DNA from: Verrucomicrobiota bacterium | Lineage (GTDB): Bacteria > Verrucomicrobiota > Kiritimatiellia > RFP12 > UBA1067 | Assembly (NCBI GenBank): GCA_022704125.1 | Contig: JAKJHA010000002.1 | Location: forward strand, 1 to 37,880 | Direction of reading: 5' to 3' | DNA: 37,880 bases | Part shown: positions 1 to 37,880 of the stretch, piece after piece | Layout of the letters: each line of letters begins with the position of its first letter | How positions within the stretch are numbered: the first letter of the stretch is position 1 | Notes under the pieces: model-generated | The model's database searches: none | Seen by the model: the letters and a program-made list of their open reading frames with translations, nothing else | Told to the model about the DNA's origin: nothing | Made by a program: the position numbers and the translations under genes

Positions 1-16
1 CCGCCGGCAGTTGAAA

Positions 17-37
17 TTTAGGATTTAGGATTTAGGA
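17..37 (+). repeat. Tandem heptamer array TTTAGGA x3 (last unit reads TTAGGAG)
   Basis: Direct reading of 17-37. Same unit family as the arrays at 10855-10882 and, inverted, 11000-11020. A single inverted unit CTCCTAA lies at about 328-334. Confidence 0.8.
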
Positions 38-170
38 GTTTTTCCTTCCGGCGTTCGCTGTTCACAGGAGCGGCGTGACTGCCACTGGGCAATTGGCACT
101 TGCCCTCCCGGCGATCCGCAAGCCCAATCACGAACGGACGAGCGTCCCCGCGAGTCGCACAACCATGTAT

Positions 171-279
171 CTGGAGTGCGGCGGCAAGCGGTATTCCGCG
201 CGACGCCGCTTTGGCACAGACGGGCCGGAAAGCGGTGCCGCGACCCGCGCACAGCGCGGCTCTTGTCACCGCACTCCAG
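171..279. repeat. Nested palindromic REP-like element
   Basis: Perfect 11-bp outer stem CTGGAGTGCGG (171-181) / CCGCACTCCAG (269-279) enclosing shorter inner stems (AAGCGG/CCGCTT, GCCGCG/CGCGGC). When translated it gives the 'ECGGKR...CHRTP' pseudo-peptide I associate with a repeat family common in PVC/Acidobacteria genomes. Confidence 0.65.
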
Positions 280-387
280 GATGTGCGCTCGCCTTTCCAG
301 CACGCTGCGTCTCAATGCGTGACTGCTCCTAAAAACCTTCGTGGCTTTGTGTCCTTCGTGTGAGATATCCGCTCCCCCCCCACAAAC

Positions 388-420
388 AAAAAAACCGCGA
401 ATCCTTTCGGACTCGCGGTT
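388..420 (-). terminator. Rho-independent terminator downstream of tRNA-Asp
   Basis: Hairpin AACCGCGA-A-TCC / GGA-C-TCGCGGTT (393-420) starts 14 nt after the tRNA 3-prime end. On the minus strand it is followed by a T7 run (complement of 388-394). Confidence 0.7.
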
Positions 421-434
421 CTCGAAAATCAAAA

Positions 435-511
435 TGGCGGGGTGGACGGGATTCGAACCCGCGACCACCGGATCGACAGTCCGGTGCGCTAACCAATTGC
501 GCCACCACCCC
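435..511 (-). tRNA. tRNA-Asp (anticodon GTC), CCA encoded
   Basis: The reverse complement folds as a 77-nt cloverleaf. Acceptor GGGGTGG/CCACCCC, D-arm GCGC-AATTGGTTA-GCGC, anticodon arm CCGGA-CTGTCGA-TCCGG (GTC), T-arm GCGGG-TTCGAAT-CCCGT, discriminator G + CCA. Confidence 0.93.
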
Positions 512-526
512 GCAAAAGTGAACAGC

Positions 527-555
527 AATGTATCAAACGCTCCGCAGAGTTGCAA
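527..555 (-). promoter_or_regulatory. Sigma70-like promoter for tRNA-Asp
   Basis: The minus strand reads TTGCAA (550-555), a 17-nt spacer, then TACATT (527-532). The -10 element ends about 15 nt upstream of the tRNA 5-prime end. Confidence 0.5.
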
Positions 556-650
556 GCGTGATTTTTGGGGGATTTGTAATCGGTTAGTGATAGGGGGGAA
601 GAGTTATCGTTTACGGGTACGTGAACGAGTGTGTGCACGGGGTATGGCCA

Positions 651-811
651 ACGTTCACGTTCACAGCGCAGCGGTGCACGTTCACGTTCTCCAAATCGGT
701 ATCGGTATCGCTATCGGGTTCGAAATCGACTGTTGCGCCCACGCAGTGGCTCGCAGCGGCAAGTGTAATGATGGCGGCGATACCGATCCCGATACCGATA
801 GCGATACCGAT
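651..811. repeat. Composite hexamer-repeat palindrome
   Basis: (ACGTTC)2 occurs at 651-662 and 678-689. A hexamer array ATCGGT-ATCGGT-ATCGCT-ATCGGG lies at 695-718 and its inverted counterpart (ACCGAT/CCCGAT/AGCGAT units) at 777-811, about 58 bp apart. The region is non-coding, and ORFs across it translate to IGIGIAIG / DTDPDTDSDTD. Confidence 0.8.
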
Positions 812-907
812 GGTGGCGCAATGGAACCCTGAAACGTATGACCTTCGCACTCCCCTGTCACTAACCGATTACTTGCGGCTGAGGCGGGAAAGGTGTAAGG
901 TATTTGT

Positions 908-3900
908 GTGAATGTATTGAAGTGGAGGATGACGCGGGGTGTGTTCGTTGGCGTAGTGGCTACCGCGCTGTATGGCCGGGCGGCTGATGCGACGAATACG
1001 TTTGACCGGATCTATCTGGGGTCGCGTCCGTCGGTATCGGCTGACGGCAGCCGGTTTGTCTTTGAGTGGTGCGATAACATCTGGATCGCGCCAACGGCGG
1101 GCGGTACGGCGACCCCATTGCAGAATGGCAACGCGAAGGATGTCTGGCCGGTGCTGGCACCGGACGGCAAGCGCGTGGCGTTCCAAAGCAATCGCGACGG
1201 CGGCTGGAAGATCTTTGAGGTGAATCTGGATGACGGCCGGACGCGCCAGCTCTCGTTCCATTCGGAGGGCGCGCGTCCCTACGGCTGGACGGCGGATGGC
1301 ACGGCGCTGCTGGCGGTTATCGCGCGTGACCATGACGGCGGTCGTTCGCTGGAGCGCGTGGCGCTCCTGCCGACCGCTGCGCGCGGCCCGGAGCAGGTGC
1401 TCTTTGATAATCCGGCGACCGAGCCGTGTCTTGCGCCGGATGGTCAGCGCCTGCTCTTTATGATCGGCGGCGGCGACCTCTACCGTTGGCGTGCCACCAG
1501 CAGTCAGTCGGCCCAGATCTGGCTGTACGACCGGCGCGACCAGCGCTTTACCTGTCTGGTCAAGCGCACGACCGAGAGCCGCACGCCGCTGTGGACACCC
1601 GACGGCAAGGGCTTCTACTACGTGTCGGGCGAGGGCGGCTGCATGAATGTGCGTCACCACGACCTGGCTTCCGGCGACGAGCGGCCGATCACACATTACA
1701 CGGAAGATGCCGTCATTCACCCCACCCTTTCGCATGATGGGCGCACGCTGATTTTCCGTCGGCTGTTTGACTTCTACCGCATGGACCCGACGCGGCCGGA
1801 GCAGCCGCCGGAACGTATCGTGTTGCAGGCGGGCTCCGCGCCATCGCGGCCGGTCTCGCGTCGCCGCTACTACACCGCCTGCTGGAATAATGACGAGGCG
1901 GGCTGCGTGGCATTCTGCGACGACGGCATGCAGATCGCTTTCACGACGGGCGGCGATCTCTGGGTGATGGACACGGTGCTGCGCGATCCCAAACTGGTAC
2001 ACGGCGCGACGCGCACGCATGAGCGCGACTGTGTCTTCACGCCGGATGGCACGGCGCTCTACTATCTCTCCGACCAAGGCGACGGTGTCGCGCTATGGCG
2101 CGCGGAACGCGCGGATGCCGCCCTCTGCTGGTGGGAGAACACGACCTTCCGCAGGACCGTGCTGACGCATGACGAGACAAACCGCCGCCAGTTGCAGATC
2201 AGCCCGGACGGCACGCGCCTCTCTTGGGTGGAGCCGTGTGGCAACTTGGTGGTGGCCGATACCAACGGTGTGGTGGTCACGCGCTGTCGGCGGGCATCGA
2301 ACGCGGGCACTTACGCCTGGTCGCCGGACAGCCGCTGGCTGGTGGCTTCGCTGGCGGATGACTACGGCAATCTGGATATCTGGTTGCTGGCGGCGGATGG
2401 CAAGGCGGCGGATTACAACCTCTCGCGCCACTTCAATTGGGACGGCTATCCGTGTTGGTCGCCGGACGGCAAGCTGGTGGCGTTCGTGGGGGTGCGGCCG
2501 GATAACCAGACCGATCTCTTTTACGTCTGGCTGAGCCGGGCCGATGAAGAGCGCAACACCTTCGACAAGGAGCGGGAGGCGGCGCGCGCGGCGATGAAAA
2601 AGGGGAGCGGCAAGAAGAAGGCAGAGGACGAGAAGAAGAAGGAGGATGCCGCCGTTACGCCGGTCACCATCGATTTCGATGACCTGCATCTGCGTGTGCG
2701 CCGGATCACATTGAAGGATGTGACGCCCGCGCATCCCTTCTTTTCGCACGACAGCCGCACGCTGGCTTTCGAGGCGACCGTCAAGGGTGTCGCGGGCACC
2801 TACAAGGTGGTGCTGCCGGATAAGCTGACGCCGGAATTGTTGACGCGTCGGCGTGGCCGCGCACTCCAGTGGTTGGCCAAGGATAACCGGCTACTCTGGT
2901 TGAGCGACAACCTGCCTGCGCATTTCGACAAGACCTTTGCCTTTTCCGCCTATCAGGAAACCGATCTGCGCGACTACCAGGAGCTTGGCTTTTTGATGGC
3001 CTGGGCCAAGCTGCGCGATTGGTTTTACGATGCCGGTTATCATGGCGCGGATTGGCCGCGCGTGAAGGCGAAGTATCGCGATGCCGCGCGTTACGCGCCC
3101 AGCTACTCGGTCTTTCAGCGCGTGATGGCGCTCTTACACGGTGAGCTGAACTCCTCGCATCTGGGATTCACGACCTCTTCGAGCAGCAGGAAAGAGTGGG
3201 ACAAAACGGCGGAGTTTCAATCTTGGTCGATCGTGACCGCGCATCTTGGCCTGCGCTTCGAGCCGTCGGACGCGGGGCCCGGCTGGCTGATTCGTGATGT
3301 GGTGCCGGACGGTCCGGCCGATCAGATCACACTGAAGCTGAAATCCGGCGACCGTGTGTTGGCGGTGGACGGTAAGTCGGTCGGCCCCAAGACCGATCCC
3401 GCAGAAGTGCTCAACGGACCGGAGAAGCGCAACATCGAGCTGACCGTGCGTTCCGGCGACCAAGCGCCGCGCCAGATCACGCTACCCGCCGCGACATACA
3501 GTACGATCCGTGAAAAGCTCAAGACAGCCGCATTCGAAGCGGTGCGTGCGCGGGTACGCGAGGCCAGCGGCGGTCGGCTCGGTTACCTTAACATCCAGCG
3601 CATGCGCTGGGATGACTACTACCGGTTTGAGCAGGATATTTTCGCCGAAGGGTTTGACAAGGAGGGGCTGATCATCGACGTGCGCGACAACACCGGCGGC
3701 TTTGTGGCTGATCGCATCTTGGGCGTGCTGTGCGGCAACGTGCATTCGATCGCCGTGGCGCGTGATGCGGCGCCGGCCTATCTCTCCGGTTACTGGGGTC
3801 GGCCGGTCTGGGACAAGCCGATCGTGGTGCTGTGCAACGAGAACACGGTCAGCAACGGTGAGATTTTCACGCACGCCATCAAGACGTTGAAGCGTGGTAA

Positions 3901-4180
3901 GATTGTCGGCGTGCCGACCTGCGGGGGCGTGATCGCGACTTCGGATGTTGCGTTGCTGGACCTTGGTACGCTGCGGTTGCCGCATCGCGGCTGGTTCCTG
4001 CCGGATGGCACCGATATGGAGCTGAACGGCACGCAGCCGGATGTGTTGGTTTGGAATGAACCGGGCGACGCGGCGGCAGGCCGGGATCGGCAGCTTGATG
4101 CGGCGCTCGAGGTGCTCAAGCAAGAGGTCGCGCGCGAAAAGCAGAATCAGCAGCCGGTCAAGTTGCGGTATGCGCGGTGA
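908..4180 (+). CDS. Tricorn-like protease: TolB/PD40 beta-propellers + PDZ + peptidase S41 domain
   Basis: Single 1090-aa ORF. Signal-like N-terminus MTRGVFVGVVATALYGRAADA, so ATG 929 is an alternative start to GTG 908. Many 'SPDG/APDG/TPDG + K/R-x-hydrophobic-F/Y' propeller blades. PDZ-like 'IRDVVPDGPADQ..LKSGDRVLAVDG'. S41 core 'VLCNENTVSNGEIFTHAIKTLKRGKIVGVPTCGG'. Confidence 0.85.
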   Translation: MNVLKWRMTRGVFVGVVATALYGRAADATNTFDRIYLGSRPSVSADGSRFVFEWCDNIWIAPTAGGTATPLQNGNAKDVWPVLAPDGKRVAFQSNRDGGWKIFEVNLDDGRTRQLSFHSEGARPYGWTADGTALLAVIARDHDGGRSLERVALLPTAARGPEQVLFDNPATEPCLAPDGQRLLFMIGGGDLYRWRATSSQSAQIWLYDRRDQRFTCLVKRTTESRTPLWTPDGKGFYYVSGEGGCMNVRHHDLASGDERPITHYTEDAVIHPTLSHDGRTLIFRRLFDFYRMDPTRPEQPPERIVLQAGSAPSRPVSRRRYYTACWNNDEAGCVAFCDDGMQIAFTTGGDLWVMDTVLRDPKLVHGATRTHERDCVFTPDGTALYYLSDQGDGVALWRAERADAALCWWENTTFRRTVLTHDETNRRQLQISPDGTRLSWVEPCGNLVVADTNGVVVTRCRRASNAGTYAWSPDSRWLVASLADDYGNLDIWLLAADGKAADYNLSRHFNWDGYPCWSPDGKLVAFVGVRPDNQTDLFYVWLSRADEERNTFDKEREAARAAMKKGSGKKKAEDEKKKEDAAVTPVTIDFDDLHLRVRRITLKDVTPAHPFFSHDSRTLAFEATVKGVAGTYKVVLPDKLTPELLTRRRGRALQWLAKDNRLLWLSDNLPAHFDKTFAFSAYQETDLRDYQELGFLMAWAKLRDWFYDAGYHGADWPRVKAKYRDAARYAPSYSVFQRVMALLHGELNSSHLGFTTSSSSRKEWDKTAEFQSWSIVTAHLGLRFEPSDAGPGWLIRDVVPDGPADQITLKLKSGDRVLAVDGKSVGPKTDPAEVLNGPEKRNIELTVRSGDQAPRQITLPAATYSTIREKLKTAAFEAVRARVREASGGRLGYLNIQRMRWDDYYRFEQDIFAEGFDKEGLIIDVRDNTGGFVADRILGVLCGNVHSIAVARDAAPAYLSGYWGRPVWDKPIVVLCNENTVSNGEIFTHAIKTLKRGKIVGVPTCGGVIATSDVALLDLGTLRLPHRGWFLPDGTDMELNGTQPDVLVWNEPGDAAAGRDRQLDAALEVLKQEVAREKQNQQPVKLRYAR

Positions 4181-4231
4181 GTGCGGCGCGGTGCGCCGGG
4201 AGGGGCAAGCGTCCGCTTGCCCGGCGGCGTA

Positions 4232-4282
4232 AACGCCGCCCACAGGACCAACGCCGCCCACAGGACCAACGCCGCCCACAGG
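4232..4282 (+). repeat. 18-bp tandem repeat AACGCCGCCCACAGGACC (2.8 copies)
   Basis: Copies at 4232-4249, 4250-4267 and 4268-4282 (partial), preceded by hairpin GGGCAAGC-GTCC-GCTTGCCC at about 4203-4222. Lies in the intergenic space between the protease and the oxidoreductase. Confidence 0.85.
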
Positions 4283-4321
4283 GCTGTAGGAGAAACGGAA
4301 AGAAGGAAAGAAAGAGGGATT

Positions 4322-5659
4322 ATGTCAATACACATCGGAAGTAAGCAGTCGGGAACGGGCGGCGCGGTGAGCCGTCGCGGGTTCCTCAAATGCGCTGCCG
4401 CTGCTGGCGGGGCGCTCGCGATGCCGACCTTGATACCGGCGTCGGCCTTGGGGCGTGACGGCGCGGTTGCGCCCAGTGAGCGGATTGTAATGGGAGGCAT
4501 CGGCATCGGCGGGCGCGGCTCGGCTGATCTGGGCCACGGCATTCTGCCTGAGAAGGATACGCAGTTTGTGGCGGTCTGTGATGTGCGCAAGGACCGGCGC
4601 GAAGCGGTCAAGCGTATGGTAGACACCAAGTACGGCAATCAGGATTGCGCGACCTACAGCGATATCCGCGAGTTTCTGGCCACGCGTACTGACATCGATG
4701 CGGTGTTGATCGCCACCAGCGACCGCTGGCATGCCGCAGCCTCTGTGTTGGCGATGCGCGCCGGTAAGGATGTCTATTGCGAGAAGCCTGGCTCGATGAC
4801 GATCGCAGAGGGGCAGGCGGTGGTGGATGCGGCGCGGCGTTACGCCCGCGTTTTCCAGACCGGCACCCAGCGCCTGAGCGAGGCGAATTTCACGGTGGCT
4901 AATGAATTGCTGCGGCTAGGCCGACTCGGCAAGATCCACACGGTGCGTGCGCATATCGCGCCGTGGGACAGCGCCTACATGAACCGCGCTTGGCTGCCGG
5001 CCGAACCGGAGCCGCCGCGCGAAGAGTTGGACTGGGATGCTTGGCTCGGGCCGGCACCGTGGCGGCCTTACAATTCGCGCTATGTCAGAGGCGGCTGGCA
5101 CGGACAGTACGATTTCCACACAAGCTGCATCGGCGAATGGGGCTCGCACACCTTCGCGCAGTGTCATGTGGCGTTGGGGCTGGGCCATTCCGCGCCGGTC
5201 TTTTACGGATATGTGAACAACGAAACCAGCGACGGCATGGTGATGCGCTTTGCCAACGGCGTGGAGATGGTGTCGCAGCGTACCGGCTGGCACGGCTCGT
5301 GCGGGGTGCGCTTTGAGGGGAGCGAGGGGTGGGTCGCCTGTGCCGACGGTTATCAGCGGCCGGAGGTCTCGCGTCCGTCGCTGCTGGCCGACTACACTAA
5401 GCTGGTCAACGACTATCAGGCACGCACGGGCCGCCGTATGGGACACATGCGCAACTTCCTCGACTGCGTGCGTACACGCCAGCAACCGGTGGCGGATGCC
5501 GGGGTCATGCACTACTCGATGGCGGCCGTGCATGCGGCGAACATCGCGATGTGGCTGAAACGCGACATGCGCTTTGACCCGGTCAAGAACGAGTTCATCA
5601 ACGACCCGGAAGCCAACCGTATGCGTTCGCGCGCGATGCGTCAGCCGTGGCAAATCTAA
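4322..5659 (+). CDS. Gfo/Idh/MocA family oxidoreductase with twin-arginine (TAT) signal
   Basis: ATG 4322 preceded by AAAGAGGGA. TAT motif 'SRRGFLKCAAAAGGALAMP'. Rossmann start 'MGGIGIGGRGS'. 'VYCEKP' motif typical of the family. The ORF-track extension 4181-4321 is translated repeat DNA. Confidence 0.85.
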   Translation: MSIHIGSKQSGTGGAVSRRGFLKCAAAAGGALAMPTLIPASALGRDGAVAPSERIVMGGIGIGGRGSADLGHGILPEKDTQFVAVCDVRKDRREAVKRMVDTKYGNQDCATYSDIREFLATRTDIDAVLIATSDRWHAAASVLAMRAGKDVYCEKPGSMTIAEGQAVVDAARRYARVFQTGTQRLSEANFTVANELLRLGRLGKIHTVRAHIAPWDSAYMNRAWLPAEPEPPREELDWDAWLGPAPWRPYNSRYVRGGWHGQYDFHTSCIGEWGSHTFAQCHVALGLGHSAPVFYGYVNNETSDGMVMRFANGVEMVSQRTGWHGSCGVRFEGSEGWVACADGYQRPEVSRPSLLADYTKLVNDYQARTGRRMGHMRNFLDCVRTRQQPVADAGVMHYSMAAVHAANIAMWLKRDMRFDPVKNEFINDPEANRMRSRAMRQPWQI

Positions 5660-5685
5660 CCTTCGAATGTGAGTCAAGGAGACGT

Positions 5686-7629
5686 ATGAAAACCATTACA
5701 CATCTGTTGTTTGCGTGTTGTTTGAGCCTGCCGCTGCTGGCGGCGGAACCGCAGTCTGAAGCGGCGCTCATCAAGGTGCTGACCGATGGCGCTTCGACGC
5801 ACCATCAAAAAAATGACGCCTGCATTGAACTGGGACGCGTGGGCACTCAGGCGGCGGTGGCCCCGCTGGCTGCGCTGTTGGCCGATGACAAGCTCGCCCA
5901 CATGGCGCGTTACGCGCTGGAGACGATCCCGCACCCGTCGGTCGACGAGGCGTTGCGCGCCGCGCTTGGCCGTCTGCAAGGGCGTCTGCTGACGGGCGTG
6001 ATCCAGTCGGTTGGCGTGCGGCGCGATGCACAGGCGGTGCCGGCGTTGGCCAAGCACCTCGGCGCGACTGATCCTGAAGTCGCGGCGGCTGCGGCTGTCG
6101 CGCTCGGGCGTATCGGCACGCCGACTGCGCGTGAGCCTCTGGTGGGTGCGCTCGGGCGGGTGCCTGCGGCGGCGGAGGGGTTGTTGGCGTGTGCCGAAGC
6201 TGCTGTGCCGACCGATGCGTGCGCGTTGTATGACCGGTTGCGTGCGGCGCAAGTGCCGTCGCATGTGAAGATGGCCGCTGTACGCGGTGCGATTCTGTCG
6301 CGCGGCGCAGAAGCCGGTCTGCCGCTGTTGCTGGAACAGCTTCGGAGCGATGATCCCGCGATGTTCAGCGTGGCGCTGCGGGTCGGTCAAGAGCTGGTCG
6401 GCACCGGTGTCACGCAGGCGTTTGCGACTGAACTGCCGCGTTTGCCTGCTGTCAAGCAGGTGGGGGTGGTTGCGTTGCTGGGCGAGCGCGGTGACGGCGC
6501 GGCCGCACCGGCGTTGATCGCGCTGGTCGAGCGTGGCGAGCCTGTGGCGCGCGTGGCGGCCATTGCTGCGCTCGAACGGCTGGGCTGTGCTGCGGCATTG
6601 CCGGTGTTTGCGCGCCTGGCGGTATCCAAGGAGGACGAGCAGGTTGTCAAGGCCGCTCAAGCGGCGCTGGTCTCGTTTAGCGGCCAAGAGGCCGACGCCA
6701 TGATCGTGTCGCTGCTCGATAAGCCGGACAATGCATTGCGCCTGTTGGGGATTGATCTGGCTGGACGTCGCCGCATCGTTTCGGCGGTGCCGCGTTTGTT
6801 GGATTTGGCCGCTTCGCAAGATGCGCAACTCGCGGCGGCCAGCCTCAAGGTTCTCGGCGAGTTGGCCGGGGAGGGCGAGCTGAATGCGTTGCTGACGATC
6901 TTGCCGAAGACGCCGGTGCTCGAAGCGGCCGAGCGTGCGGTGTCGGCGGTGTGCCAGCGGCTGAGTGTGCTCAAGCCCGGCACGGTTGCGGTGATCAAGG
7001 CCGTTTACGGCGTGCTACCTGATGGCCCGCAGAAAGAGGTCACCGCCAAGGTGGCGGAGATGATCAAAGACGGCAAGACGATGCTTGAGATCAACAATGG
7101 CTCGTTCGGTGATTCGGCACCGGGCAAGGTCAAGCAGTTCGAGATGACCTACACCATCAACGGCGTGCCGCGCAAAGCTAAAACGGGCGAGGGCGCTACG
7201 TTGCGGATTGACGTTGGTGCTGCCGCGTTGCCGCCGCCGGTTTTCAAGGCGCTGACCGATGCGTATGCGCAAGCGAACGGTGCGCCGAAGCTTGCACTGC
7301 TGCGTATTCTGAGCAACATCGGCGGCGCGGAGTCGCTGGCGCTGGTGCGACAGGCGGCCGCGAGTGCCGACCCGACGCTCAAAGAAGCCGCGCAACGCGC
7401 ACTGTGCGACTGGCAGTCGCCCGATGTCGTGCCGGATCTGGAAGCGCTGATCACGGCGGACAAAGCGTCGCGCATCGGCATTCTGGCGTTGCGGGCGTAT
7501 GTCAAGCTCGTGCCGGCGCAGCAGGTTTCGGTCGAGCAGAAACGCGCCGCGCTGACGCGTGCGCTTGAGTGGGCAACACGCGATGAGGAACGCGCGCTGA
7601 TTCAGGCCACGCTGAAAGAACTCAAGTAG
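5686..7629 (+). CDS. Secreted HEAT-repeat protein
   Basis: ATG 5686 follows AAGGAG. Signal peptide MKTITHLLFACCLSLPLLAAEP. Repeated A/L/V-rich helix pairs of the form 'R..A..ALG.IG'. A short beta-rich insert 'VIKAVYGVLPDG..VTAKV..' interrupts the helical repeats. Confidence 0.75.
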   Translation: MKTITHLLFACCLSLPLLAAEPQSEAALIKVLTDGASTHHQKNDACIELGRVGTQAAVAPLAALLADDKLAHMARYALETIPHPSVDEALRAALGRLQGRLLTGVIQSVGVRRDAQAVPALAKHLGATDPEVAAAAAVALGRIGTPTAREPLVGALGRVPAAAEGLLACAEAAVPTDACALYDRLRAAQVPSHVKMAAVRGAILSRGAEAGLPLLLEQLRSDDPAMFSVALRVGQELVGTGVTQAFATELPRLPAVKQVGVVALLGERGDGAAAPALIALVERGEPVARVAAIAALERLGCAAALPVFARLAVSKEDEQVVKAAQAALVSFSGQEADAMIVSLLDKPDNALRLLGIDLAGRRRIVSAVPRLLDLAASQDAQLAAASLKVLGELAGEGELNALLTILPKTPVLEAAERAVSAVCQRLSVLKPGTVAVIKAVYGVLPDGPQKEVTAKVAEMIKDGKTMLEINNGSFGDSAPGKVKQFEMTYTINGVPRKAKTGEGATLRIDVGAAALPPPVFKALTDAYAQANGAPKLALLRILSNIGGAESLALVRQAAASADPTLKEAAQRALCDWQSPDVVPDLEALITADKASRIGILALRAYVKLVPAQQVSVEQKRAALTRALEWATRDEERALIQATLKELK

Positions 7630-10851
<3,222 letters not shown>

Positions 10852-10854
10852 AAT

Positions 10855-11020
10855 TTAGGAGTTAGGAGTTAGGAGTTAGGAGTTTTGCATGGCTCGGCTT
10901 TGGGGACTGCCGGTACTGCCGATCCTGCGGGTGGTGTGGCACGGGCATCCTGCCCGTGGGCATGGGCACCCGCCCATGCCGCAAACCCGGCAGAACTAAC
11001 TCCTAAATCCTAATTCCTAA
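10855..11020. repeat. MITE-like element: inverted TTAGGAG heptamer arrays flanking a dual-hairpin REP unit
   Basis: (TTAGGAG)x4 at 10855-10882 begins 3 nt after the mfd stop. The inverted array CTCCTAA-ATCCTAA-TTCCTAA lies at 11000-11020. Between them are hairpins CACGGGCA-tcc-TGCCCGTG (10940-10958) and GCATGGGC-N4-GCCCATGC (about 10960-10979). Confidence 0.75.
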
Positions 11021-11058
11021 ATGTCAACTCGAGTTTTGGCTCCGCGCCATACGCGGAA

Positions 11059-11457
11059 TCAAAACTCGACGCGTGCGCGTGCGGCTTTTTTCTCGCTGTG
11101 CTTGCGCTTTTCGTCGAGCATGCGCGCTTTCTGGCGGCGGGAGCGGCGTCGTTTTTGGCGGCGGATTTTTTCAGCGGCCTGACGGCGCGCTGAAAGCTCG
11201 CTTTTCGCGCGCTCTAAAATCTTCTCGGCCAGTTCGCGGCGCGCGAGCCAGCGGTTCGCTTCGCGCGAACGGCTGCGGCCATACTTAATCGTCATGCCGC
11301 TGGGCACGTGATAGAGGCGGACGGTCGATGAGGTTTTGTTGGTCTTTTGCCCACCGGGGCCTGAACCCAGAATAAACGACTCCTGAAGGTCCTCCTCGAA
11401 GACCGAGGCCAGGGCCATGCGCGCTTTGATTTTGTCTATCGTTTCCGGGCTAAGCAA
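11059..11457 (-). CDS. GGQ-motif peptidyl-tRNA hydrolase / release-factor-like protein (ArfB/ICT1-like)
   Basis: 'GSGPGGQKTNKTSSTVRLYHVPSG' RF-1 domain motif followed by a long K/R-rich C-terminal tail, as in ArfB. Preferred start is TTG 11457, which has GGAG 5 nt upstream. ATG 11418 and the track start 11496 are alternatives, and the 11496 extension translates a REP element. Confidence 0.75.
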   Translation of the reverse strand: MLSPETIDKIKARMALASVFEEDLQESFILGSGPGGQKTNKTSSTVRLYHVPSGMTIKYGRSRSREANRWLARRELAEKILERAKSELSARRQAAEKIRRQKRRRSRRQKARMLDEKRKHSEKKAARARVEF

Positions 11458-11487
11458 AAAGACTCCTGACGCCGCAACCGGGTGGGG

Positions 11488-11528
11488 CACGGGCATCTTG
11501 CCCGTGTTTCATGGGCGGGACGCCCATG
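11488..11528 (+). repeat. Dual-hairpin REP-like unit (second copy)
   Basis: CACGGGCA-tct-TGCCCGTG (11488-11506) plus CATGGGCG-gga-CGCCCATG (11510-11528). Same architecture and orientation as 10940-10979. Confidence 0.8.
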
Positions 11529-11542
11529 CCACAGATGGTGCG

Positions 11543-11572
11543 GATCACGGTAAAAAAATTGAAACCGTGATC
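11543..11572. repeat. 9-bp perfect inverted repeat GATCACGGT-N12-ACCGTGATC at the inferred prophage/host junction
   Basis: Read directly at 11543-11551 and 11564-11572, with an A/T-rich 12-nt loop. Located between the REP unit and the stop of the last phage ORF. Confidence 0.7.
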
Positions 11573-11600
11573 TCGATAGTAGCAGAAGCGGCGATGGCCA

Positions 11601-11828
11601 TCAAGTCGCTGCTTGGGGCGGCGTAGATTCGCCTGCCGCTTCACGGGCGGCCTTGTTGCGCCTTCGCGCTTCGTGCGACCGGCTGGCCAGAGCAGCATAA
11701 TCAATGTCGCGGCGTTTTGCCGCGCCTGTTCCGGCTCTGCCCATGAGGCTCGCGGCCAGTTCCGGCGATGCCGGAATTGCCGCGCCGCATTCTGGACAGA
11801 TGATGTGGGTTCCTTTTTTCATGATCAC
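11601..11828 (-). CDS. Small hypothetical protein with a CPEC half zinc-ribbon and a basic C-terminus
   Basis: GTG 11828 (GTGA overlap with the upstream stop) or ATG 11822. 'HIICPECGAAI' followed by a basic tail 'SHEARRRNKAAREAA'. Confidence 0.6.
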   Translation of the reverse strand: MIMKKGTHIICPECGAAIPASPELAASLMGRAGTGAAKRRDIDYAALASRSHEARRRNKAAREAAGESTPPQAAT

Positions 11829-12097
11829 TCGCCCAGCTTCGCCAGTCCGTCTCGGTAGCCCTGCCCGCGCTCGTGGCGCGGGCGATCATCTGGGTCGGCA
11901 TCCGCCGCAGCCAGCCACGTCTCGTGCTCTTCCTGCGTTCCGAATTGATCACCGTAAAACGCACGTCGTAATCCGCGCTCGTAGCCAAGCCAGTATTCCG
12001 GTCTATCTCCGGCCGCCAGCATTGATTTTGAGCGGTGTAATTCAGATGTGAAGATGGTTTTTTTATCCATTTTGCTCTCCTCGTTTTTCGTGTTCAT
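11825..12097 (-). CDS. Small hypothetical protein ('YWLGYERGLRR' motif)
   Basis: ATG 12097 overlaps the upstream stop (ATGA). ATG 12070 with GAGGAG 6 nt upstream is an equally good start. Low GC, about 42% in one hand-counted 60-nt line. Confidence 0.6.
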   Translation of the reverse strand: MNTKNEESKMDKKTIFTSELHRSKSMLAAGDRPEYWLGYERGLRRAFYGDQFGTQEEHETWLAAADADPDDRPRHERGQGYRDGLAKLGE

Positions 12098-12390
12098 TCC
12101 GCCTGTTGCTGTTTTTCCTCGTCCGTCGGTTCCTCCAGAATTTTGAGCAGCGTTTTTTCGCTGTACGCGAACTGATCGCTATTGAAAATTCTAGCGTGTT
12201 TTTCACCGCGCACTCGGATGCGCGCACCGTGTTTGCGTTGCGCCCGCAGCGCCGCCAGCGGGCTCCTGTGCCACGAAATCGTGTATAGGATGTCCGGTCG
12301 TCCGCTGATCATGTTCATGGTCGCGTTCGCAAGCCGTTCGTCCAACTGACACACCTCGTAGCGCGGTTGATTTCTCATTGTCGGTGTCAT
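12094..12390 (-). CDS. Hypothetical protein (98 aa)
   Basis: ATG 12390 with AAAGGA upstream. First gene of a three-gene overlapping set. No motif recognised. Confidence 0.6.
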   Translation of the reverse strand: MTPTMRNQPRYEVCQLDERLANATMNMISGRPDILYTISWHRSPLAALRAQRKHGARIRVRGEKHARIFNSDQFAYSEKTLLKILEEPTDEEKQQQAE

Positions 12391-12419
12391 CGTATCATCC
12401 TTTCGTTTATGGTTGCGAT

Positions 12420-12453
12420 AAAAAAGTGGTGCCCGCCGGAATCACCGGCGGGC
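12420..12453 (-). terminator. Rho-independent terminator after the 82-aa gene
   Basis: Stem GCCCGCCGG-aatca-CCGGCGGGC (12431-12453) lies 7 nt after the TAA stop (12461-12463). On the minus strand it is followed by CAC-TTTTTT-AT. Confidence 0.75.
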
Positions 12454-12460
12454 GATGGTT

Positions 12461-12709
12461 TTAGAAATCCTTCGGGTAAGCGTGAGCATGGTAGTAGAAA
12501 TCGTATTCGACTCCTGCTTCCGCCCATGCTTTCAGATCATCGGTAGCCGAAGTGAATAGATAGAATGTCGCTCCGTTTTCGTCGCGGATGGTGGTCCACG
12601 TTTCATCCGGTTTCCATTCTATAGCCACGTCGTTGTTGTCGCAGAGGGCTGCGATCATGCCCTTTTTCATTAGTTCCTGCGCAGTATCGCGGTCAATTAG
12701 AGTTGCCAT
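12461..12709 (-). CDS. Small acidic hypothetical protein (82 aa)
   Basis: ATG 12709 preceded by AAGGAG. Net acidic and D/E/W/Y-rich, with no TM segment. Followed by a terminator. Confidence 0.65.
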   Translation of the reverse strand: MATLIDRDTAQELMKKGMIAALCDNNDVAIEWKPDETWTTIRDENGATFYLFTSATDDLKAWAEAGVEYDFYYHAHAYPKDF

Positions 12710-12726
12710 GTTTTCTCCTTGTGGTT

Positions 12727-12749
12727 GCCCGCCGGTGCCACCGGCGGGC
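12727..12749 (-). repeat. Intercistronic hairpin with the same 9-bp stem as the 12431-12453 terminator
   Basis: GCCCGCCGG-tgcca-CCGGCGGGC. It has no T-run and sits between the stop at 12764 and the RBS/start at 12709. Confidence 0.7.
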
Positions 12750-12763
12750 GGTGTTGAAGACGT

Positions 12764-13369
12764 TTAGATGCCCATCTCGCGCAGTGTCTGTGAGGGCTCT
12801 AATTTAAGCCCACTTTCTTTTTCCATCTCGGCGATCAGCGACCGAACAATTTCGGGGTTGCCGTCGGCCGGGATTTCCCGCTCGATATCATAGGCGCTGT
12901 CAGATCCTTCGCGCATAGCGGCAGGACAAAGCAGATCGCTGGTTTTGGAAGTGATGCACAGAAAAGCTTTGCCGTCTCGAATATCGGCAAAAACGGCGGC
13001 CGTTTTCCGGGACGCCGGCTCGTCCGGTTTCTTTTGATCCTTGCCCAGCTCGGCATCAATCTCGGCGAGCCGCGCGAGCAGTTTGTCGCGCTCGGCGCGC
13101 AATGCTTCACGGCTATCGGAAGCAGGAGCGTCTTCTGGCAAATTGAAGATGCGGATGTTTTTGTTTTCGGCTATCGCTGCCGCGAGCCGGTATCTGTCCG
13201 GCTTGGTCGCGCGCGGGTCACCCTCTTGTTCCCACTTTTCCACTAGCCAGCAAGCAAAACATTTGCGCCCGGCTTCGCTGGCTATCCGTGAGTCTCGCTG
13301 TCTTTGTGGGCCGTAAAGCTGTATCTTGCCGGTGTGGCCGCAAGCCCATTCTACTGTTTCCCATGCCAT
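12764..13369 (-). CDS. Hypothetical protein with N-terminal C-x-H...C-x-x-C zinc-ribbon, coiled-coil centre and acidic C-terminal domain
   Basis: ATG 13369 preceded by AAAGGAGAAAAG. 'WACGHTGKIQLYGPQRQRDSRIASEAGRKCFACW'. 'REALRAERDKLLARLAEIDAELGK' is coiled-coil-like. The track start 13405 is unlikely. Confidence 0.7.
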   Translation of the reverse strand: MAWETVEWACGHTGKIQLYGPQRQRDSRIASEAGRKCFACWLVEKWEQEGDPRATKPDRYRLAAAIAENKNIRIFNLPEDAPASDSREALRAERDKLLARLAEIDAELGKDQKKPDEPASRKTAAVFADIRDGKAFLCITSKTSDLLCPAAMREGSDSAYDIEREIPADGNPEIVRSLIAEMEKESGLKLEPSQTLREMGI

Positions 13370-13425
13370 GGTCTTTTCTCCTTTGGTGTTTTCGGGCGAG
13401 CCCATCCCGCCCTTTTGTTGCCCAC

Positions 13426-13454
13426 ATAATAGCGCAACGTTGCGCTATTGTCAA
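13426..13454 (-). promoter_or_regulatory. Near-consensus sigma70 promoter with an embedded 22-bp perfect palindrome (operator candidate)
   Basis: The minus strand reads TTGACA (13449-13454), a 17-nt spacer, then TATTAT (13426-13431). The palindrome AATAGCGCAACGTTGCGCTATT (13428-13449) spans the spacer and touches both hexamers. An A/T-rich UP-like tract lies upstream (13460-13500). Confidence 0.7.
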
Positions 13455-13501
13455 TGGGGCGTAACAACTTTTTTCAAATATTTTTTGGCACAAAAAAACC
13501 G

Positions 13502-13534
13502 CCGTCGGCGGGGGCCAACGGCGGCTCGGCGTGA
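13502..13534 (-). terminator. Rho-independent terminator after the lipoprotein gene
   Basis: Stem CCGCCGT/ACGGCGG (13509-13515 / 13528-13534), followed on the minus strand by a T7 run (complement of 13502-13508). It lies 19 nt after the stop at 13553. Confidence 0.65.
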
Positions 13535-13552
13535 CTGGTTTAAACGGCTGTG

Positions 13553-14011
13553 TCACTGGTTCGGAACGGTGCAACTTCCGTCTGCGCAGTTGCCGTTCGC
13601 ACAGGCGCTGATTGCGTTTGCCTCTTCGGACGTCAGCTTTGTCCCGGCCGGGGCGGTGCCGCTGATGATCGACATCAGCTTTTGCAGCGCATCGCCAACG
13701 ATGCCGGATTGCGGTGATGCGCCGCCGGTACCCGCGCTGCCCCCGCCGACGCCGACGGCGACTTCTGGCCGTGTGTCGGTGGTTTGTGTAGCGGTGGAAT
13801 CCTGCTTATCCCCGCCGCCGTCCGCCGACGCGTATAGTCCGTCGCCGACGGTGATGTGGATGGTATTGGATGTCCCGAAGATTTCCGCGCGGATGTCGCG
13901 GTACGATGCACGGTTGCTGCGGCTGGCCGGGTCTGCCGTCTGGCAGCCGGACAGCATGAGTAGCGCGGCAAGCGCGGTCGCGCCCGCCGTCGTGATAGTT
14001 CTGTTTTTCAT
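13553..14011 (-). CDS. Lipoprotein (o-spanin-like or exclusion lipoprotein)
   Basis: ATG 14011 gives MKNRTITTAGATALAALLMLSG|C with a lipobox LSGC. G/T/S-rich mature part. Cys-rich C-terminus 'ACANGNCADGSC'. The K-rich track extension to 14104 is less likely. Confidence 0.7.
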   Translation of the reverse strand: MKNRTITTAGATALAALLMLSGCQTADPASRSNRASYRDIRAEIFGTSNTIHITVGDGLYASADGGGDKQDSTATQTTDTRPEVAVGVGGGSAGTGGASPQSGIVGDALQKLMSIISGTAPAGTKLTSEEANAISACANGNCADGSCTVPNQ

Positions 14012-14111
14012 GGCTTTTCCCTTTTTTAGTTTTGCGTCAAGGCGAGCCTTTTTGACAGCCGCCTTTTTACGCTTGTCCGAGAGTTTTTCAGGTTTTGATT
14101 TCATGGGAATC

Positions 14112-14459
14112 TCACCCTCCGATAATGCGTTTTAGTTGCGTGACCAGTTCATTCCGCACCGCAGCGATCTCTGCCTCGGTCGGAGGACGGCCCTCGAACA
14201 ACTCGAAGTTGTCGGCGAACTCGGCAAGCGATTTATCCATGATCCCGCGTATCGCGGCCGACCCCTCACCGCCGTCTTTCATCACCTCGCGCGCGGCCGC
14301 AATGAAGGTCGCAACGACCGGCTGCGCGTAACACCACACGTATTCGAGCAGCGATCCGCGCGTCTTGCTCTTCAGCCATTGCGCCAGAGCGTTGAGCGCT
14401 AGCACGATCAGCGTGATGAGCGCAGTCTGGACCTGCACGTTGTTCAGTAGTTCGTTCAT
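14112..14459 (-). CDS. Single-pass membrane protein (i-spanin / holin-like)
   Basis: ATG 14459. N-terminal TM 'VQTALITLIVLALNALAQWL' followed by a helical soluble part. Sits between a 2-TM protein and a lipoprotein. Confidence 0.6.
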   Translation of the reverse strand: MNELLNNVQVQTALITLIVLALNALAQWLKSKTRGSLLEYVWCYAQPVVATFIAAAREVMKDGGEGSAAIRGIMDKSLAEFADNFELFEGRPPTEAEIAAVRNELVTQLKRIIGG

Positions 14460-14506
14460 GTGTTTCTCCTGTTGGCCACGGCATCGCGCCGTGGATGAAA
14501 TCGTCG

Positions 14507-14842
14507 TTACTCGTTGCTGCGCCGACAGTGATTTATCGCAGATTGCACCTGCTCCATCGCGCGGCAAGTTTCCGCGATCACTCTGGTGTTCGCTTCGATG
14601 ATCGTGTCAAATTTACTGAACTGTAGCTTGATCAAATAGGCTGTCGTTCCTAAGCTCAGAATGAACCCGAATGCGAGTATGCCGGTGGCGCTCAGTTTTT
14701 CGATACGCTCGGCCGCTGTGAACGGATCGGGCATCTCCGTGGCCACCACCAGCGAGACGGCGAAAAGCGACGCGATCAGCATGACGGCAAAAATGCGTAT
14801 CGCTCCGTACCGCACTTCTTCTTTGAACGATTTTACAACCAT
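14507..14842 (-). CDS. Two-TM membrane protein (holin candidate)
   Basis: ATG 14842 preceded by GAGGAG. TM1 'IRIFAVMLIASLFAVSLVVA', TM2 'GILAFGFILSLGTTAYLI', and a charged C-terminus. Confidence 0.6.
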   Translation of the reverse strand: MVVKSFKEEVRYGAIRIFAVMLIASLFAVSLVVATEMPDPFTAAERIEKLSATGILAFGFILSLGTTAYLIKLQFSKFDTIIEANTRVIAETCRAMEQVQSAINHCRRSNE

Positions 14843-14854
14843 GAAAAAACTCCT

Positions 14855-15295
14855 CTATAATGGCCGAAAAGTTACATCGCGCGGTGGACTCCGAAAACCG
14901 CGCGATGCCGGCTGACACCGTGTCCGCCGGAAAATCACTAAAAGCACTAGGGTCGACGCAAGAAACACTGCGTAGCCACACTGCCCGTGCACTCGCTCAA
15001 ATATGGCCGGATGGCGCAAGCAGAGCGCGACAAGCGTGAAGCATCTAAGCCAGCTCATCGCCGTGCCGACGGCCAGCGCAGCGGGAAACGGCCACGCTTG
15101 CCGCAGGCCGGCCGACGCGACCAGGCCGACCAGACCGACAAGCATGACAGCCCGCGTTGCAAGACACCCCGGCTGTACCTGCACGGCTGTGTCGCCGCAG
15201 ACGATCACGTTCCCGAACGCCTGCATGTCCCAGCCGACACCGGACCAGATCGCCGCGACGGTCCAAGCGTAGATCCTGCAAACAAGCTCCATCAT
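14855..15295 (-). CDS. Polytopic (about 4 TM) membrane protein with exosortase/archaeosortase-like Cys-Arg-His pattern (tentative)
   Basis: ATG 15295 overlaps the upstream stop (ATGA). 'GNVIVCGDTAVQVQPGC44LATRAVMLVGL', 'AMSWLR84CFTLVAL' and 'FERVH103GQCGYAVFL' occur in the order and spacing I recall for the exosortase core. The protein is roughly half the size of known exosortases. Coding status is solid; the function is a hypothesis. Confidence 0.4.
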   Translation of the reverse strand: MMELVCRIYAWTVAAIWSGVGWDMQAFGNVIVCGDTAVQVQPGCLATRAVMLVGLVGLVASAGLRQAWPFPAALAVGTAMSWLRCFTLVALCLRHPAIFERVHGQCGYAVFLASTLVLLVIFRRTRCQPASRGFRSPPRDVTFRPL

Positions 15296-16392
15296 TTGAT
15301 CGTCCTCATGTTGTCGAGCGGAGGCATGGCCAGTTTCAGCCTCGGCACATCCGGTTCCTCTGCTACCACATCAGGAATGAGATCACGTGCTGTCAACGCG
15401 CCGCCGTCCTTGATCATCAACCCGCCATTTGCGGGTAGCCGCGCGTCGCCGGTGATCAGGCGCTCGGCCGGCTGGTCGGCTTCGATGGTCGCGTACCGCG
15501 TCGCGCCTGCTCCGGCCGATTTCGCCATCGGTTCAGGAGCACCGCCCTCGCCCTGCGTTGCGGCCTTCGGTTCCATCTTGAACACGCCGCCTTTGATCTG
15601 CACCGGTCGGCCGTCGATGATGTAGTCTCCGGTGATGCCCTCATACATCTTGCCGCTCACTGGATCGACCAGCACGACGCCCTCGATCTGGCAACCGTTC
15701 GGACCTCCAAGCAGAATCTCATCCGCAGCCGCTATGTACCCGTCCACGCCGACGGGTGGACGGAACGTGTAAGTGTACGCATTGACGGATGTGTTGCTGG
15801 GGTAGCTCGTACTTTCGTGCTCTACCCACCATGTCGCGCCGTCGCGCCGCCGACGCAGGTACATCATGACGGCGGGTTCGTCTGTGATCTCTCGCGATGC
15901 CTGCACCTCAACCGTCCACGTTCCATCGCCGTTGTTGGTCAGATTTTTCGGCCGCAGTTTGATGTTCTGGTTGCCCGGGTTGTTGAGCAGGTTTGGCCGC
16001 AACTGCATCACCGGCGGTTTCCGCGCCGGCCGTTTCACCGTGTTCGTGATCGCGATGATTTCGGTGTCGATCACCTCGACGCGCTCACGGACGAACGTGA
16101 TGCCGGACAGCATCTCCAGCCACGAAGCCTTCACCGCCTGCGTCCATTTGAGCCACTCTCTTCTTACCCTCATGTAGCGATACACTTGCGGCGGCACAGG
16201 CTTGCCTCGCTCGCCGTCGGCCAGCGCGAACGCCGCCGCGCACAAACCACCGATCAACACGGCGCACATGGTCGGGAGCGGTTGCCAGCGGCGACGCCGT
16301 ATCAGCCATCGCGCCGCGAAAAGCAGCGGGACGGCCGCGAGCACAAACAGCCACGCGGCGAGTTCAAGCTGGCACTGTTCGCAGATCGTCAT
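15292..16392 (-). CDS. Membrane-anchored protein (two N-terminal TM segments, large beta-rich ectodomain)
   Basis: ATG 16392 lies 2 nt after the upstream stop. TM segments 'LAAWLFVLAAVPLLFAA' and the Gly/Ala-rich 'MCAVLIGGLCAAAFALA' (SAR-like). No catalytic motif recognised. The track start 16602 is an Arg-rich extension. Confidence 0.65.
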   Translation of the reverse strand: MTICEQCQLELAAWLFVLAAVPLLFAARWLIRRRRWQPLPTMCAVLIGGLCAAAFALADGERGKPVPPQVYRYMRVRREWLKWTQAVKASWLEMLSGITFVRERVEVIDTEIIAITNTVKRPARKPPVMQLRPNLLNNPGNQNIKLRPKNLTNNGDGTWTVEVQASREITDEPAVMMYLRRRRDGATWWVEHESTSYPSNTSVNAYTYTFRPPVGVDGYIAAADEILLGGPNGCQIEGVVLVDPVSGKMYEGITGDYIIDGRPVQIKGGVFKMEPKAATQGEGGAPEPMAKSAGAGATRYATIEADQPAERLITGDARLPANGGLMIKDGGALTARDLIPDVVAEEPDVPRLKLAMPPLDNMRTIK

Positions 16393-16394
16393 CG

Positions 16395-17213
16395 TTACGG
16401 TTCCATCATCATGATCACGAGCGGGTTGTTGGTATCCACCGCGAACCCGCCGCGGATGTTCAACACGATGTTTGTTCCGCCCACCACATCGAGAGCTACA
16501 ATGTCGTAGTTCGCGCCGCCCGCCACCCCTCCGATGATCGGCAGCGCGTTGCCTCGGATCACGAATCCGGTTGCGAGCAGTTTGAAGGAACACTGCCCCC
16601 ACGACAAAGGGACGGTGGCCGTCACGCGGTAGCAGGCGCCGCCCGTTTTCCCGTAGTCTGCCGGTGTCCCGATTTGATCCGGGAACGTGTTTGTCACCGT
16701 GATGCTCTCGAATCCGTTTTCGAGCAGGTTGGTCGTGTGCGTGGCGACAAAATCAGGCATCTGCGGCGGCACCTCGGCGAACCATTGGACGATGTGGCAC
16801 TGCCTGCCGTCCGCCGTGTCCTCGACGCTGAACCCGACCGTCTCGCTGGCGATGTCGTCCGCCGCGCCGACGCCCCGCAGTGCCGACATCGTGAACGCGA
16901 TCTCCCATACGCCGTTCGACGTGAGATCCGCCACGTCGTGCCACGCCGCGCTAGCCCGGTTGCTCGACGTCACCGCGATCGCGAGCGCCTGAGTGGCCAC
17001 CGCGTCGGCCTGGATGATCGCCGCCTCTGCCTCGCGGAATTCCTGCATCGTGGGCACCACGCCGAGAGGATGTATTGTGCCAGATACAAGATTGCTGCCG
17101 CCGTCGCCGAACACCGCGTCGTGAACGGTCAAGTCAAACCACCCGCCGCTGATCTGCCCCTGTGCCGCGCCCGCCGCGATCAACGCCGCTATCATGAAAA
17201 TGATTCGCCTCAT
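16395..17213 (-). CDS. Exported protein, unknown function (Sec-type signal peptide)
   Basis: ATG 17213 overlaps the upstream stop (ATGA). Signal peptide MRRIIFMIAALIAAGAAQG|Q. Beta-rich with a Gly-rich C-terminus. Confidence 0.65.
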   Translation of the reverse strand: MRRIIFMIAALIAAGAAQGQISGGWFDLTVHDAVFGDGGSNLVSGTIHPLGVVPTMQEFREAEAAIIQADAVATQALAIAVTSSNRASAAWHDVADLTSNGVWEIAFTMSALRGVGAADDIASETVGFSVEDTADGRQCHIVQWFAEVPPQMPDFVATHTTNLLENGFESITVTNTFPDQIGTPADYGKTGGACYRVTATVPLSWGQCSFKLLATGFVIRGNALPIIGGVAGGANYDIVALDVVGGTNIVLNIRGGFAVDTNNPLVIMMMEP

Positions 17214-18004
17214 TGCACCGGCTCCCATGCTGTCGTGAGTAGGTTCGTGTCCCAGTACTGCCGGTACCACACACCATCACGCAAGATCATGGGTACGGTA
17301 ATGTCGGCGATGGCTGATGTGAGATCGGGGACGGTGACGATCATGGAAAGATCATATACCGCAACGAGATTCGTAATCATCACATCGCGCGGCCCGATCG
17401 TCAGCGAGCCGCTCCCCGATTGCGATCCGTTTGAATTGTAATATGCGTGGGGTACCGTCCACGGGTAGTCGGGCGGCAGGCTCGGGTTCATGTGGGTGGG
17501 GATGGAGAGCGGCACGTAGGAAATAGCGAAAAACGGATCATCCTGATAGCAGATAAAATTCGCGTCCTGGCTGTTGAACGTTGACAGCGGCGCGCGCGCC
17601 GCGCCGCTGAACTCAACGACCGTCCCGTCCGGCCGCATATAGCCGAACTGATCCGACACCGAATAGTAGACTAGATTCGTCGGATATACGCTCCACACGC
17701 GACCTGTGCCGCCGTCGATAGTGAAAAACCATGCACTGTCTTGCGACGCAAGGGCGGTGAACTCCAGCGCAGCGAGGGCCTCGGCGAGCTGCACCTGCGT
17801 GAGCGCACCGATCTGGCCGGGCGTGATACCGTGGGGGTTGTCCCTTCGCATGGTGTGCGCATGCGCTTCGTCCAGGCGATTGCTTTGCGGACCGATCACC
17901 ACCTCCGCGCGATCGGCCGTCACGTCGGCCAGCAGCGTGATTTTCGTATCTCCGTGCGCGGCGGCAGCGGCAATGATGCAGAGTGCAGTCAGTATCGTTC
18001 TCAT
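17210..18004 (-). CDS. Tail-fibre-like protein with Sec-type signal peptide
   Basis: ATG 18004 overlaps the upstream stop (ATGA). Signal peptide MRTILTALCIIAAAAAHG|D. 'NPHGITPGQIGAL' is a motif I recognise from phage tail-fibre/spike proteins. The C-terminal half has lower GC. Confidence 0.6.
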   Translation of the reverse strand: MRTILTALCIIAAAAAHGDTKITLLADVTADRAEVVIGPQSNRLDEAHAHTMRRDNPHGITPGQIGALTQVQLAEALAALEFTALASQDSAWFFTIDGGTGRVWSVYPTNLVYYSVSDQFGYMRPDGTVVEFSGAARAPLSTFNSQDANFICYQDDPFFAISYVPLSIPTHMNPSLPPDYPWTVPHAYYNSNGSQSGSGSLTIGPRDVMITNLVAVYDLSMIVTVPDLTSAIADITVPMILRDGVWYRQYWDTNLLTTAWEPVQ

Positions 18005-19203
18005 GGTGTTTCCTCCCGTATCCAGAGTGAGTGTTTACCGTCCGCTTCAGGACGGGCGTAGATGGTGTTTTTTAACTCGCTTTGCAATGCCACCCTATCT
18101 ACACGCTGTGTTTTTATGGTCATGACTTCCCGGGAGAATAAGCGTGACCAGCCGAACCAATCGGTTGCATAGATTCCATCAGTTGCCGATGCTGTTCCCC
18201 AAAGCGCACCGATGTCTTCGCCCAACCATATCTCGGTGTGAATCGGTGCGTATGGAGGCTCTGATGTGCCGGAAATGTATCCGTGTGGAGTCTCGATGTA
18301 AAATTCAGGAGGCAGGGGGAACGACAGCCCATCCAGCACCGATGTGGTCGCCGGTGAGATGGAATCGGTGTAGAACCAGTTTGTCACGGCAGTTGGGCCG
18401 ACCAGCCACACGCTACCGGTTGCATCAATCCAGCGGTCTCCATCAAGCGTGGCGATCCTGTCCGTTGCCACTACAACGTCACCGGTTTTTCCGTTCACAC
18501 TTGTTACGGGGAAAACAACCGCGTCGATTGCAGAAGAGATTTCTTGATCCGTCTGCGATCTGGTGTAGTAGTTCACAATGCCAGATGCCAAAAAATAACC
18601 TGCTTCAGCATGGTTGCCCCAAGAGTGCGCCAAATCCCAACGGTTGGTGTTTTGCTCGATGTTGCCTATTCTGGATTGCAGTGGACCGACAACCGCCGCG
18701 ACCTGCTGCGTTGTTGCTGCCGCAGATGCGATTGCGAGCGCCTGCGTTGCGACGGCGTAGGCGCGATCCCCGACGATCCATTCAGCGGGGAGCGACGTGC
18801 GCGCCGGGTTCAGCCGCACCACGGCCGCGCCGCGCCCCCACTCTTCGATCCGCCCGTCGCGCGCCCCGAGGATGATCGCGTCGTATCTGCCGTTGGTCGG
18901 CGCCGCCGTCGCCGCGAGGTCCCATGTCATGCGGCCGTGAACGGCCGTCACGTTGGTCAGCGTCATGCCGCCGCCGTCGCCGCCACGGTCGCCGATCCAC
19001 AGGAGTCCTGTCCAGCCGGTCGGGTCAAACTCCGCTCCGGCCGACAGCAGGTTCGCGCGTACGGTTACGTCCGTCGCCTCGGTGACCGTCAGCGCGAACG
19101 GACGCGCCGGGCGTTCGAGGTCGAGCGTGATCTGCTCGACGCGCCCGGCGTTGATCGATAGGGGAATGATGGCACACGTCAGAAAGAAGGCAATCGCTCT
19201 CAT
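18001..19203 (-). CDS. Tail-fibre / baseplate-upper-protein-like protein with Sec-type signal peptide
   Basis: ATG 19203 (the track start 19260 is a TTG). Signal peptide MRAIAFFLTCAIIPLSINA|G. BppU-N-like Ig segment ('DVTVRANLL..GRYDAIILG..AAVVRLNP'). Fibre motif 'SVNGKTGDVVV'. The distal two-thirds has low GC. Confidence 0.6.
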   Translation of the reverse strand: MRAIAFFLTCAIIPLSINAGRVEQITLDLERPARPFALTVTEATDVTVRANLLSAGAEFDPTGWTGLLWIGDRGGDGGGMTLTNVTAVHGRMTWDLAATAAPTNGRYDAIILGARDGRIEEWGRGAAVVRLNPARTSLPAEWIVGDRAYAVATQALAIASAAATTQQVAAVVGPLQSRIGNIEQNTNRWDLAHSWGNHAEAGYFLASGIVNYYTRSQTDQEISSAIDAVVFPVTSVNGKTGDVVVATDRIATLDGDRWIDATGSVWLVGPTAVTNWFYTDSISPATTSVLDGLSFPLPPEFYIETPHGYISGTSEPPYAPIHTEIWLGEDIGALWGTASATDGIYATDWFGWSRLFSREVMTIKTQRVDRVALQSELKNTIYARPEADGKHSLWIREETP

Positions 19204-19219
19204 GGCAATGGCCGGAGCG

Positions 19220-19444
19220 TCAAATATCGGTTTGCAGCTCCAGCATCCCTGTCGGTTCAACAGGATCAGGCGGTTCGTATATTTCTTCCGACCATGATGC
19301 GTTATCGTACTCCTCCTCTAAATTATCAAACCCAAGCGTAGAGATGTCGTTGCCGACTACTACCGAGACGGTGGCATTTGGATCAAGCGCCCCGAGAGAT
19401 ACATCGCCATCTGCGCCATATGCCCAAACCTCATTTTCAGCCAT
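19220..19444 (-). CDS. Small highly acidic protein (fibre assembly chaperone candidate)
   Basis: ATG 19444 preceded by AGGTGA. 74 aa, D/E-rich. Positioned between two fibre-type genes. Confidence 0.55.
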   Translation of the reverse strand: MAENEVWAYGADGDVSLGALDPNATVSVVVGNDISTLGFDNLEEEYDNASWSEEIYEPPDPVEPTGMLELQTDI

Positions 19445-19455
19445 TTTACATCACC

Positions 19456-20277
19456 TCACGAAATATATGCGTACACCTTGGCGCCGAGTGCGGAGGCCAT
19501 ACTAAGTTGGAAATTGGGAAGATTGAACGGCGTTGCTTCCGTCCATCCCATATGCACCCAGCACGTCCCGTCGCTGCCGACGGCATTCGTGTTGAAATCC
19601 CAGTTGGTCACGCCGACATTCGTAAGCCGAGGATAGCAATTGGGCTCATATTTATTTGTTACAACAACCAGTTGTCCGGTGCTGGAATCTACATACATCA
19701 ACCCGACCGTCGATCCAGCAGATACGGACGCGTTGGTCAATGTGTTTGCCATGACCTGCACACACGAACCTGAACTCATGAACGCATGGATGTTTGAGGT
19801 AAGGTTTGGAGAAAACAACATCCGTAACGCCTCTCCCCATTGCAATGTCCCATAATTGCCGTTTGCAGAGTTGTGTGTACAGACACCTGCACCGTAAAGC
19901 TGCACTCTTATTTTTGTGACGACATTTCCTGATACTCCCAATGGTACTTTGTACCGGAATGCTGACAGAGTTTCCATTCGTGCCCACAACTGGTGGCTGA
20001 CCTGACTTTCAGGCGACCTCTGGGCTCCTTGATAGATGATAGGGAAACCGTAATTTGCAGATTGCCATGTCGCATTCCGAACGGCGTCGACACAGGCACT
20101 ATGTATTCCCGAGTTAACTCCCTGATAATATCCGCTCTCTGCGTATACGCCAACACCTCGAATGTCAATAAGTTGCATACGAACCCATCCGGGCTTGAGA
20201 ATCAATAGTCGGCCGGAGTCTCCAGAACGAATTAAATGGCCATCAGGGGCACGAAGCAGATGTCCGTTAGTTGCCAT
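19456..20277 (-). CDS. Receptor-binding / distal tail fibre protein candidate (low-GC cassette)
   Basis: ATG 20277 lies 2 nt after the upstream stop. 273 aa, beta-rich, N/S/G/T/V-rich. About 45-50% GC in hand-counted lines versus 65-70% in the head genes. Confidence 0.55.
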   Translation of the reverse strand: MATNGHLLRAPDGHLIRSGDSGRLLILKPGWVRMQLIDIRGVGVYAESGYYQGVNSGIHSACVDAVRNATWQSANYGFPIIYQGAQRSPESQVSHQLWARMETLSAFRYKVPLGVSGNVVTKIRVQLYGAGVCTHNSANGNYGTLQWGEALRMLFSPNLTSNIHAFMSSGSCVQVMANTLTNASVSAGSTVGLMYVDSSTGQLVVVTNKYEPNCYPRLTNVGVTNWDFNTNAVGSDGTCWVHMGWTEATPFNLPNFQLSMASALGAKVYAYIS

Positions 20278-20279
20278 AG

Positions 20280-21041
20280 TTATGTCGCTATTATGAGTGA
20301 ACTGGGGACTTCAACGGTAAACCTGCCTTCAGAGCTTACGGCTGCCAAAGCACCCATCGCATTAAACTGAAATTGCCGGTAGTACGCATCGAGCCGTGGG
20401 ACATCCGCCGTGTGGTCGTAGCGTATGCGAGTTAAAACAGTGATGTTTAACGCTTCCTGGCCGTCTGATTGCCAACTTAATTGGCTGGTGTTAACTCCGC
20501 CCTCATTTTGCGCCAACAAATCCTTCGTTGAAGTGCCGTAAAAAAATGCCGGGCCGATCGCGTGGCGGTGATCGGCACGGGAATAATAACTTGATGTGCC
20601 GGCTTCTCCGGACGCCCCCCCCGTCAATGACAAAGGTGTGACGTTCGATCCGTTAAATTGATGCGAATGGTCGCCGCGGGCGTATTGAGAGCTTGATCCG
20701 GGCGAACCACCATCCCTTGGCGGCGTGTATGGGTAATAGTTCCCGGGGTGCTGGTGATCGCCACGCGCTGCCAGCGGCGAAGAACCGGCGGATCCGTTTC
20801 CGCCGTCCGCAGGCGGCGCGTTGTTACTCAGCTCGATGTCCGGAGCGGGAGGAATCTGGATGCGCCACGGCGTGTCACGGCCGGGCTGCGCGTTTTTCAG
20901 GATTTGCGGATGCGTCAATCCCTCGACTTCTTCGATCACGATATGATTCAGGATGCCCGCAACGGTCTGCATGATCTCCGTTGTGATCATGTCGCGCAGC
21001 GGCGTTCCCGGTTTGAATTTTTCAGGCAGGGGAAAAGACAT
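20280..21041 (-). CDS. Tail fibre protein with three (A/S)R(G/A)DHxH repeats
   Basis: ATG 21041 preceded by GGAG. 'GSAGSSPLAARGDHQH', 'GSPGSSSQYARGDHSH' and 'GEAGTSSYYSRADHRH' spaced about 30 aa apart. The track start 21137 is an Arg-rich extension overlapping the upstream gene. Confidence 0.65.
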   Translation of the reverse strand: MSFPLPEKFKPGTPLRDMITTEIMQTVAGILNHIVIEEVEGLTHPQILKNAQPGRDTPWRIQIPPAPDIELSNNAPPADGGNGSAGSSPLAARGDHQHPGNYYPYTPPRDGGSPGSSSQYARGDHSHQFNGSNVTPLSLTGGASGEAGTSSYYSRADHRHAIGPAFFYGTSTKDLLAQNEGGVNTSQLSWQSDGQEALNITVLTRIRYDHTADVPRLDAYYRQFQFNAMGALAAVSSEGRFTVEVPSSLIIAT

Positions 21042-21054
21042 CGGTGCTCTACTC

Positions 21055-21387
21055 CTATAGCGGCGGGTTCCACGCCGACCACGCCGACCACGCGGTGGTT
21101 TCCTGTGTCGTCTTGGTGATCTTGTACGCGCCGGCATCGTTCTGCCTCGATATCTCGACTGTGACCACGGTGCGCTTGCCGTTCCCGTCGATTGAATCGC
21201 TGCTCATTGTGCTTGCAGATGTGTTTGCCGCAGCCTCGGTCATGCTGCGGTACTCGACAACGGTCGTGGTGATCTGCCGCGAACTGTAGCGCCTGTTTGC
21301 GCCGGCGTTCGCATACTGATACACCGTTTCCACGATGTTGCGCTTGCTGATCGAAATCGGTGCCGGTAGTGTCGTTAGCCATCCCAT
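21055..21387 (-). CDS. Hypothetical tail protein (110 aa)
   Basis: ATG 21387 preceded by GAGGTGA, 11 nt after the tape-measure stop. Its composition is protein-like, unlike the overlapping Arg/His-rich frame 20987-21397. Confidence 0.6.
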   Translation of the reverse strand: MGWLTTLPAPISISKRNIVETVYQYANAGANRRYSSRQITTTVVEYRSMTEAAANTSASTMSSDSIDGNGKRTVVTVEISRQNDAGAYKITKTTQETTAWSAWSAWNPPL

Positions 21388-21398
21388 CGTTGCTCACC

Positions 21399-22742
21399 TC
21401 ATTTCGATGTCAGGAGGGTCTCCAGCATTTCCCTGAGCCCCTCGGTGTTTGCCGCGATCTTCAGCAGCGCCTGCTCTGCCTTTGCCTCTTCTTCGCGCGC
21501 GAAGATCACGCGGCGCACCGCCTCCTGTTCGGCGCCGAGGCTGCGGCTGCGCCAGTTGGTCATGCGCCGCAGGCGGTCTGAATCTTTCTCGAACTGCACC
21601 TGCGCCGCCGCCTCGGCCTTCTCTTCTTCGAGCTGCGCCCGGAATGATTCAGGATCGCGGTACCACCGCCACGCCTGCTGCGCCGCCGCCTGCGCGCGGG
21701 CTAACCGATCAGATGCGCGGGATTGTGCCTCGGACGAGACGGCTATCTCTTTGCGGATGTTGTTGACTCTGACGCGATGTTCGGCTTGGGCTGCCTTGAT
21801 CGCCGCCCGCTCCCGTTCGGCTGCTTCTTTTGCCGCTGCTCTACGCATCAGTTCGGCTTCTCTTGCAAGCTGCGCCTCACGTTTTTTGGCTGCAGCTTCT
21901 TCTGCTTTTAGCCGTTTCTGCGCCTCTGCCTCTTCTGCTTTTAGCCGTTTCTGCGCCTCTGCCTCTTGAGCTTTGATCGCGTCTTCATTTTTCTTCTTGA
22001 TAGAGCCGGCAAGTTTAGCTTCTGCGAGAATCAGGTCATCAGCCGCCTCTGCCGCCGTTTCTGAAACTTCGGCAAGCGATTTTTCTAGGAGTGCGACCTT
22101 TTCATCCGCGAGCTTGCCTGCCGTGTCGACATTTTCTTTGCGTGTCTCCCAGTCTTTATCAGATATGCCTTCTGGACGCACAAGGCTTTGTGCTCTACTT
22201 CTGGCCTGCTCTTGCTCACGACGCGCTTCATCGAGTTGTTTTTGAGTTTCTTTGACGCGGCGATCCGCCAGATTCTTGAGGTAGCTGGCTTCATCCCTGC
22301 GAATGGCGGCCTCTTCTGGGCTGATGCTGGTCTTGTCTGCATTCAACATGCCCACCTTAAAATCTGCAGCCCTCCGAAAACGCCGTTCGTCAGCATTATC
22401 CGCATCCCTTGCTTGCCGCAACACCTCTTTTAGTTCTCGGATGTGCCCAGCGATATATTGTTGCGCCTGTTTAGCGCGCTCGGCGACCTTTTCCCATGCG
22501 TTGGCCAGCCGCTGAGTGGGGGAGATCCATTCGTTTATCTTTTTGCCGATTTCCCAGCCAACCTTAAACGCCAGCATGACGAGGCTGATCTGCGCGCCCA
22601 GCCCGGCCATGGCGTCGCCCCACCGGCGTGACGCTTTCTCTCCGGCGTCGACCATTTCTTCGACGTTCTTCCGCGCCGAATCGGTGCCCGCGCGGGTCTT
22701 GTCGATCACGCGGATGATGTATTCAAGGACTTTATTGCTCAC
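21399..22742 (-). CDS. Tape measure protein candidate (coiled-coil with one hydrophobic segment)
   Basis: Preferred start is GTG 22742 with AAGGAAG 6 nt upstream; the track start is 22808. Hydrophobic segment 'AMAGLGAQISLVMLAFKVGWEIG'. Long A/E/K/R coiled coil. Located downstream of the tail tube and chaperone-position genes. Confidence 0.6.
   Translation of the reverse strand: MSNKVLEYIIRVIDKTRAGTDSARKNVEEMVDAGEKASRRWGDAMAGLGAQISLVMLAFKVGWEIGKKINEWISPTQRLANAWEKVAERAKQAQQYIAGHIRELKEVLRQARDADNADERRFRRAADFKVGMLNADKTSISPEEAAIRRDEASYLKNLADRRVKETQKQLDEARREQEQARSRAQSLVRPEGISDKDWETRKENVDTAGKLADEKVALLEKSLAEVSETAAEAADDLILAEAKLAGSIKKKNEDAIKAQEAEAQKRLKAEEAEAQKRLKAEEAAAKKREAQLAREAELMRRAAAKEAAERERAAIKAAQAEHRVRVNNIRKEIAVSSEAQSRASDRLARAQAAAQQAWRWYRDPESFRAQLEEEKAEAAAQVQFEKDSDRLRRMTNWRSRSLGAEQEAVRRVIFAREEEAKAEQALLKIAANTEGLREMLETLLTSK
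21898..21963 (-). repeat. Perfect 33-bp tandem duplication inside the tape measure gene
   Basis: TCTTCTGCTTTTAGCCGTTTCTGCGCCTCTGCC at 21898-21930 and 21931-21963. In frame, encoding 'AEEAEAQKRLK' twice. Confidence 0.9.
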
Positions 22743-23460
22743 TGTCGGCTTCCTTGTGCGCTTTGATGATCGCAGCTTTGGCAGTGGCGAGATCCTGTAG
22801 CGCGGCATCGATCTCTGACAACATGCGCGGCGCTGGACCGCCGGCTTTCGCCGCGACTACCGCGCGCGCTTTCAGCCATGCGCTGACCGTGCCGTCGCGC
22901 GAGATGTCCCACAGCCAGTGGTCTGCCGGAAGTCCCGTGATGACCTCAAGCTCGCGCACGATCTCCGGCCAGTTGGCGCCCGCCGGTTCGGCCGGTTCCT
23001 GTTCGTCTTTTTTCTCGGGGGACGGCGGCAGCAATTCGTCAAGCGCCGCCTCAAGCTCGGGGACGGTGCATGTCAGCCCGGCGGTCCATTCGTCGATCAG
23101 CGCGTCGGCGAACTCCCTTCCTCGCGCCGCCTGCCGCAGGGCTTGCGCGTCTCTCGCGTGCGCCAGCACCCATGCCAGTGCGAGCGTCCCCCGGCGGTTG
23201 TCGCCGCCGTACCACCGCTGGAGCCTGTCTTCGATAAAGATGCCTGCGCCTATCGTGACCGGCCAGAGCCAGACATCGGACACGCCGGCCCGCACGGGGA
23301 GTCCGCACAGGTCGGCGCGGTCGCCGGCCGGGTGGAGCACCCTGTCGCAAAGCTGCACGATCCAGAGCGCCTCGCTCAGGTCCGGCTCGATGCCCCAGCG
23401 CTCGCGCAGTTCGCGCAGGTGCTGTTCGGCCATCGGATGAACGGTGGGCTTTGCGGTCAC
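22732..23460 (-). CDS. Hypothetical protein in the tail-assembly-chaperone position
   Basis: GTG 23460 lies 5 nt after the upstream stop, and ATG 23433 is an alternative. Lies between the tail tube candidate and the tape measure. No slippery site recognised. Confidence 0.5.
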   Translation of the reverse strand: MTAKPTVHPMAEQHLRELRERWGIEPDLSEALWIVQLCDRVLHPAGDRADLCGLPVRAGVSDVWLWPVTIGAGIFIEDRLQRWYGGDNRRGTLALAWVLAHARDAQALRQAARGREFADALIDEWTAGLTCTVPELEAALDELLPPSPEKKDEQEPAEPAGANWPEIVRELEVITGLPADHWLWDISRDGTVSAWLKARAVVAAKAGGPAPRMLSEIDAALQDLATAKAAIIKAHKEADSEQ

Positions 23461-23465
23461 GGTGA

Positions 23466-24194
23466 TCAGGTGTCCTTGGAGATGTGGCGTGTCAGCGAGA
23501 CGGTGCGGGAATCCACGGCCGTGTTGCCGCTCGTTTCGCCGTCGCTGGTCATTGTCCAGTCGGCGTGGATCGTCAAATCTCCGCTCGCGGGAACGCCGGT
23601 GAACTCTGCGTCGAGCGTTTCCACGCCGTCGTGGTTTTCTCCGGCCAGCCAGTTACCCGTGCCTCCCTGCTCGTCGACGTGGGTGCAGGCGAGACCGAAC
23701 GACAGCGAGCGCATGCCGATCCCTGCGGCAGACATCGCGAACATGACCGTGTCTGCCCCGTCGCTGACCGAGGACGGTACTCCGAACTGGGCGGGGAACA
23801 CAAGGCCGGTCGTGTATGTCCGGCAAGAATCGGCCGCGTGCGTCGCGCCGTCGTCGTGCTTGTGCGCGTTCACGGTCAGCGTCGGCCAGTCGGTCGGCGA
23901 ATAGGCCAGAGCGACGCTGTCGATGTGGTAGCCGCCTGAAATAGTGCCTGCGGAGGGGAGCGACAGGTTCCCTGTCGCCGAAAAGCATTTGTAGGTCAGC
24001 GAGACGGATTTGCGCTTGTTGTATTCCTGCTTAGCGACTTCGTCGCCGTCGGCACCGAGGCCGCTTGCGCGATCTTTCTGCGTACTGGGGGCGGCGGTCT
24101 GGATGACCCACTTCGGATCGTTTTCGCCGAGTCCCAGCAGCGTGTTGATGTCGATTGCGTCGGTGGGGCTGAAAAAAACTGGTTTTGTGGCCAT
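23466..24194 (-). CDS. Major tail (tube) protein candidate
   Basis: ATG 24194 preceded by AAGGAG. 242 aa, beta-rich, T/S/G/D-rich. Sits immediately upstream of the chaperone-position and tape measure genes. Confidence 0.5.
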   Translation of the reverse strand: MATKPVFFSPTDAIDINTLLGLGENDPKWVIQTAAPSTQKDRASGLGADGDEVAKQEYNKRKSVSLTYKCFSATGNLSLPSAGTISGGYHIDSVALAYSPTDWPTLTVNAHKHDDGATHAADSCRTYTTGLVFPAQFGVPSSVSDGADTVMFAMSAAGIGMRSLSFGLACTHVDEQGGTGNWLAGENHDGVETLDAEFTGVPASGDLTIHADWTMTSDGETSGNTAVDSRTVSLTRHISKDT

Positions 24195-24223
24195 AGGGTT
24201 TCTCCTTTCCTATGGCCGCGCCG

Positions 24224-24697
24224 TCAAGCCATGGCCGTGACGGCGTTCGCCTTGCCGCCGGTGGCGAACACCAGATCGAACGTCAGCCGCAGCCCCCACA
24301 CGTCAACCGGCTGCTTCTCGTTCGGCACCTCCACGGTGGTCAGCGTGACTTCTCCGATCCCGTTGACCCGGAACAGCGCGATATTCGACAGTTCATCCTG
24401 TACAAGCGGCAGACCGGCGATCACGCGCATCGCCCATTCCTGGCAGCGGTCGCGGTTCAGGTACGCGCACTCGGCGTAGTAGGGGATGCCGAGGGACGGG
24501 AGGTCGCGGGCCAGCAACACGCTCTCTCCTATGTTGGTCACGTCTAGGCTCGCGAAATGCCAGGCGTTCAGGATGCCGGGGTTGCGCCCGAGAAAGGCGT
24601 CGCGGTTTTCAGTGCCGCCTGCGGCCGCAATAAGCGCCTCGAACGCCCTGCGCTCCGCTTCTGTCCATGCCGTCTCGAATGATGCCGGGTCAATCAT
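24224..24697 (-). CDS. Head-tail joining / tail terminator-position protein
   Basis: ATG 24697 overlaps the upstream stop (ATGA). 157 aa. Assigned by position only. The track start 24889 lies in an Arg-rich overlapping stretch. Confidence 0.5.
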   Translation of the reverse strand: MIDPASFETAWTEAERRAFEALIAAAGGTENRDAFLGRNPGILNAWHFASLDVTNIGESVLLARDLPSLGIPYYAECAYLNRDRCQEWAMRVIAGLPLVQDELSNIALFRVNGIGEVTLTTVEVPNEKQPVDVWGLRLTFDLVFATGGKANAVTAMA

Positions 24698-25209
24698 AGG
24701 TTCACCTTTTGCATTTCTTCCGCCATGATCGCGTCGATCTCCTTGTCCTTGTCTTTCAGCGCGCGCTCGATGAACTTGTGGTCGGCCTTCGGCCCTTTGT
24801 TGATGGTGCCGGGGCCGCGATTCTGCCAGCTCTTGCCTTTTTCGTCGTGGATGCGCTTGGCGTAGTTGTAGCCCTTGGCGCTGCGGCATTCCGCGTTTTC
24901 GGCTACGAAGACGCTCCCCTCGATCCGCGGCGCCGTGATCACCGACATCGAGATCGAGCGCTCCAGCGCTCCGGGCTTCCGCCGCGACGTGGCCGTGGGC
25001 TTCTTGCGTTTTGATGTGTTCTTGCGCGTCTTGCGCGTGTCCCTGGCGGCCTGCGCGTCGGTCGGCGAGACCGGCGCGTATTTGACGGCCGTGCCTCTCA
25101 CCAGCACGGTCGCCTGGTAGACGCCGTTCCCTGCCGCCGCCCGCGCCGCCTGCGGCAGCCTGTCGAAGGCCAGCATGATCTCTTTCACCCCGTTGACGGT
25201 CACGCTCAT
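24694..25209 (-). CDS. HK97-gp10-like neck / tail-completion protein
   Basis: ATG 25209. The N-terminus 'MSVTVNGVKEIMLAFDRLPQAARAAA...AVKYAPV' resembles the HK97 gp10 family pattern. The in-frame upstream extension to 25506 crosses a terminator hairpin and reads as non-coding. Confidence 0.55.
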   Translation of the reverse strand: MSVTVNGVKEIMLAFDRLPQAARAAAGNGVYQATVLVRGTAVKYAPVSPTDAQAARDTRKTRKNTSKRKKPTATSRRKPGALERSISMSVITAPRIEGSVFVAENAECRSAKGYNYAKRIHDEKGKSWQNRGPGTINKGPKADHKFIERALKDKDKEIDAIMAEEMQKVNL

Positions 25210-25226
25210 GCCTATGGCCGCATGGT

Positions 25227-25268
25227 AAAACAAAAAAACCTCCCCCGCCTGCGGCCAGGCGGGGGAGG
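25227..25268 (-). terminator. Strong rho-independent terminator between the head and tail modules
   Basis: 13-bp perfect stem CCTCCCCCGCCTG-cggc-CAGGCGGGGGAGG (25239-25268), followed on the minus strand by TTTTTTTGTTTT. It ends about 17 nt upstream of ATG 25209. Confidence 0.8.
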
Positions 25269-25414
25269 CCAGTGAAGGAATCAACACGACATGCGAGTGT
25301 CGGTGTGTACAGTGTGCAACTATGGCCGGCGCGTCAAAATCAAGGGGGGCGGAACGCGGGGCGGAATTTGTCAAAATCAGCGGTTGACGCGGGGGGCGGA
25401 TAAATGCTACCTTG

Positions 25415-25584
25415 ACACTGCTACGGGAAAGTCTCTGACTCCCCGTAAGGGGCGATCCGGTAGCCGTGCCAGGCTGCGACCGGATGTTGCTGGGGGGGGA
25501 CGGCACAGTCCCCCGTGTCCATGGAAGGGGGCGCGAGTCTAACCTTCAGGCGGGACCACGAAAGGGGGCCCGCCATTTTTTTTT
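25415..25584 (+). ncRNA. Candidate plus-strand structured small RNA (5-prime end undefined)
   Basis: Successive hairpins: TACGGG/CCCGTA, ATCCGG(AGCC..GGCT)CCGGAT, GGGGGAC-ggcaca-GTCCCCC, GAAGG/CCTTC. It ends in a plus-strand intrinsic terminator. No convincing ORF on either strand and no promoter confidently identified. Confidence 0.3.
25549..25584 (+). terminator. Plus-strand rho-independent terminator abutting the MuF gene stop codon
   Basis: GGCGGGACC-acgaaag-GGGGCCCGCC followed by A + T9 (25576-25584). The minus-strand reading has no T-run after the hairpin, so it is oriented for plus-strand transcription in an otherwise all-minus region. Confidence 0.65.
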
Positions 25585-27364
25585 ACCTGACGTAGACCAG
25601 CGTCCCTTTTCTCCAGTGGTTCAGGCTGCGCTCGTTCGTGTGCCAGCTGTAGATGTGCCTGCCCCTGTGGTCCACGACATTGACGACTACGTTGCCACCG
25701 GTGCCCTTTACGAAACGGATATATGTCTTGCGACCCGTCTTCCGGTCTTTCCAGATTTCATGCGGCTTTTCCACCGTTGCCTTCGCCTGATCCATCTCGG
25801 CCAAACGTTTCTTGATCTCGCTTGGCTTCCTGTCCGGTTTCAGCAAGTGCTTGAGCGTCACGGCGTCAAATGCCAGCGTTTCACCGATTGGATTATCGAC
25901 ACTCTCACCGGCGGCGATGCGTGCTCTGGCATCGTCTGCCGATACAAGCGGCTCGCGGTCGTCGGCCTTCATGGCCTCCCCCTTTTCGAGCCCCATCGAT
26001 TTCCAGTCGCCGGTCTTCCCTACCATCTGTTTCGGTGTTGGTGTCGGCGTCTGTTTCGGCTCCGGCTTCGGCTTCGGTTTCGGTTTTGCCGCCGGTTGCG
26101 GAACCGGTGGATGGGGTGTGTCGCCTCCACTCTTGGACAGCCCGAGCACCCGCAGGATGTCGTCGGCGCTTGGGTCGCGCGGTGTCAAAATCCGCCCCTT
26201 GTAGACCGTCCCCGGCTGCTCCTTGTTCCGCGCCTTCTCAAACTTGGGGATGCCGCGCTCCCTGATCGCGTCGAGCTGCTCCGGCGTGAGGCGCCGCGCG
26301 GCCTTCGCCGCCTCGTCCGAGAAGGTGCCGCTGCGGATGGCGCGCTCCAGCCGGTCGGCGGTCACGGCGCGCCTGGCGTCCTCGGCGCTCATCCCCTCGG
26401 CCGTGTAGCGCGCCTCGTCGATCTTGTCGCGCTGCCTCTGCATGAATTCGCGGTCCGCCATCTGGGCGGCCGAGGGCTTGCCGAGCTTGGACTGCCGCTC
26501 GATCTCGGCGGCGTCGATCAGGCTGTCCACGGGCAGCGGGCGGTGGACGCAGTTGGGGTGGAACATGCCGGCGGCGCGCGCCTCTTCGTAGGTCGGCCAC
26601 TGCCTGGACTTGCCCGTCATTAGGATGATGCGCCCTTCCCACGCCGCGCACACCGGGCATTCGCCGTCGCCGACCCGGTTGATCTGCGCCAGTTTGAAGC
26701 CGTGGGCGGCGAGGGTGTCGATCTCGCTCTCGATGGCCGCGCGCTGCGCCGTGGTGCGCACCAGCATCTGGAGGTAGCGCGCGCCCTCCCACTGGCGCCC
26801 GGCGCGGTCGGTGAAGCGGTACGCGTCGTCGTCGTCGGCGAGCTCGTCCCAGCGGTCGCGCAGCGCCTTCTGCATCTCGTTGGCGGACAGCCCCTCGACG
26901 GCGCCGCGCCGGAACACGTCCACGACGGCGAACCGCAGCGAGGACACCGCCTTGGACGTCATCTGGTCGGTGAACACGGCGGCGAGGCTGCGCTCGTTGC
27001 TGGGGTGGATGATCTTGAAGTAGCGCTCGGCGCGCCCGGGGTCGTACGCCGCGAGTTTCGCGCGCGACGGCGGCATGTCGGCCAGCGCCGCCTCATGCCC
27101 GGCTTTCGCGGCGTACTCGGTCAGTTCCTTGATGTGCGCGTCGATGCCTTCGGCCAGCTCCCTGTACTTCTCTTCGATCTCGGCGTACAGTTCCTCGCGT
27201 TCCTTCGCGCTCGATGCCGTCTTTGCCTGCGCCGCGGCCAGCGCGATCATCGCGCGTACTTCTTTGCGGGCGCGTTTCAGTTCGCGCATGAGATCGGCCA
27301 CCGTACGCGTCTGATACGCGCGTAGCTTTCTGAGAGGGGGCGGGAGGTTAGACGGCGCTGCCAT
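25583..27364 (-). CDS. MuF / SPP1-gp7 family minor head protein with P/K-rich linker and C-terminal PBECR-like nuclease-toxin domain
   Basis: ATG 27364 lies 2 nt after the upstream stop. MuF signature 'CPVCAAWEGRII....MFHPNCVHRPLPV'. Linker 'PQPAAKPKPKPKPEPKQTPTPTPK'. The C-terminal about 110 aa, 'LKHLLKPD...PHEIWKD..KTYIRFVK..VVVNVV..IYSWHTN...WRKGTLVYV', resembles the phage Barnase-EndoU-ColicinE5/D-RelE-like pattern. Confidence 0.75.
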   Translation of the reverse strand: MAAPSNLPPPLRKLRAYQTRTVADLMRELKRARKEVRAMIALAAAQAKTASSAKEREELYAEIEEKYRELAEGIDAHIKELTEYAAKAGHEAALADMPPSRAKLAAYDPGRAERYFKIIHPSNERSLAAVFTDQMTSKAVSSLRFAVVDVFRRGAVEGLSANEMQKALRDRWDELADDDDAYRFTDRAGRQWEGARYLQMLVRTTAQRAAIESEIDTLAAHGFKLAQINRVGDGECPVCAAWEGRIILMTGKSRQWPTYEEARAAGMFHPNCVHRPLPVDSLIDAAEIERQSKLGKPSAAQMADREFMQRQRDKIDEARYTAEGMSAEDARRAVTADRLERAIRSGTFSDEAAKAARRLTPEQLDAIRERGIPKFEKARNKEQPGTVYKGRILTPRDPSADDILRVLGLSKSGGDTPHPPVPQPAAKPKPKPKPEPKQTPTPTPKQMVGKTGDWKSMGLEKGEAMKADDREPLVSADDARARIAAGESVDNPIGETLAFDAVTLKHLLKPDRKPSEIKKRLAEMDQAKATVEKPHEIWKDRKTGRKTYIRFVKGTGGNVVVNVVDHRGRHIYSWHTNERSLNHWRKGTLVYVR

Positions 27365-27366
27365 GA

Positions 27367-27753
27367 TCACCCCCTGATCACCGCGCCGCCGGTCATCCCC
27401 AGCCACCGCAATGCCTCGGGTGCGTACACCGATGCGCTTGTGCCGCGCACGTCATCCGTGTCCGGGCGTCCGGTCAAGACCGGCACAGGGTCGTTGCCGT
27501 CGGCGTCGGCCACCTGCCCGTTCTCCAGCATCCACAACGCCTGTTCGTACACGGCGTACTCGTCGCGCGTCCGGTCGCCCTCTTTGTAGGCCGGTTCGTT
27601 CTCGTCCATCGGGCGGCCGAGGCCGCGCGCCAACACGCGCCGCGCCGCCGCGATCGCGCCTGTCCTGTGCGCCTGTCCGAACGCCGACCACACGGCCGCC
27701 TTGTGGTGGTTCTCTGAACCGAAATAGATTTGCGCTCTGTCGAAAGAAATCAT
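27367..27753 (-). CDS. Head-tail connector (gp6-like) candidate
   Basis: ATG 27753. 128 aa. Assigned by position and size. Confidence 0.45.
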   Translation of the reverse strand: MISFDRAQIYFGSENHHKAAVWSAFGQAHRTGAIAAARRVLARGLGRPMDENEPAYKEGDRTRDEYAVYEQALWMLENGQVADADGNDPVPVLTGRPDTDDVRGTSASVYAPEALRWLGMTGGAVIRG

Positions 27754-27829
27754 GGTGCCTCACAAAAAAGCCGCCCCGTCACGGGGGGTCCCATGCCGGA
27801 GCGGCGCGTTCATTGGGGAGTTAATTTGG

Positions 27830-28054
27830 TTACCCGCGCTTCTTGCCCGTCGGCGCGGATTTCTCCGCGTCCGGATCAGGGTTCGTTTTATCCCCGCCGG
27901 GCGGGGGGATGGGTGGCTTGTCGCCGTCGGCAGCGAGCTGCTTCGGCAGAACGGCGGCAACGGCTTTCGCAAGCGCCGCGTCTGCCCGGTTGCGCGCCGC
28001 CTGGCAGTGCGACCGGTAGAGTGAGAGTGTGTCGTTGGGTTTCTTCTCAGCCAT
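27830..28054 (-). CDS. Small hypothetical protein (74 aa, P/K/A-rich)
   Basis: ATG 28054 preceded by AGGAGG. Confidence 0.55.
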   Translation of the reverse strand: MAEKKPNDTLSLYRSHCQAARNRADAALAKAVAAVLPKQLAADGDKPPIPPPGGDKTNPDPDAEKSAPTGKKRG

Positions 28055-28063
28055 GGAAGCCTC

Positions 28064-28483
28064 CTATTTTCGAGATCCGTACAGTTCGCCGACCACCTGC
28101 AAAGCGCCGTTGGTCGCCGTGCTAAAGATCACGCTCACCGGTTCGCCGGGGTAGCAGTACTGCGTGAACAGCGACGCGAGGTTCGTGCTCACCGCTCCGG
28201 ACGTGAGCGAGATCGCGCCGGCCGTGTTGGTCTGCACCGTGCCGTCGGCCCGCTGGTGCAGCCAGCGGACGGTCACCGTCCCGTTGTCGGGATAGGCCGC
28301 GTCCACGTTCAGCCAGATCGGGCGCGAGGTGTACCGTTGCGACAGCGTGAAACTCACGACCTTGTTGGTCGGGATCAGCTTGTCGTTGCATACTACGTCG
28401 CTTGCCGCCGGTGCTGCTACCACCGTGTTCACGTAGCCCGCGACGGCCACAAGAAACGCCAGAATCAGGAACATCTTTTTCAT
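28064..28483 (-). CDS. Small exported beta-rich protein (Sec signal peptide) in the head-decoration position
   Basis: ATG 28483. Signal peptide MKKMFLILAFLVAVAGYVNTVVA|AP. 139 aa. Immediately downstream of the capsid gene. Confidence 0.65.
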   Translation of the reverse strand: MKKMFLILAFLVAVAGYVNTVVAAPAASDVVCNDKLIPTNKVVSFTLSQRYTSRPIWLNVDAAYPDNGTVTVRWLHQRADGTVQTNTAGAISLTSGAVSTNLASLFTQYCYPGEPVSVIFSTATNGALQVVGELYGSRK

Positions 28484-28552
28484 ACAATTCGTCTCCGTTG
28501 GAGTGAGAAAAGCGGGGCGCGTCCGGAATTGGCAGACGCCGCCCCGTGCGGA

Positions 28553-29545
28553 TTACGACGCCGCGAGCTTGCAGCGCAGCTTGACGACGCGGATTTCCTT
28601 CTTGTCGTACACACGCGACCAGTTGGCGCCATCGGCCAGCTCCGCGTTAGTGGGCGTCGCGCCCGCAGGCACCCCCTGAGCCGGATTCCATTTAATGCCG
28701 CGCAGGTGCGAAATCCACGCCTGCCGCGAAACAACCAGATCCGTGCTTGAGAGCGGAGAGCGTCCAACCTCGAACGGTCTTCGCGACGGCACGGGGTTCA
28801 ACGCGACGGCGCCTGCGCCGAACAGGTAGATGTCGGCGACCTTGGTGGTCGGGTTGTAGGGGCATCCGTCGTCCATCACGATCTTGCGGCCGTTGTAGGT
28901 GGGCAGCGTGGCCGGAGAATCGGCCGGCTTGAACAGGTTGCCGGTATTGCCGACGTTCAAGGCCGTTTCGCACATCGAGTGCATCGCGATCGCCGTCAAA
29001 CCGCCCTTGGCGTCGCCAAGCAGTTGAGCCGCATACAACAGCGTGTCTTTCGACAGCAGCGCGTCATCTCCGGTTTCGCCGCTGATGTCGAGCACAAGGT
29101 CGCTGTCGTTTTCGGCGACGTTGTTCGCGAACACACCCGTCAACTGGGCGAACAGCGCTTTCTGGCGGCGGCGGTTCCAATAGTTGGCGAGTTTGTCGGC
29201 GAGGGTTTTCATGGGATCGTCGCCGGCGATCTCGACCGCCAGGTCTGTGACGCCCCATGCCTTGCTGCGGCGCAGGATGACCGCCACGTCCTGCCCGGCG
29301 GTCAGCGGGCTGACGCCGATATCCTCTCCGTCTGGAGTCACTTCGTCGTCGCCGTCGAGCGCGTTCCAGAACGGCAGGTTTACCGTCTTGCCTCCAAATC
29401 CGGCCTCGGCGCACAACGCCGCGATGCGCGTGTCGACCGCCGCGATGCCGGATTGCACCAGCGCCGAAAGCTCGGTGACGGCGCGGTGGAAATACAACGC
29501 GAATGCGTTGTTGAATACAATGTCCTGTAGTACTGTTGCAGCCAT
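28553..29545 (-). CDS. Major capsid protein candidate
   Basis: ATG 29545 preceded by AAGGAG. 330 aa. Follows a coiled-coil scaffold gene. A possible weak hairpin lies after the stop (28513-28546). Confidence 0.65.
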   Translation of the reverse strand: MAATVLQDIVFNNAFALYFHRAVTELSALVQSGIAAVDTRIAALCAEAGFGGKTVNLPFWNALDGDDEVTPDGEDIGVSPLTAGQDVAVILRRSKAWGVTDLAVEIAGDDPMKTLADKLANYWNRRRQKALFAQLTGVFANNVAENDSDLVLDISGETGDDALLSKDTLLYAAQLLGDAKGGLTAIAMHSMCETALNVGNTGNLFKPADSPATLPTYNGRKIVMDDGCPYNPTTKVADIYLFGAGAVALNPVPSRRPFEVGRSPLSSTDLVVSRQAWISHLRGIKWNPAQGVPAGATPTNAELADGANWSRVYDKKEIRVVKLRCKLAAS

Positions 29546-29559
29546 AAAGACCTGCTCCT

Positions 29560-30252
29560 TTACTCAAGTTTGACGCCGGCCTCGGCTGCGAGTGCGCGCG
29601 CCTTGTCCGGGTCTTTTTCGAGCAGCGTGACCTGCTCGCTCAGATTGAACGTGTCCTTTGCCCACGGGTTTTTGCCCGACTTGTCGCTGTTCGCCGGGTC
29701 GCCGGGATTCACGCCGCTGCCGTTGCCGGGGGCAGTGATGATGCCGGGGTTCTCGGTCTTGAACTTGTCGAGCGCGCCCTTGAGCGCCTCTTGGTTGGTG
29801 ATGTCGATTCCGGAGAGTGTCGCCTCCAGCATCTGGTAGAACAGTGTCTCGGATACGGTTTTCGGGGCGAGCGCGATGCCCGCGGCCTTCGCCGCGTCGC
29901 GGATGGTCTGCGACCGCTGAACGGCTGCCGCCTTCTGCTCGGCGTCCGCCTTGGCCTTCTCCAAACCCTCGATCTTCGCCTTGAGTTCGGCGAACTCGGC
30001 GTCGCGTTTCTGGTCGGCGGTCATCTGCGATTTCTTCGCTTCGTCATCCGCCTTCTTCGCCTCTTCGGCCTTCTTTTTCAGCTCGGCGTTTTCCGCCTTC
30101 AGCGCCGCCGCTTCCTCTTCGGCCTTGCGCCGGGCGGCCGCCGCCGCATCGTTCTTTTCCTTGTCGGGATCGTACGTTTTCAGGAAAGCTTTCTCAGCGT
30201 CCGTGAGTTCCTCTCCCTTGGCAAGTTTGGCGAGAATGTCCTTGATGTTCAT
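29560..30252 (-). CDS. Scaffolding protein candidate
   Basis: 230 aa, A/E/K-rich coiled coil ('AAARRKAEEEAAALKAENAELKKKAEEAKKADDEAKK'). Lies between the portal and capsid genes. Confidence 0.6.
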   Translation of the reverse strand: MNIKDILAKLAKGEELTDAEKAFLKTYDPDKEKNDAAAAARRKAEEEAAALKAENAELKKKAEEAKKADDEAKKSQMTADQKRDAEFAELKAKIEGLEKAKADAEQKAAAVQRSQTIRDAAKAAGIALAPKTVSETLFYQMLEATLSGIDITNQEALKGALDKFKTENPGIITAPGNGSGVNPGDPANSDKSGKNPWAKDTFNLSEQVTLLEKDPDKARALAAEAGVKLE

Positions 30253-30351
30253 GAGTTTCTGCTCTCCGTTGTCGCGCGGAATACGCCGCGTCGTTTCACC
30301 GCAGTAGACACGCCCTGCGGAGCCGGCGATTGGGTAATGATGGCCTGTGCG

Positions 30352-31872
30352 TCAAAAATCGAGGCCGCCAACGTCGGCTTCCACGGACTGCTCTTCTGTG
30401 ATGTCCTTGATCTCCGAACGCGCCTGCTCGATAAGGTCCTGATCGTACCCGCCGCGCTCGGAGATGATCCGGAGCGCTGCCAGAAGTACGATCTTGCGCA
30501 TGCTCAGCGTGATATCCGGCAGATTGCCGATCATGGCGATCGCCGCGCTGTCGGACTCCACATCCACCACGTCAAACGATGTCGGCCATACCGGAGTGTA
30601 CTTCGCGAACGTCGGGTCAACCTTCAGCGTGATTTCCACCAGGCGTTCCTCTGCCGCCTGCATGATGATGGCGCGGTGCTTCAGCGTCGATTCAGTGTCA
30701 AGCTGGTCAAACTGTTTGCTCTCCGCCGTCTGAATCTGCCGCGTCTCTTTGTTGAACAGCGACAGGCCAACCATATCGAACAGCAGCGCCCGCTTGCGCT
30801 GCAGCTCGTCAGGGATCGTTTTCTGGTCGCTCGCAGCGGGCATGATGAACCGCGTCACTCCCGCCTCTTCCGCCGACTCGACAATCGGCGCGTCGAGCCC
30901 GCGGACGATCTCTTTGACCAGCTCGACGATCTTTTCGCCGTTCGATGCGCCGACGCGTTCGATTAACTTTGACTGCAAAGAATCCAGCATGCCGGTCGGG
31001 ATCACAAGCTGCGGGAAAACCGTTCTGACTAGGTTCTCAAAATGCAAGCTGTCGAGGTTCAGCAGTTGCGCCTGGATCGACTCAACATCATCGAACCACC
31101 ACGGGGCTTCGTCCGGCTGCCCGACCAGTACGAACGGCAAGCCGTCGCCGATGACGGCCACCGTGTCGCCGATCTGGACGCTTTCGCCGTCCTTGCCCGA
31201 ACGGTACTGCGTCACCCGGTACCCGCCCGCCGTCCGCTCCCACAGCGTGCGCAGCTTGTACGTTTCCGCCTCAACTTTCGGGTCATCGTTCACATACTGC
31301 TCGCCCTCGGTGATCACCCACTGCAGCCTGCCAGCCGAGTCAAACGACCAGTCCGGAACGGATAAGCTCGGCCACGCCGTCCACCGCACTTGGTCGCTGT
31401 CGCGCTGCTTCTCAAGCAGTGTGCGCTGCCGCATCTCCCCCGTGATCGGGTCCTTGATCTGCCCGAGCCGGTCCACCTGTAGCCACACCCACTGCCCGGC
31501 GGTCAGTAACTCCGAAACATCCACCCAGAAGCTGCCGACGCTCTGCCCGCGCCCGGTCACGTCCTTGCCCCACGCATCGTCGATGCCGGTCCTGTCCGCG
31601 TGAGTCTTGAACAGATACTGCGTGATTTTGGAGACCACCCGGCCGGCGTCGTTGATCATCGCCGCGCGTTGCTTCCGCCCGACGCTCACGAACACCTGCT
31701 TGCCGCCCTCTGAACGCGTGCCCGCCCACGACAGTTCAGACTCGTTCGGCGCGCGCCACAGCCGCAGATCGATGTACGGCTGTCCGCCTCTCCACGCTGC
31801 GATGTTCCGCGCGATCTGTTCGCGTCGCGCCGCAAGGATGCGGTGTACCCGTGTGCTGATGATGTTGCTCAT
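30352..31872 (-). CDS. Portal protein
   Basis: 506 aa, immediately downstream of TerL. N-terminal pattern 'RAAMINDAGRVVSKITQYLFK' resembles the DUF4055-type portal family. Confidence 0.7.
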   Translation of the reverse strand: MSNIISTRVHRILAARREQIARNIAAWRGGQPYIDLRLWRAPNESELSWAGTRSEGGKQVFVSVGRKQRAAMINDAGRVVSKITQYLFKTHADRTGIDDAWGKDVTGRGQSVGSFWVDVSELLTAGQWVWLQVDRLGQIKDPITGEMRQRTLLEKQRDSDQVRWTAWPSLSVPDWSFDSAGRLQWVITEGEQYVNDDPKVEAETYKLRTLWERTAGGYRVTQYRSGKDGESVQIGDTVAVIGDGLPFVLVGQPDEAPWWFDDVESIQAQLLNLDSLHFENLVRTVFPQLVIPTGMLDSLQSKLIERVGASNGEKIVELVKEIVRGLDAPIVESAEEAGVTRFIMPAASDQKTIPDELQRKRALLFDMVGLSLFNKETRQIQTAESKQFDQLDTESTLKHRAIIMQAAEERLVEITLKVDPTFAKYTPVWPTSFDVVDVESDSAAIAMIGNLPDITLSMRKIVLLAALRIISERGGYDQDLIEQARSEIKDITEEQSVEADVGGLDF

Positions 31873-31888
31873 GGCAATGGCCGTGCGG

Positions 31889-33337
31889 TCAAATCAGCAT
31901 CGTCGAGCCAGCCGTTCCCGCCAGCGCATGGAAAATCACCGCCGTTGCGTCGCATGCGTCGTCGTGGGCGCCGTCGGGGAACGCCGCGAACTGCGACCGC
32001 CATTCGTCGAAAAACCTCGCACACCCCGGCATGTACACATGCACGTTGCCGGCCTCGAACACTGGCTCAAGATCGGCCAGCTTCGCCGCTTTGTCTCCCG
32101 GCAGCCTCGACGGGCGCACCGTGCAGACGCCGCGCAACAGGTCGCGCAACTGGGTATACGCGTCTTTGTACGCGCCGAACGCCTCGATGTGCTGCGCCAC
32201 GCCGGGGCCGTCGGCCAGCGCCGTGCTGCGTATCAGCTCGTTGCGCTCGGTCGCCTCGGCTCTGCATGCGGTCATCGATGATATCCACAGCTCGCGGACA
32301 ACCAGTCCCGCGCCCGGATGCGTAGTTCGCACACCGGCGCGAATGCCCCATGTCCAGTCCGGGTCGTCCTTGTCCCGCTCTTTGGCCGACGACGCCAAGT
32401 CCCATCCGCGCCCTTCCCGCAGCTTCGGCCACCCCTTCATGTCGTGGTGGATCACGATCCGATCCGTCGCGAACCGGTTACCGCCCTCGACTATCGGCTC
32501 GCAATCAAGCAACGCGGCCGCCTGTTTTCGCAACGATGCCCGCTGCGCGTCATACCATTCCGGCGAGAACCGCTCCGGGAAAAGATACTCCCATTCGCCC
32601 GGCTTTGTTGCCGGAAAGTTCAACTCTTCAAATCGTGGAAAACTCGGGTCTTCCTCCATCGCCTTCCGTATCCTGCCGCGAAGGTCGTCCACATGCCACG
32701 GTGTCGCGCACACGATCACGATGGACGCAGGCGCGTTCAATCGCGTCATCAAGTCGTTTCTGAAGGCGTCCCACGTCTTGTTTCTAAAGATCGACGACAC
32801 CGCTTCCGCTCTGTTCTTGCAGTAGTCGTCGATCACCAGCAGGTGGGCGCCCTTGCCGGTAACGGCTCCCCCGAATCCCTGCGCGACTACCGTACCGGCA
32901 GACCCCTCCACCTGCCACTCTTCGGCCTTGTTTGAGCCGCGCGCCGGGTGTGCGCCGGGAAACAGCATCTGGTAGCGCGGCCCCTCCATGATCCGCTTCA
33001 CGCGCTTGCTGAACCCGCGCACCAGGCTGATGCCGTACCCGCTCATGATCACATCCGGCTGCCGGTCGGCGTTGCGCCCTAGAAACCACGCCGGAAACGC
33101 CCGACTCACGATGTCAGACTTGCCGTGTCGGAACGGAACCGCGATCAGCAAGAACGTGCTTTTGCCATCCCGCCACTCGTCGCTCGCCCGTGTCAGCCGG
33201 TCGCAGATCGCGCGGGTGTGTCTGCCGACAACCAACGGATGTGGCATCCACCAACACCAGCGCAAAAAAGCCAGCAGACTGCCGCGTGCGAGTCTCCTGG
33301 CCTTCTCCAACTTGGCCTTGCGCTTACTAATCGCCAT
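31889..33337 (-). CDS. terL: Terminase large subunit
   Basis: Walker A-like 'AVPFRHGKSDIVS', Walker B 'HLLVIDDYCKN', C-terminal nuclease motif 'GAHDDACDATA'. 482 aa. Overlaps TerS by 11 nt. Confidence 0.85.
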   Translation of the reverse strand: MAISKRKAKLEKARRLARGSLLAFLRWCWWMPHPLVVGRHTRAICDRLTRASDEWRDGKSTFLLIAVPFRHGKSDIVSRAFPAWFLGRNADRQPDVIMSGYGISLVRGFSKRVKRIMEGPRYQMLFPGAHPARGSNKAEEWQVEGSAGTVVAQGFGGAVTGKGAHLLVIDDYCKNRAEAVSSIFRNKTWDAFRNDLMTRLNAPASIVIVCATPWHVDDLRGRIRKAMEEDPSFPRFEELNFPATKPGEWEYLFPERFSPEWYDAQRASLRKQAAALLDCEPIVEGGNRFATDRIVIHHDMKGWPKLREGRGWDLASSAKERDKDDPDWTWGIRAGVRTTHPGAGLVVRELWISSMTACRAEATERNELIRSTALADGPGVAQHIEAFGAYKDAYTQLRDLLRGVCTVRPSRLPGDKAAKLADLEPVFEAGNVHVYMPGCARFFDEWRSQFAAFPDGAHDDACDATAVIFHALAGTAGSTMLI

Positions 33338-33722
33338 CGATGATCTTGTCCAGCTCCTCGTCAGTCAGTTTTTCAGTTTCTAAATGCTCAATCGGTCCGC
33401 CGTCGCGCCCCGTGACCTCGGTACGCTCGACGTAACCACGATGCTTTCCTTTGCATTTTAGGTAAAAACAGACTGCCCACGATTCGCCATTGTTGATCGC
33501 CTTCGTCAACGCAGCTTCGGCCAGATCGAGGTTCTTGTCAACGATCTCTTGCAACGCCTCCTGTAGCCGCGGCGATGCCTTGACGCGCCGGTAAACGGTC
33601 TTGTAACTGCACCCGAGACGCTGCGCAGCCAACGCAAGAAAACCGCCGGTCGCCCGCAACGCAGCCTCGACCTGCTCGTTGGTGACTCGCATCTGTTTCG
33701 GCACATTGGTCGGAGACTTCAC
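33327..33722 (-). CDS. terS: Terminase small subunit candidate (HTH)
   Basis: HTH 'AAQRLGCSYKTVYRRVK' and 'ESWAVCFYLKCKGKHRGY'. Directly upstream of TerL. GTG 33722 forms a GTGA overlap with the methyltransferase stop. Confidence 0.65.
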   Translation of the reverse strand: MKSPTNVPKQMRVTNEQVEAALRATGGFLALAAQRLGCSYKTVYRRVKASPRLQEALQEIVDKNLDLAEAALTKAINNGESWAVCFYLKCKGKHRGYVERTEVTGRDGGPIEHLETEKLTDEELDKIIDGD

Positions 33723-34699
33723 GGCAGTATCTCCTGTTTGATGTGATCCGCGATCGCTTTCATGAGCAACGGCGGCACACAGTTGCCGATCCGCGCCATC
33801 GCGTCGGATCGCGATCCTGCGAACTGGAAAGAATCAGGAAACGACGACAGCCGCTTGGCTTCGGCGACGGTCAGCTTGCGCTTTTCTGCCCAGTGCATCA
33901 GTCCGGACGCGCCTAGGTTTTCCTCGAACTTGGTCAACGTCGGAGCCGGTCGCGCCGGGTGCAACTTGACGAGCGTGAAATGGTTTTTTCCGGTGATGTC
34001 ATCGCCTGACTGCCCCGGCTCCATGCGATCCCACAGGTTCATGTGCGGGCGTCCCGCCGCATCGGCGATCAGCGCTTGCACCTCATCCGGATCGTTCTGA
34101 ATCCCGACCAGCGCGTCGCCGGCCGTGACGGGGAGCGTCTGCGGCTTCGGCAGTGACGGCGCAATCCCGAGATCCGAACGAACGCCAAGGATGATCACTC
34201 GCTCGCGTGACTGGGGGACGCCGTAATAGCTCGCCACCTTGACCTCTGTGACCGTCTCGTATCCGCACCCCCGCAGCGCCTTCGCGATGTCGGCGTAGAT
34301 GCCGCGCATGCGCCTAGAAATCAACCCGCGCACGTTCTCGAACACGAACACACGGGGCTGTAGTCCCTCGATCAATCGCACGTACTCTCTGAACAGGCTG
34401 TTGCGAGGGTCGCCGACCTCCCGCTTTCCGGCGATTGAGAAACCTTGGCACGGCGGCGATCCATCGAACACGTCCAGTTCACCGCGACCGATGCCAGCCA
34501 GATGCAGACACTCGTCAACCGACAGGTCAGCGATGTCGCCATGGAACACCGGCACATCAGGGAAGTTGAGCCGGAACGTTTCCACGGCGTTCGCGTCCCA
34601 CTCCACGGCCAGCAGTTCGCGGAAACCGGCCATCCGGTAGCCCAGCGCCGAACCGCCGCAACCCGCGAAGGTAGATATGACTGTCGGCCTCTCTGTCAC
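33719..34699 (-). CDS. dcm: DNA (cytosine-5) methyltransferase
   Basis: Motif I 'FAGCGGSALG', motif IV 'GSPPCQGFSIAGK', motif VI 'ENVRGL', motif VIII 'QSRERVIILG', motif X 'GNCVPP'. Confidence 0.93.
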   Translation of the reverse strand: MTERPTVISTFAGCGGSALGYRMAGFRELLAVEWDANAVETFRLNFPDVPVFHGDIADLSVDECLHLAGIGRGELDVFDGSPPCQGFSIAGKREVGDPRNSLFREYVRLIEGLQPRVFVFENVRGLISRRMRGIYADIAKALRGCGYETVTEVKVASYYGVPQSRERVIILGVRSDLGIAPSLPKPQTLPVTAGDALVGIQNDPDEVQALIADAAGRPHMNLWDRMEPGQSGDDITGKNHFTLVKLHPARPAPTLTKFEENLGASGLMHWAEKRKLTVAEAKRLSSFPDSFQFAGSRSDAMARIGNCVPPLLMKAIADHIKQEILP

Positions 34700-36075
34700 G
34701 CCGTCACCTCCGGTGTCGCCTCTGCCCAGCCGTCATACGCGCCGGTCGTGGCCATGCAGTAGCGTTTCCTGATCACGTCGCAGTAGCGCGGATCGATCTC
34801 CATTGCGAAACACCGCCGGTTCAACTGCTCGCATGCTAGTATCGTGCTGCCCGATCCCGCGAACGTGTCGAGCACCGTGCCGCCGCGCTTAGACGAGTTC
34901 CTGATCGCCTGCGCAGCCAGCGCGACCGGCTTCATGGTCGGATGCTCAGGGGACTTGCGGGGCTTGTCGAAGCGCCAGATGTCGGTTTTCGCCTTCTGCC
35001 GCCTGATTGTGCCCTCGACGCGTCCGGGAATGGCCACCTCGAAACCCATGAACCGGATCAGCGTCTGCCCGTCCTGTTCGATGGTCTGCACGGCCGTCAC
35101 ATTCTCCCACACGTTCGGCTCGTTTCTGTCGCTTGTGAAGAACTTGTCCTTTGTCCCCGCCCTCCACCCGTACAAGATCGGCTCAAACTGCTGCTGGTAA
35201 TCGCCGCGCCCGAGCGTGAACGTGTCCTTCACCCACACGATGTCGCTGGACCAGTAGCCGCCGGCCTCGACAAACGCCGCGCGAAGCACCGGCATCTCTT
35301 TCGTGCTCATGCAGACGTAGATCCCGCCCGCAGTAGCTCTCACGATCTGCCGCATCGACTCCCGCAACAACCGGGCGAACGCCTCCGGCGACATGTCGTC
35401 GTTGGCGATTTTGCCAGCCTCGCCCTCGTAGGCCACGTTGTACGGCGGGTCGGTGAAGCACATATCCATCTGGATTCCGCCAGTCAGCCTCTCCACGTCC
35501 GACGCCTGCGCCGCGTCGCCGCAAAGCAAGCGGTGCGCCCCGAGCTGGTACAACGCGCCACAGCGCGAAACAGGCGCGTCCGGGGCGATGTCGGGAGCCT
35601 CATCCTGCATGATCTGGCCGATGTCATCGAACGCCCGCAAGTCGGCAAGATCGAACCCGAGCCCGTCGAGTTCCTCAAACGAGTAGTCACGCGCCAACGC
35701 CTCGGCATCCCATTCGCCGGACATGCCGTCCGGGGCATTGTCGATCAGGATGAACCGACGCGCCTGCTCCGGCGTGATGTCGTCGGCTCTGACCACCCAG
35801 CCGTCAGGCAGCCGCTCCATGCCGAGGTTCATACAGGCTTGCAATCTCTGGTTGCCGCCGAGCACCGTGCCGTCGGCGTTGATCACGATAGGCCGCAACC
35901 GCATGAACTCCGGATCACGGCTAATCGATTCCTGCAAACGCTGCATCGCGCCCGCAGAGATCGTGCGCGGGTTGGTCGGATTAGGCGTGAGTTCGCCGAA
36001 TTGTGAGTTGATGGCCATGACTATGGCCGCGAGGTCAAGGACGGACACCCCGCGCGCGCGTTTTTTGCCGGACAA
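34696..36075 (-). CDS. ParB-like nuclease domain fused to a beta-class DPPY DNA methyltransferase (N6-adenine or N4-cytosine)
   Basis: N-terminal 'LTPNPTNPRTIS...LQESI...PIVI' (ParB/Srx). 'FTDPPYNVAYEG' precedes 'LDTFAGSGSTILA'. Start is TTG 36075 or ATG 36018. Confidence 0.85.
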   Translation of the reverse strand: MSGKKRARGVSVLDLAAIVMAINSQFGELTPNPTNPRTISAGAMQRLQESISRDPEFMRLRPIVINADGTVLGGNQRLQACMNLGMERLPDGWVVRADDITPEQARRFILIDNAPDGMSGEWDAEALARDYSFEELDGLGFDLADLRAFDDIGQIMQDEAPDIAPDAPVSRCGALYQLGAHRLLCGDAAQASDVERLTGGIQMDMCFTDPPYNVAYEGEAGKIANDDMSPEAFARLLRESMRQIVRATAGGIYVCMSTKEMPVLRAAFVEAGGYWSSDIVWVKDTFTLGRGDYQQQFEPILYGWRAGTKDKFFTSDRNEPNVWENVTAVQTIEQDGQTLIRFMGFEVAIPGRVEGTIRRQKAKTDIWRFDKPRKSPEHPTMKPVALAAQAIRNSSKRGGTVLDTFAGSGSTILACEQLNRRCFAMEIDPRYCDVIRKRYCMATTGAYDGWAEATPEVTA

Positions 36076-36094
36076 TGTGGACGCTCAACAGGGG

Positions 36095-36499
36095 CTATCC
36101 CTGTCGTAAGAACGAAAAAACCGGATGCTTGGCTACAAGCCGTTTTACTCTCCATGACACCGCCGCCCGTGTCAGCCCCTCACGTTTTGCCACCGCCGCC
36201 ATGCTCTCCCCCCGCATCAGTGCGCAGACAAGCCTCACGTCGTCATCGGCGAGCGTGACGAACTCATGCAGCACCCGGCGCGCCGCGTCGATGCCCGCCG
36301 GTTCCTTGTGACCGTCATGCTGGTCGGCTTCCTTCATCTGCTGTATCGATGCCGCCACCTCCCCGAGCGTCTGGGCATCATCACCCGCGTCGATGGAGAT
36401 GTGGCTGCGCCCCCGGTGGTTCGTGTCCGGCGGCCCCGCGCATGACAGGCAGATCGGGTTGCCAGTTCCGTTGTACGGGCATTTGTGGCACTCAGGCAT
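36095..36499 (-). CDS. Cys4 zinc-finger + sigma-70 region-4/LuxR-like HTH regulator
   Basis: ATG 36499 (8-nt overlap with the upstream gene). 'CHKCPYNGTGNPICLSC'. C-terminal HTH 'MRGESMAAVAKREGLTRAAVSWRVKRL'. Confidence 0.65.
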   Translation of the reverse strand: MPECHKCPYNGTGNPICLSCAGPPDTNHRGRSHISIDAGDDAQTLGEVAASIQQMKEADQHDGHKEPAGIDAARRVLHEFVTLADDDVRLVCALMRGESMAAVAKREGLTRAAVSWRVKRLVAKHPVFSFLRQG

Positions 36500-36959
36500 G
36501 GCGCGTGATCTCCCAGTCGCCTGGGCCGCGGCGCACCGCCCAGACAAACCCGAACTCGGGGAACGCCGCGACCGCCTCCCGGAACGCTGTCAGCGCGCGT
36601 CCCTGGCTGTGGAAGCGGTAGGCCCCCTTCACCTCGTGGAGCGTCATGCGCCCGTCCTCCACCGACACCCAGTCCGGCGTATACCGGCTCCCTCCCGGCA
36701 ATCTGAGCGTGACCGCCTCGTAGCGCCCCCGGCCGGACAGGAAACGGCGGTTGTACTCTGCCTCCGTCTTGTTCGGCTCCCTGCGCCGTTTTTTCGCCGC
36801 CGTGCCGCCTGCCGCCCTGCCGCCTGTCTCTTTGCCCGTCCCGCGCTCCGGCGCGTCCTGGGCGATTCTGGGCGCGTTCCTGCGCGTGTCCTCTTCCCGC
36901 AGCTTGCGCTCGACCTGGGCTCGCAGGTGGGGAGGCAGTTGATCGAGTCTTATCGCCAT
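36492..36959 (-). CDS. PD-(D/E)XK nuclease, DUF1064-like (possible resolvase)
   Basis: ATG 36959 preceded by GGAGG. 'NKTEAEYNRRFL', 'YTPDWV' and 'LHEVKG' match the D...E-x-K layout of DUF1064-type phage nucleases. Confidence 0.6.
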   Translation of the reverse strand: MAIRLDQLPPHLRAQVERKLREEDTRRNAPRIAQDAPERGTGKETGGRAAGGTAAKKRRREPNKTEAEYNRRFLSGRGRYEAVTLRLPGGSRYTPDWVSVEDGRMTLHEVKGAYRFHSQGRALTAFREAVAAFPEFGFVWAVRRGPGDWEITRHA

Positions 36960-37020
36960 GTCCGCACCTCCGTGTTTGGCCGTCCGGTCAAGCGCCCATC
37001 CCCCTTTAAGAATCCCGTAC

Positions 37021-37182
37021 AGAGGAAGAATATCAGAGTTCTTCCTCTAGTACTCTCTCTTGTAGAGAGTACCGCGCGCGCGTTGAACAGTGTTTTTTGT
37101 GTGTTCAACGCGCGCGCGCACGTACGCGTTGAACACTTTTCAAAACTGTTCATGAACACTGTTCGAACACTGTTCATGAACA
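37021..37182. promoter_or_regulatory. Palindrome-dense control region (operator / origin candidate)
   Basis: AGAGGAAGAA-N8-TTCTTCCTCT (37021-37048). GTACTCTCT-N5-AGAGAGTAC (about 37050-37072). 17-bp perfect IR CGCGCGCGCGTTGAACA-N12-TGTTCAACGCGCGCGCG (37073-37118). A third GCGTTGAACA. TGTTCATGAACA (37147-37158), TGTTCGAACA (37160-37169), TGTTCATGAACA (37171-37182). Confidence 0.7.
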
Positions 37183-37193
37183 GTTTGGGAAAA

Positions 37194-37880
37194 TCACTTG
37201 AAATCCGGGTCATAGAGCACCCCTTTCCATGTGTTCGTGTCCTTGTCGAACTCCAAGAAATCAAGCAGTCTGCGCTGCCGGAGCAACACGGACGCCTGCT
37301 TCAAAGTCAGCCCCATGCCGGCGTCGTTGGCCAGCTTCGCGACCGCCCGCGCCGCCTCCGAAGAGGTCCGCGCCTCGTCATCCCAGACGGCCGACATCGG
37401 CGGCATGCTCTCCAGCCCGATCCCGTCATACTTGCTAGGCCTGCGCGGCTTGGCCGGCTTCTTGGGGAACCCGGTCGGCATCGGTTCGGCCGGGAGCCAG
37501 CAGATGCCCGGCGCCGGCGCGTGCCGGATGTCCACCGACCGCGAGCACCCGCAGCGGTCGCCGCGCTTGGCGTGTTCGAGGGTGAACCGGTTGTCCTCGC
37601 CTTCCGCCCGCAGCAGGGTGGATGTCGCGCGCGCCCAGTTCGTCAACACCGACGAGCCGATGCCGAGGTACGCCAGATCCGCCCCCTTGTACTTGTTCTC
37701 ATCCGACTTCGGCGGCTTTCCGGTGTGGTGGATCACCACCAGCCCGCAGTCCGCGTCCTCGATGGCCGGCTGAACCTGGTTCTGCAGGAACCGGCTGCAA
37801 TCCTGCATCTTGGAGATCTCGCCGCCGATGTAAGAGAGAAGCGGATCGATCCACACGATGTCCGGCCTGTGCGTACGGCA
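37194..37880 (-). CDS. RecA-like (AAA_25/RepA-type) replication ATPase, 5-prime end outside the window
   Basis: The reading frame is open to the window edge. 'RPDIVWIDPLLSYIGG' and 'GLVVIHHTGKP' are typical of RepA/DnaB-like phage and plasmid helicase-loader ATPases. C-terminal winged-helix-like tail. Confidence 0.65.
   Translation of the reverse strand, partial: CRTHRPDIVWIDPLLSYIGGEISKMQDCSRFLQNQVQPAIEDADCGLVVIHHTGKPPKSDENKYKGADLAYLGIGSSVLTNWARATSTLLRAEGEDNRFTLEHAKRGDRCGCSRSVDIRHAPAPGICWLPAEPMPTGFPKKPAKPRRPSKYDGIGLESMPPMSAVWDDEARTSSEAARAVAKLANDAGMGLTLKQASVLLRQRRLLDFLEFDKDTNTWKGVLYDPDFK

What the first reader, a model, noticed from the sequence alone, without database searches (positions are those of the whole stretch)
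14855..15295. Phage-encoded mini membrane protein with an exosortase/archaeosortase-like Cys-Arg-His core
The 146-aa product has about four TM helices and three motifs in the family order. The first is 'GNVIV-(8)-VQVQPGC44LATRAVMLVGL', a Cys at the start of a TM preceded by a beta-like hydrophobic stretch. The second is 'SWLR84CFTLVAL', an Arg inside a TM 40 residues later, close to the 41-residue Cys-to-Arg spacing I recall for archaeosortase ArtA. The third is 'FERVH103GQCGYAVFL', an H-x-x-x-G. Known exosortases are chromosomal, roughly twice as long, and process PEP-CTERM-type C-terminal signals. None of the neighbouring proteins ends in such a signal. If the resemblance is real, this would be a minimal, virus-borne member with an unknown substrate, translationally coupled to four exported proteins. 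I know of no described phage sortase-like system of this kind.
Basis: inference. Interest (0 to 1): 0.8.

Follow-up and report, generated by a model that had tools for sequence, protein, structure and literature searches.

The report
Prophage-borne minimal exosortase with dedicated partner
A prophage in a Kiritimatiellae bacterium encodes a 146-residue, four-helix membrane protein that is a real but very reduced relative of the exosortase protein-sorting enzymes, and it is always paired with a phage membrane protein whose tail ends in a conserved short peptide that may be its target.

Summary
ORF 14855-15295 (-) encodes a 146-aa, four-helix membrane protein. It scores above the curated cut-offs of Pfam Exosortase_EpsH (28.9 bits, cut-off 25.7) and NCBIfam TIGR04178 (26.7, cut-off 23). 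C44 and H103 are invariant and R84 is conserved (Lys in one lineage) across 13 homologues down to about 35% identity. These residues align with the Cys/Arg/His of a full-length exosortase, and a shuffle control excludes composition bias.

The gene lies in the late operon of a prophage (terminase, portal, capsid) inserted beside host arfB-like and mfd genes. Relatives sit in Mu-like phages and in two IMG/VR viral contigs.

Small size is not new. NCBIfam already holds short subfamilies (XrtF/H/K/X/Y, ArtE), and JGI already labels close homologues 'exosortase/archaeosortase family protein'.

Three things are new:
- the viral setting (nothing in 50,697 GenBank phages, PHROGs, BFVD or the searchable literature);
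- the absence of any tripartite PEP-CTERM-type signal in the loci examined;
- an obligate, translationally coupled partner of about 312-366 aa (N-terminal TM hairpin, periplasmic domain, variable linker) ending in a near-invariant PPLKLAMPPLD peptide.

I propose this peptide is the enzyme's recognition signal. That is inference: activity and substrate are untested.

The parts
14855..15295 (-). Mini-exosortase gene, 146 aa. Predicted N-in/C-in topology with four TM helices. Signature codons: C44 at 15164-15166, R84 at 15044-15046, H103 at 14987-14989. The TAG stop is at 14855-14857.
   Evidence: ORF and translation. PF09721 and TIGR04178 above cut-offs. AF2 model with pLDDT 80. Invariant G43-C44-L45, R48-A49, W82, F86, V89, F99 and H103 in 13 sequences. 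dN/dS 0.12-0.47, and positive-inside charge distribution.
15292..16392 (-). Obligate partner protein, 366 aa. It has an N-terminal TM1-RRRR-TM2 hairpin, a long helix, a beta-rich periplasmic domain, and a variable Pro/Ala/Glu-rich linker that is predicted to be disordered. Its stop overlaps the exosortase start (ATGA).
   Evidence: Family alignment A3, 11 sequences. AF2 is confident only for residues 1-100. A mini-exosortase ORF directly follows it in every locus where the downstream sequence is present. No Pfam, NCBIfam, PHROG, PADLOC or PDB-sequence match.
15313..15339 (-). Codons for the conserved C-terminal peptide LKLAMPPLD (partner residues 352-360). This is the candidate recognition or cleavage signal. 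The six residues after it (NMRTIK) encode the Shine-Dalgarno sequence for the exosortase start.
   Evidence: P357 and D360 are invariant; K353, L354, M356 and P358 are at least 90% conserved. The motif occurs once per locus, always 4-6 residues from the partner's C-terminus. Synonymous codon variation shows protein-level constraint. It is tandemly duplicated in P0020/L016.
16395..17213 (-). Conserved exported protein, 272 aa. It has a Sec-type signal peptide and a C-terminus reading ...NIRGGFAVDTNNPLVIMMMEP.
   Evidence: Alignment A4 has 73% mean column identity, and conservation begins right after the predicted signal-peptide cleavage site. It lies directly upstream of the partner in the window and in L001, L009, L010, L014, L016, L017, L021 and L023-L026.
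17210..18004 (-). Fibre-like exported protein, 264 aa. It has a Sec-type signal peptide and the cassette's conserved C-terminal module ...RDGVWYRQYWDTNLLTTAWEPVQ.
   Evidence: The same C-terminal module ends the variable fibre-like protein in L001, L009, L010, L014, L016 and L017. Weak PHROG tail-fibre hits, E 4.7e-4. This region is replaced relative to L001.
18001..19260 (-). Fibre-like exported protein carrying the cassette's conserved N-terminal module. The likely start is the Met at about 19203 (MRAIAFFLTCAIIPLSINA...). Its C-terminal part differs from that of close relatives.
   Evidence: The N-terminus matches the L001 322-aa protein at 88% nucleotide identity over 18701-19214. The remainder is not shared, indicating module shuffling.
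14507..14842 (-). 111-aa two-TM protein (holin-like build), 12 nt downstream of the exosortase gene and in the same frame. Natural variants fuse it to the mini-exosortase.
   Evidence: TM prediction. The 266-aa fusion P0028 occurs in six samples where TAG has become CAG. No holin family hit in Pfam or PHROGs.
14112..14459 (-). 115-aa protein with one N-terminal TM helix. It is conserved with the cassette core in the closest relatives.
   Evidence: 94.5% nucleotide identity block 14116-15402.
13553..14104 (-). Predicted lipoprotein (lipobox LSGC; likely start at MKNRTITT). It is homologous to L013:2655-3068 and belongs to the variable terminal cargo of the prophage.

Best explanation
The gene encodes a minimal, four-helix member of the exosortase/archaeosortase superfamily that keeps only the catalytic C-terminal half of the canonical enzyme.

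Predicted topology is N-in/C-in. The acidic, K/R-free loop carrying a three-stranded beta-meander and Cys44 faces the periplasm. Arg84 and His103 lie in the outer-leaflet halves of helices 3 and 4.

The gene is transcribed with the phage late genes. It is translated in step with the gene immediately upstream. That gene encodes an inner-membrane protein anchored by an N-terminal two-helix hairpin. Its periplasmic domain is followed by a long flexible linker ending in the near-invariant peptide PPLKLAMPPLD.

I propose the following mechanism:
1. This peptide is the enzyme's cognate signal. It would be a sorting signal without a TM helix, with membrane proximity supplied by the partner's own N-terminal anchor rather than by a C-terminal helix.
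2. Cys44 attacks within or just after the motif.
3. The few residues after the motif are removed.
4. The new C-terminus is either released or transferred to an acceptor. Possible acceptors are an envelope lipid or glycan, or one of the two co-encoded Sec-exported proteins (the 272-aa protein and the variable fibre-like protein).
5. The result would be a processed envelope-associated complex late in infection.

What is shown:
- superfamily homology;
- conservation of the Cys/Arg/His signature;
- purifying selection;
- phage context on at least two phage backbones;
- strict co-occurrence and overlap with the partner;
- protein-level conservation of the partner's C-terminal peptide;
- absence of canonical tripartite signals in the loci.

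What is inferred:
- catalytic activity;
- topology;
- the peptide being the substrate;
- the fate of the product;
- the biological role, for which candidates are fibre or adhesin maturation, masking of envelope receptors, and a lysis-associated step.
For: - Homology.
- Signature conservation across 13 sequences from about 10 lineages.
- Model and topology.
- Purifying selection.
- Prophage and viral context: terminase, portal, capsid and neck genes; Mu-like backbones L010, L011 and L016, and L017, which shares the cassette and downstream genes with L016; IMG/VR viral contigs L018 and L019; a holin plus serine recombinase next to the cassette in L021.
- Partner pairing: partner and mini-exosortase are adjacent and overlapping wherever both positions can be seen.
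- Partner anatomy: TM hairpin, conserved domain, linker of variable length (including a 107-nt indel between 94%-identical relatives), and near-invariant terminal motif.
- Motif: unique to the partner's C-terminus, conserved at the amino-acid rather than the nucleotide level, and duplicated in tandem in one lineage.
- Precedent: a short exosortase working with a dedicated adjacent membrane partner and no PEP-CTERM target is known from XrtF/Fjoh_1449 (PMC10936215).
- Family chemistry: exosortases and archaeosortases are regarded as Cys proteases and possible transpeptidases with a Cys/Arg/His signature (Haft, bioRxiv 10.1101/2023.06.07.544157; ArtA mutagenesis summarised in PMC9263693).
Against: - No biochemical evidence exists for any step.
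- Every known exosortase, archaeosortase or sortase signal has a TM helix and a basic cluster after the motif. The proposed signal has neither.
- The conserved tail could instead be a docking peptide for another protein, for example the 272-aa protein, a lipoprotein, or the enzyme itself as a pseudo-substrate.
- L015 has Lys in place of Arg84.
- In L013 the partner survives only as a 3' remnant, so the pairing can decay.
- The partner's structure model is poor (pLDDT 54), and no complex model could be run.
- The host genome outside the window was not examined, so host PEP-CTERM proteins remain possible substrates.
- All members come from a narrow set of metagenomic lineages, so co-occurrence is partly phylogenetic inertia.
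Confidence: 0.5

Rival explanations
1. The phage enzyme acts on host proteins. It would process or mis-process the host's own PEP-CTERM-type surface proteins, or compete with the host exosortase, to remodel the cell surface. The purpose would be superinfection exclusion, receptor masking or lysogenic conversion. The upstream partner would be an accessory subunit rather than the substrate.
For: - The enzyme is a true exosortase-family member, and no canonical signal is encoded by the phage itself.
- In L006 a transposase-associated deletion removed the head and tail genes but left the cassette intact. This is compatible with a benefit to the host, although it is only one case.
- Own knowledge, not tested here: relatives of the host in the PVC superphylum often carry many PEP-CTERM proteins.
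Against: - The strict 1:1, translationally coupled pairing with a phage partner bearing a conserved terminal peptide points to a self-contained system.
- The gene sits in late structural operons, also in Mu-like phages, and not in a typical moron position.
- The family is highly diverged from every named host-type subfamily.
- The host repertoire of exosortases and PEP-CTERM proteins was not examined.
Confidence: 0.15
2. It is a lysis or membrane-perturbing protein: a holin, antiholin or holin accessory. Its exosortase ancestry would be vestigial, and the conserved Cys/Arg/His would serve structure or regulation rather than catalysis.
For: - It lies immediately upstream of small TM proteins with a holin-like build (window 14507-14842 and 14112-14459). 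In L021 it lies two genes upstream of a Pfam Phage_holin_10 gene.
- Natural variants fuse it in frame to the 111-aa two-TM protein.
- No endolysin was recognised in the region.
Against: - The exact catalytic signature is conserved through about 65% sequence divergence, which is not expected of a holin.
- No holin family matches in Pfam or PHROGs, and no structural likeness to BFVD holins (best E 0.22, TM-score 0.3).
- Separate holin candidates are present.
- In the Mu-like phages it is followed by an SGNH hydrolase and morphogenesis genes, not by a lysis cassette.
Confidence: 0.1
3. It is a non-catalytic membrane scaffold or assembly chaperone for the exported fibre-like and 272-aa proteins. 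The partner's tail and the conserved C-termini of the two secreted proteins (...DTNLLTTAWEP.. and ...DTNNPxxxMxxE..) would dock non-covalently.
For: - Three different cassette proteins have conserved C-terminal ends.
- The cassette occupies the place where tail-fibre and fibre-assembly genes usually sit, between the tail genes and the lysis or integrase genes.
- The fibre-like gene is mosaic, like a receptor-binding protein.
Against: - The invariant Cys and His and the near-invariant Arg are most simply explained by catalysis.
- The last residues of the 272-aa protein are not strictly conserved; L016 ends in LYGY.
- Signal peptides on proteins destined for cytoplasmically assembled virions would be unusual.
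Confidence: 0.15
4. The profile matches are chance similarity between hydrophobic proteins, and the protein is unrelated to exosortases.
For: The scores are only modestly above the cut-offs. Three of nine members fall below E 0.01 against PF09721. No structure is available to confirm the fold.
Against: - Two independent curated models are passed.
- The alignment to the catalytic half is collinear, with Cys, Arg and His in register.
- The shuffle control gives 34.2 bits against at most 10.6.
- JGI made the same assignment independently.
Confidence: 0.04

Closest known systems
Exosortase/archaeosortase superfamily core (Pfam PF09721 Exosortase_EpsH; NCBIfam TIGR04178 exo_archaeo), e.g. XrtA, cyanoexosortase CrtA, ArtA
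   Same: Scores above the curated cut-offs. The alignment to the C-terminal catalytic half is collinear. The conserved Cys, Arg and His have similar spacing: 40 and 19 residues here, 45 and 18 in the CrtA-like P0013, and 41 from Cys173 to Arg214 in ArtA. It is a polytopic membrane protein whose signature residues are predicted at the outer face (PMC9263693).
   Different: - It has four helices and 146 aa instead of about eight helices and 260-300 aa or more; the N-terminal half is absent.
- It is encoded in phage late operons rather than EPS or chromosomal loci.
- No PEP-CTERM or PGF-CTERM-type tripartite signal occurs in the loci.
- It reaches no subfamily-specific cut-off.
XrtF (Fjoh_1448) with its 'exosortase F system-associated protein' (Fjoh_1449) in Bacteroidota
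   Same: Both are short exosortase-family proteins (the XrtF model has 174 positions). Each is encoded next to a dedicated membrane partner, and neither has an identified PEP-CTERM-type target. In Flavobacterium johnsoniae, deleting either gene gives the same phenotype (PMC10936215).
   Different: No sequence membership was found: XrtF is not among the window protein's NCBIfam hits at E up to 10. The partners are unrelated: the window partner has no NCBIfam hit at E up to 1. XrtF is chromosomal in Bacteroidota, whereas this system is phage-borne in Kiritimatiellae-type hosts. The partner here has a large periplasmic domain and a conserved C-terminal peptide.
Other short subfamilies: XrtH (IPTLxxWG-CTERM-specific, from my own knowledge of NCBIfam), XrtK, XrtX, XrtY, ArtE
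   Same: Similar size (models of 153-168 positions) and the same catalytic core. The relative P0014 gives a weak hit to XrtX, 23.5 bits.
   Different: All scores are far below the subfamily cut-offs (for example 23.5 against 170 for XrtX). From my own knowledge, those subfamilies with known targets recognise tripartite C-terminal signals. None is reported from phages.
Sortase A / LPXTG system of Gram-positive bacteria
   Same: The proposed logic is the same: a Cys/Arg/His enzyme recognises a short Pro-containing C-terminal motif on an exported protein and may transfer it to an acceptor (Haft, bioRxiv 10.1101/2023.06.07.544157).
   Different: The fold is unrelated. The sortase signal includes a TM helix and a basic tail. 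This is analogy only.

Membership tests
Exosortase/archaeosortase superfamily (PF09721 / TIGR04178) | Score above the curated profile cut-off | tested here: met
   PF09721 gives 28.9 bits against a gathering score of 25.7, E 9.3e-7. TIGR04178 gives 26.7 bits against 23. Six of nine family members hit PF09721. The relative P0014 also passes TIGR04178, at 23.7 bits.
Exosortase/archaeosortase superfamily (PF09721 / TIGR04178) | Conserved Cys, Arg and His signature residues in register with canonical members | tested here: met
   C44 and H103 are invariant; R84 is conserved in 12 of 13 sequences, with Lys in L015. They align to C154/R199/H217 of P0013, a CrtA/8TM_EpsH-like protein.
Exosortase/archaeosortase superfamily (PF09721 / TIGR04178) | Integral membrane protein with the signature residues near the extracytoplasmic face | tested here: met
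   This is prediction only. The AF2 model has four helices. The positive-inside rule places loop 20-46 (0 K/R, contains C44) outside and the Arg-rich C-tail inside. No experimental topology exists.
Exosortase/archaeosortase superfamily (PF09721 / TIGR04178) | Full eight-TM architecture (TIGR02602 8TM_EpsH) | tested here: not met
   Only profile positions 130-252 of 254 are covered, and there are four helices. This feature is not universal in the superfamily, because short subfamilies exist.
Exosortase/archaeosortase superfamily (PF09721 / TIGR04178) | Co-occurring target proteins with a tripartite C-terminal signal (motif, TM helix, basic cluster) | tested here: not met
   None was found among ORFs of 80 aa or more in the window and eight related loci. 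The host genome beyond the window could not be examined. A TM-less conserved C-terminal peptide on the partner is the only candidate signal.
Exosortase/archaeosortase superfamily (PF09721 / TIGR04178) | Cysteine endopeptidase or transpeptidase activity on the signal | not testable with these tools
   This needs mutagenesis and mass spectrometry.
Exosortase/archaeosortase superfamily (PF09721 / TIGR04178) | Fold shared with a solved or modelled exosortase | not testable with these tools
   No exosortase is in the PDB by sequence or by Foldseek. No AlphaFold DB library was available.
Named short subfamilies (XrtF, XrtH, XrtK, XrtX, XrtY, ArtE) | Score above the subfamily-specific NCBIfam cut-off | tested here: not met
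   Among exosortase models, the window protein hits only TIGR04178 and, weakly, CrtC (13.9 bits against 225). The relative P0014 scores 23.5 against 170 for XrtX.
Phage holins | Match to a holin family or holin-like fold; small TM protein in a lysis cassette | tested here: not met
   There is no holin hit in Pfam or PHROGs. The best BFVD holin match has E 0.22 and TM-score 0.30. Its position next to holin-like genes is the only point of agreement. Lethality on induction was not testable.
Known anti-phage defence systems (PADLOC) | Match of any cassette protein to a defence-system model | tested here: not met
   No family matched any of the ten cassette and flanking proteins at E up to 0.01.

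The most novel reading that the evidence does not exclude
This would be the first virus-encoded protein-sorting transpeptidase: a 146-residue minimal exosortase that recognises a C-terminal signal with no TM helix (PPLKLAMPPLD) on its co-translated partner. It would covalently attach that protein to a host envelope component or to the co-encoded exported fibre-like proteins. The result would be a phage-specified surface or envelope structure made late in infection. It would also be the smallest self-contained enzyme-substrate pair of the exosortase family.
Probability: 0.3. Interest if true: 0.8.

Novelty: new variant of a known kind. Interest (0 to 1): 0.6.

Why it matters
Exosortases and archaeosortases are widespread, but their chemistry is still unsettled. 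It is not known whether they are one-step transpeptidases or what the acceptor is in bacteria. No structure was found in the PDB searches run here. The canonical enzymes have eight helices and dozens of substrates.

The system described here is much simpler. It is a 146-residue core enzyme with one obvious candidate substrate encoded immediately upstream, in a compact phage cassette. That would make a convenient minimal model for mutagenesis, mass spectrometry and structure determination.

On the phage side, the cassette combines Sec-exported fibre-like proteins with a sorting-type enzyme inside late structural operons, on at least two unrelated phage backbones. I found no description of such an arrangement. 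It suggests that phages of PVC-group bacteria process exported proteins in the envelope, perhaps for fibre maturation, receptor masking or lysis. It also shows that a C-terminal recognition peptide might work without its own membrane helix.

Tried and rejected
- Fold comparison of the mini-exosortase model with PDB and BFVD gave nothing at E 0.001 or better. The PDB has no exosortase, so fold membership cannot be tested this way.
- The partner's AF2 model is poor (pLDDT 54). Its Foldseek hits are generic beta-sandwiches at E 0.086 or worse and were disregarded.
- Profile searches of the partner and of the 272-aa protein against PDB sequences found nothing. Pfam, NCBIfam, PHROGs and PADLOC found nothing for them either.
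- The idea that the partner's TM hairpin is the detached N-terminal half of an exosortase gained no support: there is no PF09721 or NCBIfam exosortase hit.
- The idea that the C-terminal motif is a nucleotide-level (RBS or RNA) constraint was rejected. The motif codons vary synonymously, and only the 4-6 residues after the Asp encode the Shine-Dalgarno sequence.
- The apparent shared 'E-P' ending of the fibre-like and 272-aa proteins was considered as a signal. It is not strict (L016 ends in ...LYGY), and it partly overlaps the downstream RBS.
- tblastn against 50,697 GenBank phages found neither the enzyme nor the partner.
- The single-protein scan of IMG/VR found nothing, and scans with alignment A2 failed for lack of a conserved word. 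The GTDB genome scan with the partner profile found nothing.
- Literature searches for phage or prophage exosortases found only incidental co-mentions. No paper links Kiritimatiellae and PEP-CTERM.
- All-against-all BLASTP of the window's phage proteins found no paralogues of the fibre-like proteins, so there is no evidence for a second, non-exported copy.
Full report
**1. Observation**

The ORF at 14855-15295 (minus strand) is real: ATG start, TAG stop, 146 aa. The only slip is that 5 residues, not 8, separate GNVIV (28-32) from VQVQPGC (38-44).

An AlphaFold2 model built on nine homologues (mean pLDDT 80) shows helix 2-19, a three-stranded beta-meander at 24-39, then helices 47-64, 69-94 and 96-126.

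The loop at 20-46 carries the meander and C44. It has no Lys or Arg and two acidic residues. The C-terminal tail is Arg-rich. By the positive-inside rule the protein is therefore N-in/C-in, with C44, R84 and H103 towards the periplasmic face (inference).

Pairwise dN/dS across six comparisons is 0.12-0.47, so the frame is under purifying selection.

**2. Family membership**

- Pfam Exosortase_EpsH: E 9.3e-7, 28.9 bits against a gathering score of 25.7. Residues 8-123 align to profile positions 130-252 of 254, which is the catalytic half.
- NCBIfam signature model TIGR04178 (exosortase/archaeosortase family): 26.7 bits against a cut-off of 23.
- Six of nine diverged family members hit PF09721 independently, best E 2.2e-8.
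- An exhaustive HMMER search of 1.84 billion representatives found only 11 proteins. Ten are short (78-145 aa). The eleventh is a 279-aa protein, P0013, which scores as a cyanoexosortase/8TM_EpsH-type protein.
- hhalign of the mini-family against P0013 gives 86.9% probability and E 4e-6, with C44/R84/H103 aligned to its C154/R199/H217.
- A shuffle control excludes hydrophobic-composition artefacts: 34.2 bits for the real sequence, at most 10.6 for 2,000 shuffles, and -2.8 for the reversed sequence.
- In a 13-sequence alignment reaching about 35% identity, G43-C44-L45, R48-A49, W82, F86, V89, F99 and H103 are invariant. R84 is Lys only in L015.

The literature regards Cys/Arg/His as the suspected catalytic triad (Haft, bioRxiv 10.1101/2023.06.07.544157). 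For ArtA, mutagenesis showed that Cys173, Arg214 and Arg253 are critical (PMC9263693).

Fold comparison could not add anything. No exosortase is in the PDB, and nothing similar is in the BFVD viral structure library.

**3. Size and prior annotation**

NCBIfam already holds short subfamilies: ArtE (153 model positions), XrtH (158), XrtK (163), XrtX and XrtY (168 each) and XrtF (174). The window protein reaches none of their cut-offs.

JGI annotation already names the 91%-identical P0001 and the relative P0014 'exosortase/archaeosortase family protein'. NCBI calls P0001 hypothetical, from Kiritimatiellia/Kiritimatiellae MAGs.

**4. Context**

Window 1 to about 11713 is host chromosome. It carries tRNA-Asp, a tricorn-like S41 peptidase, a TAT-signal GFO/Idh/MocA oxidoreductase, a HEAT-repeat protein, Mfd, and an RF-1-domain (ArfB-like) protein.

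The rest is a minus-strand prophage: C5 and N6/N4 DNA methylases, large terminase, portal, scaffold, Gp13-like major capsid protein, a minor-capsid-2/PBECR2 fusion, and a Neck1-like protein.

The same prophage sits at the same site in eight assemblies of the host species.

The mini-exosortase gene lies at the distal end of the late operon. Four genes precede it, three joined to their neighbours by ATGA overlaps and one by a 2-nt spacer. Downstream are a 111-aa two-TM protein, a 115-aa one-TM protein and a lipoprotein.

**5. The conserved cassette**

The same cassette precedes the mini-exosortase in the loci that extend far enough upstream. These are the window and L001-L008, L009, L010-L012, L014, L015, L016, L017-L019, L020, L021-L022 and L023-L026. 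It has three parts:
- (a) A fibre-like protein with a Sec-type signal peptide, a variable middle (LRR_5 in L010), and a conserved C-terminal module ...RDGVxYRQxWDTNLLTTAWEP.
- (b) A highly conserved protein of about 270 aa with a signal peptide. Conservation starts exactly after the predicted cleavage site (73% mean column identity).
- (c) A protein of 312-366 aa whose stop overlaps the exosortase start.

In every locus where the sequence downstream of the partner is present, a mini-exosortase ORF follows directly. L013 keeps only a 3' remnant of the partner.

The backbones differ:
- the window phage has a T4-type terminase and a Gp13-like capsid protein;
- L010, L011 and L016 carry Mu-like marker genes such as portal, protease or Gp36, and L017 shares the cassette and downstream genes with L016;
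- L021 has the cassette followed by a Phage_holin_10 gene and a serine recombinase;
- L018 and L019 are IMG/VR viral contigs.

Compared with its 94%-identical relative L001, the window keeps the core (272-aa protein, partner, enzyme, 111-aa and 115-aa proteins). It has a different fibre-like middle region and different terminal cargo. This is the mosaic pattern typical of receptor-binding genes.

**6. The partner and its C-terminal peptide**

The partner has an N-terminal TM1-RRRR-TM2 hairpin and a long helix, both modelled confidently. A beta-rich domain follows, then about 100 residues predicted to be disordered.

Across 11 cluster representatives the linker varies in length and composition. 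There is even a 107-nt indel between close relatives. The protein nevertheless always ends in PPLKLAMPPLD plus 3-6 residues. P357 and D360 are invariant, and K353, L354, M356 and P358 are at least 90% conserved.

The pattern [AS][MIL]P[PL][LMFV]D occurs exactly once per locus in six-frame ORFs, always at this position.

Codons of the motif vary synonymously between lineages. The residues after the Asp simply encode the Shine-Dalgarno sequence (GGAGG, AGGAGG or GAGGA) of the overlapping enzyme start. The motif is therefore a protein-level feature and is effectively the functional C-terminus. One lineage has it in tandem (P0020/L016).

No ORF in the window or in eight related loci has a canonical motif + TM + basic signal.

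**7. Mechanism**

Best-supported reading (confidence about 0.5): this is a minimal, catalytically competent exosortase-type Cys peptidase or transpeptidase dedicated to the phage's own exported cassette proteins. The partner's tethered C-terminal peptide is the most likely recognition or cleavage site, and membrane proximity is supplied by the partner's N-terminal anchor instead of a C-terminal helix.

Homology, conserved signature, phage setting, obligate coupling and protein-level conservation of the peptide are shown. Activity, topology, substrate identity, acceptor and biological role are inferred.

XrtF with its adjacent 'system-associated' membrane protein is the closest precedent for a short exosortase with a dedicated partner and no PEP-CTERM target (PMC10936215).

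The rivals are action on host PEP-CTERM proteins (0.15), a non-catalytic scaffold or chaperone (0.15), a holin-like lysis role (0.10), and chance similarity (0.04). The evidence for and against each is listed in the rival-explanations section of this report.

**8. A natural fusion**

In six independent samples (ten contigs on record), the enzyme's TAG stop is CAG. This fuses it in frame, through a four-codon spacer, to the 111-aa two-TM protein (P0028, 266 aa).

The fusion is topologically consistent, because the enzyme's C-tail and the 111-aa protein's N-terminus are both predicted to be cytoplasmic. It hints at a functional link. It is, however, a single-lineage polymorphism, and the downstream ORF keeps its own RBS and ATG.

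**9. Novelty and verdict**

No counterpart was found in any of these sources:
- 50,697 GenBank phage genomes;
- PHROGs, where a canonical exosortase also has no family;
- BFVD;
- PADLOC;
- the searchable literature.

Family membership itself is already recognised by automated annotation, and short exosortases are known. I therefore rate this 'new variant of a known kind': a phage-borne mini-exosortase subfamily with an obligate partner bearing a non-canonical, TM-less C-terminal peptide. Interest is 0.6.

Noticed in passing
window 14855-14857 and 14507-14842; L027-L032 (e.g. L027:3001-3801): The mini-exosortase's TAG stop is in frame with the downstream 111-aa two-TM ORF, with a 12-nt spacer AGGAGTTTTTTC. 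In six samples (ten contigs on record) the TAG is CAG, giving a 266-aa fusion protein (P0028). The downstream ORF keeps its own SD and ATG.
   Followed up: partly
L006:5520-6629 and flanks: In one assembly a DDE transposase sits where the prophage's head and tail genes should be, with host genes upstream. The cassette (321-, 272- and 332-aa proteins, the 150-aa exosortase, and the 111-, 115-, 60- and 247-aa proteins) is retained intact next to the RF-1-domain gene.
   Followed up: partly
window 11714-14115, 17279-18700, 19215-21587 versus L001: These three blocks are replaced relative to the otherwise 87-98% identical prophage and host region in L001. They are the terminal cargo (a 183-aa lipoprotein and 213-, 82-, 98- and 90-aa ORFs, instead of 60- and 247-aa genes), the middle of the fibre-like genes, and two genes upstream of the cassette. 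The host/prophage junction is at about 11713.
   Followed up: partly
window 18001-19260 and 17210-18004: A single 322-aa fibre-like gene in L001 corresponds to two genes in the window. A 419-aa ORF keeps the N-terminal module with a new C-terminus. A 264-aa gene has its own signal peptide and carries the conserved C-terminal module. This indicates module shuffling.
   Followed up: partly
L016:6213-6800, L017:4997-5584: In the Mu-like relatives a 195-aa SGNH/GDSL hydrolase without a signal peptide overlaps the stop of the mini-exosortase gene. It is followed by a 283-aa protein with several TM helices, a lipobox-like LSGC or ATGC, and a C-terminal CxxC (thioredoxin-like) region.
   Followed up: no
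window 25583-27406 (-): A 607-aa protein combines a phage minor capsid protein 2 (SPP1 gp7-like) domain with a C-terminal PBECR2 nuclease-like domain of the Barnase/EndoU/colicin-E5/RelE type.
   Followed up: no
window 33719-36075 (-): Two adjacent phage DNA methyltransferase genes lie in the prophage upstream (in the direction of transcription) of the terminase gene: a C5-cytosine methylase (326 aa) and an N6/N4 methylase (459 aa).
   Followed up: no
window 435-511 (-), 908-11496: The host segment carries tRNA-Asp(GTC), a 1090-aa tricorn-like PD40/PDZ/S41 peptidase, a TAT-signal GFO/Idh/MocA oxidoreductase, a HEAT-repeat protein, Mfd, and a 145-aa RF-1-domain (ArfB-like) protein. The prophage is inserted directly beside the last of these. 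No tRNA lies at the junction.
   Followed up: no
window 13553-14104 (-); L013:2655-3068: This lipoprotein has a Gly/Ser/Thr-rich middle and a Cys-rich C-terminus (CANGNCADGSC). It is conserved between the window and the distant locus L013, where it lies two genes after the mini-exosortase. L001 has an unrelated lipoprotein with a CxxC thioredoxin-like domain instead.
   Followed up: no
cluster of P0001: The 90%-identity protein cluster of the mini-exosortase also contains the unrelated neighbouring 111-aa protein, which JGI names 'uncharacterized protein YaaQ'. The 266-aa fusion protein evidently bridges the two. This is a clustering artefact worth knowing when reading member counts.
   Followed up: yes

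Follow-up and report, generated by a model that had tools for sequence, protein, structure and literature searches.

The genes considered here belong to a prophage of an uncultured Kiritimatiellia bacterium, lie in a window of 37,880 nucleotides (the whole stretch of DNA that was analysed) and include five consecutive minus-strand genes, A to E. When their junctions are read directly in the sequence, A and B, B and C, and D and E overlap by ATGA and C and D are separated by a 2-nt gap (TAAcgATG), as the initial annotation had described for the first four of them; its tightly coupled operon A to D was borne out, as a block of late genes. The coordinates are given in Table 1. The stop codon of the acidic protein gene lies 16 nt before the ATG of A, and the equivalent position in the related loci L001 and L010 is occupied by small proteins of 62-69 aa. 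Gene F, which directly follows the block, is 99% conserved in relatives and has no family match in Pfam, PHROG or NCBIfam. Within A to E, nothing on the minus strand strongly matched a promoter or a terminator. The lysis candidates belong to the same late unit, A to H, and A to D are real genes, which are translationally coupled and are transcribed alongside the late structural and lysis genes. In comparison with a relative, C, D and E are under purifying selection (dN/dS 0.13, 0.16 and 0.12, respectively).

Table 1. Features of the late unit and adjoining sequence. For A to E the ATG is at the higher coordinate and the stop codon at the lower.
Feature	Position	Strand	Size or residues	Description
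Acidic protein	19220..19444	-	74 aa	Leaderless; last cytoplasmic gene ahead of the putatively exported block
Gene A	18001..19203	-	400 aa	Leader, BppU-N-type domain, stalk and variable C-terminal part
A, BppU-N-type domain	18754..19146		20 to ~150	Beta-sandwich
A, ATQALAIA linker	18727..18750			Within the helical stalk
A, SVNGKTGDVVV	18469..18501		235-245	Within the variable C-terminal part
Gene B	17210..18004	-	264 aa	Leader, fibre motif and body
B, NPHGITPGQIGAL	17801..17839		56-68	Fibre motif
Gene C	16395..17213	-	272 aa	Leader, ATQALAIA linker
C, ATQALAIA linker	16974..16997			Common to C and A
Gene D	15292..16392	-	366 aa	N-terminal two-helix membrane hairpin
Gene E	14855..15295	-	146 aa	Polytopic membrane protein; truncated exosortase/archaeosortase catalytic half
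Gene F	14507..14842	-	111 aa	Two TM helices (hydropathy); holin-like candidate
Gene G	14112..14459	-	115 aa	One N-terminal TM helix (hydropathy); lysis-cassette candidate
Gene H	13553..14011	-		Lipoprotein candidate (..ALLMLSGC, from Met at 14011); final gene of the unit
Terminator-like hairpin	13496..13527	-		14 pairs then T-run; just after H; ends the late unit A-H

A, B and C all bear signal-peptide-like leaders, viz. MRAIAFFLTCAIIPLSINA ahead of G (residues 1-19 of A, a predicted Sec/SPase I leader), MRTILTALCIIAAAAAHG ahead of D, and MRRIIFMIAALIAAGAAQG ahead of Q, and these N-termini are exactly as given in the initial annotation; the genes D to H encode membrane proteins or lipoproteins. 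The fibre motif of B gives weak matches to PHROG tail-fibre families (phrog_8147, E 4.7e-4), and the C-terminus of B (..YRQYWDTNLLTTAWEPVQ) is joined to the N-domain of A in relatives, where both parts can be found within one gene (P0003 and P0004); in P0012 and P0013 a leader is followed by a B-type body. Outside of its leader and linker, C has no Pfam, PHROG, NCBIfam or PDB match. D, for which Pfam, PHROG and NCBIfam gave no family match, begins by hydropathy with the two TM segments earlier ascribed to the fourth gene (TM1 residues 9-27, RRRR 32-35, TM2 39-57); the end of TM2 (..AFALA, then DGE) is a possible SPase I site, with some 300 residues predicted to be non-cytoplasmic. Weak syntenic homologues of C and D in L001 are likewise leader-bearing and show the same two-helix N-terminus, respectively. 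Of the motifs for which two of these proteins had been called fibre-like, SVNGKTGDVVV is located in A and NPHGITPGQIGAL in B; the description is supported for A by its fold and weakly for B by the PHROG matches, but there is no independent evidence for it in C and D except the ATQALAIA linker of C.

Fold and leaders of the A family

With the leader excluded, residues 20-150 of A gave an AlphaFold model with a pLDDT of 90.7. The best PDB matches of this model in Foldseek were TP901-1 BppU (4v96, 3uh8) and the 80alpha, NF5 and Douge baseplates (E about 1e-7, TM 0.6-0.7), and its BFVD matches were BppU-domain, minor tail, tailspike and baseplate proteins. The BppU-like segment noted earlier is now backed by this comparison, though the Pfam BppU_N model does not match the domain, and the modelled structure supports the view that A is fibre or baseplate-like by fold. 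The homologues of A have only the N-terminal ~170 aa in common, and the leader is poorly conserved, the column identity of the mature domain being 76%.

In an exhaustive HMMER search with the leader-free domain as query, 104 protein clusters matched the profile, and an export-type leader, as called by our own hydropathy rule, is present directly before the domain in 82 of them. In 81 leaders examined, K or R precedes the hydrophobic core in 80 and occupies residue 2 or 3 in 67, the median uncharged run is 16 residues, and a strict -3/-1 site is found in 86% in comparison to 36% at control positions. Host signal peptides in the window resemble these phage leaders. Judged by hydropathy heuristics, these results support that in composition the leaders match Sec signal peptides in every respect, and that about 80 homologue clusters have conserved the presence of a leader but not its sequence.

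If the hydrophobic N-termini were due to mis-called starts, or had arisen by chance in ordinary cytoplasmic fibre genes, then the absence of a Shine-Dalgarno sequence ahead of A, the in-frame GTG at codon 28 of B, and the apparently mis-called starts of P0024 and P0029 could be understood. However, from codon 1 of A to codon 80 there is no alternative in-frame start (ATG, GTG or TTG), and the conserved domain of A, which starts at residue 20, therefore cannot be made without the leader; correct starts lying downstream, the case that would have undone the earlier reading, are excluded for this gene. Further, the leaders are found in independently assembled clusters retrieved with a leader-free profile, such an N-terminus is seen in only one of the 23 other, upstream phage genes of the window (28064-28483), and GGAGG or GGGAG lies upstream of the ATG in B (GGAGG, at 8 nt) and C. 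An artefact of this kind is hardly credible.

A different question is whether the leaders are removed. Leaderless orthologues exist, and in the one that was inspected, in L012, where the fibre and the next gene are both leaderless, an internal Met lies 7 residues ahead of the domain start (MKTLLVN-LDLER), an arrangement that matches the predicted mature end of A (GRVEQIT-LDLER). If the N-termini remain uncleaved, as signal-anchors or assembly anchors at the membrane or as virion-retained segments that insert into the target membrane at infection, then one can account for the hydrophobic runs of up to 21 residues in some homologues, for the Ala/Gly-rich cores of B and C, which resemble signal-arrest-release domains, for the clear true TM helices of D, and for the internal hydrophobic segment that follows the domain in the leaderless P0081 and P0104. 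However, the median run is short for a stable TM helix, the strict -3/-1 site lies right at the start of the domain, and the predicted mature end of A coincides with the domain start of the leaderless orthologue. Moreover, because of the positively charged N-end the protein body would still be translocated, so that anchoring does not restore cytoplasmic assembly. Uncleaved anchors are thus improbable, and from their sequence features the leaders are probably cleavable Sec/SPase I signals. If the leader of A is removed, GRVEQITLDLER is the expected first peptide of the protein.

The likeness to TP901-1 BppU (ORF48) and the 80alpha, NF5 and Douge baseplates, which share the N-terminal beta-sandwich fold of A, extends to the position of the domain at the start of the mature protein, to the helical stalk and receptor-binding end that follow it, to the placement of the gene at the distal end of the tail module, and to the mosaic C-termini. 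However, the A family differs from BppU in its Sec-type leader of about 19 residues and in the lack of a sequence-level Pfam match, the host here is a PVC-group diderm and not a Gram-positive bacterium, and the neighbouring accessory genes here also have leaders or TM helices. The BppU-N fold is known also from neck and collar proteins, which counts against the fibre-module reading set out below.

Gene E and the question of its substrates

The protein downstream of the block had been called sortase-like. A sortase identity was rejected and E, which is unrelated to the Gram-positive sortases, is instead of the exosortase/archaeosortase type, scoring above the cut-offs for PF09721 (28.9 bits, cut-off 25.7, profile positions 130-252 of 254) and TIGR04178 (26.7 bits, cut-off 23). 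The exosortase family motifs are CxG, NxxR and HxxxG (Haft 2006, PMC1569441). In E the corresponding residues are C44 (G-C-L-A), S81-x-x-R84 and H103-x-x-x-G107, which departs from the family pattern in two motifs out of three (CxA for CxG, SxxR for NxxR). E thus resembles EpsH/XrtA and ArtA in the catalytic signature region and in the order of Cys, Arg and His, but it differs from them in its small size, in these motifs, in being phage-encoded, in lacking the N-terminal half of exosortases, and in having no PEP-CTERM-type substrate nearby. Homologues of E are found solely in this Kiritimatiellae prophage group; its position is occupied in L001 and L024 by an unrelated leader-bearing protein and in L009 by nothing. 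We propose that E is a lineage-specific accessory, a minimal exosortase-like protein.

If A to D were substrates of E, which would cleave them or display them at the surface by covalent linkage to an envelope polymer or lipid, then the scores above curated cut-offs, the expected order of the catalytic residues, the coupling of E to D by an ATGA overlap and the purifying selection on E would all be in accordance, and the first helix of D with its RRRR is reminiscent of a PEP-CTERM tail, which likewise combines a helix with a basic cluster. However, a C-terminal helix with a basic tail is absent from all ORFs of the window, no NCBIfam PEP-CTERM domain is present in A to D, and the helix of D is N-terminal, not C-terminal; the idea that these proteins are substrates of the downstream enzyme thus finds no C-terminal sorting signal to rest upon. 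The missing half and deviating motifs of E also speak against it. Further, since E is restricted to the closest relatives, the leader-fibre design is independent of it. That A to D are substrates of E is quite improbable.

Possible sites of action of the A to D proteins

In every locus inspected, down to a profile E of 2e-4, the A-type gene closes the same phage structural module at its distal end, and the layout of leader, BppU-N domain, stalk and mosaic C-terminal binding part characterises a family of about 100 clusters from a broad phage lineage. Where phages have leaders the pattern is all-or-none, a leader or TM segment being present in every gene of the block. In relatives the C-terminal modules include LRR_5, YadA_head, Laminin_G_3 and Pentaxin. 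The C-termini of the A family are mosaic, and A/B is a divergence hot spot (pS 0.22, vs about 0 in neighbours); these two features, which look like host-range-gene behaviour, were counted as support for a fibre module. L018-L021 lack any further large fibre gene, and between the coiled-coil protein and A they encode only proteins of 138-147 aa, though these small leaderless proteins could be the receptor binders themselves.

Based on the leader statistics, the fold of A, the synteny, the all-or-none leader pattern, the absence of another large fibre gene in L018-L021, the host-range-gene behaviour and the shared late unit, our best explanation, which is held tentatively, is that A to D make up the distal fibre module of a temperate tailed phage with a Kiritimatiellia host, the whole module having moved to Sec export. 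As the trait is conserved across the phage lineage, the outermost parts of the virion probably either form outside the cytoplasm or have been redeployed to the envelope. If the former is the case, then A, B and C would be released into the periplasm late in infection, after leader cleavage (cleaved A having the same domain start as its leaderless orthologues), and D would be kept in the inner membrane by its hairpin or freed after TM2. The fibres would then fold and assemble in the periplasm, the usual folding place of their adhesin-type modules (in relatives BspA-type LRR, YadA-head and lectin folds), and would dock via the BppU-N domain onto tails built in the cytoplasm, but not until the inner membrane has been opened by the holin-like F/G, allowing the two compartments to mix. 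This full chain, from periplasmic assembly to docking after holin action, is put forward from sequence features with the same reserve. We found no precedent in the literature for a periplasmic route of a tailed-phage fibre to the particle. D looks membrane-anchored and is a poor fit to a virion part, and the lipobox-like leaders (..LAAC) of P0046, P0048 and P0060, if lipidated, would tether those homologues to the membrane; both points are against the reading of A to D as virion fibres.

If instead the module is exported without joining the virion, then it would derive from fibres but serve as an envelope module, with the producing or lysogenic cell as its target. It could mask or destroy the receptor that the phage itself uses (for superinfection exclusion, or so that progeny do not stick to debris), loosen capsule or matrix for release, or provide prophage-encoded adhesins. 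The same leader evidence applies here, and the lipobox-like leaders suit such a role. Further, the block is directly ahead of the holin-like genes, A to H are all predicted envelope proteins, D and E are integral membrane proteins, and the C-terminal modules of relatives are typical of secreted adhesins. The prophage remnant L005-L007 also retains exactly this block and the lysis genes, with all ORFs intact, after the loss of head and tail genes; however, its C to H differ from those of the intact prophage at 0-2 sites, and due to this the remnant is too recent to show selection. Several other observations argue against an envelope role. Conservation in A is highest in the baseplate-attachment domain and not at the binding end, which is unexpected for a decoy, and the window has no leaderless paralogue sharing a binding domain that a decoy could mimic. 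The block lacks its own promoter and terminator and is coupled to late genes. The A-type gene is present throughout the lineage, in which some phages have no other large fibre gene. PADLOC matched no anti-phage defence or exclusion family, which leaves the superinfection-exclusion idea of the initial annotation unsupported, and the muralytic or depolymerase activity that it also suggested has no corresponding domain in A to D in Pfam, PHROG or NCBIfam. An envelope role outside the virion is the main alternative, and only somewhat less probable than our best explanation. The interpretation in the initial annotation is partly supported; it had listed several roles with no preference among them, and the comparative data narrow these without settling on one.

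Lambda Lom and Bor, T5 Llp and phi80/N15 Cor are envelope proteins encoded beside tail-fibre genes, which act on the envelope or receptors of the producing cell, and they (lambda lom/bor, T5 llp, phi80 cor) are the precedent for an envelope role. They are exported or lipidated, as is predicted for proteins of the present block, adjoin fibre genes and belong to phages of diderms; however, they are small, non-fibre proteins, usually with their own expression signals, whereas A to D are fibre-type, late-coupled and lineage-universal. Lys44 of Oenococcus phage fOg44 and SAR endolysins such as P1 Lyz are late proteins that use host Sec, and they are similar in being encoded in a late region beside holin genes and in crossing the inner membrane before lysis by means of an N-terminal signal or signal-anchor, as is predicted here. 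These proteins are muralytic, whereas A to D have no muralytic domain and A has a virion-attachment fold. PblA and PblB of the Streptococcus mitis phage SM1 are tail/fibre-type proteins that end on the bacterial surface, but they lack signal peptides and arrive there via holin/lysin permeabilisation, whereas here each protein encodes its own predicted export.

Positions of features in the window and in related phage loci (L0xx)
Sequence	Feature	Positions	Strand	Description
Window	Host chromosome	1 to ~12,000		Tricorn-like S41 protease, TAT-signal GFO/IDH/MocA oxidoreductase, HEAT-repeat protein, Mfd, RF-1-domain protein (ArfB-like)
Window	Prophage	~12,700 to right-hand end	(-)	
Window	Bidirectional hairpin	12430-12454		Signal of 213-aa gene
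Window	Lysis region	12764-14842	(-)	
Window	213-aa protein	12764-13405	(-)	CxxC pairs near N-terminus; between late terminator and attachment-site side
Window	Promoter-like site	13454-13426		Signal of 213-aa gene
Window	Terminator-like hairpin	13527-13496		Strong; after H
Window	E	15295-14855	(-)	146 aa
Window	D	16392-15292	(-)	366 aa; ATGA overlap with E
Window	C	17213-16395	(-)	272 aa; TAAcgATG, 2-nt gap to D
Window	B	18004-17210	(-)	264 aa; ATGA overlap with C
Window	A	19203-18001	(-)	400 aa; ATGA overlap with B
Window	His-x-His protein	20280-21137	(-)	285 aa
Window	Minor capsid protein 2	25583-27406	(-)	SPP1 gp7-like; C-terminal PBECR2 domain
Window	Post-capsid protein	28064-28483	(-)	139 aa; leader
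L004	Post-capsid protein	326-745		139 aa; leader
L004	Short LRR-like ORFs	11154-12977		Downstream of A homologue
L005	Prophage remnant	7491-9194		Also in L006 and L007
L005	A/B fibre gene	9194-10159		
L005	CxxC protein	13370-14113		Last of unit
L009	CxxC protein	12742-13647		Last of unit
L011	Post-capsid protein	3254-3691		145 aa; leader
L018	A/B fibre gene	9947-10912		
L018	CxxC protein	14123-14866		Last of unit

Layout of the prophage and of the fibre block

Before the block considered here (viz. the four coupled fibre-block genes A to D, the exosortase-like gene E, the holin/lysis candidates F and G, and the lipoprotein candidate H, the last gene of the unit), the prophage encodes two DNA methylases, a large terminase, a portal, a scaffold, an HK97-type capsid protein, minor capsid protein 2 fused to a PBECR2 nuclease domain, a neck protein, several unassigned proteins, a 469-aa coiled-coil protein in the tape-measure position, small proteins and a His-x-His-repeat fibre. 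No family model confirmed the coiled-coil protein as a tape measure, a label that it has from its position. A Kiritimatiellia MAG has, on a contig of 1.97 Mb (L008), a near-identical host flank (97%) and prophage, which identifies the host as a PVC-group diderm.

The nuclease domain of minor capsid protein 2 is of the barnase/EndoU/colicin-like type (Pfam E 1.6e-9), and this fusion suggests that a toxin-type domain is carried in the phage head. The slot after the major capsid gene is often the home of decoration proteins, and directly after this gene both the window and L004 encode a protein with a clear leader, i.e. a signal-peptide-like N-terminus (MKKMFLILAFLVAVAGYVNTVVA followed by AP). 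A search for family matches to the window protein returned none, and the leader-bearing protein in the same slot of the distant relative L011 is not similar to it in sequence. The lineage may thus export a further 'peripheral' protein besides the fibres. His-x-His motifs are typical of metal-binding fibre shafts, and the gene of the 285-aa window protein encodes three GDHxH / ADHRH repeats behind an Arg-rich N-terminal extension, which is probably a mis-called start. Homologues of this gene occur in L001, L004 and L016, and small proteins stand in for it in L018-L021.

The initial annotation had described four consecutive genes joined by ATGA overlaps or a 2-nt gap, and this arrangement is seen when the minus strand is read; the three N-termini and both motifs quoted there are all found in the translated genes. 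The two N-terminal TM segments ascribed to the fourth gene are likewise present in D, as helices spanning residues 9-27 and 39-57 on either side of an RRRR stretch; the second one ends in AFALA/DGE. In a simple scan of all 32 prophage genes, a comparable N-terminus was found in only 1 of the 23 upstream genes, whereas A, B and C were all positive, and D to H were membrane proteins or lipoproteins. No other in-frame start was seen within codons 1-80 of A, and C, D and E show dN/dS values of 0.12-0.16 against a relative. That the leaders are an artefact is very improbable, far more so than either of the two leading readings discussed below. A strong hairpin follows H and no strong promoter or terminator match was found within A to E, which places A to H in a late transcription unit. 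The 213-aa gene beyond this hairpin has promoter-like and terminator-like signals of its own, which make its product, for which there is no Pfam match, a candidate lysogen-expressed moron.

Fold and leaders of the A family

A word-based homology search with A returned six relatives, in which the first ~170 residues are common (40-85% identity) and are followed by complete divergence. Two relatives combine the N-terminal part of A with the C-terminus of B in a single 321-aa protein, and A and B are therefore regarded as shuffled modules of one fibre design; the relatives of B include a 424-aa protein consisting of a leader, an Ig-like N-domain and the B body. Although the full-length model of A was unusable (pLDDT 41.7), residues 20-150, modelled with an alignment of 48 sequences, gave a pLDDT of 90.7 and a pTM of 0.81. 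In Foldseek searches of the PDB with this model, BppU of TP901-1 was the top match (4v96; also 3uh8, 'N-terminal domain of ORF48'), followed by baseplate structures of 80alpha (6v8i), NF5 and Douge and some from necks; for 4v96, 3uh8 and 6v8i, E was 8e-8 to 1e-6, TMq 0.60-0.69 and the probability 1.0. The matches in BFVD were to BppU-domain proteins (E ~1e-7), minor tail proteins, tailspikes and baseplate components. The Pfam BppU_N model does not match A at E<=0.1, nor any of 73 family members at E<=1e-3, and the BppU membership of A is thus at the level of fold only. Based on the predicted fold, A is a baseplate or fibre-type protein. For the other proteins of the block, the NPHG motif of B gave a weak match to PHROG tail-fibre families (E 4.7e-4), C resembles A in the ATQALAIA linker and in nothing else, family searches with D returned no informative match, and sequence searches of the PDB with all five proteins from A to E gave noise alone.

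A profile was made from the mature domain of A alone, with the leader excluded, and used in an exhaustive search of 1.84 billion representative proteins. It matched 104 proteins at E<=1e-3 (30 of them at E<=1e-30), in nearly all of which the domain starts at residue 17-30. Leaders were assigned by a hydropathy rule of our own. By this rule 82 of the 104 proteins carry an export-type leader, 15 lack one and the remaining 7 are internal repeats or unclear; the leaders are thus kept by homologues in other phages, even though the profile was leader-free. Likewise by our own heuristics, A, B and C have the composition of Sec/SPase I signals, viz. a positive n-region, a hydrophobic h-region of ~7-15 residues and small residues at -3/-1. 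Lys or Arg precedes the hydrophobic core in 80 of 81 leaders and is located at residue 2 or 3 in 67 of them, the uncharged run has a median length of 16 residues (n=81), and a strict -3/-1 site is present at the domain boundary in 86% of cases versus 36% at random internal positions. A weakly conserved leader before a conserved mature domain is the usual behaviour of signal peptides, and among close relatives the leader is barely conserved in sequence, in comparison to 76% column identity for the mature domain. Similar leaders are found on host proteins in the window.

Based on these compositional features, it is likely that the leaders direct Sec export and are cleaved. In A, the intact N-terminus would read MRAIAFF...INAGR, and the predicted processed protein would yield the semi-tryptic peptide GRVEQITLDLER(PAR). 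That the hydrophobic N-termini are instead uncleaved anchors, as the initial annotation had also allowed, is improbable, and less likely than the two leading readings. A was also considered as a lipoprotein and this was rejected, as its invariant Cys10 is too early in the leader and no lipobox is present in A. In some homologues 'LAAC' leaders precede A-L-A sites, and their type is ambiguous.

The last residue is E, P or Q in 63 of 106 family proteins, which is consistent with NNA-TGA stop contexts, and these C-terminal residues fit an ATGA overlap with the next gene as the usual arrangement in the lineage. A PEP-like C-terminal motif (ETP, EP) was dropped, since the excess of E, P and Q is more simply accounted for by the NNA-TGA codons of such overlaps.

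Genomic context in related phages and the leaderless members

Among the inspected loci, whose similarity extends down to profile E 2e-4, the fibre gene closes the tail module, behind the gene in the tape-measure position and small hub genes, in L001, L009, L010, L011, L018-L021, L029 and L030, as it does in the window; L024, the other locus inspected, is a short contig on which the fibre and downstream genes alone are visible. Wherever upstream sequence is present, the leader-fibre gene is the end of the same structural module, with recurring upstream homologues of the window's 128-aa protein, minor capsid protein 2, the neck protein, a 221-aa protein, two 242-aa proteins, the coiled-coil protein and a small 'MGW..' protein. 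The leader-fibre gene is therefore a core gene of the lineage and no sporadic insertion. In L018-L021 the interval from the coiled-coil protein to A contains just proteins of 138-147 aa, which in L018 measure 139, 138 and 147 aa, and the leader-bearing proteins are the sole large fibre-like genes. The small-protein region behind the coiled-coil protein is at 21055-21387 in the window. The genes between the fibre and the lysis candidates encode a leader or TM helices in every readable variant.

In the otherwise near-identical elements L005 and L018, 81 of 84 coding differences fall within the A/B fibre gene, where pS is 0.22 in comparison to ~0 in seven neighbouring genes. This pattern indicates recent recombination or mosaic replacement that would be confined to this gene. 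Modules of adhesin type (BspA-type LRR, YadA head, Laminin_G_3 and pentraxin) are found at the C-terminus in relatives. In L004, several short ORFs with BspA-type LRR-like sequence (..VVIPWEIGGVPVTAIG..) resemble one fibre gene split by frameshifts, and the C-terminus of the A homologue is a Pro/Arg-rich read-through; these broken ORFs are probably an assembly error or a decaying gene.

One element of a different kind is the prophage remnant of L005, L006 and L007, which shares the insertion site next to mfd and the RF-1-domain (ArfB-like) gene. Here the head and tail genes have been lost in association with an IS (DDE_Tnp_1), which together with host genes stands in place of all that would precede a truncated 66-aa gene. 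The A/B-C-D-E-F-G-lipoprotein block has stayed intact, and the junction is the same in contigs from three different metagenomes. A remnant that has kept this block could be read as favouring a role of its proteins in the cell envelope, outside the virion. However, it will be incorrect to interpret it as proof of a host benefit, as its genes C to H match their counterparts in the intact prophage exactly or almost exactly, so that the loss is recent and uninformative on selection.

Family members without a leader occupy at least three positions in a neighbour-joining tree, and this tree, which is based on 125 residues and is weak, suggests that the leader may have been gained or lost repeatedly. 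One example is the protein cluster P0034 (E 2.7e-40) on contig L012, whose ORF starts with M(SM)VDKMAMRMKTLLVN-LDLER and has no leader-like sequence upstream. Its domain starts seven residues past an internal Met (MKTLLVN-LDLER), at a place equivalent to the predicted mature end of A (GRVEQIT-LDLER), and the gene that follows (641 aa) is likewise without a leader. From this single leaderless locus, the genes of the fibre block seem to change compartment jointly, and this suggests that their products cooperate. In several leaderless members, among P0074, P0081, P0084 and P0104, the BppU-N-like domain is at residue 1 and an internal hydrophobic signal-like segment follows ~150 residues on (e.g. 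..ILKGATGVLALALLATTAQG followed by IP), which would give this domain another membrane topology.

Gene E, the lysis neighbours and the proposed site of fibre assembly

The protein downstream of the block had been called sortase-like, and this label does not stand, as Pfam and NCBIfam list exosortase-type models alone for E. It scores 28.9 with Exosortase_EpsH (PF09721; curated cut-off 25.7; profile positions 130-252 of 254) and 26.7 with TIGR04178 (cut-off 23), and it does not reach the size of the full-length multi-helix exosortase architecture (~250-500 aa). The invariant motifs of exosortases are CxG, NxxR and HxxxG (PMC1569441); those read off the sequence of E are C44-L-A, S81-W-L-R84 and H103-G-Q-C-G107, so that the triad residues are present and two motifs deviate. 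Judged from these matches, E is a putative truncated exosortase-like catalytic half. If the fibre proteins were displayed on the surface by means of E, then a sorting tail might be expected among them. However, a PEP-CTERM-type tail (motif, TM helix and basic cluster) is found in no window ORF of at least 60 aa, and the NCBIfam PEP-CTERM domain in none of A to D. Further, E is confined to the closest relatives, an unrelated leader-bearing protein or nothing being found in this position elsewhere in the lineage, and it is therefore accessory to the conserved design. E-dependent display is thus slightly less probable than uncleaved anchoring, and it likewise falls behind the two leading readings.

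The reading that we favour is that the fibre module A-D would fold in the periplasm after Sec export, and that the fibres would attach to completed tails after the inner membrane has been opened by the holin-like proteins F and G. The chain as a whole is put forward tentatively, at somewhat below an even chance. In its favour, conservation in A is highest in the virion-attachment domain; every phage of the lineage has the gene, and has it at the BppU position; any other large fibre gene is absent in some phages; A behaves like a host-range gene in its mosaic C-termini and as a hot spot of divergence; the domain of a leaderless orthologue starts behind an internal Met at an equivalent place; and the window contains no leaderless paralogue which a decoy could mimic. 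The main rival is that these proteins act on the envelope outside the virion, in exclusion, receptor masking, release or adhesion. The position of the block before the lysis genes, the membrane nature of D and E, the adhesin-type modules in relatives, the lipobox-like leaders of a few homologues and the known precedents of envelope genes beside fibre genes are all in keeping with such a role. However, the superinfection exclusion that had been proposed finds no backing in a defence family, as PADLOC gave no match for A to H and no lipobox is present in A to D, and the proposed export of a muralytic or depolymerase activity likewise finds no support, as no muralytic domain was found in A to D in Pfam, PHROGs, NCBIfam and PDB sequence searches. 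Overall, an envelope-acting role is somewhat less likely than periplasmic docking. D was also considered as a spanin or endolysin, with no support found; F, G and H encode small proteins of membrane or lipoprotein type, and no recognisable endolysin is present in the late operon or the lysis region.

If periplasmic docking holds beyond the window, then in a broad, so far uncultured tailed-phage lineage virion assembly would end outside the cytoplasm, with the fibres and perhaps the protein in the head-decoration position exported by Sec and added after holin action. This wider claim is a possibility that we hold with still more reserve; it would amount to a two-compartment pathway for Caudoviricetes. 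To our knowledge, the assembly of tailed phages is regarded as wholly cytoplasmic. The literature searched contains no precedent for signal-peptide-bearing phage fibres, none of the papers listed for exosortases and phages concerns a phage-encoded exosortase, and the absence of a signal peptide was once used as an argument for the phage origin of a protein (PMC6199706). A scan of IMG/VR with the N-domain of A returned no relatives, a tblastn search of 50,697 GenBank phages with A and B no match, and a metagenome scan with a shallow alignment mostly close relatives. What is new here is that BppU-type fibre proteins, a known kind, carry predicted export-type signals as a rule, a baseplate-attachment fold being combined with such a signal in ~80 protein clusters of one phage lineage. 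If virions are completed in the periplasm, this would be a new assembly route, with a bearing on how host-range modules are borrowed from secreted bacterial adhesins; if the fibres have repeatedly turned envelope-acting, they would form a novel class of factors for exclusion, release or adhesion. Such genes would be missed by annotation pipelines and host-range predictors that drop signal-peptide proteins as non-structural. The lineage also offers a first way into the phages that infect Kiritimatiellia and related bacteria of the PVC group, and the phage-borne minimal exosortase-like gene E is a second, separate oddity.

In L005, L018 and L009 the last gene of the unit encodes a lipoprotein or membrane protein whose C-terminus bears a CxxC motif (CSYC or CGRC) and which may resemble thioredoxin or glutaredoxin; its counterpart in the window is the unrelated lipoprotein H. 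A periplasmic redox protein beside exported fibres could be relevant to fibre folding.

What the first reader, a model, noticed from the sequence alone, without database searches (positions are those of the whole stretch)
25210..25584. Non-coding island between convergent terminators: candidate antisense/structured RNA next to the MuF-toxin gene
This is the only sizeable non-coding gap in the structural module. At its right end a plus-strand intrinsic terminator (hairpin + T9) overlaps the MuF stop codon, although every gene in the prophage part of the window is on the minus strand. At its left end a 13-bp-stem minus-strand terminator sits about 17 nt before the first neck gene. In between, the plus strand folds into at least four consecutive hairpins (25421-25548). 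Upstream there are direct repeats: GTCAAAATCA x2 at about 25334 and 25371, and GGGGCGGA x3. A plus-strand RNA ending here would be antisense to the 3-prime UTR of the toxin-domain gene, so an RNA antitoxin or immunity element, or a regulator of head-to-tail read-through, is conceivable.
Basis: partly seen in the sequence, partly recalled or inferred. Interest (0 to 1): 0.65.

Follow-up and report, generated by a model that had tools for sequence, protein, structure and literature searches.

The report
Small RNA gene beside phage RNase-toxin
The gap behind the phage's RNase-tipped head protein (MuF-PBECR2) most likely holds a small, independently transcribed RNA gene that travels with the RNase domain. 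This matches a pattern I found here: the orphan RNA family "skipping-rope" sits next to the same RNase domain in other phages, so RNA partners of this domain, possibly RNA immunity, look widespread.

Summary
The gap holds two back-to-back units.

The right unit (25384-25584, + strand) has a sigma-70 promoter with an extended -10 (TTGACG-N18-TGcTACCTT), about 165 nt of RNA, and a hairpin+U9 terminator that overlaps the MuF stop codon. No ORF is conserved and Rfam gives no hit.

In 12 related phage loci, every MuF ending in PBECR1, PBECR2, PBECR3 or LPD3 has such a convergent unit with the same promoter type. None of the loci that lack an effector domain, or that carry another toxin plus a small ORF, has one. 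The RNA body differs by domain type. Two PBECR2 cassettes share only 42% protein identity yet keep one GNRA hairpin, with two compensatory pairs.

In unrelated phages, 81 of 99 skipping-rope RNAs (RF02924) lie about 30 nt behind a PBECR2 ORF and have their own promoter.

The left unit (25337-25227, - strand) is the promoter, leader and terminator of the neck operon.

I conclude that this is a new structural class of PBECR-associated sRNA. Its most likely role is an RNA partner or immunity factor for the RNase. A cis-antisense role is the main rival. No strand-specific RNA data exist, and hairpin stability alone is not above chance.

The parts
25583..27406 (-). MuF (Phage_min_cap2) head protein with a C-terminal PBECR2 RNase domain (about 25592-25903). 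The likely true start is the ATG at 27358, which gives 591 aa as in P0001.
   Evidence: Pfam PF06152 at 6e-15 and PF18810 at 1.6e-9. The C-terminal 140 aa alone score PBECR2 at 1.4e-10. Homologues are listed.
25384..25413 (+). Predicted sRNA promoter. The -35 is TTGACG (25384-25389), the spacer is 18 nt, and the extended -10 is TGcTACCTT (25405-25413). The predicted start is near 25419-25421.
   Evidence: The same TTGACN-N17/18-TGnTAnnnT sits at the homologous place in L001, L004, L005, L137 (twice), L141 and L142. The tool's only promoter hit in L001, L004 and L137 is this one. The pattern has only 6 other matches in 207 kb, and one of those is the tRNA-Asp promoter at window 555(-). The spacer is the most variable stretch between W and L001.
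25420..25584 (+). Predicted sRNA of about 165 nt. It is convergent on MuF and complementary to the MuF 3' UTR.
   Evidence: Identity to L001 is 92-97%, while the flanking genes are 60-80% identical. 1-nt indels at 25344 and 25500 break both candidate ORFs. There is no Rfam hit. The plus strand folds 9.9 kcal/mol better than the minus strand, and the same direction holds in 7 of 8 units. A 177-nt contig at 25407-25583 appears in RNA run X32, which is only suggestive.
25524..25547 (+). Conserved hairpin H4: GAAGG-GGGC-GCGA(GNRA)-GUCU-AA-CCUUC.
   Evidence: 17 of 18 nt of the core are identical in L004, whose PBECR2 domain is only 42% identical. Two outer-stem pairs are compensatory (A-U to G-C, A-U to U-A). 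The 25538 U/C variant keeps a G-U or G-C pair on the plus strand only. A CM built on it finds only W and L004 in 698 kb.
25549..25584 (+). Intrinsic terminator of the sRNA (hairpin + U9). The U-run overlaps the MuF stop codon.
   Evidence: Equivalent hairpin + U-run units abut the MuF stop in L004, L005 (tool hit), L137, L141 and L142.
25333..25406 (.). Divergent promoter region made of two imperfect 37-bp repeats. Each repeat carries GTCAAAATCA and GGGGCGGA. These are candidate regulator-binding sites.
   Evidence: L004, L137 and L139 have analogous but different repeats (TCTGAAAAC) at the same place.
25227..25337 (-). Neck-operon control unit. It comprises a -35-like TTGACG (25337..25332), GGCCATAG (25327..25320), a leader of about 50 nt, and a 15-bp terminator (25270..25237) with a U-run (25236..25227).
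   Evidence: The same TTGACS-N4-GGCCATA ... terminator ... GGCCATAGGCATG layout occurs in L005, L006 and L140, with an analogous leader in L136; L006, L140 and L136 lack the sRNA unit.
24694..25209 (-). First neck gene (171 aa, no Pfam hit). It diverges sharply from L001 right at its ATG.

Best explanation
The right half of the gap is a small RNA gene on the plus strand. It has its own sigma-70 promoter with an extended -10 (25384-25413). It encodes about 165 nt of structured RNA and ends in an intrinsic terminator that abuts the MuF stop codon. The gene belongs to the exchangeable C-terminal effector cassette of MuF. It is not part of the phage backbone.

I think its most likely role is as the RNA partner of the PBECR2 RNase domain. 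In this view it is a neutralising, immunity-like or antitoxin-like RNA, possibly a substrate mimic. It would be made independently of late transcription, and therefore also in the lysogen. It occupies the position where other MuF toxins carry an immunity protein gene. In this sense it would be functionally analogous to skipping-rope RNAs, which I find next to PBECR2 genes in other phages.

Because the gene is convergent, the RNA is also fully complementary to the MuF 3' UTR. This could add an antisense layer of control.

Computationally shown: the transcription signals, the conservation, the co-occurrence with PBECR/LPD3 domains, and the one conserved hairpin. Inferred: actual transcription, any binding to or inhibition of the RNase, and the direction of the effect.

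The left half of the gap is a separate unit. It is the promoter, leader and terminator that controls the neck operon.
For: 1. Promoter. The promoter pattern is conserved in all 8 units found in the related loci. It is rare in background sequence, and one background hit is the tRNA-Asp promoter, which serves as a positive control. The tool independently reports the same promoter as its only hit in L001, L004 and L137.

2. Co-occurrence in 12 related loci.
- All 6 cassettes ending in PBECR1, PBECR2, PBECR3 or LPD3 have a convergent unit: W/L001, L004, L005, L137, L141 and L142 (Pfam).
- None of the other 6 loci has one. L136, L143 and L144 have no effector domain. L006, L139 and L140 have another C-terminus plus small ORFs.
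- Fisher one-sided p is about 0.001 if the loci are treated as independent.

3. RNA type tracks domain type. The RNA body differs between domain types. The two PBECR2 cassettes share hairpin H4 with 2 compensatory pairs, despite 42% protein identity.

4. Conservation. The block 25339-25649 is the most conserved stretch in a mosaic region.

5. Strand. Substitutions and G-U pairs favour the plus strand.

6. Independent precedent.
- Rfam RF02924 (skipping-rope) lies directly behind a MuF-PBECR2 gene in L135 (54.9 bits).
- 81 of 99 skipping-rope instances in IMG/VR lie 5-43 nt behind a PBECR2 ORF on the same strand.
- 15 of 16 sampled instances were confirmed by the Rfam model.
- They have their own TTTACA-N17-TATAAT promoter. 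That RNA is on the sense strand, so antisense pairing cannot be the feature the two RNA types share.

7. tRNA context. Skipping-rope and drum RNAs that lack a PBECR neighbour sit in phage tRNA arrays. BECR RNases such as colicins E5 and D are tRNases (established knowledge; Iyer 2017, PMC5512222).

8. Other toxins. Classical toxins on MuF (ART, Gln_amidase, DUF3626) are followed directly by a small ORF and not by an RNA.
Against: - There is no direct evidence of a plus-strand transcript. No stranded reads exist. Contigs from RNA runs cover the whole prophage at similar or higher depth and cross the unit's borders.
- Fold stability is not above chance (z about -1.5).
- Only one hairpin has covariation, and that rests on a single divergent relative.
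- The RNA behind the LPD3 genes is 97% identical in L137 and L141, although their LPD3 domains are only about 40% identical. The RNA therefore does not simply co-diverge with the protein.
- LPD3 is not a known nuclease.
- A distant MuF-LPD3 locus (L059) has no such unit.
- L051 keeps the sRNA block with only 65 nt of MuF left, next to a BREX brxP gene. The RNA can therefore persist without the toxin, though this looks like a recent remnant.
- No RNA inhibitor of a BECR RNase is known.
Confidence: 0.4

Rival explanations
1. Pure cis-antisense regulator, in the manner of lambda OOP RNA or a type I antitoxin. The sRNA pairs with the 3' UTR of read-through MuF-PBECR2 mRNA. This would trigger RNase III cleavage, or cause transcriptional interference by convergent polymerases. 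The result would be to keep the toxic effector silent in lysogens. No protein-RNA contact would be needed.
For: - All 8 units are convergent, and their U-run overlaps the MuF stop codon.
- There is no sense-strand terminator between the MuF stop and 25270, so the mRNA must carry the full complement of the sRNA.
- The promoter looks constitutive.
- The unit is present only where a toxic or effector domain lacks an immunity ORF.
Against: - The overlap covers the 3' UTR only. It does not reach the RBS or the coding region.
- An antisense role by itself does not explain why the 18-nt H4 core and its stem are conserved between cassettes that are 42% identical.
- It also does not explain why PBECR2 genes in other phages carry a sense-strand sRNA gene.
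- The toxin is a large virion protein, not a small membrane peptide.
Confidence: 0.25
2. Trans-acting sRNA 'moron'. In this view it is an independent lysogenic-conversion sRNA that targets host or competing-phage mRNAs. It sits behind MuF only because that junction is a recombination hot spot, and it has no functional tie to PBECR2.
For: - The unit has its own promoter and terminator.
- Its flanks are mosaic.
- It persists beside a BREX island after loss of MuF in L051.
- L137 carries tandem units.
Against: - Co-occurrence with PBECR/LPD3 endings is perfect in 12 loci.
- The terminator abuts the stop codon precisely in every case.
- Skipping-rope RNAs show a parallel association with PBECR2.
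- No convincing complementary target was found in the window.
Confidence: 0.12
3. There is no RNA gene. In this view the region is DNA-level control sequence, with operators and divergent promoter elements for the neck operon, plus a stabilising 3' hairpin for MuF mRNA. The plus-strand promoter and terminator would be chance or vestigial.
For: - Fold z-scores are weak.
- Direct repeats typical of operator sites lie beside it.
- No transcript evidence exists.
Against: - The promoter, a body of 66-155 nt, and a U-run terminator recur in 8 units with unrelated sequences.
- The promoter pattern is rare in background sequence.
- The RNA body is more conserved than the neighbouring genes.
- Relatives that have the neck-operon control unit but no effector domain lack this part.
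Confidence: 0.1

Closest known systems
Skipping-rope RNA (Rfam RF02924; Weinberg et al. 2017, PMC5737381), together with drum and the DUF3800-I..XI motifs
   Same: It is a structured small RNA that ends in an intrinsic terminator. It has its own promoter and sits directly against the 3' end of a PBECR2-domain gene (81 of 99 cases here). The paper describes these motifs as tied to one nearby protein domain 'in either orientation', with function unknown. It also describes several unrelated folds that serve one protein family.
   Different: No sequence or structure match was found on either strand at E<=10. The window RNA is on the opposite strand to the gene, is about twice as long, and lacks the closing stem and the GAGG / GAGAUGC motifs.
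Lambda OOP RNA, and type I toxin-antitoxin pairs with 3' overlap (txpA/RatA, bsrG/SR4 of Bacillus prophages); recalled from my own knowledge
   Same: It is a short convergent RNA with its own promoter and terminator, complementary to the 3' end of a prophage mRNA whose product is harmful.
   Different: The overlap does not reach the coding region. The toxin is a 600-aa virion protein with an RNase domain, not a small membrane peptide. A conserved hairpin points to more than base pairing.
Type III toxin-antitoxin systems (ToxIN; my own knowledge)
   Same: An RNA would neutralise an endoribonuclease by direct binding, and the two are inherited as one cassette.
   Different: The RNA has no tandem repeats. 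It lies downstream and is convergent, rather than upstream and co-transcribed. PBECR2 is not related to ToxN.
MuF polymorphic toxin-immunity modules (Jamet et al. 2017, PMC5576092) and polyvalent proteins (Iyer et al. 2017, PMC5512222)
   Same: It has an N-terminal MuF domain and a swappable C-terminal effector. The downstream flank is swapped along with the effector.
   Different: There is no immunity protein gene. An sRNA unit takes that position.
Lambda PR'-tR' late leader (left half of the gap only; my own knowledge)
   Same: A promoter is followed within about 65 nt by a strong terminator placed just before a late structural operon.
   Different: No Q-like antiterminator or qut site has been identified, and the -10 region is poor. 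This comparison is inference only.

Membership tests
Skipping-rope RNA (RF02924) | Scores at or above the family's gathering score with the Rfam covariance model | tested here: not met
   There was no RF02924 match at gathering score in the window. There was also none at E<=10 in 25150-25650 on either strand. L135 scores 54.9 bits.
Skipping-rope RNA (RF02924) | Lies next to a gene encoding one specific protein domain (found here to be PBECR2) | tested here: met
   The window RNA abuts a PBECR2 ORF. 81 of 99 skipping-rope RNAs do the same.
Skipping-rope RNA (RF02924) | Followed by a Rho-independent terminator, and not located in a 5' UTR | tested here: met
   A hairpin + U9 lies at 25549-25584. 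No gene lies downstream on the plus strand.
Type I toxin-antitoxin / cis-antisense RNA | The antisense RNA overlaps the toxin mRNA | tested here: inconclusive
   Complementarity to the 3' UTR follows from the gene layout. Neither transcript was observed with strand information.
Type I toxin-antitoxin / cis-antisense RNA | The toxin is a small, usually hydrophobic peptide | tested here: not met
   The toxin candidate is a 591-607 aa MuF-PBECR2 protein.
Type III toxin-antitoxin | The antitoxin is an array of tandem RNA repeats upstream of the toxin gene, processed by the toxin | tested here: not met
   The predicted RNA at 25420-25584 has no repeats. The only repeats lie upstream in the promoter region. 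The unit is downstream of the toxin gene and convergent on it.
Type III toxin-antitoxin | The RNA binds and inhibits the endoribonuclease | not testable with these tools
   This needs co-expression and binding assays.
MuF polymorphic toxin module | N-terminal MuF domain plus a variable C-terminal toxin domain | tested here: met
   PF06152 + PF18810. Relatives carry PBECR1, PBECR3, LPD3, Gln_amidase, ART or unknown C-termini.
MuF polymorphic toxin module | An immunity protein gene lies immediately downstream | tested here: not met
   No conserved ORF lies in 25210-25582, and indels break the candidates. Relatives with other toxins do have small ORFs there.
Intrinsic (Rho-independent) terminator pair | A G+C-rich hairpin followed by a U-run on the transcribed strand | tested here: met
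   The minus-strand terminator at 25270..25227 is a tool hit. The plus-strand terminator at 25549-25584 is supported by the sequence and by RNAfold.

The most novel reading that the evidence does not exclude
Phage-injected BECR-fold RNases (PBECR1-3) are routinely paired with dedicated small RNAs instead of immunity proteins. Several unrelated RNA folds would do the same job: the one in this window, those behind PBECR1 and PBECR3, and the orphan families skipping-rope and perhaps drum. That job would be to bind the RNase as a non-cleavable tRNA-like decoy. This would protect the lysogen or the producing cell, or protect against a superinfecting relative. It would be an RNA-based immunity system for polymorphic or polyvalent effectors, and it would give skipping-rope RNA a function.
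Probability: 0.3. Interest if true: 0.85.

Novelty: new variant of a known kind. Interest (0 to 1): 0.68.

Why it matters
Skipping-rope, drum and the DUF3800 RNAs have had no assigned function since 2017. They were noted for being tied to a nearby protein in either orientation.

This work identifies PBECR2, a predicted RNase that phages inject, as the partner of skipping-rope RNA. It also shows that a phage family from Kiritimatiellia-type hosts carries different small RNAs of its own at the same position. In that family the RNA appears exactly where related phages carry immunity protein genes.

This turns an open question into a simple experiment: does the RNA neutralise the RNase? If it does, RNA immunity would be a new layer in phage-host and phage-phage conflict, and it would explain why PBECR effectors lack immunity genes.

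One caveat applies. The supplementary text of Weinberg et al. 2017, which may already name the partner domain, was not available to me.

Tried and rejected
- Rfam at gathering score and at E<=10 found nothing relevant.
- ARAGORN found no tRNA or tmRNA in the gap.
- Small ORFs were rejected. The ORFs 25291..25542(+), 25421..25576(-) and 25515..25595(+) are broken by 1-2 nt indels in relatives or are absent in L004.
- The phage GenBank collection gave no DNA match.
- A protein search with the PBECR2 domain alone returned nothing, not even the protein's own cluster. I treat this as a failure of the tool's word filter.
- The metagenome scan with the H4 core gave 49 stretches. Only 10 were true relatives, all close, and the rest were chance or unrelated genes.
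- A CM of H4 found no further members in 698 kb of MuF loci.
- Raw-read RNA runs gave zero reads.
- Contigs from RNA runs lack strand information, were selected through this very region, and show no enrichment of the sRNA.
- Thermodynamic z-scores are weak.
- A whole-RNA alignment of W with L004 is unreliable outside H4.
- I considered trans targets of the H4 loop in the window and dropped the idea. The single 3-mismatch match is below chance expectation.
- No similarity between PBECR and DUF3800 was detected.
- I considered a sigma-54 reading of GGCCATAGTTGCA and rejected it, because the spacing is wrong and the motif is not conserved.

Full report
**What is in the sequence**

The gap 25210-25582 separates two minus-strand genes. 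One is a 591-607 aa gene (25583..27406) whose product has a MuF/Phage_min_cap2 domain and a C-terminal PBECR2 RNase domain (C-terminus alone). The other is the first neck gene (ATG at 25209).

- A plus-strand hairpin (25549-25574) followed by T9 (25576-25584). It overlaps the stop codon at 25583-25585.
- A 15-pair minus-strand terminator (25270..25237) with a U-run that ends about 17 nt before the neck ATG.
- Two exact copies of GTCAAAATCA at 25333 and 25370.
- Three copies of GGGGCGGA at 25346, 25358 and 25393.

The hairpins at 25421-25548 appear in the MFE fold. In this 60-65% G+C DNA they are not more stable than shuffled sequence (z = -1.5 to -1.8). Rfam and ARAGORN find nothing in the gap.

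**Conservation**

The closest relative is L001, an IMG/VR contig that is the same sequence as a Kiritimatiellia MAG (L002). It is mosaic with respect to the window:
- MuF N-terminal part: about 78% identical.
- Neck gene: about 60% identical, with divergence starting exactly at its ATG.
- PBECR2 part: about 90% identical.
- The gap: 92-97% identical, the best-conserved stretch.

Ten further metagenome contigs carry close variants. In L046 and L051 the block 25339-25649 matches the window apart from T-run length and at most two changes in the MuF 3' end, but the left flank is unrelated (a 67-aa gene and a DNA methylase). In L051 the right flank switches at 25649 to a BREX type-4 brxP gene. That junction is present in at least 20 independent DNA runs.

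Single-base indels at 25344 and 25500, and T7/T8/T9 variation, break every ORF in the gap. The region is therefore non-coding, conserved and modular.

**Two units, back to back**

Comparison with more distant MuF loci splits the gap into two units. These loci were fetched through protein homologues.

*Left unit (minus strand).* It reads: TTGACG, then GGCCATAG, a short leader, a strong terminator, then GGCCATAGGCATG. The same layout precedes the neck gene in L005, L006 and L140, with an analogous leader in L136. A second, longer leader type with the same logic precedes it in L004, L137, L139 and L141. This unit is present whether or not the right unit is. It is best read as the control region of the neck operon, loosely like lambda PR'-tR'. 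That comparison is inference.

*Right unit (plus strand), the subject of the finding.* It consists of:
- TTGACG at 25384-25389.
- An 18-nt spacer.
- TGcTACCTT at 25405-25413, which is an extended -10.
- About 165 nt of RNA.
- The U9 terminator.

The direct repeats lie between the two divergent -35 boxes. They form two imperfect 37-bp units and are likely regulator sites.

**Evidence that the right unit is a real plus-strand RNA gene**

- Every relative that has a long gap behind MuF has TT[GC]NNN-N17/18-TGnTAnnnT on the strand antisense to MuF. This is followed by 66-155 nt and then a hairpin + U-run that abuts the MuF stop. There are eight such units: W, L001, L004, L005, L137a, L137b, L141 and L142.
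- The tool's own promoter scan returns exactly this site as its only hit in L001, L004 and L137. It also reports the L005 terminator.
- The promoter pattern has only six other matches in 207 kb. One of those sits just upstream of the window's tRNA-Asp gene, which is a useful positive control for this host.
- Between W and L001 the promoter spacer is the most variable stretch, while the boxes are kept or move toward consensus.
- The plus-strand RNA folds better than its complement in 7 of 8 units, by 8-17 kcal/mol for the PBECR2 units.
- The few substitutions within stems give G-U or G-C pairs on the plus strand only: 25538 U/C, 25558-9 AC to UU, and C to U in L141.
- One hairpin, H4 (25524-25547: GAAGG-GGGC-GCGA-GUCU-AA-CCUUC), is kept in L004 with 17 of 18 core bases identical and two compensatory outer pairs. 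The two PBECR2 domains are only 42% identical.
- The other hairpins have no comparative support.

**Link to the effector domain**

The 12 related loci sort cleanly:

| MuF C-terminus | Loci | Convergent unit |
|---|---|---|
| PBECR2 | W/L001, L004 | yes |
| PBECR1 | L005 | yes |
| PBECR3 | L142 | yes |
| LPD3 | L137, L141 | yes |
| No C-terminal domain | L136, L143, L144 | no |
| Other C-terminus plus one or two small same-strand ORFs | L006, L139, L140 | no |

Domain assignments come from Pfam and locus layouts. That is 6 of 6 against 0 of 6, giving a one-sided Fisher p of about 0.001 if the loci were independent, which they only partly are.

The RNA bodies differ between domain types. Distant phages with classical toxins on MuF (ART, glutamine deamidase, DUF3626) have an overlapping small ORF instead.

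**A known RNA family in the same place**

In a distant phage (L135), the MuF-PBECR2 gene is followed on the same strand by a match to Rfam RF02924, skipping-rope RNA (54.9 bits against a gathering score of 36.7).

I then scanned IMG/VR with a pattern from that family:
- 99 matches also have the closing stem and the GAGG motif.
- 15 of 16 sampled matches pass the Rfam model.
- 81 of the 99 lie 5-43 nt (mode 29) downstream, on the same strand, of an ORF whose C-terminus is PBECR2. This was judged by phmmer against Pfam-verified seeds. Pfam on 8 diverse samples gave 7 above the cut-off.
- They carry their own TTTACA-N17-TATAAT promoter straddling the stop codon.
- Instances without a PBECR neighbour sit in phage tRNA arrays, once together with two drum RNAs.

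Weinberg et al. [quoted passage not shown] They reported no known function and no self-cleavage. The supplementary text that may name the protein was not available to me.

**Interpretation**

The window RNA is not a detectable skipping-rope member. It does fill the same niche: an independently transcribed, terminator-ended small RNA gene pressed against the 3' end of a PBECR2 ORF.

Skipping-rope is on the sense strand, so antisense pairing cannot be the property the two RNA types share. A working relationship with the RNase domain is the simplest common explanation.

I favour a neutralising role (immunity, antitoxin or decoy) for four reasons:
- The RNA takes the place of immunity genes.
- Its promoter is independent of late transcription.
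- BECR RNases bind structured RNAs such as tRNAs (Iyer 2017, PMC5512222; my own knowledge of colicins E5 and D).
- Skipping-rope and drum RNAs sometimes sit among phage tRNAs.

All of this is inference.

The main rival is a purely antisense role of the OOP or type I kind, which the convergent layout allows. Several observations count against my reading:
- No transcript has been shown.
- Covariation is thin.
- The RNA behind LPD3 is 97% conserved while the LPD3 domains are about 40% identical.
- A distant LPD3 locus lacks any unit.
- An orphan copy sits beside BREX in L051.

**Expression data**

RNA-derived public runs do contain the region. These runs were found through this very sequence, and their contigs have no direction. 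They cover the whole prophage at similar or higher depth and often cross the unit's borders. One 177-nt contig (25407-25583, run X32) matches the predicted unit closely but is a single low-depth record. Three runs kept as raw reads gave no reads. Transcription is therefore untested.

**Verdict**

I classify the RNA as a new structural variant within the known but unexplained kind of protein-associated, terminator-ended small RNAs. Its clear and testable partner is the PBECR2 RNase domain.

Noticed in passing
L135:5085-5193; L145-L262 (IMG/VR loci): Skipping-rope RNA (RF02924) lies about 29 nt downstream of a PBECR2-ending ORF in 81 of 99 phage instances. Most of these ORFs are MuF fusions of 500-560 aa. 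The RNA has its own TTTACA-N17-TATAAT promoter straddling the stop codon. This may be the unnamed protein association noted in 2017.
   Followed up: yes
L209:6524-11897; L148:1121-2194: Skipping-rope RNAs that lack a PBECR neighbour sit inside phage tRNA arrays. L209 also has two drum RNAs (RF02958, 90-94 bits) among at least 7 tRNAs. This hints at a tRNA-related role for these RNA families.
   Followed up: partly
L004:4990-5235; L137:4440-4697; L139:4702-4991; L141:3790-4036: A conserved leader of about 250 nt lies before the neck gene (MSKRV...). It has TCTGAAAAC repeats, a TTGAC promoter, a long-range CCCCCG...CGGGGG+U5 terminator, and a second hairpin with an antisense U-run. It is a candidate cis-regulatory or antitermination RNA and has no Rfam hit.
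   Followed up: partly
window 25212-25219, 25320-25327, 24210-24217, 24189-24196, 36021-36028: GGCCATAG occurs 5 times against 0.6 expected. In each type-A leader it appears twice: 4 nt after the -35-like TTGACG, and again directly before the neck-gene ATG (GGCCATAGGCATG). The same holds in L005 and L140, with variant copies in L006. Its function is unknown.
   Followed up: partly
L051:1-5657: A BREX type-4 brxP gene (PADLOC 4.6e-234) and a 903-aa gene directly abut a 65-nt remnant of the MuF 3' end plus the intact sRNA block. The junction is present in at least 20 DNA runs from sludge, digester, gut and landfill samples. It looks like a defence island inserted into a prophage remnant.
   Followed up: partly
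window 526-555 (minus strand): An extended -10 promoter, TTGCAA-N17-TGATACATT, lies just upstream of tRNA-Asp (511..435). It is a useful reference for promoter shape in this host.
   Followed up: no
L137:4181-4440: Two convergent sRNA units lie in tandem behind one MuF-LPD3 gene. The distal one is 97% identical to the single unit of L141, although the LPD3 domains are only about 40% identical.
   Followed up: partly
L064:3890-4040; L117:7736-7912; L113:6657-6739: tRNA genes lie shortly downstream of MuF-toxin/immunity modules in distant phages.
   Followed up: no
L106:3668-5779; L059:3974-6535: In distant phages the MuF genes are interrupted by an intein (PF14890), once together with a C-terminal LPD3 domain.
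   Followed up: no
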